A stretch of 61,921 nt of DNA, filler included, from Bipalium vagum (Eukaryota), in the NCBI GenBank assembly GCA_037834085.1. It is 3 parts of 3 records of this genome, joined end to end, with 100 filler letters (N's around TTAATTAATTAA, not from the genome) between each part and the next. Parts side by side here need not be neighbours in the genome. Positions count along the whole stretch, not along the records: positions 22,488 to 44,880 come from JBBMKC010221793.1; 2 more parts are not named here. The stretch is one strand, 5' to 3'. The notes below the pieces were generated by a model, which saw only the letters and a list, made by a program, of their open reading frames with translations, was not told the origin of the DNA and ran no database searches. This document shows, piece by piece, positions 1 through 61,921 of the stretch. Numbering within the stretch: position 1 is the stretch's first letter; every line of letters begins with the position of its first letter. Made by a program: the position numbers and the translations under genes.

Positions 1-1019
1 AAACATGTTTCTTGATAATAAATGTTTGGAAAAATTTTGTTCAAAACTATTGAAATGCGTCTATTTAAAAAATAAAAATTTTTTTAAGTTATAATAATTT
101 TAAAAAATTTTATTGCATTGAAATTATCTATGAAATTACCTTCACTCCACAGTGTTATTTCATTTTTATTATTAAAAATTTATTGAAATTAAAAATATTA
201 TTATATTCAATAATATATTTAATCTAATAAAAACATTTTTTTCTATTTAATATTAACATTTGAACTTTAAAAAATTTAATATTTTTTTAAAAAAGCTAAA
301 AATAAAACCTCCTCTGTATACTGGTTTTAAAAAATAAATCCGTTAATAAAAGAAATATCAAAATATATGAAATTGATAAAGAAAAACAACGAAAAAAAGA
401 GACATTTTCGTGCAAAATAACAACAATGTAAATATCAGTTGTCATAAGAAAAATAGAATTTTTTCAGAGACGTGATGGAGTCTTTTTCGGAATTTCAATT
501 ATTCACAAAATTTGTAGAAAATCAATAACCTCTTATTGGCTCAATGAGTTATTTGAGAAAGTTAGAGAAATTCGAAGCCAGCTTGTTCCATACTGCTGTC
601 ATCGATTCAGGACACCACCAGACTCAGTTTGAATGATATTCAGCGCATGGTAGTCATAGCAGTTTCAATTACTCGATTTCATTTCCATGATTTTTCATTT
701 CAATCCTCAGCAACCTAAGACCTACTGGCTCTACGACTCTCAGTAAATTATTTTCTCGGTGACATTTCGTCGATTAACAACTGTCGTCATGTGTTTTAAA
801 ACAGCTGTATATTCCCGACTTCATGTTCTCAGTTCTTAAGACATAAGTCATTTTAAACTGCCTCTTGTTATTAGGTCTGAATCGTTCACGTTTTTGCTGG
901 ACGAGCACACTTGAGTACCTGGCAAAATATTTTACCTTGAATCATTTGATCCGATCAGTTTTTTCGACAGAAATTTAAGTTCCCTCTTTCTTTCTTATTT
1001 TGTTTATCCGTCTTCTTTT

Positions 1020-1335
1020 TTATAACATAATATTAATAATAATATAAATAAAATATTTTATTATAATATTTATATTTATTACTAATATTATTATGATTAT
1101 TATTGGTATTATTGTAATTAATAATAATAATAATTATGATGATTCAATGTAACAAATTTTTAAAATTTCACATCCGTAATAAATATATTAATTAAAAATT
1201 CCTTTCGACATAATAATAATAGAATAATAATAATCATAAATATTTTTATGTTATTACGATTATTATTATTATGATTATGATTATTATTGGTTTATTATAA
1301 TGTTATTGTTATTATTTTATTATTGTTATTATTAA
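1020..1335. repeat. Degenerate (TAA/TTA)n low-complexity tract
   Basis: Runs of attattatt/aataataat visible directly. Confidence 0.8.
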
Positions 1336-2812
1336 AGTGTAGAATGTGACTACAGGGATGTGCTTTATCCGGAAATGAAGTTTATTTTCACTGTAATAAA
1401 AACCATTCAGAATATCCATTAAAGATTATTTTAGATAACAGAAGAAAGTATACATAAAACCAAACATCGTTGATAAATTACTCCAAAAAGTTTAGTGGCA
1501 CAATGATCAAGAAATCTGTTGGTAAAAACGTACGAAAGAACGGAATCAGTCTGACATTTATATTGAGAACCAATCAAAACAAAGCAATTATTAATCTATA
1601 AATTCCTCTTTTACTTGTTCACGGATCGGATTCGTTTATTTCATTTCACAAATAAAAAACTTTTCGAGAGATAAATTCCTCTCAAATAACCTTGGCAAAA
1701 CACACTGGAAAGACAAAAAACAAAACAAAGTAAAGGAAAAATGTTTCCAGATTTATTTGTACCGCAATATACAAAGAAACCAAGTAGACACAAAGAATGT
1801 CACCAGCACTTGCTGATTGCACGGAAATTCAAACGGGTTGTTTCAATATAAAACGAGGTTGATTTAATCAATAATTTATACATTGTTGACTTTCGGCAGG
1901 AAAATGACTAACAAAACAAATGACGGGCTGAATTCTTATCACAAAACTGTGTTGTGTGAGAAAATTGCTGTTTTTAATCAAACCAATGATTACTTCGTAA
2001 CGATAATCAATCTTGAAAGCGACTAATTGAACTTTGTTTTAATGCTGATTCTTATTGTATAAATGATGAGCAGTGATTTTAAATGAGTTTATTTGTCACA
2101 CGTTTATCAAAAATAAATACCTGTTAGTGATTCCTGCCATCAGTAACAAACTGAGAGCAAACCACTCCACCTTGGTAATTTCTCTACAATGTCATCATGA
2201 AAAGGCAACATGCTTTGTTTAATGCTCACTTTTTTATTATCAAACGAAATAATATTGCTGTTGTAAGAATTTTAAAGTTTCCCAAAACCTGGACGAAATT
2301 AAAATCAAAAAAAAGTTAAAAATAACATTTGGCTAAGATTTATTACTTGATATGTTGCGGGATCCATCTCCAATTGAAGATAAACATCTAAATTATTATT
2401 CAAACAATAAAGTATAGCTGGAACTGCGAAAGGAATAATTGATATGAACGGGGGTAATTTGAGACCATTTCGTTTGTATTCCGGAAAAAACATTATACAG
2501 CACATAAAAAACTATAAATGATATATTGAGAAAATTTTCACTTAATTCACTAAACCTTTGCTAATTCAATCAATAATACCAATGAGGCAGATTTAAAAGG
2601 AATTTCGTCATCCACTTCACATAAATGTACAAAAATTGTGTATGAACTATAAATTGGAACCCTAAATATTAAAAATTAATTTCAAGATTACAGAAAATAA
2701 TGCTAAACCCGATGATCAGTAAAAAGTTCATTATACAAGGATTAATGGATTCCTTTTGACTATCAGAATTGTTTTCAATATCTATTTTATTATCATCCTT
2801 TTCTTTTGACAT
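1330..2812 (-). CDS. SLC35A4: SLC35A4-like nucleotide-sugar transporter, 5' portion. Exons 2812-2709, 2661-2556, 2511-2347, 2288-2230, 2183-2121, plus a probable exon starting at 1390. 3' half not found.
   Basis: Phase-consistent GT-AG splicing gives MSKEKDD...NFLLIIG-VPIYSSYTIFVHLCEVDDEIPFKSASLVLLIELAK-FFMCC...IPFAVPAILYCLNNNLDVYLQLEMDPATYQ-VLGNFKILTTAILFRLIIKK-EITKVEWFALSLLLMAGITNS-ENKLHFRIKHIPVVTFYTLI. This matches remembered SLC35A4 motifs (CHVDGRVPF..SAVLLTELTK; PFAL.ALLY..NNNL..YLQ..MDP.TYQVL.N.KI..TA.L). Confidence 0.85.
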
Positions 2813-3129
2813 TTTTTATAAAATCTTTTTCATAAATTTTAAAATATTACTGCCATAATTTTCATTTATCTATGTAGTAAAACAAGAAGTCGAATGAATT
2901 AATTTAAATGTTGTCATATTTAAGTAATGTTTCATTAAAAATTGTATAGTTAAATTTTATATATAATTATTATGTAATTATATTGAAAAATTTGAAATAA
3001 TAATTTTGATGAAAATTCTTCATTAATTGTAGATAGATATCATTAGATATTAAATATTGTTATTTGTTATAATTATAATTGAGATTACATTTAACATTAA
3101 ATATCAAACCAAGTTCTTTACATGTTTGA

Positions 3130-3539
3130 CTTGAATATGACTCGATTGCCTTTCTCAACTCATCATTGTTTTTATCACCAGAACGAAACTTTTCGAACTA
3201 TAATTTCGCAGTTCTTTCCTTAACTGCACCTTTTCCAAATGCTAAACAAAATTTTACAATAGATTCTGAGGTATTGGACTAAAGCTTGAATTTATACAGT
3301 AATAAGAAAGGAATGGTTGATTTTCTCTCCGTCATTTTAGATACTATAAACTTAAAATATGGGTTAATGATATTTATAATATTAAATTACATTCTTGATA
3401 TAAAGTAATCTAATAAAACATTGATTTTCGGAGAAATAATTAATAAAAATAATGAACTGTAAATTTAATAAAATCAGTAAGAAGATATTTGGATACGAAA
3501 AAAATACACAATGTCATCCACATATTTGGAGAGACCCTG
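3130..3539 (-). mobile_element. Mariner transposase 5' fragment with probable TIR
   Basis: Reverse strand reads MTERKSTIPFLLLYKFKL*...AFGKGAVKERTAKL*FEKFRSGD (mariner N-terminal HTH). TIR-like CAGGGTCTCTCCAAATATG at about 3521-3539. Confidence 0.75.
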
Positions 3540-3924
3540 TGAAAATGCAAATAAATGTATATAATGAATTATATTAAAATTTTGATTATTTGAAATACTT
3601 TTATTTACACATATGTTGATGTCACCTTTATATTATTAATTGATTGGCTTAAGCTTCGGTCAGCTCATGTGAGTCATGATGGAGCTTTTTATAAGCATAA
3701 TCGAATTGATAAAAGCTTTTCAAATATGGACCTCACTTTTTAAAAAAAACTAAATTATTTACTTTATAAAAATTTACTAACATTTATTTAAAATGTTTTA
3801 TTAAATATTTAAAATAACCGTAACTAAATAATTTTTTAAAACTAATAAATTAAAAACATTTAATAATAGTTAACTCAGGCTTGATGTGCTTATTAAAAAA
3901 ATTCAAGCAACTACTTTTTCGAAT

Positions 3925-4215
3925 CACACCTTATAATCCACATTAATCATTGTTTCCAAATCATGACTACTAGATACTTGTAATTCACAATCAAGATTTC
4001 ATAGCAAGTCCTCATTATCCAACTTCTATGGTCGTGCACAATGAGGTTTTTTCCAAACTAAACTCATCAGTTCTGAAACGTATGTACCCACATTATATCG
4101 TGGACGGAAACTTAACCTTCAGGATTATATATATTCTTTGCAGCCCCCCTAGTAGAAAGTCCGCTCTTCCAACAATAGAAAATAAGAATTCGCAATTCAT
4201 TTCTATTCAAAGTCA
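3925..4215 (-). mobile_element. Second mariner N-terminal fragment
   Basis: Reverse strand ELRILIFYCWKSGLST...RFRTDEFSLE...RP*KLDNEDLL...SSHDLE, with frameshifts. Confidence 0.65.
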
Positions 4216-5149
4216 TTTAAAATTCTACAATAAATGATGTTGATTATTTTTTAGATAAAAGATGTAATATTTTTTGTAGAGATTCTTCCATTTTTAAAAA
4301 AATAAAAAAGTATTATAATTAGAATATAGATCAAAATTAAGTTTAACATTTTCACAATAATCATTGATATTCTTATTTTGCTTTTTAAACTTTTAAAAAT
4401 CTAAATAATTCTCCATTTCATTAAAACTATAATCTCCATCATTTCCATTTATCATAGTTATTAAATCTTTTGATAATTTTAATTTTTGCGAGGGATCAGG
4501 TAAATCCTTTTCTAAATATAATTCTTTTTTTTCATTTATAATTGGAATATTTATTTTATTTATTATTAAAATATTTCATCAAATTGATGGTTTAATTGTA
4601 AAAGCAATTTTTATATCTGTTATATCTTCAAATTTCTTCATGTAAAGTATTTAATTTTACGTTAACCTTTTATATATCTTCACATTTAATACTATTGGAA
4701 TTATGTGTAAATGTTATATTAATAATAGTTTAATTAATTAATAGCTTGTTAATTTTCATGTTTTACAACTTTCATTTTCTAATTTATCAGAGAGTGTCTT
4801 TGTGCTCAGCTTATCAGTAACAGGTTTATGAAATGTTGTTAAATCTATTTATATTCCTTTTTCTGCAATGCATTTATTTAATTGATCTGAATGAAAATCA
4901 TCTTGTAGACCATTTAATTTTTTTAATATTTCAATTCTTCTGTCAAGAACATAAATTTTTATTTGCATTCATTTTTTAAAGTTAAAAAAATGTAATACAT
5001 TTTATCTATTTAAATTTTTCATTTTTCCTTTATACTCTTTTCAATCCTTTTCAAAATTCTTATTTAACTGCTTTATTTAATTTTTTAATAACAGTTCCAT
5101 TTTTAATGTCTTAAATTTTTTCGAAAAAGTCATTTATTATAACTTTTGT

Positions 5150-5450
5150 ATATTTAATTTCTTCATTACTTCTAAAGCTTTTACTTGATATAAACAAAGT
5201 TTATCAATTGAGGTTTTAACACATTTACAAATTCGTTTGAGAATTTTTTTCTTTGATATAAAATTACCTCTAATTGTTTTACTAATTGATACATTTAAAG
5301 CAGTAAGAATTGCATTACCAACGGAAATATAAATTAGTAAACCAATTCCTAATGTAGAAACTGTTACTAAAGTTGCTGTTCCAATTGCATGAATTCGAAA
5401 TTAAATATATTATACCATATCTAATTTTTAATTTTTAATTGTTTTAATAG
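5150..5450 (-). pseudogene. Polinton-associated hydrophobic/TM protein remnant
   Basis: Reverse strand AIGTATLVTVSTLGIGLLIYISVGNAILTALNVSIS followed by a Lys-rich stretch; stops present. Confidence 0.45.
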
Positions 5451-6059
5451 ATCTTCTAAAACGCTTTTCTCATTTATAAAATTTTTAATTTTCAGTTTTT
5501 CTAATTGGTCATCCAATGGATTTGAAAATATGTCCATTTCTATTTTTAATTTTAATAATAATTTTTAAAACTTTTAACAGATGTTTTTTGTTAAGGTTTT
5601 CCATCAACCATGAAATAATTCTTATAAGTATTATACAACCCAAAAACGTGATAATTATTTGTTGATCAAAAATCTGTAACATTGTTGATTGTGTATTTAT
5701 TTTTATCTGCAAGTAATATTATTGTAAATTTACTTTTTAATAATAAAACTTTTTCTCCAACCAAATACCCTAACTTGGTTATATTGATTTCTAAGTTTCT
5801 GAAATTTATAATATCTCTTTTTGAAGATTTTTAAAAGGAATACCAATAAACAATAGGTGTAACTTTTTCATACATGTTTTTATAATCATCTTGTATAAGA
5901 AAAGTTTTTAATTTTCATATTAAATATTATTTTATGAAGGTCTCCATTATCATTTTTTATTTTTGTGATGGCATCATATAAAATTTTAATATTAATTTCC
6001 ACTGTTTTGAAATCTTTTAGTTTTGTATCTTTAAATCCAGTTTGGAATTTTTTGATTGA

Positions 6060-6425
6060 TTCAAGAAATGATAGAAATATTTGTCAAACTCAACATATTA
6101 TAGTTCTAGATTGTTTTCTCATTCTTTTAAATTTTTGCTCTAAATTTTTATAATACCCAACCCAATACAAGGAATTGTATTTTGATAATTAATTAGAGTT
6201 TATTCAAATTAAGTTCTTTTTACAGTAATCTCATCTTTCATTAAACGTTTTAAAGGTATTTCTAATGTTTAGCAATATCTATTAAATCAAAATTTGTGGT
6301 TGTATTAATTCCGTAATTGTACAAAATTTTTAGAAGTAAATGATTTTTGTAATTTAAAAATTTTAAGAATTTAATCTAAGAAAACTATTTAGTTTTTAGG
6401 GTCAAAATATAAACCATTCCTTATT
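6060..6425 (-). pseudogene. Adenain-like cysteine protease remnant preceded by a G-L-Y-F/L motif
   Basis: Reverse strand RIRNGLYFDPK, then TTNFDLIDIAKH...LMKDEI...LIINYQN...YWVGYYK (with frameshifts). Resembles the Polinton PRO pattern SNFDL..AK.L....M.DEL...IINL....HWV.Y.K. Confidence 0.6.
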
Positions 6426-6679
6426 TTACAATCGTAAGTTTATTCATACTTAATTTTGTAATATTTCTTTTCATTCTTTTTTTAGATTTCCCTAAATTTC
6501 CATATTTTAAACAATTTAAAATTGCATCACTTAATTCTTTTCAAAAATATGAGTCAAATCTAATCAACTTCCTGTGGGAGGTCAAAGTATAAATCTGCCG
6601 CAGTTTTTACTTCAGAAACTTCCAAGAGCTTCGCTCGCTTTTGGTTTCAGTTTTTCAATTTCTATTTTTGACTTAATTT

Positions 6680-6935
6680 TTCCTAACACTATTTTTGCGC
6701 TTCTTTTGCTTTTTGTAAAACTGTATCAACTCTATTAGCTGCTTCAACAGTTGTACCTAATTGCGCCTAAGATTGGAATTAAAGATATAAATTTTCGTCT
6801 TTTTTTTTCTTTTGCTACTTCAACTTCCTCTTTTCTTTCCTTAGTTATATTTTGAATTAAATAATATTTCTTACCATTAAAAGTAATATATTTAGATTTT
6901 CCTACATTATATATATTTTCATTTATTCCAGTCAT
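6680..6935 (-). pseudogene. Polinton small virion protein remnant with amphipathic FIxLIPILGAIG-type peptide
   Basis: ORF 6744-6935 ends KKRRKFISLIPILGAI; a shifted frame continues GTTVEAANRVDTVLQKAKEAQ. Resembles the KxGGFLPLIPI..A.G motif found upstream of PRO in Polintons. Confidence 0.5.
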
Positions 6936-7673
6936 TTTTATAGAAAATAATTTCTTATGATTAATAATAAATAAAATAATATTATATTTTGAACTTTATT
7001 GTTTTAATTAAATAAATATATTTATTCAATGAAAAATCAAAAATGTCTCATTTAAAAGATCACTATCAAGTTTATATAATAATAAAGTTTCAAAAACATT
7101 TTTATTTATCTTTGTTTACGACGTATTAAGCTTCGAATATTTAAAAATTCGAATAATTAATAATACCGAATATTTATACTTTTTCGAATCGTATATGATT
7201 TTTTTGTTAGATCTTTGTGTGTAGTTGAATATTTTTTAACAAAATTATAAGAGGTATTCTATTTTCTGTTTAATTAAGCTACATATGAAATTCGAAAATC
7301 ACGTTCAAAATTAAAACATCCACGAAGTACATTTTTATTTCATCAGATAGACATCTTAAAATCTAAAAACCCATTAATATTTTACAAATTAATTTATAAA
7401 CAACTAATTCTAAAAAACTCAACCTTACCTCTCAAATAACATCGTTGCAACTCATTTTTATAAAATCTTCTTAATATCTTCAGTCATTTAAATCTATAAT
7501 ACCATAAATAATAGGATTTGTGTAATAAATTGTATTTATAATAAATATTTCATCTGTCCATTTTATTGTGTAACCTTTTTCATATTAATTTTATAATTAA
7601 AAATTAGAACTTTATCACCAATACTGAAGCAAAGTTTTAGTTTTCAAGTATGAGTTCAAGGTTTCAACAACTT

Positions 7674-9229
7674 TATTGGATTAATATTTTAGTTTGCATT
7701 AGTATTTTCTGATAACTACGTAAGGGTTTGGTTCGACGTGTAATGCGAGATATGCGTTTTATTCTCGAAAATACTAACCGCTAACTCTACATAAATAGTT
7801 TAGCTTTAGGCTTACCAACTCCTTCAAAGCTAGTGTAACAAATGAGTATTCTAAGATACAAACTAAGATCAACTAAAACAACAAGAATTGTTTTTATAAA
7901 ATTATATTTTGTTAAATAAATACAAATCTTTCTTATCACCTCTTCCACTACAGGGTGTCTCATAAGTCCCAGCGGAAAGCAAACTTAAATATTTCTTAAG
8001 CAGATTGAGATATTTAATCGCTTGTTTTATAAAATTAAAGATAAATATTTTAATTTTTTTTTCATATAAAAAATATTTACAACAATTGTTCAAAATGACT
8101 ACCATTAACTGATATACATAAATTCATCCTTTTTACAATATTTAAAAATATGTTATAATAGTTTTTATTTCAGATTTGAATATCTTATTCTTTAAATGGC
8201 CCCATAAATAGAAATCAAGAGGAATTAAATCTGGTGAACCTGGAGCTCATCGAACTGAACTACCTCTCCCAATCCACCTGTTCGGAAAATGAGCGTCAAG
8301 ATACCGTCTTACATTTATTGAAAAATGCACAGGAGCACCATCTTACTGAAATATCAGAGACCGTACTTTGTACATTTTCATCACTTTAAACATAAAATAG
8401 TCTTGAAGCATTGATATACATATTTGGCCATTAACAATTTCATCTTCAAAGAAATACGGACCGATAATTTTATTTTTTGACAAAGCACGCCAAACATTTA
8501 CCTGGGATTTTTTTAGCAGTTTCAAAAGTAACACGTGGATGACTTTCTGACCAATATCTGACGTTATGTTTATTTAGTAATCCTTTTAGATAAAACGTTG
8601 CTTCATCTGAAAAGAAAATATTTTCCTGAATATCCACATTTTTTAACATTGCGACCAGGGTTTTTTTGCACATCTCAACTCTGTCTTGCAATTCTTCTTC
8701 ATATAATTTCTGCTTGAAAACCTTAAAGGGTTTCAATGATAACTGTTCTCTCATAATTCGATGGGTTGTTGTTCGCGAAATGGAGCAGGTGGTTGCAACA
8801 AATTGAACACTGCATTGTGGGTCACTTTTAATAACTTCACTCGTTTTCTGAACCTCATTATCAATGATCAGACTTGATCTTCAATAACGTTCACGATCTT
8901 CCACCGAGCAAATCTCACAAAAACGATGAAAAGCTTCTTTTATAGCACTTTCACTTGGTGAGGTTTTCCCAAATTCTGCATTTAATTTTACGTTTAACAA
9001 CACAAATTGAGTTGAATTTGGCCATTAAAAGTAATTAAAAGCCATTAAAATTCTTAACTTCAAATCAACAGGCATTTGCTAAATCTGAATTCAAAATATT
9101 AAAACAAAACTTAGACTTACATACTTGAATATTATATATAAAGAAAATTTCAATCGATTGAATTTAATGAAAGATATTTAAGATTACTTTCTACGGAGAC
9201 TTATGGGACACCCTGTATCGATCCCAACA
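7674..9229 (+). mobile_element. Solo LTR (about 290 bp once the rosa insertion is removed) with 4-bp TSD ACTT
   Basis: Ends TATTGG...CCAACA, flanked by ACTT at 7670-7673 and 9230-9233; AATAAA near the 3' end. Removing it rejoins integrase as LYNEVVETLNSYLKTK. Confidence 0.6.
7951..9215 (-). mobile_element. Near full-length rosa-type (DD41D) Tc1/mariner transposon, inactivated
   Basis: TIRs CAGGGTGTCTCATAAGTC / CAGGGTGTCCCATAAGTC with TA TSD. Transposase about 9075-8077 with FFSDEATF, FQ*DGAPVH and SPDLIPLDF; 41 residues counted between the second and third Asp. Confidence 0.93.
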
Positions 9230-9487
9230 ACTTCATTGTATAAACGGAAGACCTTTATAGCTTTGGCGGGATTTTTAGATGTTTCATAAGGCGAAATACT
9301 AAGAATTCTATTGTAATAGAATTAATTAATTGAATTAAAAGATGTAACCATTTTCAGTTTATTTTGTTCTGTAAATTTTTAAACATCACATTCTTAAGTT
9401 TTATTAAATCTTTCTATGAAAACAGTTTTTCTTTCATTCTCAATTGAATAAGTGAGAAGGCGACCTTTTTCTTCATAATTATTTTAC

Positions 9488-9735
9488 TTAAGTTCTTTCA
9501 AGTTTTTCTCTTGGGGTTGGATTTTGAATATTATTCATTTTAACATCAGCAACATGTCTATATTTTAATTCTTTTGCAAAATATTTTACATCATGTTTCA
9601 TTGCTATTTTATCACCTCTATTTATTGAAATGGAATCTGGTTTAAGAATTAGGGAATTGTTTGATCTTGGAAAACATCTTCATAATTATCTGATCTTTTG
9701 TACAATATTTTTTTCCTGGTCCTGTGAATTAATGT
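9488..9735 (-). pseudogene. Parvovirus-type phospholipase A2 domain remnant (Polinton PLA2)
   Basis: Reverse strand FTGPG (Ca-loop-like)...KPDSISINRGDKIAMKHDVKYFAKELKYRHVADVKM..IQNPTPREKLER, with HDxxY and RHxAD catalytic motifs. Confidence 0.8.
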
Positions 9736-11044
9736 TTTGTTTTATTGAAAGGGTTGAAGGATTTTAAATGTACTTGACAATTTCCTGTTGAAAGTTTTTA
9801 AAAAATTCATTATTTATAATAGTTGATTGTAAATTTCCCTTTTTTTAAAAAAATGGAATATTTTTTTTGAATATTTTGAATATTTAAAACTATTGTTTTT
9901 TTTTAATCGTTATTTATTTTTTTCATGATTTATTGATACTTCATGGTGATCTATGTTTTTTAGAAAAATATTTTTTACAAAATTCACAAAACAATTTTCA
10001 TTCATTCAATTTAGATTCTTACCAAAATATTACAAATGAAAAAACCTAAAAAAATAAATTTATATTTAAAATCACCGATATACTATATTATAATCCATCC
10101 TTTTGTAATAGAGCAGGTGCAATATTGTTGATAAATAATTGAAACTTAAGAAATGGCAAACTCTGAAGAAATTTCAATACTAAGCTGTTACATAAGACCA
10201 AAAAATGGTTAACGTCAGAAATGGTAAGTTTTATGAGGTTTACTCTATCTTGTAAACTTTTCAAAATATTTATGCACTATCAAAACCCCTGGAACAGTTT
10301 AGCAATTTTTAAAATATTCCATTACCTATTTCATCTAAAATCTCGAAATCACAACGTTTATCTAGAGTCTATATAGAATTTTCTACAAAATCAATATTTA
10401 GTAGACAAGATATTAGAATCTCATTGTTTTCTTTTCTTTATCTTTTACTGGCGATAAATTCTTAATTGTCCGAGTCCATAACATCAAGAGGTTACAAGTT
10501 GAGAATTTTCACACCACAAATCGGAATGTTCTAACAGATTTATTTTATTTTTTCTTAAGATTTATTTTAAATTTCAATTAATTATTTTATTTAACTAAAA
10601 TTCTATACCAAAACAATTATCACTAGAATGAAACCTTGGAAACGTAAGATTTATTAACTGTACTTAATTGTTAAATATTATTTTAATTTTTTTTATTTTA
10701 TAATTTTAATTATTAAATTTAAAATAACAATTTTCCGACTAATAATCTTTGTGATTTTAACTAAGAGTTGTCAAATTTGTAACATTTAGGTAATAAATAT
10801 ATTATAAACACTAATTTTTTTAAAAATAGGGTTCTAGTGATATATAGATAGCGGCAACCTACCCTTGATCTTGTTCTTGATCTGTTTTTAAAAAAAACCA
10901 ACGCTGTATTATACATTATATTTAAATAAATATAATAATTGGATTTTGGAAACTAATACAAATCCTCAACAATTAAAAATTGAAAGTGAAACATGAAAAG
11001 TGAGCAAAGGTCTTGGAAGTAAAACTTCCGAAAATAATATTTCT

Positions 11045-11125
11045 TCAATTTTAAAACTAAGACCAAAATTTCATATTGGAAATAAAGTAAGAATTTTTAA
11101 ATATAAAGAAATTTGAAAAGACAAA
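11045..11125 (+). pseudogene. Short Polinton integrase C-terminal fragment in the opposite orientation
   Basis: LKLRPKFHIGNKVRIFKYKEI*. Confidence 0.55.
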
Positions 11126-12125
11126 CATAAAAAAAATTTTCTTATATATCATATATACGGAAATAAATAAATAATTAAATTAATTAACTAATTAATTAAA
11201 ATTATTAATATATAAATATAATAAAAAAGTTAATATTCAAAGATTTCTTTTCACATTTCTAAGGACATCTACTGATAAAAAGAAAAGAATTGACGAAAAA
11301 AAAAGATCAATTGATTTAACTGTGTTTTATTGATTAGCAGAACTTTGAAATTTGATGGTTGTCAGACAGTTAGATTCATTCAGCTAAACTCTCCGAGCAA
11401 CAATCAAAATTCGTAAGATTTTGCTTATTGATTTAAACAAAAACTATAATTTTTTTTCTTTGTCTCTTTGAAAAAAGTTCATAAAAATTTAAAATGTTAT
11501 AATAAATAAAAATTACTTCTCATTTTCCACGCATTTTCATGGGAGCAGAAATGAGTTACCAGCGGGAAATATTAGAAAAAATATAAATAAAAGTGCTCTT
11601 TTTTGCATAGAACGAGCTTTATTTAAGCATAAAATCATATGTTCCGGATTTCTCCATTTGAGATTATAGATAATACCAAAATCAATAGGATTATGTGTAT
11701 TTGTTAATATATTCTATTTGAGAAATTTAAAGTAACACATGTTGAGTATTTTCCAAAACAAATAGTTTTGATAATATTTCAATACAAAAAATTCTTCGTT
11801 AATTAATTTAAAAATAATTATTCAAGATAATAATTAACGATTTACAATTCACATCAACGATGTGATAATTGACTAGATTATTAAAATTAATTAATATCAA
11901 TTCGATTTACAATTGTCAAAAATCTTTTCACATTTAAACAAAGAAACCACCGTTTTTTGATCAAATTTTAATATGTAAAACAAATCATTAAGGATATTGA
12001 AAATAACTCACTTAAATAATAAAGTACACATTTTATTGTTTCTTATTTTTTAAAGACAATTTTTATTATAACAGTTCTCAATTTCAAATTTCTTGATGAT
12101 CAACTTCTTAAGTATAGTACATTTG

Positions 12126-15100
12126 TTAAAGATATGGCTGGTTAGAATGGGTGATCCATTTACTGCAAAACTTGGACTTTAATCTGGAGGTGTTTGTGAT
12201 GTTCATGTCTACTGATTTATCCCAATTCAAATGATAAGAGTGTTCAGTAGGACCTGTGAATTGGCTATAAGCCATTTTATTAGAACTGTTCAATGGACTA
12301 TCTTCAAATGTTTGTTGGTCATTGTTTGAACCCGTATACGATTTCTGCGTGTATTGCATTGTTAGATCTGGTTTTCGTGATTTTCTATTAATGAAAGGAA
12401 CGTTAGCACTTTGTTGTTCCGTAAGATATTGATCTGAGATCAGATCTAAATGAAGGTGTTGAGAACATTTTTTATTTATCAGTCTTGATTGTGAAGATTT
12501 CGATCTGTGACTGCCATGGTTAAACGAACCTAATAATGAAAAATTAGGACTTTTAAAATTACATTTTTAAATAAAAACAGTTTAAATGAAGTTTTATGGT
12601 TTTAATGATACAGTTATTTTTAAAATTATTGAAAAAGTTTCTTTTATAAAAGAAATGGGAAAAACCAGTGTTTCTATATTATAATAAGTAAAATTAAAAT
12701 TTATAAATGACAGCAGAAGAATATGTATAAGTTCAGGATGAGAGATGAGATGAATTTGAAAATATTGTTAAGCATAGAACTATCGGATTGTCAAATAGTA
12801 ATTGTCTTATTATATACTTATTCACAAAAAAGTATTACAACATAAAACGACATTTCAACAAAACAATTGTATTGGTCATCAAATAAACAATTACTATTTA
12901 ACAGTTAAAAACTGTTTAGTCCTTTGTTAAAAAATTGACAGATTGAAGCCATATATCTTGGAACAAAGTTTACTAATCTAACCTATCCCATGTCAGCTAG
13001 ACTTGCAGAAGTTATCAAGGCTAAAGAAGGTTCCATCAATTATTAAATACTAAAATAGTATTTCTTCATGTTTATTCTATTGTAATTGGATCTCTATGTT
13101 AAGAATAAGGAAATAATTTATACATAATACATGTTTTTATCTTCGTAATTTTTTATTCACTGCATTAGTTAACAGATTGTGTATAAATTAAGCGAGAAGC
13201 GTGACTCATCTGTCCATTAAACCGATCTCCAAACAGTTAAACAATTTATTACATAAATCATATCCTGCGCTTACAACTCTGCGTCTAGCTGTCTTCGTTT
13301 ACCATATTAACTCATTTCCTTTTATCCTTTATCTGCTGACAGGTTCCACCGATTTGAATCTGTTCCTTTTCATTTTCATTTTTAAGCTAGCATCTTGCTT
13401 TACACTTAATTTTCTTGGCATACCAGATCAACTTTTTCTATCACAGCTTTCTTCATTTCTGGTTGATAAATGCATTCTATCGGTAACATCACGAAAGGTC
13501 ACCTTGGCTTTTAGCAAACAACATAATCTTCCTTTCAAATAAATTTAATTGAATCACTGAAAAATATTGTTAAAAAAAACTAAAATACTGTTGATAGCTG
13601 AATTATTTATTGTTCATATCAAACGAATTTAAATATTGTGTGTGTGGTGGAACTTTGAGGGGATTATACAATCCTAAGCATTTCCAGATGGCCAAACCAT
13701 TACTGCTGAGTTATATTCTGGTCAACTCGATTGGATGTACCAACAATTAGCCATAAAATATCCTGCTTTAGTCAACAGAAAGCGGGTGCTTCTGCAACAG
13801 GAAAATACTCGTCAGAATACTGCGCGAGTAACGCAAAATAAAATTACCCAATTAGAAGGAATTGAAATTTTATCACATCCTGCATTCAGTCCAAATCTAG
13901 CATCCAGCGATTACCACCTTTACCGATCAATGACTCATTTCCTTAGAGGACGACAGTTTGAGAATATAGAACAGGTTTAAAATGGATGTCGTGAATTTTT
14001 CCTTTCCAAAGATAAAACATGGTACCGGAGTGGCATCGAACAACTTGCCCATTTTTGAATTAAGACAGTTGAACATAATGGTCTTTATTTTTCTGAATAA
14101 AATTTGTCTGATTGCTAGATTCTTATTTCTGAAACCAGCATAATATTTTCATTAAAAACGCACGAACTTATGAATCAACCCAATAAAACCAAATAAATGT
14201 CAGATCACACTTACAATCAAAATACAGTGATAATTTATTGTCATTAAATTTAATAATCTCATTTTTTAGTAGTCTACGACGCGGAGATTATGAAGAAACA
14301 ATCTAAAATAATTTTTAGTACTTTTTTTGGTTAAGTACATATATTTATTATTTAATAGTTATATATAAAGTTATTAAACAAAGACGATGAAGAAACCCAA
14401 AAATATTTAACTGATTCAATCAATGTAATTGACCAAGCAATTTCAAATCACTTAAGAGATATTGAAAAGAATCAGGGTAGAAAGTAAGTGACCTATGAAT
14501 GTGGTTATGAAACAAACAACGTAGATCTTACCTTTTAAAGGTAAGAACTCGATATTTTTAAATCTTAAGTGTAACAGTTTTCGTGTCTATACCATATCAG
14601 CGGACTCATGGAAAAAAGTTTACTGTCTGAAATATGAGATGAAAACGATATTATGTATCGAAATAAAGAGAAACAGTTACTGGCAATGGTTATGAACATC
14701 GACTAATGTAGTTAAACATGAACTCAGACCAAATATTCCAGAATCAGAATTATCTATAAGGATTTGAAATTGATACTGTGTCATAATAAATTAGGCTTCT
14801 TGTCGCAGATATGTTAAATTCATATAACTTATAAATAAATAAAATAATAATTTTTAAATTATCTTTCACCCATTTATAATATTTCACTTGCACTGATTAT
14901 ATTTATATCCTTTATAAAATTATTATTATTATATTTTTAATCCGACAATGTCTCGTCCTTTAATGAAATAATAAAAAATTTAAAAATAAAAGGAGCAAGC
15001 CCAATCATAATTTTTAAACTTTTATGAAATATTTGTTTAAAAAAGTTATTAAAATATGATATAATAAAAACATAAGACAACAAATTAACACTTTTCAAAG

Positions 15101-18100
15101 ACAACATTTAATACATAGTTTACTTAGGTCGATCTTTACCTTCCTGAAAAATATAAAATAAATATTTAAACTACTTTTTTAATTAATGAATTTTGATTCG
15201 AAAACGTTTTCTTCAAAAATACATTACATATAATTTTCTACTTAAATTACTTGATCCATAAAGTCCTTAATGTTATATTTTAAACTATCGGGACTTCTTT
15301 GAGAGTTTTCAGTTGATATATCATTAATGGAAGAGGCTCCGGTGTTTGTATTGAGATGAGGAAACTGTTCCATGTTTAAGATTGGTAGGTCTCCTTTAGA
15401 AATAATCAAAATATCTTCTTAACAAATCAAGAAAGTTACCTAAGGGTGTTTCTAGCCTTTTCTGATTCAAGGTTTGATCTCGCTTATTGCGAGTTTTTCT
15501 TATGTAACAAGTGATAAATAATATATTGATGGCGAGAATAACAAATACAAAAACGGATACTGAGGTCATTGTGACAACAATGTTTTCTGACGTAAGTTTT
15601 TCATTATTTTTACTGGATGGCGAAACAGAACCCAGGTTAATGAAGTTTTGAGAATCTTAATAAATTATGGAATAAAAAAATTATAATTACATCAAATGAA
15701 TAAGTTTTACTTGATGTTTTAGCTTTTATTGGGGCAGTATATTTACAATTTTGGAATCTTTTATTCTTCGAACAGATCTGAATTTCATATTCTGTGGAGC
15801 TTGATAATTCTAAAAAATGATTAATATTATTTGTTACAAAACATAATGAATATTTATAATTTAGAAATATAATTTCTTTAAAGTAAAAATGGACCAACAT
15901 TTTTTATTGGTCCATCTTAGACACCCGTCATTTTTAATTGATCCATTTTTTATTTATTAGTTGTAATTTATCAAAATAAATTAACCGTCAAAATTAAAAA
16001 TACCATCTAATTATTCAATAGTAACAAATGAATAAAAAAATGAATAACAATAATAAATTCGATAATACAAAAAATGATGGTCCGTAAAAATAAATGTTAT
16101 AAAAAAATTTGTTTTAAAATTTCTTCATAATTAAAAATTTGATACATTTAAAAATTTCCTTAAATAACATATAGTAAGATATATAATATTAGAATATATA
16201 ACAAAGTGACTATTGAGTGCCTTTGCAAGTGTAAAATTTTATTATTTAGTTATTAAGAATTTTCCAAATGTTCTATGGAGAGTCCAATCATCATCATTGT
16301 CATAACAACATTAGGTTTTTAAGTTAGAAATACGCGTGTTAATGAATAATATTTACTATTGTATAAACTCCCATAAAGACGGCGTTTCTAACTTAACAGC
16401 CCAATAATAATAATAATTCTTATATTGTTATGTGATAGCAATAATTCTTTTAAAGATCAATAATTCTTGTACTTCGTATTTTAATTGCTAATTCTTAATG
16501 ATCATTATTATTATCATTCTTATTAAAGTTATAGATTTTTTTAATATTTAGAGATCTTTCTGGTTAATGTTTCTTTCATGATAACAGAGCCAAAGCGTTT
16601 AAATACTTATTATGCTTTTCTCTCCATTAAATCTTGTATTCAAGTTTAAAAGAAAGATTTGAAACTAACAATGAAAAAGCTTGTAAACCAGAGTTAAGTC
16701 TAAAAGGTAACTTTCATTGATTTGTTTTGGTAACATTTTGGTTAAAATTTAAATAAGAAATTCTTAAGCAAATACGTTAATTTACTAAGACCGGTCATTG
16801 GTCACCATAATGAATCATATGAAAAATTTAATAAAACAATAAATAAATTTTTAGTTAGACCAAACGTGCCCAGGTTGGTTTATTCATTAACATAAGATGA
16901 TATTAAGTATTGAAATTTGGTCAATGTTTAATAATGTTCATAACCTGAATGAAAATAATTATAATGCAATTTCAAATATTACACATCACTTTACACCAAT
17001 ATATCTAAACTTAAATAATTAAATACTTATAAACTGGTAACCACTTAATTGTTACCTGGTATTGTGTAATATAACCAGTCATACATTTTTAATATTTAAA
17101 AAATATTAAAAATAAGTTCATTTTTGTAATAAAATAATTCATTATAATAATTTATTGTTTATATTATAACAGTTTGTTGATTTGATTATCTTTTTTCATT
17201 TTACAGGGTCGTCGAGATAAATCTGGAACATTCAAAAAAATGAAAAAAAAGATTATTTGAATACTCACTATAATTATTGTTGTTTTAGTACGATAATTCA
17301 TCAATAGAACATTAGTCAAATTTACATTATTTAATATTAGTGATGGGATCAGAATACAACTGAAGAACAGAAGCGTTGGAACCACTTCCGTAGGAAGAAA
17401 GTCAAAAGATAATTGAATAATTTGACTACAACATGACTCAATCTTGAGTTGGTAAATAGCAATACTAAAACAAAAGATACAGGACAAAGAAAATATCTCT
17501 GTTGAGCAGAAAAACTCTTTTTCTGCTCGTAAAGCATGATCTTTCGGAAACCTGACCTACCATTAGTCACCTGAATTAATATCACCCTGAAGTTCTGACT
17601 ACAATTCTCTCGATTATTACCTATGTGACCTAGTTAAATCACTCAAAACATCATAACAAAATCAAGTCCTTACAAGATGCCATCAAATAGGTTATGTCTA
17701 AATTGCATAGGAAAGAGATGAAGCTAGTATTTCAAGCCCAGTTCAAGGTAATTGTGATCACATTGAATAATCATCAATTTTACACTTTCATTCAGTTATA
17801 TGCTTATTTTTATTGTAATAATGTTATTAATTTTGTATATTTACATCTTTTTGCAAGAATAAGTATTTTTCGGATTTAACTCGACGACCCTGTAGTTACA
17901 GAAATATTATTTTTGCTTTTCTAATATTTGATTCTCTGTTGGTTTGAATATTACCTCCAGAAACTACTATATATTATTATTCGGATTTTATTCCAGAAAT
18001 AGTACATTAAAATCAGAATACCTTTCAGAGAGAACATAATTTTCTCTTCTAAAGGATTCTCTGGAACAATTGCGGACGTGATTATTAAGCCAAAGTCATA

Positions 18101-19813
18101 AGTAGGTTTCCATGTTACCTTAGTAAACATTAAAATATTATAATTAATAGTAGTACATTCATAATTATAAGTAACTACCTTAAATTCCTGGGGATATCCA
18201 CCATTAAATCCTTGTGTCCATTCAATATTAATGATATTATTTGTGAAATTTATTACTCTTATATTGTAAGGGATATCTGGTTTAGTAGCAGGTATCAATT
18301 GGATTCCATTAGTGGCTATTCCCATATCATTTGAAGCCTATAATAGTAGAGTCAAATTAGTGGAAAATTGTGTAATATTATTTTAAAGATCATATCATAT
18401 TTGAGATTAAACTTTCAAGTATATATTTCAAGTAAAACTAAACCTTGTTGAGTAAAAAAAGATACATTCGATTTAATATAATAATAATGTATGTTGCACG
18501 AAAATGCTTGCCCACACGTCGCCAAAATAACGCTGCAGAAACTGAGAGTTGGGCTACGAGAATTTGCCTAATTCACCATACTCATCAGACCTCTTCCCAA
18601 CAGATTACAATTTTTAAAGCATCTAGACAAATTGCGCGAAAGATGCTTTACAAACCAAGCCCAGGCCGAAAAAAAATTTTTTGAGTTCATTGCCTCCAGA
18701 AGCAAAGATTTTTATTCGACAGGCATCAACAAACTTGTTACTCGTTGGCAGAAATGTATCGATGCACCTGGTTTTAATTTTGATTAATAAAGTCTATTTT
18801 AGACCGAGTTATGATTTTTTAATTTTATAGTTAAAAATAAAAATAACTTTGCATCAATCTAATATAATATATTTTTTAATTTTAAACATTTTATGATGAA
18901 ATTTATCTGTACAAATAATATTTAAGTAACAATCTCCTTTGAAAATCAGCAAAATATTTGCAATGTTTTCGTAAATCATTCAATTTGATAATTCTTAATT
19001 TAATCAGTACAAAAATGAAAATAATTTAATTAAAACAAATATTTGATTATAGAATTTTCAGTTTTCCTTTTGTTTATATTTTCGAAGAATTGAATATTAT
19101 TTCAATAGAAATCCTATAATTGAATTATGGAAGTTTCATCATTTGAATTTTATCGTTCCTATAAAATAGTGAGGCTGAGTGGCAAAAATAATTTCTCAAA
19201 GAACTGCCATTTCACGCTTCATCAGTTGATTAATTAATGAAAAAATTCTTCTTCTTAAAATGATCTTTCTTAACTGAATAAGAAGTCGAGAAATCGCAAA
19301 CCGTATTGAAAATTTTCACATTAACCTTTCTGGTCAATAAAAAACTATAGGACAGCGTTGAAATTATATTTTATTGATATAGATAAATAAATAAAGACAA
19401 CAAAATGCGAAATTATAAAGTAAACATTAAGTCTTTCTGTACTGTAAAATGTACAATATGATAATAAAATTATTATCATTATTGAACGAAATCTTAGTGA
19501 AATATTCTGTATTATATATAAAGCATCTATACAAAGCCTCAAATTATTCGGTTCGGTGTTGAATTATTTATTTAATATTATAACTTATATTTATAAAAGA
19601 GAAAGAAATTTATAGTGTCAGTAATTTTTATTCATTAATTAAAGAATAAACGATATCTTCTTGGAATAACCTTTAATCTCTAACTTGAAATTCGAAATCA
19701 TATAATTAACGAATTACTTCCGTTATTTTTATTTTTGAGCATCCATTTATTTTAAGTATAATAATAAAATAATAATAAGATATTGATTTTAATGTTATTT
19801 TAAGTGCTATTAT

Positions 19814-19845
<32 letters not shown>

Positions 19846-20822
19846 TATTATTATTATTTCCATTTTCTACAGTTAAAATAGAACGTTCTTCAAACATCTA
19901 TCACATGGTCAAAGTGTTAACTCACGTGATTACTCATCACAAGTAATACGAACATTGCTATTGGATAATCTAAATGCGTGTACTTTAAACAAAGCAATAG
20001 GAACTTTGAAAATTCTAATAAGTCCACTGTAACAAATGTTGAGAATTTCCAAAAGTTTTGCTTCATGGTGTTTTGAGGTCAAAGAAAAACTGGAAAAGAT
20101 TTTTAACTACAAATCTTTATAGAAAGTCTTACACAAAAGATTATTAACATTTGAGTCTGGTGTTCATTATTTTATGCAGTTTAGTAAACATTTTATTGTA
20201 GTACAATGAATAACAATAGAATGAAACAATCAGTAATTTTTGAATGATTATTATAAATTAATTTTAATTTTCGTGGATAAAAATTATTTAATATAAATAT
20301 TTGAAATATTTTAATTCCAACTTATTCCATATATAAAGTAAATTTTCTGTTACCCTGAAACAAATTTTAAATTTAAATCTAAAAAATAAAAGAAAATCAA
20401 AATAGTTTTTTAATAATAATAACCGATGTTTAAGAACGATTTTTCAATTCCAACAGTCAAATGGAAATGAACATGAAAATTGATTAATTCAATATTATTA
20501 AATTGCAATTAATTAAAAAATGATATTACGAATTACTTATGAATAATAAATAATTAAATAATATTTACCTGACAAAAATAATTGGTATAATCGGATTTCT
20601 GGATAAAATTGACTGTCAATATTGAATTATATAATCCAATTCTTAAATTCTCCATCTTATATATAAACCTCTTTTCAGTTATTAATGTCAAATTTGAAGT
20701 ATCTCGAAACCACATCACCTTTGGTTTAGGATATCCAAATACCCAGCAAAACAAGTCGACACTTTCTCCCAATTCACTGCCAGAAAATTGTCGACGACGT
20801 GAATGTATTATTTTGGCTCCAA
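12126..20822 (-). CDS. Ig-FN3 single-pass receptor, nephrin/sns/hibris-like, 5'-truncated. Exons 20822-20569, 18337-18179, 18118-18022, 15809-15711, 15655-~15440, ~15393-15251, 12529-12126; one small exon is probably unresolved.
   Basis: Ig: VDLFCWVFGYPKPKVMWFRD...SILTV..IQKSDYTNYFCQ|ASNDMG. FN3: KPDIPYNIRV...IEWTQGFNGGYPQEFK|VTW...FSLK|ELSSSTEYEIQICSKN. TM: IVVTMTSVSVFVFVILAINILFITCY. Ser/Tyr-rich tail ends QPYL*. Splice phases checked through the TM exon. Confidence 0.82.
12900..13165 (+). mobile_element. Tc1 transposase C-terminal fragment (intronic)
   Basis: NLTYPMSARLAEVIKAKEGSINY* matches the Tc1 end L..SMP.R...VI.AKGG.TKY. Confidence 0.65.
13230..13540 (-). mobile_element. Tc1 transposase N-terminal fragment
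   Basis: Reverse strand RKS*SGMPRKLSVKQD...KRNRFKSVE...TARRRVVSAGY. Confidence 0.6.
13630..14184 (+). mobile_element. Mariner 3' half with right TIR
   Basis: CVWWNFEGII...LVNRKRVLLQQENTR...HPAFSPNLASSDYHLYRSM...WYRSGIEQL; TIR CACGAACTTATGAATCAACCCAA-TA. Confidence 0.9.
14380..14750 (+). mobile_element. Heavily decayed mariner fragment
   Basis: TQKYL..SINV.DQAISNHLRDI.K.Q...TYE and a DEx..IMY.N-like motif. Confidence 0.5.
17204..17892 (+). mobile_element. Internally deleted Tc1/mariner (maT-like) element with intact TIRs
   Basis: TA|CAGGGTCGTCGAGATAAATC...GATTTAACTCGACGACCCTG|TA. Internal SP*SSDYNSLDYYL and C-terminal DHIE* resemble DD37D-type motifs. Confidence 0.8.
18490..18864 (+). mobile_element. 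Mariner 3' fragment with TIR
   Basis: LHENACPH...PYSSDLFPTDY...GINKLVTRWQKCIDAPGFNFD*; TIR AATAACTTTGCATCAATCTAA-TA. Confidence 0.88.
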
Positions 20823-21129
20823 CTATAATAAGCATTTTAATTAATTCTATTTAAAGTAAAAAGATATTTAATTACTGAATACTTCTTATTAATAATTTTG
20901 TTTAATATCAAAAAGGTTTAATTGTGCTCTATTATATACACTATGTTAATCACAATAATACATTACTAAATTTCGATAATATACAACCAAAAATTATTTT
21001 TAAATTAATAATAATATTATTTTATCATTTATTATTATTATTACATGTGAAGTAATATTTAAGATTATAATTTTTTGCAAAGTATATAATGAAACTCACA
21101 AAGCTATTTTAATCAAGCCCATTTGGAAA

Positions 21130-21570
21130 AAAAGAAGGGGAGACACGTCACGTACAGACACGAATTAGTGAGCATTCTCAAAAAAGTAGAGCAAGTGTTA
21201 GCTACAAAGAAAGACAAGAAAATAAATATGCTAATGAAAATGAGTTTAGTGTAGTAATGACCAACTTTGATAACGATAAAGAAAGAAAAATATGCGAATC
21301 ATTAGTAATTAAAATTAAATAAATTAAATAATAAAAATAAATTAAGCAGAAATCAATGGATGATTAATGTTTTCTATGATTAATATTTTTTAAAATGATA
21401 TTTTTAAAGCTTTTAGAATTAAGAAAAGTTTTTTTTATTTTTTTCCAATAATAATGAAGATAATATTTTTAAATCATGATAGTGATATCATTTGAAGATA
21501 GACATCGAAGAAGGATAAAATTTACTGACGAAGATCTGAAAGAACAGATTGAAACATGTTTCAAGATAGA
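21130..21570 (+). mobile_element. Penelope-like element 3' end (GIY-YIG remnant plus pLTR-like tail)
   Basis: G.T.RHVQTRISEHSQKS...NEFSVVMTNFDNDKERKICESLVIK fits the PLE GIY-YIG C-terminal pattern; downstream CTGACGAAG...GAAACATGT motif. Confidence 0.65.
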
Positions 21571-22387
21571 TATTCATATTTTTTTATATATCTTTATTTT
21601 ATTATAGTAATGTGGGTTAAAACCTAAAACTGGTGATACTAAGAATTTAAATTTTGATTAATTGATAAAAATTTAAAGACTATGAAAAGTAAGATGGACT
21701 AACATTTTAATGAAATAATTTAAAATCGGTTGCAATAAAATAATAGATTACATGAATTTTTATATAATGCTTTAAGACTTCACATCGTCACAAACTCAAG
21801 AAACCAATGCACAATATTCATGAGTATCATTCATATCACCAAATTACTGACATTTGACAAATAACAAGATTAGATGGGAAACTTATTTTGATATTTAAAT
21901 CAATTTTTTATGACATAATATTGAAAAATAAATTAAATATAATTTTTCAAATAAAACATTTCGGATCATGTTATTTTTGACCGAAATGACTATCAAGTCT
22001 CTTTTTTGACCGATTTCAAGTTTTTCATGTTGATATTAAAGAAACGAATATTAAATAAATAAACAGCATGGTGATAGGTATTCCATCTTATGCAATTATG
22101 TTTTTAAGGGAAAACATTCTGTTATTACTATAATTATTACTGATTGTGTTTTATGCCGCTGCTACACGAAAAATTTCATAAATTACAACAGATATTTTTC
22201 TATTAGAAGAAAATCATTTTTTGAGAAATTCAAAGTACTCAAAATGTGTCCATTTAAAAAAGCAACACTTTTGCACCATGTTTTTTTTCATATTTCTTTT
22301 TGATCTTCACTTACAATACCCGCGGAAAGTTTAGGAACACCTATAGAAAACAATAAAATACTAAAAATAATCATTTTTATGCGATCA

Positions 22388-22487
22388 NNNNNNNNNNNNN
22401 NNNNNNNNNNNNNNNNNNNNNNNNNNNNNNNTTAATTAATTAANNNNNNNNNNNNNNNNNNNNNNNNNNNNNNNNNNNNNNNNNNNN
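22388..22487. other. Artificial contig linker (44N-TTAATTAATTAA-44N)
   Basis: Seen directly; the 12-mer has stops in all six frames. Confidence 0.98.
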
Positions 22488-23029
22488 ATATCATATAGAA
22501 CTATAGCTAATCTAATTGAAACTCATTAAAAATAGTCATCAAAACACTCACTGTCATTTTTTTTCTGAAAATGATCAGATTTAAACATTGAAAAAACAAT
22601 TTTCCCTTGTCAAACAACTTTAAATGATATTTCACAATAAACCATTGTTAAAATTGATAATAAAATAATCATTAAAATGAAATATATTTAATTAAGTATA
22701 TAATATTCTATTGATGTGATTTTTTAAAAAATTATTCAATTGATTATTTGTAATGGTTTGTCATTAATCATTTTTTGAAGAAAATTAATTAATTGAAAGC
22801 AATTAATTTATTACAAACTCAATTAAATTCTCCATTTTTATTGGCTCTTTTGTGATATTATTTTAAGCAACAACTCATCACTACGATTTCAAGTTCAGAT
22901 TTCCCCATTAGTGTTAATATATTAAAATTTAAATATAGTTTAATAAAAAAATTTCTTTTAACTAGCTACTAATAACGTAATACTACTTATTTTAGCATCT
23001 GAAAACAACAGAGAATCAACTAAAATTTT

Positions 23030-23240
23030 TACCATGTAAGGCAGTAGTGCGCACAAATAAGCTAAGCTTCAACCCGTGCATAAAACATAAAAAGCTAGGC
23101 TTGTAAATAGGTTTTGCAAAAACTGCAGCCCGGAATGGTAATGAGAGAACGGACAAGATATCATGCGCGCTTACTTTATGAAGAATTTAGCAGGCGACAG
23201 TTGATTCAGTGTGTTGTCGCACGAACAACTACAATGTTAA
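23030..23240 (+). promoter_or_regulatory. Candidate ARID1 promoter region
   Basis: Local GC/CpG enrichment (GTGCGCAC, ATGCGCGC, AACTACAA) about 0.75-0.9 kb upstream of the ATG, in non-TE-looking sequence. Positional inference only. Confidence 0.3.
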
Positions 23241-23962
23241 GTAGCTTGATTTTATTAATTTTCAATTAAGGAAAAATAATTTCTCCTTCACAATTAGACC
23301 GTTTTCAATGGAGAAATCAAAATAATACTGTTTAATATAATATATTTCATCAGATTTCATTGTAAAATCGTTGGAAAACATTCTCGATATCGAGGTGAAA
23401 CAGTAAACAATTATCCAATTCCTATCACAACTGCCACATTGTAACAGTCAATAAATCATTATTGATGCGTCATTTCGCTTAATATTTTTCGTGCTTCTCT
23501 GAATTTCTAAGTTGCACTATATAGTTTGAAAAATAATATTATTATAATATTCTTTATAGTGAATTTTTATAGAGAAATTATTTTTTACCTAATTCAAATT
23601 CAAATTTGAAAATTGTTACCAATTGCTTATTCTCGTCAAATTTGTATCTGGATTTATTTAATAACAATATTTATTAAGCAAAATCACTTATGACATCGTT
23701 ATTTCAAGGTTTATAATCGTCTAGTGGATTTTTCAACATCGCTTTGTGTTCCTACTTTAGAAATTACGTTCAGAATATAATTTTGTGGTATGCTATTTAT
23801 TTCAATGTGTGCAAAATTGAGTTTTATTGTGAGCTTCTAAATTCTTGTATAATTTTCATTTAGGAGCTCTGTTGTTAAATTTCTAAAACTCAATTTCAAA
23901 ATTCACGTCAATTTTCTCTCGTATATTCTCCAATTATTTTATTGATCGTTATGATTATTTAA

Positions 23963-26900
23963 ATGGAATATTCCAATCCCGGATCAACAGCAAATCTGCC
24001 ATCGTCTAATAATCACATGTCGACAGAAGGTGCTCACAATTACGGTGATAATTCCAACGAGACCAGAGTTTTATCACCGGCAACCTATAGCCATTTCGAT
24101 GAAAAACAAGCATATCAATATCAAAATCAACCATCATCTCTCAATCAACTTTTACAAAACAATCAGTATGGGCCTTATTCTAATTTATCTTTGCGTCCAC
24201 CTGTTTCCAGTAATTATCATGCAAATTATCGAAATTACGAAAACAATTGGAATTTATCCCGATCTCAAGTCGAATCAGCTGTAAGTAGTAAATGCTATTA
24301 CTTGACTTTGTAAAGTAACGTCGTGACTAATTTAGCGAATATATTATTCTCAATATCAAGAATCATATCCCCAAAATACCAATGATGTCAATTCCAAAGG
24401 GGACAAAATTAAACCCAGCGATTATAATATGATTTCCAGTGAACTGCAAGGTAATAATAATAATTACAAATCGGACAATCGAAATTACCAAAATAATAAA
24501 TTGGATAAATCGAAGACGAATTTTTCCGATTGGAAACATAAAAACGAAACGATAAGTTCCATGGATGCAAATAATAAAGATAATATGATTAAAACCGATG
24601 TTGAGGTAATAATTGTCACATTTGATTTTTGTTTAAATTATGCACAAATTTAAAATTGTTTATTCTGATTTAAAAATTATCATTGATTTAAATTGTCATT
24701 GATTTTTTCGATTTTAACTACTACATAATTTAATGAATATTGGATTTTAGATTAAGCCTGACAAGCAAAATTCCACCGATTCGTCTGATTTAACTACGAC
24801 GACTTCCAAATCAGATTCCAATGTCAATACTGGTTTTCATTTAAATACTTGTAGCGATTTGTCATTAGATAAAAACGATATGCACAATGGACCTAATTAT
24901 ATCTATGAAAATAAAATCAATCAACAATGTAAAAACAAACATTGTGATAAATTTGTTGGAATTTTAATGTTGAAAAATGTTATTTTTATTTAGCTCAAAT
25001 GAAACCACAAACGTCGGCCGGTTATGATAATCCAATGTACAATCAGATGATGATGCAGCCTCAAAATTCAGCATATTATTCACAATTTCGTTACACCAAT
25101 CCTCCACCACCCAACAATACTCAAAATTACATTAATCCGAATAGCAGTGCAATAATGTCTAGTTCCATGTCGCGACCGCCATTGTTCAATTATCCAAATT
25201 ACATTCAAATGTCCAATTCCGCTCACGGTTACGGTGGATATCATCCGTCAAATATTTTACACCAAAACCGTCCGTTAAACGTACACAGCCCGTTCGTGTC
25301 AAGAGGAGACCAGTCTCCGTTCTCTCCCAATCCAGATAATTATATGAACGGATCAATTGCGTCACATCAAAACAACAATAGTGGAAGTTTAAAAGAATCG
25401 ACGGAAAGAAAAGGTAAAATGAATTGGATATATAACGTCTTTTTTGTTTATTTGCAATTCTGAAGAAGAAATCAATGTTCTTGTCAATATCAACCAAGAC
25501 ACTTCCAGCGCCGGTAGCAATTCCAACAAATCGGTCAATGCCAGGTCCTGTGCATCGAAAACCAAGAACGCACAAAAGGTTGGAATTGATTTGTTATGAA
25601 ATTTAATTGATAAAATCAATCTATAATAGTAAAAAAAATTCATTGATCAATATTTATTTGGTCTTTGTTATAATTTGAGTTTTTTTATGAGTATTTGTCA
25701 AGTTAAACTTTTATTTGTAATCAAGTTTTTCGAAAACAAATTGATCACCGTTAAATATTGAAATTGATTGTAAACTAGCAATCAATTTTTTTATGTCGAT
25801 CAATTCAATTCATTTTTTGCTTTATTGAGAATTTGTCTTGAATAAGGATTATCCAATAGCTTAATGTTGAAATATCTTAATTAATTGATTGTTAATCTTT
25901 GAATGTAAAATTCTCCTATCAGTGTCAATTACTGCTTTGATATCGAATGATTAATTCTTTCAAAGGTTTTCGATTATTATTATTGTAAGCAGAATATTGA
26001 TTCTTTTTTGTTTAATGTAATTAATAAATGACTCTTAAACCTCATTTTTTGTAGTAAACATTTGGTGATTTTTCTTTAATTTCAGCACCGTATCCCATTT
26101 TATGATATGCAGTGGTTTTCGTTGACATTTAATAATAGAGAAAAGGTTTCTTGTTCGAATTCTTTGATTTTGAATATTTCAATATACAAGCCATAGATTC
26201 TTCCTCAAAAGTTTTTCGAGCAATTTCAATTTTTATATAATTGATAAGAATTGAAGCTTGGTTTTTCTAGGAATTTTCATTAATATGTTTAGTATTAATT
26301 TTTCTTAAAGATTGATCTTTTTATTCTTTAGAATAATTACAATAAGTTTTAATAAATTATTACTAAGTAATACGAAATTAATCATTTTTTAAGTGGTGGA
26401 ATACTACAAATAACCAATTAAAATCTGTTTCATCACGATAATTATTGAAATGATAAATTATTTAAGATAATTAATTCATTCGTTTTTGATATTTTTTAAA
26501 AAATATGAAATTTGGTTCAATTAGGAACATGAATTAATTATAATTTATTTTGATTGATAGACTGAGATATTTTTAATTTTATCAACATGATTTTAAATCG
26601 TCTAAATGGATTAATATTACATTTTTCGTCAAATCTCTTAATGGGAATAATATTTTTAACCTTTTTTACCGTACTCCATTAAATTACTTTAGTTTTTTAA
26701 AAATCAATTAATTTTCTGATTAACTGTGAATTTAATTTTAATTTCTCTCAATGAACTGTTTAAATATTTTAATCTTTTACAAAAATTATAAATATATAAC
26801 CAAGGTACATAATATATTTACGGACGTGATGAGTTATTGAATAATAAGATTTAGGTTTTTAAAATGTTTCTTTGAAAATAGTTTAATTATTTTGCATTGA

Positions 26901-29900
26901 TAATCAATACATTTAATTTTAGAATGAAAGCCATCCTGCCACTCCAGTAAGCAATACTGTTCCTTCACCTTCACAGACTAGCATGAGTTCGATGATTGAT
27001 GAAAACGAAGACAGTGTTAGCAGTTTAGGGCCCAGTGAAACGGGCTTACTTCATCATACATCATTGTCCAATCAATCACAATTCAGCCAACATCAAATGA
27101 CTCCAGCTATGTCCCAGAATCACTCCATTATTTATCCTCAATCCTATCCCAATAACCAAGCTCCTCATACAATGATAAGTTCTTTTCCGAGTCATTTGCC
27201 TCCACAACACAGGCCTTTCACGCCCAGCTCCAATATGATGTCTAATCGCCAAATTTATCATAATGAATCTCAGATCAATAATAGTTGTTATCAAAAATTG
27301 ATGGAGCTGGGAAACGAACCTGAAAGAGGACCTTGGATTGAAAGGTATCTACGATTCATGCAAGAAAACAATACTCCTCTCAGTGCTGTACCAACCGTTG
27401 TTAAGCAGCCCCTTGATCTGTTTCGATTATATCACGCTGTTCGCGAACGAGGAGGCCTGTTGAATGTGGTCAAAACCAAGAGATGGAAAGAAATTTGCTT
27501 GATTGTAAACGTCAATGCTTCAGCATCTGGCGCGTATACGTTGAGAAGAAATTATATCAAGTGTCTTTTGGATTATGAGTGTAAGTTTGATCGAAACGGT
27601 GTCGATCCTGGACCAATATTACAGGAAATTCAAAGTCTATCAGACAAAAAGAAAAAGAGCACTTCTAGGAACACGGGGTCGTCACCATCTTCCACAATTT
27701 CTTCAGGTCAGACATCACAACATAATTCAGAATATGGTAACACCTCAACTCCCAGACCCCCAATAGCACATCCTGATTTTAATACTCCTCATCCTTTCCA
27801 TGGTCATAACCCATACAACAATGTTTTTCATAACGGCTCCATGATACATAGAAGCCAAATGCATTATCAAGCTCAACGGGGACAAAATCCATACCCGGGT
27901 CCATACACCGGTCCACGAATGATGGGTTTCAATTCTCCAGTCAATGCAATACATCCTCATGTAAGATATGATTCTAATATCCCTCAAAACTGGAACAAAT
28001 CAATCGTCATGAATCAGCAACAGCAACAATGGTCCAGTTCAGGTTCCAGTAACAATTCCACGCATCCAATGCAAATGCCAATGTCGCCGGGAGCTCCATC
28101 CAATATTCCAAATGTATTCCAACAGTCTCAACAAAGTGAGTGTTTAGTAAATTACTAATTTCCAATAAAATGCGTATAAACTTTATAAATTTAAATAGTT
28201 GGTGATAATTTTGACATCAATTCAAAAGATGCTTCCAAATTGGAACCTAACCTGGCTCGTTATACGACTTATGACAACAATAATAAACATTTGGATAATT
28301 TTAGTGTTGATAAAGAAGCCGATAAAATTGAAATGATTTCTAAATCTGACTCTTCAACCTACTACAATAATCCTTATATAGAATATGCTGGGCCAGAAAT
28401 ATGCGATTATAAAAATATGGCTTCTGCTAACACTAGTCAGTTTTATCCACCAATGCAACAATACCCATGCTTCACGTACTCACGACAATATAGTTCAACA
28501 TTTCGACAACCTGTTCCTAGCTCACTTTCATTTTCATCCTATTATCCACCAAATCCTAATTATATTTATCCGCCCAGTGGTGCTGTTTCTTATTCTTCTA
28601 ATATGATGACTAATTCCCATCACGTAACCAATAGTGTCAGCTCACATTCCTCTACACCGTACTATTCTAGTAAGTTCAGTAGAGCATCAGTCGCACTTTT
28701 GAATGTCGTTATGTTAATGTTACCACCTGTTTGTTTATTATATTTATATATACATATATCATATAATATGCATGTTTGTTCTCAGTAATAAAAATATTAC
28801 ATATTGATTTTTTTTTGAATTTCTAATCAATAATGATAATTAATAATAATTAATTCAGTTGGAAATATTCAAGAGCATTCTCGAAGAATGGATTGGAAAT
28901 CAAATTACGGTGGAATGCCTCCTCCTCCTCCACCACCTCCCAATGTTCAATCATCAAATAGACCAAATCTTCCCAATACATCTCAAATTGGATCTGGTAA
29001 TCATCAACAATATCATTCAACTATCTCTCACTCTAATTACTCTAACCAAGCCTCAAGCTCGTACAGTCAACAAAGACCAATAAATCCCCAATTACCATCA
29101 AATTTAATGTCTATAAATCGAAACATTCTTCAACCTACCAATAATAATTTGGGTGATCAAATGAATTACATTAACAAATCTATAGGGCTCTCTTCGTCCA
29201 ATGCTATACCGAATTCGAATCATAGTTTGTCATCTAATTCCAGTTATAATAGGTCGCACATGGAGAATTTGAGGATAAATCAAACTTTTGAGCCATCAGT
29301 AAGTTTATTTTTGTTTCATTAATTAGAAATGCTTTATCAGTAAAAGTATTTTTTATGCAAAATATATTTTAAAAATTATAGTAAATAATGGTTGGTGGTA
29401 AGTGCGAGTGTATTATAAAAATACTTTTCCCCAAATAAATTAAAATTTAAAGCCACCAGAATTCAGAGATAATTATTAATTCTAATATTTCCTCTTTTTA
29501 TGAGGCATTTGTGTACTGCAAATAAAAATTCAATTAAGATTTAGTTGACAATAAGAACAACACCGATTTATTATCATAGCAATTTTCTACTTGTTGACAC
29601 GAATTGTCTTGGATGTCAATTTTGCAATTTATGGTAATTGAAGTAGGAAGGAAAATATAATGATTATATTTAGATATTTAAGAAATTCTGTCCTACATTA
29701 ATCATACTATGCTTTTGCATTAGGACTACAATTTTATGTGCACTAACATTTAAGGATATTGATTTCTCATAAATTAAACTATTGATTTATTTTTGTATTA
29801 TTTTTTTACTATTAAAAAATCAATATTGATTGAATAAACTTTCAGTTTTTGTTATCATTTCATTAGCTATTTTCAAAATTTTCATGTCTTCTATATGCTT

Positions 29901-32326
29901 TAGAGATAAGCATTTTGTGAAATAGATTCAAAATTGTCGATTAGTATTGACAAAATCTGTGTTCCGGTCGTAGTTTTAGCATGTGATTGTAAAATGTCTA
30001 TGATATTGTTTATTAAACTGCCTTGTATGTGTATTTTTGGTGTTGGTAGTGGTGGCAGTTGTCTTTGTATTATTAATTTTAACAATAGTCTATTTATAGG
30101 CTTATTTTCTGATTCATTTTTTATCGATTATTTAAATGTTTACACCTTTTGTGGTTTAGAAATCAAATTCTCAATTTCTGAAACGATATGTTAGTCTCTT
30201 TCCTCCTAATTCTGTTGAGGCAACTCAACCAGATTACAGCAAAAAAAGAAAATTCCGTACCAAAGATATTAGTAAGAATCGTTAGCTGAAAAGATTTTAA
30301 ACTTCACTTTTCAACTTTAGAAGTATTTAATCCAACTAGTGTTACCATGGCTCTAAAATCCGGACTTGTTACGGAAATTAATTGGGCATTAAACTCTCTG
30401 AATATTTGGTCCAGGGATGATACGTTTTTTGAAAAATTGAACTTGAAAAATCTCATGCCAATGTTTCAAGCTTTAATTGACGTATGGCGTAACAGTCTGG
30501 GAACCATATTTGGCAGAAATCTGTTCATTAAAGAGTTGGAACTGCCAGTCATTCTCGATGAAAATGTTCACAATAAAATGGATGTCAAGATTTTTCTCAA
30601 GAAAATAGGAATGGTTCTGAAAAACAGACAATTTAAGCAAGAAAAAGAAGTTAGTACAAAATTTTCCATGAATAAGCCTGAAGATGACTATAAATTTGCT
30701 CAAGACAAAGTTATTGATTTATTACATGGAACTAAATATTCAATGGACCGAAATGGGTTATCTGTTAAGTTGGATTTAAATGCAAAATTAGAATATGCTC
30801 TTGACGGAGATTCTAATCTTAAGGATTTTGTAATCAAAATGTGTTCAAATTCTTCTGCACCAGAAAATGAAAATAATACAAACTACTTTGATTTTAAAAT
30901 GCAATCTCAATCAAAAACGTGTAGTCTTAGTGATCTTTGGAATATAGGAGGGTCTGATTCAACTTATCATATCTTACCCCCTTTACTGTCACAAAATAAA
31001 AATACCAATAACGAATGGTATTTACAGCTGGCAAACTGTGATATTCCTCAAATTCTCGACACCTCTGAAAATTCCTGTTGTGAGCCACCAGAAATTAAAA
31101 GAAGTAGATGTACATCTCCACATTCACCGTCGTCTTCGAATCCTCCAAATTTAGAGCACGAAAATCACATAGGCACTCTGAAACTCATCGAAAGTGTTGA
31201 TGATGTCGAATGCTGTCGGTTACAAGCTAAATCAGAAATAATCAATGATGGTGAGACTCTTTTTTTCAACATTGAAGACTCTGATGAAGAGAAAATGTTG
31301 AGATGTATCAGTGTGTCGAATGCCATAAGAAATTTGAGTTTTCTCAATGGAAACGATCGATTGATTGGGTCTAATCGTGCTACCCTAGTGATCCTTGGTA
31401 GATTACTTTTGCTCGGTCATGAACACAGTACAGGCGAATGGCCCACTGTAAATAACGAAAAGGAACGCTGGTGGTTAAAGTGGATCGATGATATTCGGGA
31501 ACATGTATTTGTCACCTTGGTTAACATATCAAGCTATTTGGAGCTCAGTAAACATCATGAAATCATTGTTCGGCCAATTATAACAGGTTTGCTTCATTGG
31601 CTAACATGTACCTCTGCCGCTGCAGAAGATTCGTTACCAAGTCACAGAGTTTTAGGTTGTCGCAGATTGGCATTGGAAAGTCTAATGAGGTTATGTGTTC
31701 ATGAAAAGAATATCGATTATATTCTGTCAACCAGTAAAGGGTCAGATTCAGTGATACGAGAACTATTTAACTATTTGACCTCATCCTTTTGCTATCCTGA
31801 TGTTCAAATTGTCAAAGAAATGTCATTAGCAGTTATGCATTATTTGTCTATGGGGGGTGAAAATGGGATTGGCTGTATTTATTTAGCCAATGCACAGCCA
31901 AATATAATAAGCGGTTTAATAAGTTTCATAGAAATCACTGAATCTCAAATTAGACACGTTGTTGATAATATGGGCATGGAAGCCTTACAAGCGAGGCCAG
32001 AGCTGATGGGAACGAGTCTGGAATTTTTAAGACATTCAGGTGCTCTGTTAAATCGAATAGCAACCTTTGAAGTCAACAGAAAACACTTCAGTCGAGATCA
32101 TGAAATTAGAATGTTAAATTTGGTTATATCTACGGTCCTGGATCAAACTGTAGCCCAATCAATATCCGGTGTCTTGTACCTTCTCAGTAATCATGATGTA
32201 AATCAAAGTAAACCAGAAACATGTAACAAATTCAAGTCCTTCTTAACTTTTAATGATTTGAGCTTCTGTGAGAAGGATAATGCGGTGTCGTCAATACACG
32301 AAAGCGAGACAAATTGTGCAAACTGA
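23963..32326 (+). CDS. ARID1: ARID1/osa (BAF250) SWI/SNF subunit. Exons 23963-24280, 24336-24605, 24751-24928, 24994-25413, 25466-25578, 26923-28135, 28199-28669, 28859-29298, 30160-30271, 30321-32326.
   Basis: ARID domain (KLMELGNEPERGPWIERYLRFM...KQPLDLFRLY.AVRERGG...W...LRRNYIKCLLDYECKFDR); FPPNSVEATQP motif; BAF250_C region (MALKSGLVTEINWALNSL, RCISVSNAIRNLSF, LMGTSLEFL). All nine introns are GT-AG and in phase; 5541 nt in total. Confidence 0.95.
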
Positions 32327-33739
32327 TAATAAAAAGATATATTTAGCTGTAAGTAATTCTGAACCTGGAAGCCGGTGCTTTTCTTTCATCATAAATAACA
32401 AATTATTTCAATTCCAAAAGTTGTACTGTAAATATTTTTATTTACTGTTAGAATTTCTGATTTTGTGTTAAATTCTCTCTTAATTGAAAGATATTTATAC
32501 TGAAACATTTGTTTTAGTATGGTTATGTAACTTATTAGATTCTATCCGATTATTTAAGATAAATGTAAAGGATATCAAATAATATTCAGTTCATGCGATG
32601 AGCTTATTAAAATAGTTAAGTTGAATAAAGTTAGTGTAATATTAAGATGGAGTTTTATTGAAATCTTAAATTTGTTTTACTTCGTTGAGGAAAATGCATT
32701 TCTTATCCTTTGTGTAAATGTATAGAACGTTTTACTGTCTTTGTAGGTTTAGTGTTATAATTATGATGGGTTTTTATAATTTTCTGATCGTGTATTATTT
32801 GATAATGGAAATTATTTAATTTGAAATGGAGTCTTTTCATGTATAATATGTAATATAAATGTATGTGATAATGATTTATTTTGACTAGTTTTGTTTTAAT
32901 AATCTAATACTAACAAATATTATGTAAAAAATTTAAATAATCTTTAATGAAAAAATTAAATATTTGCATAATATTTATCTTTATCAATTAAATTATTTAA
33001 AGGATATTTTCGATTCGGTTTTTCAATTATCTACTTTGTAAAAATAAATAAATTATGCATTGGTAAATTTGAAGTCATTTTGGAGATCCTTTGCAGTGAA
33101 TGGAGATCAACGCATTTCTATTTTCTCAAAAGTGATCTTTTGTAAAAAAGAAAGATGTTTGAAGTTTGTTAAACTTAGTATATCTATTATTGTTAATCAA
33201 GAGAAGTTAGTGTAAAAAAGTAATAAGTAAATCTGATGAGTAATAATTTACTTTTATACATGAAAAAAGTATATAATTCGAACTTTATGTAGTAACTGAA
33301 TATGAGATGTCAAAAGGGTTAACCATGTAAAAAAGTAAATTAATATTGTATAATAAGAATAATTTCAAAAACTAACATTAATATTACTCATTAGTTATTT
33401 TATAATTATTATAAAATGTTAATAGCAATTATAATTTGGTGATCATAAACTAATTTAAGGGTGAAAGTGATAAAAAAAATATTTACTAAATGAATTGTTA
33501 ATGAATTTTGTTCAAAAGAAGGTTTGGAAGAAAGTGTTTAATTTTTGGTGCACGTTACTCAAACAATTTTCGTTTCCAAAGTTTTAAATTTATTTATTAA
33601 TGTTACGATCTATACAGTGCTCCAACTAATTATTGCCGAACAAAGAAAGTGCACATGTTTCAAGATAGCAGCATATTTTTTGAACTATTATTATATTTTT
33701 CATTAACGGAGACAAACACATAAGGAAAATGACCGATGG

Positions 33740-36000
33740 AAAAGATGGTAATGGACGTCGTTGGGCTATTCTCGAAAGCGATTTCAGGAGATAAGTTTAT
33801 AATAGTTTTTTGTGACTACTTTATAAAATGACCGGAAGCATCTACAATGCAGAATTAGAAATCAGTAAGTATAACGAAGATTTTTGGGAAAATATTGTTT
33901 TCAGGTACAGACAACAGAACGAATTTCATAATTGAATTAATCGGCATTTGAGAGTTGTTTGTCATCTGGAAGTTCAAAACGTCATCATACAGTCCGCAAA
34001 TAGATTACTTAGTGGAGAGATTTAATGGAACACTACTCAACATTTTATCGCATTATAATAACAAACACCAAACAGTTTGGGACGTATATATATCGTCATG
34101 TTTGTTTGTGTACAGAAATTCAGTCTATCCAACAAAGGGAAAAAAGTTTTATTTGATGTATTTGAGGAATAACAACATACCGATTTGGAGTATCTAGATG
34201 AAGAGAATTTTAAAGTTTTATTGAGAAAGGACTGCAATAGACATGAAAAAATCGAGACTTAATATAAAATATGGCCAGGAAAAATATGTTACGATATTAT
34301 TTCACCATGAACCCTGTTGTAATCTTAGCTCGAAACGTTACTGACCCCTTCACTTGTTCCTATACGTATACGCAATTGAATGAATCAAACAATTATGAAC
34401 AACACTTTATTGCTAAAATAACAATACAACAAAATCTTTCCAACAATCAGTAAAATGTCTACAATCAAATGTTTTTGTATAAAACGAAGGATCAAATAAT
34501 AGCACGCTGAAAATCGAATAATAATAAAATGTCAAATCGAGTAAGTGTCTATTCGTTAATTATAAAAAAAGAAACAAAAAAAAAGCATAACAATTTAAAT
34601 ACTCTCACTGCTTGAGACGACAGGTCCAAACGGTGGTTAGCTGAGCCCAATCCGATCCGCTCAGAAACCCCCTAACCGCACAGGACCCGTCGTGTGCTCC
34701 TGTCGCATGGAGGGCATCAAGATAAATTACTGTTTCAGCAGTAACCTTCGGATAATAGCGGGTTCTCTTCTGACAGCTCTTGATCTTTCTGACAACATTA
34801 ACAATAATAACGGCTTAATCCTTCTTCTGACTCTAGTAATAGTAAGACGGCTTGATCCTTCTTCTAATAACAATAATAGTACGGCTTGATTCTTCTTCTG
34901 ACACTAATAACAATAATAGTACCAATAACAATAATCGTAACAATTCTCGATCACTTTCCTGTGGCAATCCACTGCGGATTCCAACTCCTTATATACTATT
35001 CTGATCAGACGATCAATCAATCGTAGAACAGCTTTATCATTGGAGAATGTCAATTCCCTTTTTAGACCGATAATTCTAAATCGCTCCCTCCTTCCGGACC
35101 CTGATCTAATCTTGGCAATTTAGGTTCGCCATTGTCAAGATTAGATCCTTTTTAGAAATAATTAATGGCCCATTTTTTACTTTTTAATTAATTAATTAAT
35201 AATTATTATTAATTTATTTCTGACCCTCTTGTGGTCTTAATAATTAATTGATAATAATCAATTAAAACCTTATTGCGGTCTCTACCATATACTTTACAAG
35301 GGTTGGCAAAGATGTGTCCTTGGCTAACCCAACAACGATATGACAAGACGGTGAAGGAGCATAATTTCAGAATTGTTTCACAAAGTGATGATAATGGCAT
35401 TGTAACCGAAACTTCAAAGAATGTTTAAAAGTCTATATGCGGTAGAAAGAGTGACACCAACTAAACTATCATTAGTGAGCACTTGAAAATTAATATCGTT
35501 CATAGTGCAGTGCATGCAAATCGATGTAAGAAGTGGATAGAACAGACCAAGGAGTGATACCTATAATGATATCGAGAGTAGCGGAATCTAGTAGCAAATA
35601 TTAAGCCATCAAGATGGTTTAGGTTCCCATTGGTAATCATGATGATATGTCGACTAGCATTAATTATTAAGTCTGTTTGAGCACTATAATATCACTTTAG
35701 GAGAAGAGAACGAAGTGCGATGACGAGAAGGAAAATGAAAAAAATATTGAATTTGGACCTAAGCTTCACCAAAACGAAAAAGATAAAGAAAAAGCAGCAC
35801 TGATAAGGATGTGATGAAATAATAACATAAAATTTGATGTAGATGTCACAATATGTTTTATATTGTCAATAAAAATTTCGTTTAGTTATTTGAATTAATA
35901 GATTCGGAGGTCCGAATCTCACCAAAATCGGAATGTCTGTTGGGTTGGTCAAAGACACACCCTTTTGAATTGTAAAGACCATCAAAGAGCCTGGGTTATA
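33740..36000 (+). mobile_element. Decayed Gypsy LTR retrotransposon 3' part: integrase, GPY/F-like module and start of the 3' LTR at 35938
   Basis: MDVVGLF...FIIVFCDYF...TSSYSPQIDYLVERFNGTLL...WDVYI..CLFVYRNS. After the inserted LTR: RYDKTVKEHNF...KLQRMFKSLY.V...VHANRCK. TGTTGGGTTGG at 35938. Confidence 0.85.
34295..35334 (-). mobile_element. Solo LTR (1040 bp) inserted antisense into the Gypsy integrase, TSD ACGA
   Basis: ACGA at 34291-34294 and 35335-35338. Reverse strand starts TGTTGGGTTAG and has TATATAAG near 34990 and AATAAA near 34410, with internal tandem repeats at 34760-34930. Excision restores ML-RYDK. Confidence 0.8.
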
Positions 36001-37519
36001 ATAATAAAATTATAATCATAAATAATTATTTTGTTTGAATAACATGCCGGCATGCTAGGAGTCCAAATTGATGCGAGTATGGGCAAGTTCGATGAATCTC
36101 TATTGAATTCCTGCCAATGTTTTCAGTTAAGTAATCAATATAAATTAGTACAAACTTTGAATATGGATGGATTTGTGGATTGTGTCACTATTCCTCATTC
36201 AAATTCTACTTAATATATCTCTTGTTTTGCATTGCATTAAAGTGGGACACATGGATATCCTTCAAATTTAGAAAATATGGTTAATCACATAGATTGCGGA
36301 AGACATATGCTTTCAAAATACTCTTCATATCAGGACATGACTTTTCGCGAAGATAGCTGTATTTCCTCTCAATATAAAAGTAATGAATGAGACAATTTTA
36401 CATAGTATCATATGTGATTACTATAGCTTTTCAGTAAGATTTTCTTTAATTGCAAATATCGTGGTTTTTCTAATTTATATACAGTTTATAATAATAATAA
36501 TTCTGTCGATCCTAAAAAAATGATAATAAAAAAATGGATAATGTAAAGTTTTTTGTAATTTTAAATACCATGATAATTTATTTGAATCTTCTGAATCTCT
36601 TAATTCGATTAATAATCAGCCAAATAATAAAAAAGGTTTTTCTCAGAGGCTTTTCACCCAGATTTCTTCATCCCAAAGTAAGCAAAATTTTAAAAATGCA
36701 CAATTAAATTACAATTCTCCATTTAATAAAGTGAAGAATAAAAAAGATAATAACTTTAATAATAAAACAATTAATCAAAGTCACGAAATAAAAAATCACC
36801 CATTAAGCTCCAAAGTTTTGACTTGTAAACTATATAAACGAGAAAAATGGATTATATATACTGCATTTTTCAGAGCTGGGAGAACTAAATAAATCTAGTA
36901 AAAGCGTTAACAAATGGTTTAATATTATTCAAGTATTAAAACAAATGTTGCTGAGATATTAAACATTAACAATCTTAAAATCATATACTATAATGATAAG
37001 TTATATGATATAAATATATGATTAATTAACTGATATAAAACGGTAAAATAATAAATCGAATTCCAAACAGTATTTTCAAAGTCTCTAAACAATTTTTAAG
37101 AATTATTCAGAATCACTGTAATAACTTATCATAACAAATTAGATTAACGAATTTAATAAAAATAGGTACCTAGGGAACACAATGATAGAAATATAAGTTT
37201 AGTATACAAGTTTTTACATTATATAGTCAGGGAAAAATTTCATCCCTTAATAATAACATTTACGAGCTTACAACTGATAAGATACATCATCTACAATTCA
37301 AAATAATCTAGAAAAATAATCAAAAATAGCTGTTACACTTGTTGATTTGTAATAGTAATAATAATTGCAATAATAATAATAACCATGGTAATATAATCCC
37401 AGTTTTAATTGGGAAGGTAGTAGCAATAACGATAATAATTATAATAATAAAGTAACAATAATAATAATAGTGATAATAACAATAATGCTAATAATGAGCG
37501 CTTTTGTTGTTATTTTATA

Positions 37520-37875
37520 GTAATTAACCTCGGCGTCGAGGTTAAGAATAGTACTCCATCGTTGGAGTTACTGAATTCTTTTGTCTCGGCGTGGAAGCAA
37601 AAATAGCAATTAGAGGCTATTGAGGGAGATAGCCATCTCGAAGCATAGGGATTGGTGATCGTAGGCCAATCTCTATGACTATATAAAGACGGCTATTCCC
37701 ATCAATTCGCCGTCAGGAAAAACTACAGAGAACTACGAATTCAGGACGTCGAAGCAGGTATATCAAAATTTCTGTGGACATGACAATGCAGAAGGATTTC
37801 ACAAGGGAACCCAGCGAGCTTGGGAACTCCTAGGTGACCTGAGAAGGGCCTAGAGGGCGTTTGGGGACCCTTTGA
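37520..37875 (+). mobile_element. LTR-like promoter repeat, homologous to 56356-56930 (- strand)
   Basis: Shared blocks TAGGGATTGGTGATCGTA, AATCTCTA.GACTATATAAAGA (TATA) and TGGGAA.TC.TAGGTGACCTGA.AAGG.CCTAG. Confidence 0.75.
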
Positions 37876-37908
37876 ATCAGTAGAGAAACCAATGAGTATC
37901 TAACAAGA

Positions 37909-38300
37909 TTGGTTAAAAGATACAGAAAGCAGCACGAAGAAGAAGAATATGATGAAGCAACCAGAGAAAATCAAGAGAGACTATTGGGATTGTTGGAGTT
38001 AATGGATCCAGGTATGGAGACAACAGGTAAACCGGATGATTTGACCTTAGAAATCTATGCAAAAATAATGAAAATTTTGGAGGATGTGGAGAATTTTGTG
38101 AATGAACCAGACAGTATTAGCAACGAATTATGGCTGACATAGTTATATGAAGGTAGAATGGATAAAGAAAAGGCCATGATGGGCATAGCCTTAATCTTAA
38201 AGAGAGTCAATAAAATAAATCGGGAGTTGAAACGGCAGAATACAGAAATTTCGATTTGAGGAGCAAATAAGACGATTGGTGAATTTTTCGGACCGTGGAT
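37909..38300 (+). pseudogene. Unknown acidic/helical ORF remnant downstream of the LTR-like repeat
   Basis: The ORF frame continues past an in-frame stop (NELWLT*LYEGRMDKEKAMMGIALILKRV); purine-rich, coding-like bias; no recognised motif. Confidence 0.4.
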
Positions 38301-38504
38301 GCAATTAAATCAAGCGTGGTATAGTTTGTTTGGAATGAAGAAAGCAACGAATCAGAAGCAGGGTCAACTACAGCGGGACGATCATAAGAGATACCACAAG
38401 AACAACCAGAATTCAGACAATAAGCAAGGCAAGAAGAAAATCAGGAAGATGAACGAAGAAAAACTCAATCAGGACAAGGATCGAGGTCAACGAACGATTC
38501 GTGG

Positions 38505-38957
38505 ATGCCCAAGATGTTAATAATGGTTATGATGTTTTTGAATATGATGAGCAAATCGAATGCATTGGTAGGATACGATTGTATGAAGGCGAAAATGGGA
38601 AATATATATTCATTGTTAGATTTGGAAGGGTGCCCAGAAGCCTACTCGACGAATTTAACCAGCAGAGACGTAGAGAACCATATTTATAAGGAGACAGAAT
38701 TTAGAAAAGCAAACATGAAGGAGGGTATCGTGAAGAAGGCAACATTCGAGTACTATTGCGGATTTCACAGAAGAATAGCCTTCTTGGAAGCGAAATTGAT
38801 ACCAGTTCCCATGATTGTGAATTCGGAAAATTGCGAATCAGCCTTTGTAACAAGGAAAAGAATAAAAGAAGCAGGACTTATAGTAAATTCAGAGAAATAC
38901 CCATCTACTGAGAACAATTTCAATAGCGTTAGGACAAATATGTGGGAAGAACAATGA
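38505..38957 (+). pseudogene. N-terminal fragment of a chuvirus-type glycoprotein / env-like protein
   Basis: Signal peptide MPKMLIMVMMFLNMMSKSNA, then LVGYDC...YSLLDLEGC...EF...YYCGFH...VNSENC. The Cys/motif spacing resembles chuvirus-like glycoproteins (LIGYDC...SLLDV..C...CG.HSH...C). Confidence 0.7.
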
Positions 38958-39119
38958 GAAACTTGTCTGGACCGAAGCATGTAATTTGGCTTTCCAAGAA
39001 ATGAAAGAAGCACTAAGAAACCCAGTGTCAACATTTCCAGATATTAAAAAAATTTATCTTAGACACTAGACACAGAGAGACCATAGTGTAGAAAATTAAA
39101 ATATTGTATATAAGTATAG

Positions 39120-39210
39120 AAAAACTACATAAACTCGTAGAGAGATTACCTAAAATATGCGTCACCGTCATCAAAGCAGGTGGTTACATCAATGAAAATT
39201 AACTATTAGT
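39120..39210 (+). mobile_element. Tc1 C-terminal fragment
   Basis: KLVERLPKICVTVIKAGGYINEN*. Confidence 0.6.
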
Positions 39211-39449
39211 ATTTTGCGTGTTAAAATATTGTTAATATAATCTTAATAAAAAGTATTTTAATTTGCTGATGGTATGTCCGGAATTAGAGAAATTTCGTGT
39301 GCATACTATCATATTAGATATCATGGTGTCAAACTGGAGAAACGTAAACCAGATACATTAACTCAGTGTTAAGGGACAGTTGGAGAGAATTAGAACAGAG
39401 GGCCAATATTTCTATTGTGGATATGACAGGATCGTTGTCGGATGGGAGG

Positions 39450-39900
39450 GGGTGATTTAGAGGAAAAAGTTGAAAATAGCAAATCTATCAATGCAGAAAT
39501 AATCTGAACTTGGTGGAAGAGATTTGATTTGATTCCAGAAGGATTTGTTGAACAATTTTTGTAAGTTCATTGTGTCATTTTGAACTAAGAAAATATTCAA
39601 TTATTTAAAGGACCTATATTTCTGCCATCGATGTAGAACTCAATCAAAAAATGCTCAAAAATATGTATTATCTGTGCACAACGAAAAATAGATCAGATAC
39701 ACACAAAGTGATTTTGATTCCCCACAAGAATTTCACATATAATGGAACAGGTTTTAATTGATGTTACAGCGTTTGATGAACTTTTATTTTATTGTTGTCT
39801 TGATTTTCTGATATTAAAACAAACATGATTTCTTTGTGAAAATGCTAATTACGATGAGGTGACGTTGATCAGAAAACTATCGTAAATTTGATAAATTTAA
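39450..39900 (+). mobile_element. Gypsy integrase zinc-binding/core remnant
   Basis: LIPEGFVEQFL...H..TKKIFNYLKD...CIICAQRK...MEQVLIDV, with frameshifts. Confidence 0.6.
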
Positions 39901-40499
39901 TATTTTCATTTCATAAAGAAAAAGGAGCTGAGCATTTGGGTAGTATCAATTTGCTGAGAATTTGCTGAGGTAAAATTAGATAAATAAATGGAGTTTTAAA
40001 ACATAAACATTGTACAAGTGGGTTTTTTTTATAATCAATCTAATATAGAAAATATTTTTTTTATAGGTATTATAAATTTATTTTTATGATTAATAGCATA
40101 TATATAATAGCATAACAAGAACACTACTTTTAACCATTATACCTTCAAACAATGAAAGAGAAGTAAATTTAAAATGAAGCAATTTATGTCAGAAATGTTA
40201 AAAATTAGGATTTTTATACATAATTTCAAGGTAATTCATCTAAGTTGCCGACACGTCAATTTGTTGATTAAAGGTAACCAAAATAATATTAGGAGGACCG
40301 AGCTGAATTTCTCCAAGTGTGGTTCTTTGATTTCTGATTTAAATAATCTTTGATAATTCTTGATCTGAAAAACGAGATGAGTCTGATGGTGTAGGCAGAA
40401 AAAATCCGTGTCAGGTATTTCTTGATCATCGTAACCTAAATAATTCAGAATCGGAATTAATCTGTTAATTTGATGGAAATTAATGAGTTTTATTTTAAA

Positions 40500-40800
40500 G
40501 TGTAAAATAGATATAAATTGTTGAAAAGAATGATTCTGAAAGACTGTAAGATAACTGGGGCTAAGGCCAAGTTTTTTTTCAGGACCTCAACATGTCTTGG
40601 AATGAGTGTTCCAGGCCGACTCTTTAATCTGATACCAGTGTTAGTAAAGATGCAATCCGAACTCTAAATCGCCTCCAGGTATTTATTTTTCGATTAATTT
40701 TGACATTAAAGTTTTTCCCGTCAACGTGGGATGTCTTACGAAAAGCCCTCAAAAGAACTTAATTTTAAAAATTTTCGGAGTTTACACAATTATGAAAACA
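40500..40800 (-). mobile_element. LTR 3' end followed by a tRNA-Met-type primer binding site
   Basis: Reverse strand AATAAA...CTAACA-C-TGGTATCAGA (PBS at 40628-40637). Confidence 0.5.
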
Positions 40801-41559
40801 AATGACATTTTTAAAAAAGTTACAATTTCGGTAATATTTTATTGATTGTAATAACTTTTTACTTTGTTAATTTTTATATTTATTTTTCGGTGAATTAATG
40901 TTGATTTTCATTTATCAATAATTTTTAATTTGTGCAATATCGAATTATTAATTTAAGAATTTATTTTTAAAAAATTTAAAATAAAAAAACTTGCTTAAAA
41001 TTTATTGACGAAAAAAAGGTATTGTTGATTCATTTTGAACAACATTTTATAATAATCTGTTAATCGAAAAACTTTTGATTTCGCTTTTAAATGTTGTATC
41101 GTGTCTTTTGTATCAAAATCGCAGGATTTATTTCCTGTTTCACTTCACCATCAATTAATTTTCACTAAGTAAAATATAAAACATGATTTTTTGAGGAACT
41201 ATTCTTTATAATTTTACAAAACATTATTATTCAATTTCAAAATAAAATTCTCTTTAGATATCAGCCGATACTTTTCATTTTTCATCTTGTCTAGCGCATT
41301 TTTCGTTTTGTGACAAAAAATTGAACAGTGATTACCGCTATTTCCAAATTCAACCTTTTCATCTTGATTTCCTGTATTCTAATTGAAATCTAACTCGTAT
41401 GTATTCTCAATTTTTAGACATTTTAGTTTTATTTTCATATTTTCATATTGAATAATGAAAAAAGAATAAAAAAGAAGGAAAATATTTTTATATATTATTA
41501 CTGATTATTTAATATTGTAATAATAAAATAATAATACAATTTTATTAAAATTAGATGTC

Positions 41560-43675
41560 TTAAGAATCAAGAGTGTTTAAAAAATCAATGAATAGAATAA
41601 CAAAAATGTTTTAAAAGATAATTTGAACTATTTGATTGACTACAGCTGCTTGGCCGATGCCTCTTGATACTGGTTCTCTTTCGTTTGGTTGTAATTTATT
41701 GAAGTTGAGAACTGCAGATCTCATCAACAACATATAGAAACGTTCAAGGAAAGGGAGGAGAGGAGGAAAATAACAGACAATATATATAATGCTAGTCATT
41801 CAATCAAAGAAGGTACATCAGTAAGGTATGACCAGGGAATAGAACCAAAAGATTTTACTCCTGCGGCAGGGAAAGATACATTAGAAGAAGTCCATTGATG
41901 CAACAGAAATGACCATGAAGAGAAAGAATGTTTTACGAAAATTTGAGGACAGTATGTCACAGAGCCAAACAAAAATTGAACCTCAGAAACAACGATGCAG
42001 ATAATAGATATCGAAAGATGAGGAAAAATACTAAGTATGAAACTGGAGATAGGGTAAATATTATGAGCATGAAGGGATAAATCTAGTCAGATGTAATGAA
42101 AAATTACGATGTGCGAATGATAGCAAAATGAAGGTGAAAGGAACATTAGAATGACAAATTTTATAGTTGCGGATAAAATAACATCAAACATCATTGGCGG
42201 CATAGAGCTACAGAAAAAAATGGATTCGAGCTGATCATAGCTACCGTGGAGGATGAAAGCTTTCACACATGCAATATCGAAGCAAAACTTTGAAGAAAAG
42301 TACACAAGAAAGAGAGTTTTTGAAAAGCTTGACATCTCTAAATGTGGCAGAGGGATCTAAAATGGGTGAAGTAATAAGAAAAACTGCAGAAACTGCTTTA
42401 TCGAAGATATTAAAGTAAATCATTCCAAACAAAAATATATGGTAAAATATTCAGATTACGGATAGCCTACAAGGACATTACACGATCACTTAAAAAAAAA
42501 TCTATCACACCACAGTTTTAGAATTGGATGAATTAAACTAGAATACTAACAGGGAGCCAGTCAACTGAATGCAGAGAGTTAAAATGTGGAATGTGTTCGC
42601 ACTAACAAATGGTACACGAAGAAGCAAAGACAGAAAAGATAGAGAATGGTAATGATAATAACGACAAAGTAAGACCACAAATGACAGCATGATAGCGAGA
42701 AAATTAGACAAACAAAAGAAAGAGTTTTAAAAGGACAAGATTCAAAATTCATCGTATTGAACAACGTTGTTCTTAATAGTAACGGACGAATATGGACACC
42801 AAAAGATAGATGTGAAGAAATGATCGAAGAGACGCATAAACAACTGTGCCATGTTGGAATAGAAAAACCGTTGAGATATCTACAAAATAGATGCAAAATG
42901 GTCGAAATGAGTACCAGAGTAAGGACAGAGTTGCTGGGTATGCCAAGGGACCAAATCAGTGACGACTAGAAACCACACGAGAAGATATTCATCGACATGT
43001 AGTCCGCTAAAAGAAACGCGATGTCAGAATAACTTCATGGTTGGAATTTTCGACAAATTTAGAAAATACATTTCTGTAACAATAGTGGCCAGAGAGGTTG
43101 AGGACACAATATGGTACACAATTTGAGATAAATGATTATCGGGTTTCGAAGAAACAAAAGAAATCCATGTGGATTGCGGCAGATCATTTGAATTAAGAAA
43201 GAATTCGCACCACGAGGAATCTTTATGTCCAGTCCATATCTCCACCAAAAGAATGGGGTAATAGAAAGATAATTTCGAACAGTTTTTGAATACTTGAACT
43301 AAGCAATGAAAGAAAGAAAAATTATCGATTGGGCTAGTATATTCCCTGAAGTCGAGTTTGTATTAAATGCAACGTTGCAGAAGACAATGGAAATTAGTCC
43401 AAACTAGATCGTGTTGGGAAGAGGAATCAATAGAGACAGATGGATTGGAATCTAGAGAAGCCATGGGAGAAAAAGAAGAAAATTCGCCATCAATAAATAA
43501 GTACTGGTTATGATCGAAAATAAAACGAATAACGGTGACAGATTCGAGGGTTCATACCACGCCACTAACTAACTACACTAACTACAAAATTAAAAATAAA
43601 AAATGATTCCAAGAAATGTGGAAAACATTAAGAAATTTTAAGAATTAATTAAGAAACAGAGGGAATTGAGGATTA
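41560..43675 (+). mobile_element. Decayed, internally deleted Gypsy element (gag/pol remnants, integrase)
   Basis: IWTPKDRCEEMIEETHKQLCHVGIEK; KPHEKIFID; IHVDCGRSF; NGVIER*FRT; DWASIFPEVEFVLNAT...ISP; DRFEGSY; purine tract near 43655-43664. Confidence 0.82.
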
Positions 43676-44645
43676 CAAATAATATTTAATAATCAATTTA
43701 AAATTATTTTTTGTTGATTAAATGATACGGATGTTGGAAAATAATTTGCTTTTAAATACACTTTGAAATCGTCTTTAATTGTTTTGATTTTAGATATCAA
43801 AAGTGAAATTGCCGTAGGTTACACAGTAAAAAAGGATACAGTATAGTCAAAAATGGTATATTTCCAATTTATTATGCCATAATTGTTAAAAATAAAAAAA
43901 TGTAATACAATTTAAAATAATTGATGATAAACACGAATTAGTTGATTTTAATAATGAAGAAATTAGTTTGACAATTCAACTCAAACAAGTAAATGTCTGA
44001 ATGATAATATAGAAAAAAATTAATCATCATAAAAATTAACCTTCAATTTTTTAAATATTGACAATCGGATAATAATAATTTGATTAAAATTTCTTAAACT
44101 TTTTTCTTGCAACTCGCTTTTCAATATATTAAAAAATTTTCGATTACAGTTTATCTAAAGATGTTTATGAATTGTTTAAAGAGAAAATAAAATTTCAAGA
44201 AAATATTATGAATTTAAATATCCAAATGAAACAAATCGACATAATGGAAATGTATTTTACATGAGGTAAACATAACAAATGCTCTATTATTTATTTATCA
44301 CAATTTTTTTATTTACTCTTAAGAAGCAAAAGAAATTATTCAAATTTGTTAATATTTATAAAAAAACTTGGATTGGATTCTTCTTTATATGTTTTCATAA
44401 AGATTTTAAATCTTACATGTTGGAATGATCACCCACTGCTCCTCCGAATTCTTCTACTGTGCCTCAATATTTGTCGACCTACACATAGCAACTCTGGCTT
44501 TCAGATCAGTCGACAATGTCTCAATAATATTCAAATATAAAGCTAACATCAGCATGTATCTAATTAAAGTATTTCAAATCAAAAAACTTCTACTTAAAAC
44601 CATAATCTAATATTATGTTAATTCTTATATGGTGGCCTTGTGGAG

Positions 44646-44830
44646 ACTACGAGGAGTTCAATCATCTGGAGTCCAACTACGAGGAGTTCAATCATCTGGA
44701 GTCCAATCATCAAAGCCATCCTAAAACTTTATTGAGTGCATCAATCAACTTTATACTTTATTGAGTGCATTAATCCCATTTGTGATCCCAAAACTTTATT
44801 GTGTGCATGAGTATTGTGTGCATGAGTACG
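44646..44830. repeat. Cluster of short tandem repeats
   Basis: Perfect 30-mer x2 (44646-44705), ACTTTATTG(A/T)GTGCAT-like x3 and ATTGTGTGCATGAGT x2. Confidence 0.85.
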
Positions 44831-44880
44831 CAATAAAAAACTTTTTATTGACTATCAGTTGTAATTTTTATAAAACTTTA

Positions 44881-44980
44881 NNNNNNNNNNNNNNNNNNNN
44901 NNNNNNNNNNNNNNNNNNNNNNNNTTAATTAATTAANNNNNNNNNNNNNNNNNNNNNNNNNNNNNNNNNNNNNNNNNNNN
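44881..44980. other. Artificial contig linker (44N-TTAATTAATTAA-44N)
   Basis: Identical to 22388-22487. Confidence 0.98.
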
Positions 44981-45200
44981 GGTTTGAAAATAATGAAGAC
45001 CTTCAGAAGAACTTCCAACTTTTCTTCGACTCCAAACCATCGGATTGGTACAAAAGTGGGATCCAAAAAATTGCAGAACGTTGGGACCTTGTTTGTGCAA
45101 ATGATGGATATTATTTTAGAAACTAATATTTGTTTTGTACAATAAAATTTTTAAAAAGAATTTTTTATTCAAAACGCTCATTTTTTATGGGACACCCTAA
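44981..45200 (+). mobile_element. Mariner C-terminus and TIR, truncated by the contig edge
   Basis: FENNEDLQKNFQLFFDSKPSDWYKSGIQKIAERWDLVCANDGYYFRN*; TTATGGGACACCCTAA-TA. Confidence 0.88.
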
Positions 45201-46649
45201 TAATAATAATAATAATTTTTATTATTTTTATTTATACAAGTTATGATCAGATTTTTTTTTCATTTTAATTAATGACATTGATTTCTTATGTTACAAAAAA
45301 GCAAAAAATTTAAAAATGCAAATTTCCCAATGAGCATTATAAAATATAAAAATATTCTTTAAAACTTTATTTTTATCAATGTTAATAAAATTTAAATCAA
45401 ATAGCAATTAAATAAATTAAGAATTTCAGAACTTCAAAAAGTTTCAATTTTTCCTCAGCAGTTATTTTTGTAAAAAAATAATTATTTGTGGTAAGCAAGC
45501 AACAAAATATATTTTTTATTACGAAAAATATTTTGTATAAAGAAAAAACTTATTCAGAAATTCTAATTTTTAATAAATTAATTGCCTAATAATGAACTCT
45601 TATTAATCCTCTAAATCACTAATTAATTGAAAACTAAATAATTATCCAATAATCAATTTATTAAAAAAATAAAAAAATATTATTTAAGTTTTTCATATTT
45701 TTATTCCCATTTTATTATGTTCTTAAAACACTGATTTTTATTCAGAATAAAAATATTCACTTATTCCTTATACAGCTGGAATAAATTTTTTAATCTATGA
45801 ATAGTGCCTGTCTTGTAGTCATTAGAAAAAAAAGTGTATATTAAGAAAGTTTATTGAGTTTATTGAGAGAATTTTGAAATGAATTTTTTCTACGCAATTT
45901 TAAAAGTTTTTTCCAAAAATATATTCTACAAGGATAAAATTTGATTTTAGCTTATCCAGACAAAATCTGATATAAAAACTCGGAATAAATATAAAACTAA
46001 TGTGGTAATAAATCTCCAGTTAATCAGTTTATTCTTAACTGATATGAATAGCTTATTGGAAACGGGAATACACAAAAACAAAAGAAATTATAGAACACCA
46101 ATAATATTTAATGAGGACATTTAAAATTTCCTATATAGATTTTCTTATAGCCCGAAAAATTAATCCTTATTTCAACTGCGCAATGTAAAAAACCAAAATA
46201 AATATTTAACAAAGTTCTCAATGATAATCTGAAGTTTTATTCATATAAAATTAAAAAAATGGAGGCATTCAAATTGATAATATTTTAAAATAAATGAATT
46301 TTTTTTATTAAAAACTTGAAAATATTAAAAAAACAATTTATTTCTCAATCAAATTTAATTTAGCGATGGGGAAATTATTAGCAGGCATAATGCAAGAATT
46401 ATTATTAAAGTTATTATAATAAAGTAAAGTGGAATTATTTTAAAAACTTTTATTAAGAATTTTTTACAACATCAATAAAAAAATTGGAATAACAATTTAG
46501 AATAATAAAATCAATTATATTAATTTTATTATTTATAATCAAAAACAAAAAAGAAAAGATAGAAAAATGGTGATGGTTTGTAAAAGAAATATTTATGATT
46601 TATTTATTTTATATTTAGATAAAATTGTGGGAAAAAATAAAAAATTAAA

Positions 46650-47797
46650 ACAATTTGAACGACTTAAAAAAACTTTGGATAATGGCATCTTATGGGTGAA
46701 AATAGATTATAGAATAGATTATATAAATATATAAATAGATTATAGACTATTGAGGAAATATTAAACACACTTAATCAACCTTTGTTGACCATCCAAGAAC
46801 ATTTGTATCAGATAGGCAAAGTAAGCAAAGCAAATATTTGGGTACCTCATTAACTGTTCAAAAGTAATACAGTTAATCGAATGAATACATATCAGTTATT
46901 GTTTCAACGAAAAAGTACAGGGACGTATTTTGGTTGTCTGATCGCAGCAGACGAAAATGGATCTTATTTGATAATTATATGCGAAAAAGGTCGAGGTTTC
47001 CTTGAATGACTTTCCACAATATACTGATAAACCAGGTTTACAAACCGAAATTGTAGTTTTGTGCGTTTGATGGGGCATTTGCGAAATCGTTCACTTTTAA
47101 CTACTGGAACGCGGACAAATTGTGAATACAGACTTTTACTGCAAAATAATTGAATAGAGTAAATTAATATTTACTCAAAAAGTGTCCAGCAATTGTTAAA
47201 AAGGAGTTATTTTGCAAAAAGACAATACAAGACCGCGCTATGAAAGATGAACATAATGAATAGCACCAGCTTCTCCAGAAATCGATTCGAAAATAAGAGA
47301 ATGGCGAGTTTTAAAACGTTGGATCTAACTCATTGTACAAGTCAAATCTTGAATCTTTAGGTATTTGGCAATTTGATCAGATTTTTCAATAAGTAATACA
47401 CTGCTTATGGCTGTCTTTTTAGATCGTTGCAGCAAATACCAATCCCTTAACTGAATATCTAAATCATAATAAAAAGATTGTTTCAGTTTCTTGGTTGATC
47501 AAGGCCTCGCTAAAAAACTTGCCGTTGATCAAGAACATGAATAAGCCAAATGTCGTTTCAAAAATGTTGTCCAGATACGAGATTTTGTCAAGAATTATCA
47601 TGCGTCAAAACCAACACCTTTCTATCGCTCCGGGATTCGGCAATTACCTGAAAGATGGCAAAAAGTGATTTCCAATAATGGATATTATGTTGATGTCTGA
47701 TTTTTTGAATCACTGTCGTATAAAAATAAATATATTATCCTTTTAATAACATTTAATTTTTTTAAAAAATGGACTAAAACTTATGCCTACACCTAAT
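46650..47797 (+). mobile_element. Decayed mariner with right TIR
   Basis: IWVPH, DEKW-like motif, ILQKDNTRP, SKPTPFYRSGIRQLPERWQKVISNNGYY; AACTTATGCCTACACCTAA-TA. Confidence 0.88.
47255..47520 (-). mobile_element. Pogo/Tigger (CENP-B HTH) fragment inside the mariner
   Basis: Reverse strand AISSVLLIEKSDQIAKYLKIQDLTCTMS*IQRFKTRHSLIFESISGEAG. Confidence 0.75.
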
Positions 47798-50685
47798 ATT
47801 TTCCAGGACTACATAATGATATATAATAATATAATAGATCTATAAGAGGACTTTTCATAATGTAACTTTTATCTATATTTATGTTTATTCGTAATTATTT
47901 TTTAGTAGTTATTTTCTGCAGTGCTGATCTCTTTGAAGACTTTCTATTGATGGAAATGAAAATTTTTAATATGTTTAAGAATACTGTTATCTTATATAAC
48001 AATCTCTAATGACTCTTCAAGTATCAAGATTATTATTTAAAAAGAAATTAGAAGATAAGTAACACTTCAAAGCTATTCAAAAAATACGATTCATCCGCCC
48101 AGCTTCCCACATATCTTGAACCAAGAATTTCCTTCCAAGAACGACCTACGCAATATGGCATTTGAAAAATGTTACCAATTTTAATATGACAGCACTTTTT
48201 TCTTTGGTACTTTCTTTTTGTCAGTCCATCAAACCATTCGACTATTTTCATTATCTTTACCATCTTTCTCATTAATTTCGTCTTTTATATCAGTTTCCTA
48301 TGTTGCAAACATATAGAAATTACTGAAATCCCTTTATCCGTGGAAGAATATTTAGAAAATCTGTCAAAGAATAATATTTTTTTTCATTATATTTAGTGTA
48401 AGAGATTTCATTAAGAATTTTCCGTTGTTTTATCATTATTGATGAATTAAAACAAAATAAATAATTTTCTTATTATTTCAAAATAATTAGCAGCAATGAA
48501 AATCTTTAAGTCATTTCAACAATTTTTATAAATAATTCTTTATCATTATTTTTTCTCTCTTTTCTCGTTTGTAATTGTCAATTTTATTTTTTTTTACAAA
48601 AAAATATTCTAGTAACATCCCTGTAAATCAATATCACTAAGGGGCACTTTCGATCTTAAATGTCAGTAAATAATTTTATCACCTTTCAAAATTTATACTG
48701 CCTACACCAAAATTAATTAAGACTACATAAACAATAATTTAATTAAGACATAAGAACAATTTTGGTAATGTAAATATTTTTGAGAATTTTTAAGGGATTT
48801 TAATTAACAGTGCTATATTTACATTAATAAAATTTTGTCTGATAAAATAATTTGAAAGTTATGAAAGAAGATAAAATATATTAATATTAATATTAAATAA
48901 AATAATAATAATTAAAAAAAAAAATAATAATAAAAAGAAAAAAAATTTATATAATAATAATAATGAAAATTTAATCATTGTAATAATTTACTTATTTTTG
49001 CAGTCGAATGTTTGATTTCTTCCATTTAATAAGCTACTATGTGCGCGTTGTATATATGTATATATATATATTACGATATTTTATAATTCATTTTTGTCTC
49101 CTGCGTAATACGTTAAATGAAATTAATGAATTCTGTCACTTACAAATATTCCCCTTAGGAAATGTTGAGAATGCAACAATCATAAACATTTGGAAAGTAA
49201 ATTAAATATTTAAAATAAGAAAAAATTATAAATGTATATTAATAACTTTATTTCTAAAAACCATAAATACGTACACTCGTTACTTAAAAAAAATCCTCTG
49301 ATTAGTGAAAATATATTATATTTTTATTCGTAAGGCTTTTTATATATTATTATTTTTGAATATTTTTATTTATATCTTTAAACTTCTAGTCAATTAAATA
49401 TATTTTTATAATAAACAAAAAGGAATTAATAAAAATATCCAACATGAATATATTATTAATATATACTCAGAATTCCCATCTCACATTAATGTTGATTTAT
49501 GGCTTAGAGTGATCTGTGGCCAAGAGCCAAATTTTTAAATGTTTCCTGGGCATTCTTATGAATTCTGAAATAATTTTATTAATAATTCTCATTTCACCAA
49601 TCAATCTTTATTTATAATTTTTTCAAACCGCCAAAAATTCAATTATAACTCATTACATTATAATAATTGAAAAGTTACTATTTTGGAAAATTTTCAACTA
49701 ATTAAAAATATTTCTTTGCAAATCAGAATATCAGAAATTAGGCAAATTATAAAAGTAATGAAATATCGCGTGTCGTGCTCAGTGATAATTAAAAATTAAT
49801 AAATTCGATAACAAGTACTTTCATGAATACTTTTGTTTCAATAACACGTAGTTTCAAACAAATATGGCCTTTCAATTCCTGTAAAACTCATTTTATTATT
49901 TATAATAAGCATACTCACTAAAGACCTGACTCCACAATTTTTTATAAATACAAATAATATAAATAAATTTTTATAAATATATCGAATACCCCTAAGACGA
50001 GTGCCCTCTACTGTAACCTAAAAAGACGAATAGTATCACTGATCCTATTTTTATAGTATCATGACAAACGTTTTTTAGTGATACCATTTGGTTTAGTGAT
50101 ACTAATAACAAAGAAAGATAAAAAAGAAAATAAATTCAGCAAAAATCCTTAAAGTGCTGAAAAAAATTTCAAATTCAATAATATCAGTACTTAGAAGTAT
50201 AAATAATTAAAAACCACACCAAAGCATAACTATTGTAATAATAAGTAAACCAACATTTGTAAAAGCATTAATAGTTTTTGTTAAGGAAAAATCATTAACC
50301 TGAAACTAATTTGTGAAAGGACTGTACCATTTGTAAAATTGAATTCTGAAAGGTTTATCAATTAATTGAACTAAATAAAACAACAGTGATCCTTTAAAAT
50401 TATTTTGTGTAACACAATGTTTAAATTTGTTACGAGACGTAAATTAAATAAGGTGGCATTCAAACAGTGATAAAAATGATAACTTGATTTTAATTTTAAG
50501 GATAGAGTACTCTTCGGTACTTCTGAAATGAAAATGACCCATGTAGTATCACAATCGAATCTGACAAGTTTTATATATTATGGATGTCAGAGAATAAGAA
50601 AAGAGATTTTTAAAACGAGATTAATTAGATTAAAAATTATATTCTGGCCTTGACGATAATTAATAATGTAATGTTAAAACTAATA

Positions 50686-52195
50686 TTAGGGGTGTATAGA
50701 TTTCCATCGTTATAAGAGAACAAATTTTAATAATAAATAAAATAATGGGTAATCTAAAAAGTTTCCGCCGTTTTTTAAGTAAACAAATAATGTTTTTATA
50801 TATAACAAATAAACTTTATTTAATCAAATATGTCCATTTTTGATCTACAATCTTTCGCAATTTATCTGGTAAAGTCATAATACCATCACTATAAATATTT
50901 TCGGATTTCTGATCTAAGAACTGTTCCAGGTACCTTTTGCAGTCATCTCTTGAAACCATTGTCTAAGAAAATTTTTTAGAGATCGAAACAAATGATAGTC
51001 CGACTGTGCTAGGTCTGGACTATAAGCTGGATGCATCAGAACTTCCCAGGATAAATCTTTCAATTTTGTACAAGTCATCAAAGAGTTGTGTGATCGGGCG
51101 TTGTCGTGAAGGAACACGACATTCTTTCTGTTGATTAAATGTGGCCGGTTTTTTTCATCTCTTGATTTAATCTATCAAATTGATCACAATAGAATATCGA
51201 ATCAACTGTTTGACAGGGTTCCAAAAGCTCATAATACACTATTCCTTTCCAATGCCAGAAAATAGACAGCATCACCTTTCTTGAGGACAATCTTGGCTTT
51301 GCAATCGTCTGTGGAGCTTTATCTTTTTTGGACCACGATCTTTTCTAATATTATTATCATAGGTGATCCATGTTTCATCTGCAGTAATCATTTTTTAAGA
51401 AAAGGATCAATTTCATTTCTTTTCAATAAGGAATCAAAAATGGAAATTCTCCTGATTAAATCCTTTTCTGATAACTTATGAGGCATCTTTTCAAAAAATA
51501 GAATTTCATAATGCATCGAATTTCTTCTTTATTATGAATTTTTTGCGATATCTATGAATTCATATAAACAAATTATATTATTAAAAATTATGATTTACCT
51601 ATTCTAACTAATTGATTTTATTATTTGAATTCTTAAAATTGATTTTCAAATTTATAATAAACTAATTAAATTAACCGATCTCCAATAATGTATGAGGAAT
51701 CCATTTTTACTTTAGAACTTTTTACATCTGATGCTACCGCCAAAGAATGGTGCTCTGATTTAAACGCGTGTCTTCTCGCTAGTTCTACACTCAATAGAGT
51801 GGAATCTTCTTTTAAAAACATTTCAAACTCGTTCAAACTCATCAATACCACCGCTTCTAAAGCATATGAGCCATTCGAAACATGAACTCTTGGCTATTGA
51901 TTCATTACCATTCGTTATGCAAATGAATTTGGTTGTTTCGGTAGATGTTTTTTCATTGATTAAAAAGAATGACAGCAGTGGAGAATATGTTTTTTATCAA
52001 TTCCATAATAATTAACTGAAACAAGTTAACCTTAAGCAAATAAACAAATTAAACAAATAAATTATGAGGCTATACATATCAGTATAATCAATAATGACTT
52101 AATTAAACAAATTTTTCAAAACAAAGCGTACATATAATAATATTAAATTAAGTATTATACATATGTGATCGATGGAAACTTATGCATACCCCTAA
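50686..52195 (-). mobile_element. Mariner with paired TIRs containing a second, internally deleted mariner (about 50745-51560)
   Basis: TIRs TTAGGGGTGTATAGATTTCCATCG / TTAGGGGTATGCATAAGTTTCCATCG. Outer N-terminus SSCFEWLICFRSG...WIPH at 51670-52000. Inner element EEIRCIMKFYF|PHKLSEKD...LHDNARSH...HPAYSPDLAQSDYHLFRSL. Confidence 0.88.
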
Positions 52196-53999
52196 CATAT
52201 CCGTTTAGTTTTTATAACCTATGTAAGATTTTCTTTCTCAAATTTTATTATTTTATTTCTGTTTTTAATATAATTTTAATGATAATTGATTATAATGACA
52301 TTGCTCCATAATTATTATATTTGGCATGTTATTTTTTATTGACATTAATTTATTATAATGACGCCACTGCAATATTTTATGTATAAATAATTTTAAAAAT
52401 ATTCTGATTTATTATTGACGAATTTTGACGTAAAGTCTTAAAAATATGTTTTAATAAAATTATTTATATTATTTAGATTTTATTATTATTATTATTATTT
52501 TTTTTTCTACTTGTCTTACATAAGTTTGCTAGTCATTTATTTCGGATGCCTTACTAATGATTGATAAGATTTATCAATTAGTGATAACTAATTTTTAGAA
52601 TTTTTATATTTTAATATTTATTTTGGATTTGATAAATTGGAAGACATTTAATATTTTTTAATCACAATAACTTTATCGATTCATAAAAGTTCTATAAAAA
52701 TAATGTAATTATTTTATATATTAAATAAAAATAAAATATAAATATATAACTTAATATATAAATATACATTGATTTGTTTTCAGAAAGTATCAAAATATGA
52801 AAAAATATCAATAACGATTGATTGAAACGAATGTCTGATTAAACTAAAAATTTTCTGAAAGTATTTTACCCGCTGATAAAACATGATGTGATCCATGAAT
52901 ATGATCCACTGGTAGACCCAAAGTCAGGGATGCAGTTTTTCATGTGATGGAAAACAAAAGATTACCTTAAAAGAAACGGAATCAATGTTGCCAATAAAAT
53001 GTTTTTATTATTACAAGTGTAACATTTATAAAAACTTTTCTCTGGGGGCTAACGGGAAATATTCCTTTAGGGTGTACACAAATGCAGAGTAGTGCACAAA
53101 ATTTCAATCAGAAAAAACATTGAGGTGCCTGATCATCGTAGTATTTATAGGATTTAGGTACATGGGACTCGTGCCTGATCTCAAGACTTAAATTAACAAT
53201 GAAGTAACAACACCCAATACCATTGAGGACATAATAAATGTATTTAAATAAATTTTTATATTTTACGAGTTACATTCAATTTAACAACAATTACCTTTCC
53301 TATGTGAAACACCACTTATTACCAGAATAATCTATCCTAAACACGTAAAATAATAATATTATATTTGAGAGTTTTATAAATATATATCTTATTTATTTTA
53401 AAGTAACACGAATGTAATGTTAAATTATATTCGTAGGTCCCGTATTTAATTATTCCAAAATCCATTTCCAAAATTATAATAATAAGAAATTACGACTCCA
53501 AACAGTGAACAAAGTTTTTTTTTTATTAAATATTTTGAAAAATAGTGAGTTTTGGCATATTTTGGCTTGCGGGAAACAGTGTTTATTTAAATTTTTAATT
53601 TATTTAATATTATTAAAATTTATTCAACATATTATTTATTCTTATCTAATTTTTATTTTAAATTTTAGGTCACAAAACCACATTCTGATTTTACGCCATT
53701 TATGAAGCGTACTCTCATCGTATTTTTTTTACTATCAAAACAGGAAAAACAAATATTTTTTTGAAATTTAACTAATTTTCGACTTTCTATCCGTGTCCCA
53801 TTTGTATCACCATAAATCAATATGACGAAAGTTTTTTAAATGAAAAAAACGTTCATTCTATGAGAGATGATCATTTACTTTATATTAATAAATGTACACA
53901 AAATCAACCTGAAAATTGACTTCTGAATAAATTATCATAAAACCAGCCTTAAAAAACCAAAATATAAATAATTTCACTCGTCAGATAAACACTAAATTT

Positions 54000-55045
54000 A
54001 TTTACGTACCACATTCCAATACCGTTATACATGATTTCTTCATGAATTCCTCCACTTTCTTACTTCCAGCATTATCCTCCTGGAACCAACAATTTTCTCC
54101 ATAATTTAATTTTATTATGGGCACAGCACTTTCTGACAAAAGTTTAATGTATTTATCTGAATTCATGGTTCCTTTCACGAATTTGAAAGACAGCAGGCCG
54201 TTTGGCATTGTCATCATCCATACCATAATGCTTCCACCTTTGCACTACCTCTTAATGCAATAACTTGTGGATGATTTGTGTACATAGAATCTCCAATCAT
54301 CTGGACCATCCAAAGAAAACCTCTTCTTGTCAGAAAAAATTGTGAGATCCTAATCATGATTAAATGAAATCCATGATCTTATGCATTTCAAACGTAATTG
54401 CTTTTGACCGGCTGTCAGATGACATCTTTTTGTATGTGAAACCAGCTTTCCTTAAATATATGTGTACCGTACTTTTTGATACATCCAAACCACATTCTTC
54501 TATTAATTTAGTTGCATTTATCTTTTCATTGTTTTTTTCTAAAAACACAAATCTTTCGTTTTACGCGCAATTTAGACACTTTATCCATTTTTTAATCTTC
54601 GGTCCTGTCTTCAACTTAATTCTTTTCAATCTGTAGACGCATAAATTGCAGGCTGCATCGCGTGTTATATTCAATCTTGTCGCAATGGCCACATAGGTAA
54701 ACCCTTCTGTTCTCCATTGAATGGCCAGTTTTCTTACAAATATATTGTGCATTATTGAATTAGAATCTAATATAATTTTTAATTAAAAATTATTTAAACT
54801 TGATAAAATTTAAACTTCCTGTGTCAAAAATTTGACTTTTAAATAAATTCAAAATTTACTAAATATGACTATATTATATAAACAGGTATTATAATATATA
54901 TATTATATATTATATAATCAATTAAAGAATTTTAAGAAATTTTAAATAAGCATTTTATATCCATACAAAATAAATTATAAAATTATTTTGATTAAGCATC
55001 GTATATAAAAATATAAGGTGTGTCTAAAAAATTGACCATCAGTAT
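54000..55045 (-). mobile_element. Tc1/Tc3-like transposon, frameshifted and 3'-truncated
   Basis: MHNIFVRKLAIQWR...KTGPK; VSKSTVHIYL; IFSDKKRFSLDGPD; GGSIMVW; FQEDNA; TIR-like sequence near 55015-55045. Confidence 0.85.
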
Positions 55046-56355
55046 GTAAACATTTCATGACATATTTTAGAGTTGAAAAACAGAAAGATATGTCATAAGT
55101 GTTTGTCAAATATTTTATTTAATTGAAGTGCTATTTATATAGTTCATATAAACAAAACGATTTTTTGAATAGAAAATTATTCAGTTTGTAATAAGTATGA
55201 GATAACGCATTAATTTTTTGCCAGTTTAATAATATTTATTAAGTAATAAAAATATGTTAAATTTTTTTTATATAACAATAATAAATATATTAAAAATGAA
55301 AATAAAAATTAATCAGCCGACTATTTATAAGGAAGAAATTTTTTTGATATAAATCTAATGTTTTAATCAAAAATATTTAATAGTATCATTAATAAATAAA
55401 ATAAAAAATCTTTAATGCTAGGTCTTATTGTTGTTTTTTTTAGCATTATAAATTCAGACATTTTAGATAACATTCCGTACATTTTCTAATCAGATCTTTG
55501 TAATATGGAGGAGATTAATGAAATTTTTTAACGACTTACTTCATTTAAAACAAACTATCATCTCTCTTGTGAACGACATCAAAAAGTGAAAAAGGCATAA
55601 ATTTTGTTTTGCTGTAAATAATTTTATGTCGAAGTAACGCTGTTCCAATCAATTTTATTCCGGATTCCAGCAATTAATAATTTTATCTACTCGCAGTAAT
55701 TTCAAATTTCTTTCCTTTTTTATTTTTAAAAATAAAGACTGACCAGTCTTGGACTCTTCAAAAGCATTTAATCTCGTTTTTAATTTGATTGCTATTTGTT
55801 ACATATGATAATTATTTATCGTTATTAATAGAAACTTTCATAAAATTTATTAAGTTTTATTTCTTATTAAAAATTTTATTATTATTACATTTATTATTTA
55901 GCTTAAAATTTTCATAAAGTAACAACAAATTTTTATCAATTTAATGTTTAAAAACATAAAATTGTTACTATTATATTTAACAAACTAACTTTCGCTGGAA
56001 TCTAGATAACTACTCACTTTCGTTCGAAAATCAATAAATACTCACTTTCTAAGATTATGTTAGTTTCGCTTACACAAATTTAACTCTATTGAATCAAAAC
56101 CCTGCAATAAAACCATTAAATTAAATAAAAAACAATCACAGTAAATCTTTCAACAAAAACTTGAATTTATCGTTATAAATATACAACCAAGTAATAAAAA
56201 CCAAAATCGATTCAATGTCTGAATATCAAAATCAACTCGAAAATGATCGTTAAGTTAAGCACAAATGCATATGAATTTAGGATAATTTATGATAAATGTC
56301 ACGAATAATAATTAAAAAGGAATCACGAAAAGAAAAATAGGAATTAAAAGGTAAT

Positions 56356-56930
56356 GTATGACAACCTCACCAGAAGCGACAAGGTTTTCCCGTGTCGTCC
56401 GCTAGGTCCTTTTCAGGTCACCTAAGAATTCCCAAACTTGCTGGGTCCCCTTGGTAAATCCTTTTGCATGTCGATCATCATGGATAAGAAAAATTACTGA
56501 AATCTTTGTCAATTTTTCAGCAGTATATCTTTAACTAATGACGTCCGGAATCTGCAGTGTTTCCTCAACGATTATCTTCGGAAATAGGCAATATATCCTC
56601 TACGAATAACCTCGGAAATATGACTTTTTGTCCTACACTGAAAATATTTGTCTTCACTGAAAATGCTTGTCCTTCACTGAAAAATAGTTTTCTCTTTTAT
56701 TTTCTGGGTGGCTTTATGGGAATTACCGTCTCTTTATATAGTCGTAGAGATTAGAATACGATCACCAATCCCTACGCTTTGAGACGGCTATTTCCCCTAG
56801 TAGCTATTAATCCTAACTTTATCTCCTCACCGAGATAAAAGTAGTCCAGAAATTAAAATAGTTCATTAAAAATAAAATTTAAAAGCAATATATCATTATC
56901 TCGACGAAAAGATTTTGATATATTGCTTTT
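56356..56930 (-). mobile_element. Solo LTR-like repeat of the same family as 37520-37875
   Basis: Reverse strand ends GTTGTCATACA; TATA block and other blocks shared with the 37.5-kb copy; three internal TTTTCAGTG(A/T)AG(G)ACAA repeats. Confidence 0.75.
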
Positions 56931-57199
56931 TCTAATATTTTCGATTTTCAATTTTTTAAAATTAAAATTATTAATCTTATTATTTCCCCTTTTGTGCCTT
57001 TGGCAAACAAAACAAAATGAAAAAAAAATATTTCAATATTAATAAATTAATTAACCGTATATAATTTTTTTTATATATTTGTATTCTGTTTAACAAGAAT
57101 GTAAAATTTTAAATTTTCTTAAACAACAGTTAAATCAATGCAATAAAAAAGCACTAAAGATTTAACTTATTAATACTTAAAATAGGCTTAACTTTATTA

Positions 57200-58175
57200 T
57201 TATTACTATTAGAAGCATTAGGATATTGCCAATCATAAGTAATTGCACTGTACAATTTCAATTTTGACATTAAATCTGCGAAGACTACTCGTAAAATCAA
57301 TGAAGCATTCGGTATGATTCGATACAGAAAAAGTGCACACCGTGTTAAGCTGATTTAAAATATTCAGGAGTGGAGATGAAAGCCTCTAGAGTGATATAGG
57401 TCGTTTATGTCTCTGTGCAGTTGACAGTGATGAAATAAAGATCTTGTTTGAAAGAGAACCACGTTCAAAGACTATAAAGCTTGTCAAAAAGTTAGGATTG
57501 CATCACCAATTTTTCTAGACTACCTTCTCAAACTTGCAAAAACATCGAAGGTCGGTAAATTGGTGTCCCGTGAATTGAAAGTTTTTCTGAAAATCGTCAC
57601 TATGAAACTCAGAATCAGTTCGCAAAGCCGAGATTGCAACAAAATAAAATCATGATGGACAGTTTAGTGATCAAAGGTAGGTCTGCATTTTCTAAAATCA
57701 AGGAAAAAATATTACATCAAAAACATATTACAAAGAAATTGACGAAATGCACCGGAAATTACATTCTTTGTTTTACGCATTAGTAAATAGAAAAATATCC
57801 AATAATTCTTCTCAATAATACCCAATCACATGTGCGAAACAAAAACTACAAAATCTGAATTATTATATTTTGGATATGAAAGTCTACCTCATCAAGGATC
57901 TATCGAGTATTGACTATATTTATTTAACATCTGACAAACGTCCTGCAAGAGAAAGTATTCTACAGCAATAGTGCTTTTCAGAATGTATTCTATGAGTTTA
58001 TCAATTCCAGATAACCGGATTTCTACGTCATCTGAAAAAAAAAGTTTATTTCGCGTTGGCAGAAATATGCTACTTATCATGGATCATATTTTAAATGAAA
58101 CATTTTCTTGTCTTCTCAGATTTTTAGTAATTTTTTGTCGATAAAGAACGCATTTATTTTTGGCCAATCAGATAT
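57200..58175 (+). mobile_element. Decayed near-full-length mariner
   Basis: ALYNF...TRKINEAFG; FRSGDESL; KEIDEMHRKL...LVNRK; GYE.LPH; RWQK; TIR-like TTATTTTTGGCCAATCAGATA. Confidence 0.8.
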
Positions 58176-58199
58176 TGTTTTGCTTATCAATAAAAAATT

Positions 58200-59280
58200 T
58201 TTGGTAAGAAATATTTTCTTATTGAATCAAATTTAAAAAATTTTTTTTCAGTTCTGACTATAATTAAACCGTTAAGTACTTTGTGTGGGGTTTCTCTTAA
58301 TTAACCATATGTTATCTTAAAAATATTATATAATCATCATTATTATTAAAAACAGAATACATAGAGAAATTCCATAATTAATTACATTGGTTGTATTTTT
58401 TCAAATCAAAAGATTTTATTATTCAATTCTTAGTCTTATAACTTTGAGTATAACCAAGCTCCTAGTGAGATCTTCATAAAAAAAACTCTTATAAGCAAAA
58501 TATATTATTTATAATTAATGGCAAATAATAAAATATTAAGTAATTCTTTAAAAAAGTGTTTAATCGATTTTTGTCTTTATTATTATACAAAACTGTAAAA
58601 AGATAAATAAAAAGACAAGAAATTTCATAAAGCATTGCATTTCTTTATTTTGAATTGTTTGTGAAATCTTTTAATTAATATTAATATAATTTTATAATTA
58701 TTTATACTGAGGGTTTGGTCTTAATAATAAGTTTATCAAAATTGAATTTCGCCTATAGCGAAAACAGTGGAAACGTTTTAGGTCACCTAACATATTATTT
58801 TGTTTATCATTTAAAGTACATTTTGTAAAATATATTTTTGATTAAATCAAATTTTATGAAATTCTCTTTTGTCCTGACTACGAAAACTGCTAAGTACTTT
58901 TTGTAGGGTTTCTCTTAATTAACCACATTTTATCCTAAAAATATTAGATAATAAACATTATTACTGGAAGAAACAAAATACATAGAGAAATTAAATAATT
59001 AATTAAATTGTCTGTATTCCTTTAAGTCAAAAGATTTTATTATAAAATTCTTAGTTTCATAACTTTGGCATCTGTGAATATTACGGTGATCATAGTGAGA
59101 TCTTCATAAAAATCAATGATCAGGTAATTTTTTCTGCTAATCGTAGCATAACCGAAAAATGCTAATTATAATTAAAACATTTTAATGAAAAATGAAAAAA
59201 TATTAAGTAATTCTTGAAAAAGGTATTTAATCGATTTTTTTGTTATTAATTTACAAAATATAAAAGGTCAAGAAAGAAAA
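58200..59280. repeat. Diverged tandem duplication, period about 620 bp
   Basis: TAAGTACTTT..GGGTTTCTCTTAATTAACCA, ATACATAGAGAAATT, TCAAAAGATTTTATTAT, TAGTGAGATCTTCATAAAA and TTTAATCGATTTTT recur in order at about 58270-58575 and 58890-59240. Confidence 0.85.
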
Positions 59281-59717
59281 ATAGTTTAAAAATAAATAAA
59301 TAATTTAATAATTATTACTGAAAGAGTTTTCTTACCAAAATTAATTTTAAATATCAAGATTTATCCTGTTTTGAAATTTTCACTGAAAAATATAATGCCA
59401 ATTATTCACGGTATTTCTTTTACTAAATAATAACTATTTCTTTATTCTTATACTTTAATTTGTTTTTTTGTAAACCTTCTGTTACACGTGCAATTTTATA
59501 CTTATTTATTATTGAATTAAATGTGAAATATCATTTGCACTATACACATTTCATAATTTTAATTATTTGGAGTTTACGATTTATTTTAATACGGTTTTGT
59601 TTAATCTGGCTAATTAATTATATAATTTGTGATACTGTTATAAATAACACTTTTAAAATTTTCTAAACATTACAAAATTATTATTTTTAAAAAAACGTGA
59701 TGTTTTAAATATAATAT

Positions 59718-60045
59718 ATTAGGGTGATTCAAAAGTATTTTTGTTAATTATTTAAAATATTAAAAACAAAAAAAAACAAAAACAAAAAAAAACAAAAACA
59801 AAAAAAAACAAAAATTATATTATGTTTCAAAGTAAAGGTCATTTGAATCAATAGTTTTAAGTCATCTATTTGCTAGTTGTTGGATCCCTTGTTGGTACCA
59901 TTCCTTGTTCTTGGACATGAAAAACTCTTGGCACACCGTTTTGATCTAGTTCAAGTTATTGAATCTCGGAGAAAATGGGCCATTGATCGAAAAAGATGGT
60001 AATTCGATGGGGCATTATCGGCACTGTATAATGGATGTGATTACA
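59718..60045 (-). mobile_element. Mariner C-terminal fragment with TIR; contains (AAAAACAAAAAAAAAC)n at about 59762-59812
   Basis: Reverse strand HPLYSADNAPSNYHLFRSMAHF...EFFMSKNKEWYQQGIQQLANR*...NDLYFET*; TA|TTAGGGTGATTCAAAA. Confidence 0.85.
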
Positions 60046-60099
60046 GTTCAATAGATAATATAGCCATATTTTCTACTTTAACAATAAATCCGTTCAACC

Positions 60100-60270
60100 A
60101 AGCAATAATGCATAAAAATTAAAAATTAATGCTAATTATACTTCCAAAGTTGCGCGAAATGACAAATATTGGTTCAGCTGAAGATGCCACTATTCTTACA
60201 GAAAAATGAGTTTTGAAAACATTTATTAAGTGTGGATATCCGGACGAATTTTTAAAATAAGAGAAACAAG
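60100..60270 (+). mobile_element. Possible Penelope RT thumb remnant
   Basis: KTFIKCGYPDEFLK resembles the PLE NGYP..FI motif; short and weak. Confidence 0.35.
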
Positions 60271-60419
60271 AAAATCCAACAGATGTTACAAAATCACTGT
60301 TAAAAAGAATGAAATATCTTTTGATGTACTGCTACAGAATATTCACAATTAAAACAAAATGAATTTTTATTATTAAAATATTTATGGTTAATGAAAACAT
60401 CCACTGCAAAAATTCTTGA

Positions 60420-60790
60420 AATAACCGAGCATTCATTACTAAATTGACTTCTATAGCACCTGAAATGATAACCGACTCAAAGATCTGAGGAAAAAAGATT
60501 ATTATAAAAAATTGATAAATCAAAATTCTGAAAACGGAATTACAATTGAGACCATAATGTAAAAAATGTTCGTATTGTTGAAGATGTTGAAAGAACATTT
60601 CAAAGAAAGACTTTGAGTTATGGAAAAATATATGCTCTGTCAACGTAAATAGTTCATGCTGATAATTGGAGGGGTTCCAATATCATTAAGCCTATTCATA
60701 ATAAGTGGAGCATATTGTGGTGAACCATTCATCACATTTTGTTGACCCGTATAACGTGATCAGATTGTTGAGAACTCTAATTAAATATTT
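60420..60790 (+). mobile_element. Merlin (IS1595/ISXO2-like) transposase remnant
   Basis: IDKSKF*KRNYN*DH...VERT; IVHADNWRG; EHIVVNHSSHFVDP. These match Merlin EIDESKFGKRKYNRG, IHSDxWRGY and H.TVNHS..FVDP. Confidence 0.82.
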
Positions 60791-61390
60791 CCTCCTCTTC
60801 AGATGCATTTTATTTAACAGGAAAGAATTACTTATATCTACAAATTTAGATGAAATCTTTACATAAATTTATTTCAATCAAAAATCGAAATTTCAGCCTA
60901 ATAAAATTAATTTTCAAATCATTGGATTCTCAATTCCTTATTTCTAAGAAATATGATTAATTTATTAATTATTGATTTAATTAAAATTCAATATTATTAT
61001 ATTTAAAATGTGACTATATTTTATAAATAAATTTTAATTATTTTAATCATAATAAAATTTATATTAGAATTAAAATTTTAAATTAGTATAATTAAAATAA
61101 TTTAAATTATGATTTTAAAAATAAAAATTTCCAACGTTTTACGAAAATAATTGTAAATAATTTTTGACCTCAAACGGAATACAGAACATATTTAATCTAT
61201 ACAGTATAAGATTATTTGTCATTTTTAAAACAATTGACCCTTGTAAATATTTTTTATTACAATATATTTTAATATAATTCTTTTAAATTACAAATAGACT
61301 TTCTAATTTATTATTAACATAATAATTATCAAAAATATTATATATAATATTCCATAAATAATAATAAACCAGAGAAAAATTATTAATTTT

Positions 61391-61405
61391 GTGTGTGTGT
61401 GTGTG
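61391..61405. repeat. (GT)n microsatellite
   Basis: GTGTGTGTGTGTGTG. Confidence 0.9.
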
Positions 61406-61921
61406 CTGCTAGAATTAATAAAGCATATTAAAATATCTTTTTTATTATAAATTAAATTTTAATTTAATTAGCTGTTCAAGTTTGAAAATGAAATAAAACT
61501 TATCAATAAAATCACAGTCTAGCTTAATGTCTAAAGCGATCAATCTATTATGAACAACTGAACTGTTTAAAACATCAGTTCTTGACATTAACTCATTTAT
61601 CTGTCAACTTAATTTTCATGCATCATTCATTTTTCCTGTTCAATTTTCGTCTTCAGCTGGAGCTCAATTAACTCGATGCAATTTTAATTTTTGATATAAC
61701 TCAAATCAATTTAGAAATTCTTTTTACAAATAAAATTGGAATTGATTTCACAGAAAAAATCCATTGTGCTCAACTATTTCCTCTTTTTGTGTAACGACTG
61801 GAAATAAATAATAGATAAACTTCTTTTTCTGAAAGCAAAACTGTATGATTTTAATTATAAATTAATTATAATTATTTAATTGATTATTGTACAAATGTGT
61901 GACATAATAAAATGTGATTAT

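Follow-up and report, generated by a model that had tools for sequence, protein, structure and literature searches.

Results

Positions 4300 to 10030 of this Bipalium vagum DNA raise the question whether the broken coding pieces found there came from one virus-like element, and whether any of them is still kept for use. The window is the whole stretch of 61,921 nucleotides that was analysed. The first-pass annotation had read the interval as a deleted, possibly composite Polinton/adintovirus-like provirus. Judged by sequence comparison, it most likely holds the broken remains of six or seven genes from one Polinton (Maverick) virus-like element, split by a younger mariner-type transposon, and today it is most likely an inert fossil of known kind which does nothing. 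The features are listed in Table 1.

Table 1. Positions in the window of the remnant and of related features.
Positions	Strand	Feature	Remarks
4300..4972	-	Conserved Polinton ORF with 'FKP' motif (label coined here)	7-9 stops
5011..5558	-	Conserved Polinton TM-protein gene	3-4 stops, 2-4 frameshifts
5597..5743	-	Possible LamG/ConA-like (fibre-type) gene piece	Weak
6129..6303	-	Adenain (vUlp1-type protease), N-half, probable	Profile 4-66 of 131
6692..6935	-	ORF remnant with pX-like amphipathic segment (6842-6692)	One frameshift
7442..7628	-	Integrase C-terminal domain	Profile 208-270 of 310
7630..7948	.	Surplus of about 300 bases beyond the need of the integrase profile	Unexplained
7951..9215	-	Broken Tc1/mariner-type DNA transposon of later insertion	Inverted arms and TA duplication
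9229..9471	-	rve integrase, second half of core only	Profile positions 116-200; first ~115 absent
9482..9734	-	Parvovirus-type PLA2 domain	Frameshifted; C-terminal end missing
9740..10010	-	Possible N-terminal part of PLA2 gene	A single CxxC, seen by eye
10965..11135	+	Small inverted piece	Half like 6580-6670, half like integrase C-terminal domain
43834..44363	+	Separate Polinton scraps	Penton C-terminus 43834-43988; packaging-ATPase (FtsK/A32) piece 44238-44363

A frameshift-aware comparison with Polinton contigs placed all confirmed genes (PLA2, integrase, pX-like helix, TM and 'FKP') on the minus strand, and these five exceeded shuffled and tile controls. In the translated search against Polinton proteins that the first-pass annotation had proposed, PLA2, integrase, pX-like helix and TM protein were matched above shuffles. 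The gene order given there was right for the confirmed genes; its zinc finger, GLY motif (score reached by 296/300 shuffles) and second integrase tail were no better than shuffles, and it had missed the Tc1/mariner element and the Polinton ORF running from 4972 to about 4300. The confirmed pieces match genes of contigs with double jelly-roll capsid (PF21738), rve integrase and PLA2, all three identified by Pfam in 3/3 related loci checked, which supports a deleted, decayed copy of Polinton/adintovirus type.

The PLA2 piece scored 106, where the highest of 25 shuffles gave 45 (z 14.5), with 35/74 residues identical to contig L003, and its profile score was 106.5 against a shuffle maximum of 51.5. 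The reference ORFs that it matched belong to PF08398, and its glycine loop and His-Asp pair are still visible in separate frames; a word-based homolog search with the piece yielded 0/4 candidates. The position of the stretch before it agrees with the DUF5679-PLA2 ORFs of L002 and L003. The zinc finger claimed for this stretch did not hold: its profile score was reached by 101/300 shuffles and Pfam was blank. A match of the 'FKP' ORF to 9914-9740 (z 8.1) was dropped, its profile test being reached by 69/200 shuffles.

The integrase survives as two broken parts with profile scores of 85.6 (9471-9229; 1 stop, 2 frameshifts) and 156.3 (7628-7442; 39/65 identical to protein P0006), whereas the highest score in 10 shuffles, taken over the whole window, was 50.9; the call of an integrase here was correct. 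All 200 shuffles were exceeded with 9/11 integrases for the first part, and 12/14 matches of a protein-database search fall on the second, after which no chromodomain was detected. The two parts are colinear and do not overlap in the profile; the front half is absent. They are interrupted by the Tc1/mariner element, about a fifth of the remnant span, whose inverted arms (7949-7992 and 9174-9217) are 84% identical over 44 nt with TA on both sides. The element, whose longest frame is 136 aa, reached DDE_3 at E 0.066, short of the Pfam cutoff. DDE/D motifs picked out by eye point to a putative Tc1/mariner transposase.

The amphipathic peptide of the first-pass annotation proved to be a pX-like helix, scoring 57.2, where the best of 20 shuffles gave 48.7, and reached by 0/300 local shuffles and 0/166 other tiles; the related reference ORFs match Adeno_PX at E 0.005-0.008, short of the cutoff. 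The adenain that had been claimed fared less well. In the expected interval its score of 33.9 was reached by 5/300 shuffles and 2/93 other tiles, weak support, and by 0/300 and 0/93 at a lower frameshift penalty; window-wide it is not significant, lying below the whole-window shuffle mean of 41.1. When the frames are set against the alignment, the His of the H-W motif is absent from this piece, and the Cys half was not detected.

The TM protein was confirmed at E 2.3e-6 against 1.84 billion proteins (score 201, 66/163 identical). Its family matches an ORF of the capsid-bearing locus L003 (probability 96%, E 1.8e-9) and had no match in viral and prokaryote collections; in the Atlas the best value for the piece was 0.80, a low recognition. 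The 'FKP' ORF matches P0002 at E 1e-14 (score 245, 82/213 identical), and a profile from 8 Polinton loci matches it at 4932-4768 (1/200 shuffles, 0/181 tiles). Both ORFs match L002 and L004 weakly (E 0.004-0.15).

Every gene is broken, and stop-free frames reach at most 63 and 87 aa. A host ARID1 exon in the same window keeps a stop-free frame of 678 aa, thus the breaks are not general sequencing error. The first-pass annotation's wording that entry and maturation genes are retained overstates the case, since all are broken pseudogenes with no sign of selective keeping. Pfam gave no family to any of 27 whole frames and nothing at cutoff among 24 remnant pieces; these blanks have little power because the mariner control also fell short of cutoff. 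A PDB sequence search returned 0 matches. Window pieces scanned directly against viral contigs gave one chance hit (L001) in one scan and none in another.

As had been noted at first reading, no pPolB, ATPase or capsid gene was detected inside 4300 to 10030, yet penton and ATPase scraps are found outside it, 34 kb away on the opposite strand. Each scrap was reached by 0/200 shuffles and by no other tile (0/202 and 0/186), and lies above all 8 whole-window shuffles. For pPolB, nothing rose above shuffles window-wide with 4 single proteins or a 6-sequence profile. The reference ORFs are presumably pPolB by their motifs, Pfam having no name for them. For the major capsid protein the best profile score was 42.6 against 44.5-52.2 in whole-window shuffles, and single proteins were negative. 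A capsid C-terminus in the gap at 6940-7440, about 500 bases without explanation, was rejected (57/100 shuffles reach the score).

Polinton ends carry terminal inverted repeats with (AGT)2 or (AG)3 and a 6-bp target duplication, as described in the available text of PMC8097293. At the remnant flanks we found no paired end motifs of either kind and no 6-bp duplication, and an unrelated control reached 129, higher than the best flank-to-flank inverted score of 95 (896 tile pairs).

Discussion

A single decayed, deleted Polinton/Maverick element of adintovirus type is, in our judgement, quite probably the best explanation. It accounts for most of the locus because three neighbour pairs recur in capsid-bearing Polintons: PLA2-integrase (L002, L003, L004), pX-adenain (L004, L007, L008, L010, L012) and TM-'FKP' (L002, L003). 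The whole gene order of the remnant occurs in no single reference contig. Polintons/Mavericks (Polintoviricetes) and the adintoviruses in the available text of Starrett et al. 2021 (PMC8502044) have in common with the remnant an rve integrase, a parvovirus-type PLA2, a pX-like segment and the probable adenain. Accessory membrane-active genes (PLA2, pX-like) are described in section 3.2 of that paper, which also reports degraded germline copies. PLA2 and pX are separate genes here, whereas Alpha-type modules (section 3.2; insect-type loci L007-L012) have them fused as PLA2X. Neither Alpha nor Beta class can be assigned, because pPolB was not detected.

A close likeness is seen with the capsid-bearing IMG/VR contigs L002-L004, which share two conserved ORFs with the remnant, have PLA2 directly before or fused to integrase, and carry a stand-alone pX ORF. 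L002 and L003 also have the TM gene before the 'FKP' ORF; L004 has all its genes on one strand, pX, adenain and TM in a row, and an integrase ending without chromodomain. Protein identity to the remnant is only 30-50% over matched parts, and the DUF5679 zinc finger, clear in these contigs, is not demonstrable in the remnant. The closest protein matches (38-60% identity) are metagenome contigs L013-L022 and proteins P0002, P0003, P0006 and P0007; these contigs have 21-32% GC, like the window, and are 1-5 kb long, so a whole element of the lineage is not among them.

As is usual for the family, the element would have used its own rve integrase to enter the germline of its AT-rich animal host. 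After its death, neutral decay would have deleted the termini, the pPolB, capsid and ATPase genes and the integrase front, while point changes and small indels broke all remaining genes. A TA within the integrase region, which to judge from the nesting was probably already dead or dying, took up the Tc1/mariner element. When the ancestor was live, entry through membranes was probably the task of PLA2 and the pX-like helix; adenain would have cleaved virion proteins to their mature form, and receptors may have been bound by a LamG-type fibre. Vertebrate Maverick fossils in the available text of PMC8097293 and PMC9683012 likewise have stops and frameshifts, carry large insertions and have lost inverted repeats. 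Fossils of this kind make up most vertebrate Mavericks, the survey in PMC8097293 counting 134 intact copies against 2,166 without discernible TIRs. By itself the remnant matters little, since animal genomes as a rule hold dead Polinton copies; it extends the host records by one and points to a lineage with unnamed metagenome proteins as its nearest kin.

That at least two Polinton copies or families were joined here by nested insertion or recombination, with junctions at 7630-7948 or 6940-7440, we regard as improbable. Such a joining would explain the extra bases between the integrase parts, where no significant integrase match was found (21/150 shuffles reach the score; 0/11 proteins), and the additional Polinton scraps at 43.8-44.4 kb. 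It would also fit the inverted piece near 11 kb, which joins, in opposite order, sequences 900 bases apart in the main remnant. This piece scored 64.8 with the integrase profile (0/150 shuffles, 0/158 tiles), and for each half the top-scoring of 809 tiles lies within the remnant (57 vs 43 for the next independent one; 64 vs 54); it is possibly a rearrangement or a second copy. L022, moreover, has an integrase tail directly before a TM gene, and a pPolB-like match of 24 codons at 7359-7291 beats 150/150 shuffles; that match, however, is reached by 4/202 other tiles and lies below whole-window shuffles. Against a joining, the integrase parts are colinear and non-overlapping, and no duplicate integrase helix was significant across the mariner insertion (0/11 integrases). 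The composite origin suggested at first was based on the second integrase tail at 5500-5950 and is unproven: 19/150 shuffles reach the tail's score, and its nucleotide match to the real tail is reached by 106/200.

Very unlikely is a non-autonomous deletion derivative amplified in trans, or the keeping of entry genes by the host for function. The survivors are mostly virion-accessory genes on one strand, and the PLA2 glycine loop and His-Asp pair can still be seen, but all genes are broken, the termini needed for trans-mobilisation were not found, and the 62-kb window has no second nucleotide-level copy of the remnant at E < 1e-3. Chance likeness of unrelated AT-rich repeats or of other integrase-bearing elements (Ginger, Gypsy) is hardly credible, and largely refuted for PLA2, integrase, TM and 'FKP': AT-rich DNA does yield lysine/asparagine-rich chance matches, such as the best-of-277 match at z 8.1 that failed its profile test, and three of the eight first labels failed, but the database-wide E-values are 1e-14 and 2e-6, profiles were composition-corrected and tile-controlled, and relatives of PLA2, pX, TM and 'FKP' were found here in Polinton-type contigs only.

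Returning to the single decayed Polinton, the stretch at 5597-5743, inside the supposed second integrase tail, resembles, weakly and by sequence likeness, a LamG-type fibre gene more than an integrase tail. The LamG-type profile score was reached by 5/200 shuffles and the integrase profile score by 37/200, and the best of 277 ORFs was L013:1-783 (z 3.7; pairwise E 3e-5, 15/50). This ORF resembles LamG clusters at 0.94 in the Atlas, with 134-144 of 256 features shared, below the 170 typical of the same family. Because its AlphaFold model is of low confidence (pLDDT 42.8) and Foldseek gave no match at E 0.001, the LamG label comes from the Atlas only. Adintovirus maps already carry fibre-gene labels (supplementary Fig. 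S2 of PMC8502044). We tentatively suggest, with some doubt, that the remnant belongs to a little-sampled one-strand Polinton lineage of AT-rich animals with a chromodomain-less integrase, separate PLA2 and pX genes, and, next to the TM gene, a lectin fibre of LamG/ConA-like type. The fibre is the only lead of wider interest: if true, it would give an animal Polinton a candidate glycan-binding receptor protein and would suggest how Polintons bind cells. In 4/10 of the loci L013-L022 the TM gene is preceded by a LamG-like ORF or by the tail of one (13-30% identity).

A score of 57 (z 3.5) was reached by the L013 ORF at 4374-4085 too, which is an unrelated stretch.

Relatives of the remnant

A single reading frame of the minus strand (4300-7698), with its stops written as X, was searched against 1.84 billion proteins. 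Fourteen matches were found at E < 0.001, and 12 of the 14 are C-terminal pieces of integrases. The metagenome protein P0002 matched window positions ~4950-4350 (E 1e-14), and a second one, P0003 (E 2.3e-6), corresponds to the conserved Polinton transmembrane-protein (TM) gene. Pfam named a family in none of 27 remnant frames and found nothing at cutoff in the short pieces; these blanks are weak evidence because Pfam also missed the mariner element nested in the remnant.

The integrase alignment retrieved 11 IMG/VR loci. Double jelly-roll capsid, rve, PLA2 (PF08398) and DUF5679 are present in all three loci checked with Pfam (the Polinton-type contigs L002-L004), and A32 ATPase in both of those scanned for it. 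DUF5679 genes are described as common in coral elements (PMC11131425). Judged by eye from ORF lists, most of the other loci (L005-L012) look insect-type, with a fused PLA2-pX and then adenain. The TM family retrieved 10 short metagenome loci; the TM gene adjoins a capsid C-terminus in L014 (E 4e-4, below cutoff) and an integrase tail in L022, and its long neighbouring ORFs in L016 and L017 are putative pPolB by their motifs. The family also matched an ORF of L003 (probability 96%, E 1.8e-9) and, weakly, its counterparts in L002 and L004. The capsid-bearing L003 encodes an F5/8 type C (discoidin) carbohydrate-binding domain at 9360-10151 (E 6e-9), a lectin-type candidate fibre.

Genes of the remnant

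Genes were tested against Polinton proteins with a frameshift-aware aligner, using single proteins and composition-corrected profiles, with shuffled queries and other window tiles as controls. The PLA2, integrase and TM labels of the first-pass annotation stood clear of the shuffles, as did its amphipathic peptide, a pX-like helix. Its adenain label had weak local support (score reached by 5 of 300 shuffles, and by 0/300 at a lower frameshift penalty) and lies in the expected place, after pX as in five reference loci, but falls below whole-window chance. The Zn-finger and GLY-motif scores were reached by 101/300 and 296/300 shuffles, respectively. Overall, five labels are clear or probable and three unsupported, and one transposon and one gene (the 'FKP' ORF of the table, itself well clear of the shuffles) had been overlooked.

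Features of the window and their support ('FKP', our label for a conserved Polinton ORF)
Feature	Position	Strand	Support
PLA2	9734-9482	-	score 106 vs shuffle maximum 45
Integrase part 1	9471-9229	-	profile score 85.6 vs shuffle maximum 50.9
Integrase part 2	7628-7442	-	profile score 156.3 vs shuffle maximum 50.9
pX-like helix	6842-6692	-	reached by 0/300 shuffles, 0/166 tiles
Adenain, weak	6303-6129	-	score 33.9, under whole-window chance mean maximum 41.1
TM gene	5558-5011	-	score 201 vs 72
'FKP' ORF	4972 to ~4300	-	score 245 vs 83
Tc1/mariner-like element	inverted arms 7949-7992 / 9174-9217		84% complementary over 44 nt
Inverted piece, ~170 bases	10965-11135	+	halves best match 6580-6670 and integrase tail (C-terminal domain)
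ARID1/Osa gene	~24950-32330	+	Pfam: ARID domain E 1e-18, BAF250_C E 3e-58
Penton C-terminus, broken	43834-43988	+	profile above 200/200 shuffles and all other tiles
Packaging-ATPase piece, broken	44238-44363	+	profile above 200/200 shuffles and all other tiles

The third unsupported label was a second integrase tail, whose profile score was reached by 19/150 and 37/200 shuffles in two tests, and its DNA-level score by 106/200; the sole point in its favour is that an integrase tail precedes the TM gene in L022. Among 277 reference ORFs, this stretch best matched an L013 ORF situated ahead of the TM gene (z 3.7; pairwise E 3e-5; profile score reached by 5/200 shuffles), which scored nearly as high elsewhere in the window. 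Atlas placed that ORF near LamG/ConA clusters (0.94; best family hits 10/10 in one clan); its fold model was poor and had no Foldseek match at E 0.001. A LamG/ConA-like identity of the stretch is a lead only. L013:1-1636 holds two tandem LamG-like ORFs ahead of the TM gene, and the supplementary Fig. S2 text of PMC8502044 labels fibre genes on adintovirus maps. Another best-of-many match (z 8.1) collapsed when retested.

The remnant had been called almost invisible in the ORF track; its longest stop-free frame outside the inserted transposon is 87 aa. DNA of the window is of animal type and AT-rich, with 21-41% GC per kb, and carries the host gene ARID1/Osa (BAF250), with exons of 411 and 678 aa open frames. 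Because these exons stay open, the gene breaks are real and not sequencing noise. Since no gene is intact, present function or domestication is unlikely.

One element or several

A single deleted Polinton probably accounts for the remnant. Its integrase parts are colinear (profile positions 116-200 and 208-270, without overlap), separated by a Tc1/mariner-like element missing from the first-pass description, with TA on both sides and a broken DDE-type frame (Pfam DDE_3 E 0.066, below cutoff). A composite of several copies, also raised there, is improbable: ~300 extra bases at 7630-7948 and the inverted piece near 11 kb speak against a simple history, but besides the colinearity, a search with 11 integrases revealed no further copy of the core helix to the right of the mariner, and reference elements likewise have PLA2 next to integrase, pX next to adenain and TM next to 'FKP'. 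The capsid gene comes soon after 'FKP' in L002 and L003, and in L004 the integrase and pX are separated by capsid genes; the equivalent places here are empty or too short, which fits deletion.

Neither pPolB nor major capsid gave a match above whole-window shuffles with single proteins or profiles. A pPolB-like 24-codon match (7359-7291) beat 150/150 local shuffles and was equalled by 4/202 tiles. The best flank-to-flank inverted match (95) was below an unrelated control (129), and paired end motifs were not seen around the remnant. Given how distant the references are, these negatives reflect detection limits and do not prove loss. Because the copy fails these tests, we file it as a Polinton-derived family remnant and not as a complete member.

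Homology, gene order, gene breaks and the nested mariner are established. By analogy with the family, the element would have been inserted by its own rve integrase, PLA2 and pX would have served membrane entry and adenain maturation (roles described in PMC8502044, section 3.2, and PMC11161782), and neutral decay presumably followed. A vertebrate Maverick survey lists 134 intact elements vs 2,166 without discernible inverted repeats (PMC8097293), and relics are described in the human genome (PMC9683012; PMC8502044). Copies of this kind are the norm, and our locus is an ordinary decayed Polinton remnant.

Other debris in the window

The first-pass statement that it recognised no pPolB, ATPase or capsid gene holds within the remnant, but penton and ATPase scraps lie 34 kb away by window coordinates. 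Nothing ties them to the remnant copy; they show that the genome has further Polinton debris. They adjoin a retroelement-like integrase remnant near the N run at ~44881-44980. Broken retroelement-like sequence (37.7-43.5 kb) contains an integrase-like match (43148-43491) and a Monjiviricetes-type fusion glycoprotein fragment (38424-38957, +; PF24664 E 3e-13). Mariner-type remnants were seen at 13678-13980 (+; Transposase_1 E 0.0016) and 17202-17894 (inverted arms 17202-17248 / 17848-17894). Inverted repeats of 75-84% identity join 37578-37859 and 56396-56841, and a tandem duplicate of ~450 bases (73%) lies at 58172-59265.

Follow-up and report, generated by a model that had tools for sequence, protein, structure and literature searches.

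Locus and surroundings

The DNA analysed, called the window below, is a stretch of 61,921 nucleotides (filler included) from Bipalium vagum (assembly GCA_037834085.1). It is AT-rich eukaryotic sequence throughout, with runs of N carrying a TTAATTAATTAA spacer at 22388–22487 and 44881–44980. An LTR-like repeat is followed by a decayed polyprotein piece, by the start of a chuvirus-type envelope glycoprotein and by a likely pol remnant, and a second copy of the repeat lies on the opposite strand (Table 1). The element copy is dead: gag is missing, two stops interrupt the polyprotein piece, env lies in a different frame and is reduced to about one-fifth of its length, and about 40 codons of pol are left. 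The order of the surviving parts, i.e., Bcl-2-like domain, glycoprotein and pol remnant, is, as far as the alignments tell, the order found in long homologues. An unannotated multi-copy stretch (39068–39305; summed depth 489–1,598) follows directly behind the pol remnant.

Table 1. Features of the element copy and of the second repeat copy, in window coordinates
Feature	Position	Strand	Evidence
High-copy LTR-like repeat, TATA box 37680–37687, 3' end cut off	37520..37880 (ends approximate)	+	Second-copy match, read depth
Decayed polyprotein piece: Bcl-2-like helical domain (~37972–38331) and low-complexity linker, two in-frame stops	37876..38520	+	27% over 147 aa to P0006, homologue profile
N-terminal ~135 residues of chuvirus-type envelope glycoprotein, hydrophobic leader, truncated	38505..38957	+	PF24664; gB-like class III fold predicted from homologue P0011
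Likely Ty3/Gypsy RT-RNase H connection remnant	38947..39068	+	38% over 39 aa to P0019, PF17919 below cut-off
Second, diverged LTR-like repeat copy, longer inside, end ...TACA	56355..56850	-	Alignment to focal repeat

A host ARID1/osa gene with several exons occupies approximately 24000–32330 on the plus strand (best of 9 matches a tapeworm protein at 272 bits, the next at 191), with the element about 5 kb further downstream. The tapeworm match points to a likely flatworm host, and the element family to a probable triclad. A decayed Gypsy integrase core (33733–34182, plus strand) precedes the LTR-like repeat by 3.3 kb in the same orientation; it matches the integrases of the env-bearing polyproteins described below at 46–48% over 160 aa (E 1e-33 or better) and could stem from the element's own family or from a relative of it. 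It is followed by a GC-richer non-coding stretch (34580–35230, minus strand; TATA-like motif near 34990), which resembles a different LTR-like repeat and has no second copy within the window. A second, more decayed Gypsy-like pol region (41700–43600, plus strand) contains an Integrase_H2C2 match (E 0.0012) and an integrase-core-like frame and gave no match to the env-bearing polyproteins. Elsewhere in the window a frame at 8470–8880 (minus strand) looks by eye like a Tc1/mariner transposase, with no Pfam match at E 0.1, and a diverged 620-bp tandem duplication lies within 58172–59265. Searches for related loci gave nothing real in viral contigs, prokaryote genomes or metagenomes; metagenome match L001 was rejected as a chance bacterial match and an 18-nt repeat motif in one phage contig as chance. 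Rfam returned two matches only, far below threshold.

The envelope glycoprotein

A sequence-only reading of this DNA had picked out a signal-peptide ORF with a motif pattern typical of chuvirus class III-like glycoproteins. All four motifs (LVGYDC, YSLLDLEGC, YYCGFH, and ENC) are present behind a hydrophobic leader, and the chuvirus-type assignment is borne out by Pfam family PF24664 (Monjiviricetes_fusion), which aligns residues 3–135 of the ORF with positions 4–136 of a 653-position profile (E 2e-13; 49.7 bits against a curated cut-off of 27). The copy was also rightly called truncated: the first fifth or so of the profile is kept, the complete ectodomain and the transmembrane anchor are absent, and the stub finishes in an out-of-family tail at a junction. 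In a tree of 27 env N-termini, which omits 12 of the 39 sequences (11 too short over the region, one without a match), the window copy was unplaced.

The fold was modelled on a long homologue, P0011, which is 34% identical to the env stub over 105 aa. The AlphaFold model of P0011, made with 31 sequences, had a mean pLDDT of 75.6 and a pTM of 0.45. With Foldseek every PDB match listed was herpesvirus gB (best E 4e-14, at a low TM of about 0.3), and an unbiased fold search placed gB chains at ranks 1–5 (Z 11.0, rmsd 9.7 over 385 residues). Among viral models the top match was the glycoprotein of Tacheng Tick Virus 4 (E 6e-40), followed by chu-like, qin-like, and xinmovirus proteins; the identity of P0011 to the viral proteins listed was at most 23%. 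Atlas matches comprised PF24664, rhabdovirus G, gB, and gp64 clusters. When solved structures were searched by sequence, P0011 yielded only weak Bcl-2-family matches (best E 0.01) among the 60 listed. Because the P0011 model matches gB as well as chuvirus-type glycoproteins, the env is predicted to be a class III fusogen, as had been proposed. It has its sequence family and predicted class III fold in common with chuvirus and other Monjiviricetes glycoproteins (PF24664; Tacheng Tick Virus 4 G) and with gB, but differs from these in that the glycoprotein of the window family is embedded in a retroelement polyprotein.

The carrier of the glycoprotein

An exhaustive search with the env stub recovered 36 relatives at E ≤ 0.001 among 1.84 billion representatives, including the longer homologues of which a word-seeded search had found none among 127 candidates. 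The domain scan covered 19 of the 36, mostly the longer ones; PF24664 was listed in all 19 and stood above the cut-off in 18. A retroviral protease lies downstream of PF24664 in five of the 19 (P0004, P0009, P0015, P0016, and P0019), followed in P0016 and P0019 by RT, RNase H, and integrase, and a CCHC knuckle precedes env in two (P0002 and P0004) and is lacking in the window copy. P0037, a distant homologue of 4844 aa, carries env, several proteases, ankyrin repeats, RT, RNase H, and integrase. P0003 and P0010 are fused to unrelated host domains, and these fusions are probably gene-model artefacts. P0019 is labelled as a Flavobacteriaceae MAG protein, yet it is an env-pol retroelement polyprotein and probably represents animal DNA in a bacterial bin. 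The protease, RT, RNase H, and integrase domains of the homologues agree with the earlier suggestion that an LTR-retroelement family carries a chuvirus-type glycoprotein as its env.

Classification of the RT was done on the homologues and gave a Gypsy-type domain set: those with pol contain RVT_1, RT_RNaseH_2, RT_RNaseH, Integrase_H2C2, and rve, and in P0016, P0019, and P0037 env lies upstream of a Gypsy pol (PR-RT-RH-IN). Neither Peptidase_A17 nor DUF1759, which we take to be BEL/Pao-type Pfam families, occurred in the 21 proteins scanned. Domain set and order identify the carrier as Ty3/Gypsy and not BEL/Pao, the superfamily to which the sequence-only reading had looked for precedent. A BEL/Pao element with a chuvirus env does have a published counterpart in Anakin, BEL/Pao-chuvirus hybrids of mosquitoes in which a glycoprotein of the same family likewise serves as LTR-retroelement env (Dezordi et al., 2020, PMC7642597; also PMC10084718). 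Anakin differs in superfamily, host and gene order: BEL/Pao env genes are described as lying downstream of the polyprotein (PMC7642597), whereas env is upstream of pol here. Given this order and the Gypsy domain set, an Anakin-like origin is extremely unlikely.

More than 30 in-frame residues precede the leader in 20 of the 38 relatives aligning to the stub, many of the other 18 being short fragments that are uninformative on leader context. The hydrophobic leader of the "signal-peptide ORF" is therefore likely internal to a polyprotein, and env is likely not a free-standing gene with its own start but a part between the Bcl-2-like domain and pol. A pair of hydrophobic segments brackets the ectodomain in P0011, P0016, P0019, and P0037, as would suit a putative topology in which Env faces the lumen and Gag and Pol the cytosol, with putative processing between them. 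P0016, P0019, and P0037 run 500–1,600 residues past the integrase; their tails show an apparent second leader-ectodomain-transmembrane unit with no family assigned, and those of P0016 and P0037 also hold further protease-like copies.

The pieces flanking env

The co-oriented ORF upstream of env, for which the earlier reading had no identity, is present on the plus strand as a single frame, but it is not intact, being broken by stops at 38140–38142 and 38257–38259. It aligns to the pre-env region of P0006 (27% over 147 aa, E 2e-8). This region gave weak Pfam Bcl-2 matches in six of six chosen homologues (E 0.0009–0.2, all below cut-off) and none in the window frame itself. With a profile built from seven homologue pre-env regions the window frame reached 30.4 bits, compared with a maximum of 8.4 for shuffled sequences (1000 made, 982 reported), and no other part of the window gave a score. 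At the structural level, residues 1–85 of the P0011 model match the Bcl-2 family with a middling Z of about 7 (rmsd 2–3 Å over about 78 residues); the model of the window frame itself is poor (pLDDT 45) and has two Bcl-2 family chains at Z 5.1–5.2 amid unrelated helical matches. On the strength of the profile score, the frame is best read as a decayed Bcl-2-like domain. A weak ubiquitin-like match was found in P0002.

Behind env, a piece that the sequence-only reading had not noted, 38947–39060, can be aligned with the RT-RNase H connection in P0019, P0016, and P0037 (28–38% over 39 aa; P0019 at 38%, E 1e-4 in a 1.5-kb target), with PF17919 at E 0.035, below cut-off. The piece is likely a weakly preserved Ty3/Gypsy RT-RNase H connection remnant, and its membership of the same family as env is putative. 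In the three homologues this connection follows the aligned env part at a distance of about 1,100–2,400 residues, and the lack of such a segment between the env stub and the pol scrap points to a large deletion. One contig of run X1 covers 38812–39166 without differences, so the env-pol junction exists as DNA, though X1 may be the source sample.

The surviving 150-codon open frame, with a Met and a leader some 820 nt behind the TATA box, is also what would be expected of an isolated chuvirus glycoprotein EVE, or of a short secreted glycoprotein domesticated under an LTR promoter, and the closest single match, P0001, likewise starts at the equivalent Met. However, the top relatives with context are all retroelement polyproteins, the Bcl-2-like and pol-like pieces flank the stub in family order, the tail with which the stub closes, at a junction, is foreign to the family, the long ORFs of the window include no chuvirus N or L gene nearby, and the stretch is multi-copy in run X1. 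Such an insertion or domestication is very unlikely.

Relation to published elements

The layout of an env within a Gypsy polyprotein is already published (PMC6431247; PMC13524379). Platyhelminthes errantiviruses are described there with the order GAG-ENV-POL and only HSV/gB-type ENV (Chary and Hayashi, eLife 2026, PMC13524379); the nine intact flatworm elements include six in S. mediterranea with 1–215 copies, and a chuvirus-like glycoprotein beside gypsy pol is described in arthropods (PMC13524379). Ty3/Gypsy affiliation, env before pol, a gB-like class III env and a flatworm host are what these elements have in common with the window family, but the published ones are intact whereas the window copy, from a diverged family, is a pseudogene with deletions (PMC13524379). 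Against the env of Smed_errantivirus_4 (a row in supplementary file 2), 32 of 64 residues are identical, as counted by eye, and TFEYYCG and FLEAKLIP are common to both (PMC13524379).

Burro, or GYPSM1, comprises giant Gypsy elements of Dugesiidae, more than 30 kb in size with LTRs of about 5 kb in total, an ORF of about 4,900 aa (4,873 aa in Burro1) and BIR/RING/MATH/ankyrin cargo; decaying fragments occur in Dugesia japonica (Arkhipova and Yushenova, 2019, PMC6431247). Its gag, ubiquitin-like and BCL-2 parts are followed by an env that lies in frame before the protease and matches mononegavirus fusion glycoproteins (PMC6431247). The window family is likened to Burro through the published description of these elements. 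In both Burro and the homologues a Bcl-2-like domain stands directly ahead of an in-frame env, this frame being broken in the window, and the ubiquitin-like domain that precedes BCL-2 in Burro has a weak counterpart in P0002 (PMC6431247). The Burro env was there likened to gypsy Env, of the baculovirus/paramyxovirus F type, whereas homologue P0011 is predicted to fold as class III (PMC6431247). BURRO1 is derepressed on piwi knockdown, and a second-hand report gives it an anti-apoptotic role (PMC8532177; PMC13465017).

Smed_errantivirus_1 and 2 span 14.8 kb (PMC13524379), which fits the 4,873-aa ORF of Burro1 and suggests that these may be the same elements. Neither "Bcl" nor "Burro" occurs in the main text of PMC13524379. 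In the literature searched, a body weak on subscription papers, we found neither an explicit statement that the Burro env is class III nor the link between this env and the gB-type env of the Smed errantiviruses.

The LTR-like repeat and its tie to the element

The repeat matches its second copy in two blocks, 37578–37735 with 56841–56685 (75%, E 8e-23) and 37786–37859 with 56469–56396 (84%, E 7e-17), and its local score of 219 compares with a best of 57 in 200 shuffles. The TATA box, TATATAAA, starts at 37680. The repeat seen by the sequence-only reading is thus real, but the copies do not pair: the second one lies on the opposite strand, 18.5 kb off in window coordinates with the filler join at 44881–44980 between, and the two are therefore not a flanking LTR pair. 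The second copy, likely a solo LTR, terminates in ...TACA close to 56355 and is not followed by a primer-binding site.

Depth and contig data come from run X1, the only run with the stretch, and summed depth is not equal to copy number. Summed depth was 33–50 over the unique flanks, 412–7,985 over the internal parts and 29,000 and 37,000 in the two core repeat bins, the neighbouring AAT tract being deep too; the internal parts are clearly multi-copy and the family is repetitive. Loose ends occur in 25 contigs behind 37856 and in 45 behind 37859, and by eye they resemble the end of the second copy; the focal repeat thus breaks off before its 3' end is reached, at the start of the polyprotein piece. 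A 2033-nt contig matches from 37894 onward only, and among the 8 of 2,504 pieces and 15 of 41 joints listed no contig joins the repeat to the polyprotein elsewhere.

It is rather probable that the repeat is the 5' LTR of the element, brought against the polyprotein by a deletion. It is also conceivable, at somewhat below even probability, that it is a solo LTR or another high-copy repeat of an unrelated family abutting a dead env-bearing Gypsy fragment, in which case the arrangement of a promoter behind which the gene lies would be an accident. The repeat may belong to another family because, at about 0.4–0.6 kb, it is short for a Burro LTR (PMC6431247) and because its summed depth is roughly 4–90 times that of the internal parts. 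The many contigs that depart from the window sequence at 37856–37859, the late start of the 2033-nt contig and the presence of other Gypsy debris in the window point the same way. On the other hand, repeat and polyprotein piece have the same orientation with no spacer between them, the repeat is cut just before its 3' end exactly at the polyprotein start, as a deletion from within a 5' LTR end would give, and the same copy has a second deletion junction, from env to pol. Solo LTRs are also commonly more numerous than internal parts.

Interpretation

The stretch very probably represents a likely planarian Ty3/Gypsy LTR retrotransposon of the Burro or GAG-ENV-POL errantivirus kind, in a copy that is dead and has lost internal parts. 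It retains, in order, a Bcl-2-like domain, the start of a chuvirus-type env (class III by prediction) and a weakly preserved piece of pol. Intact relatives would encode one polyprotein in the order gag, (ubiquitin-like), Bcl-2-like, leader, fusion ectodomain, TM helix, protease(s), RT, RNase H, and integrase, an order pieced together from domain scans of several partial proteins. With a hydrophobic segment on either side, the ectodomain would pass into the ER lumen and Gag and Pol would remain cytosolic. Env released by cleavage would be available to budding particles, and host-cell apoptosis would likely be dampened by the Bcl-2-like part. The window copy is too decayed for any of these roles.

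It is tempting to speculate, though rather improbable, that the species harbours its own short-LTR, high-copy Burro-like branch of true enveloped retroviruses, intact copies of which still bud particles that pass from one planarian cell to another. If this were true, a class III fusogen and Pol would come from the same polyprotein as Gag and an anti-apoptotic protein of Bcl-2 fold, and the Burro env, once likened to F-type gypsy Env, would be the gB-type env of the Smed errantiviruses. Taken singly the locus matters little, since elements of this kind are already published and the fragment is dead. What is gained is one more flatworm family, together with a small clarification, namely that the planarian env between gag and pol would be of chuvirus/gB (class III) type and lie behind a Bcl-2-fold domain.
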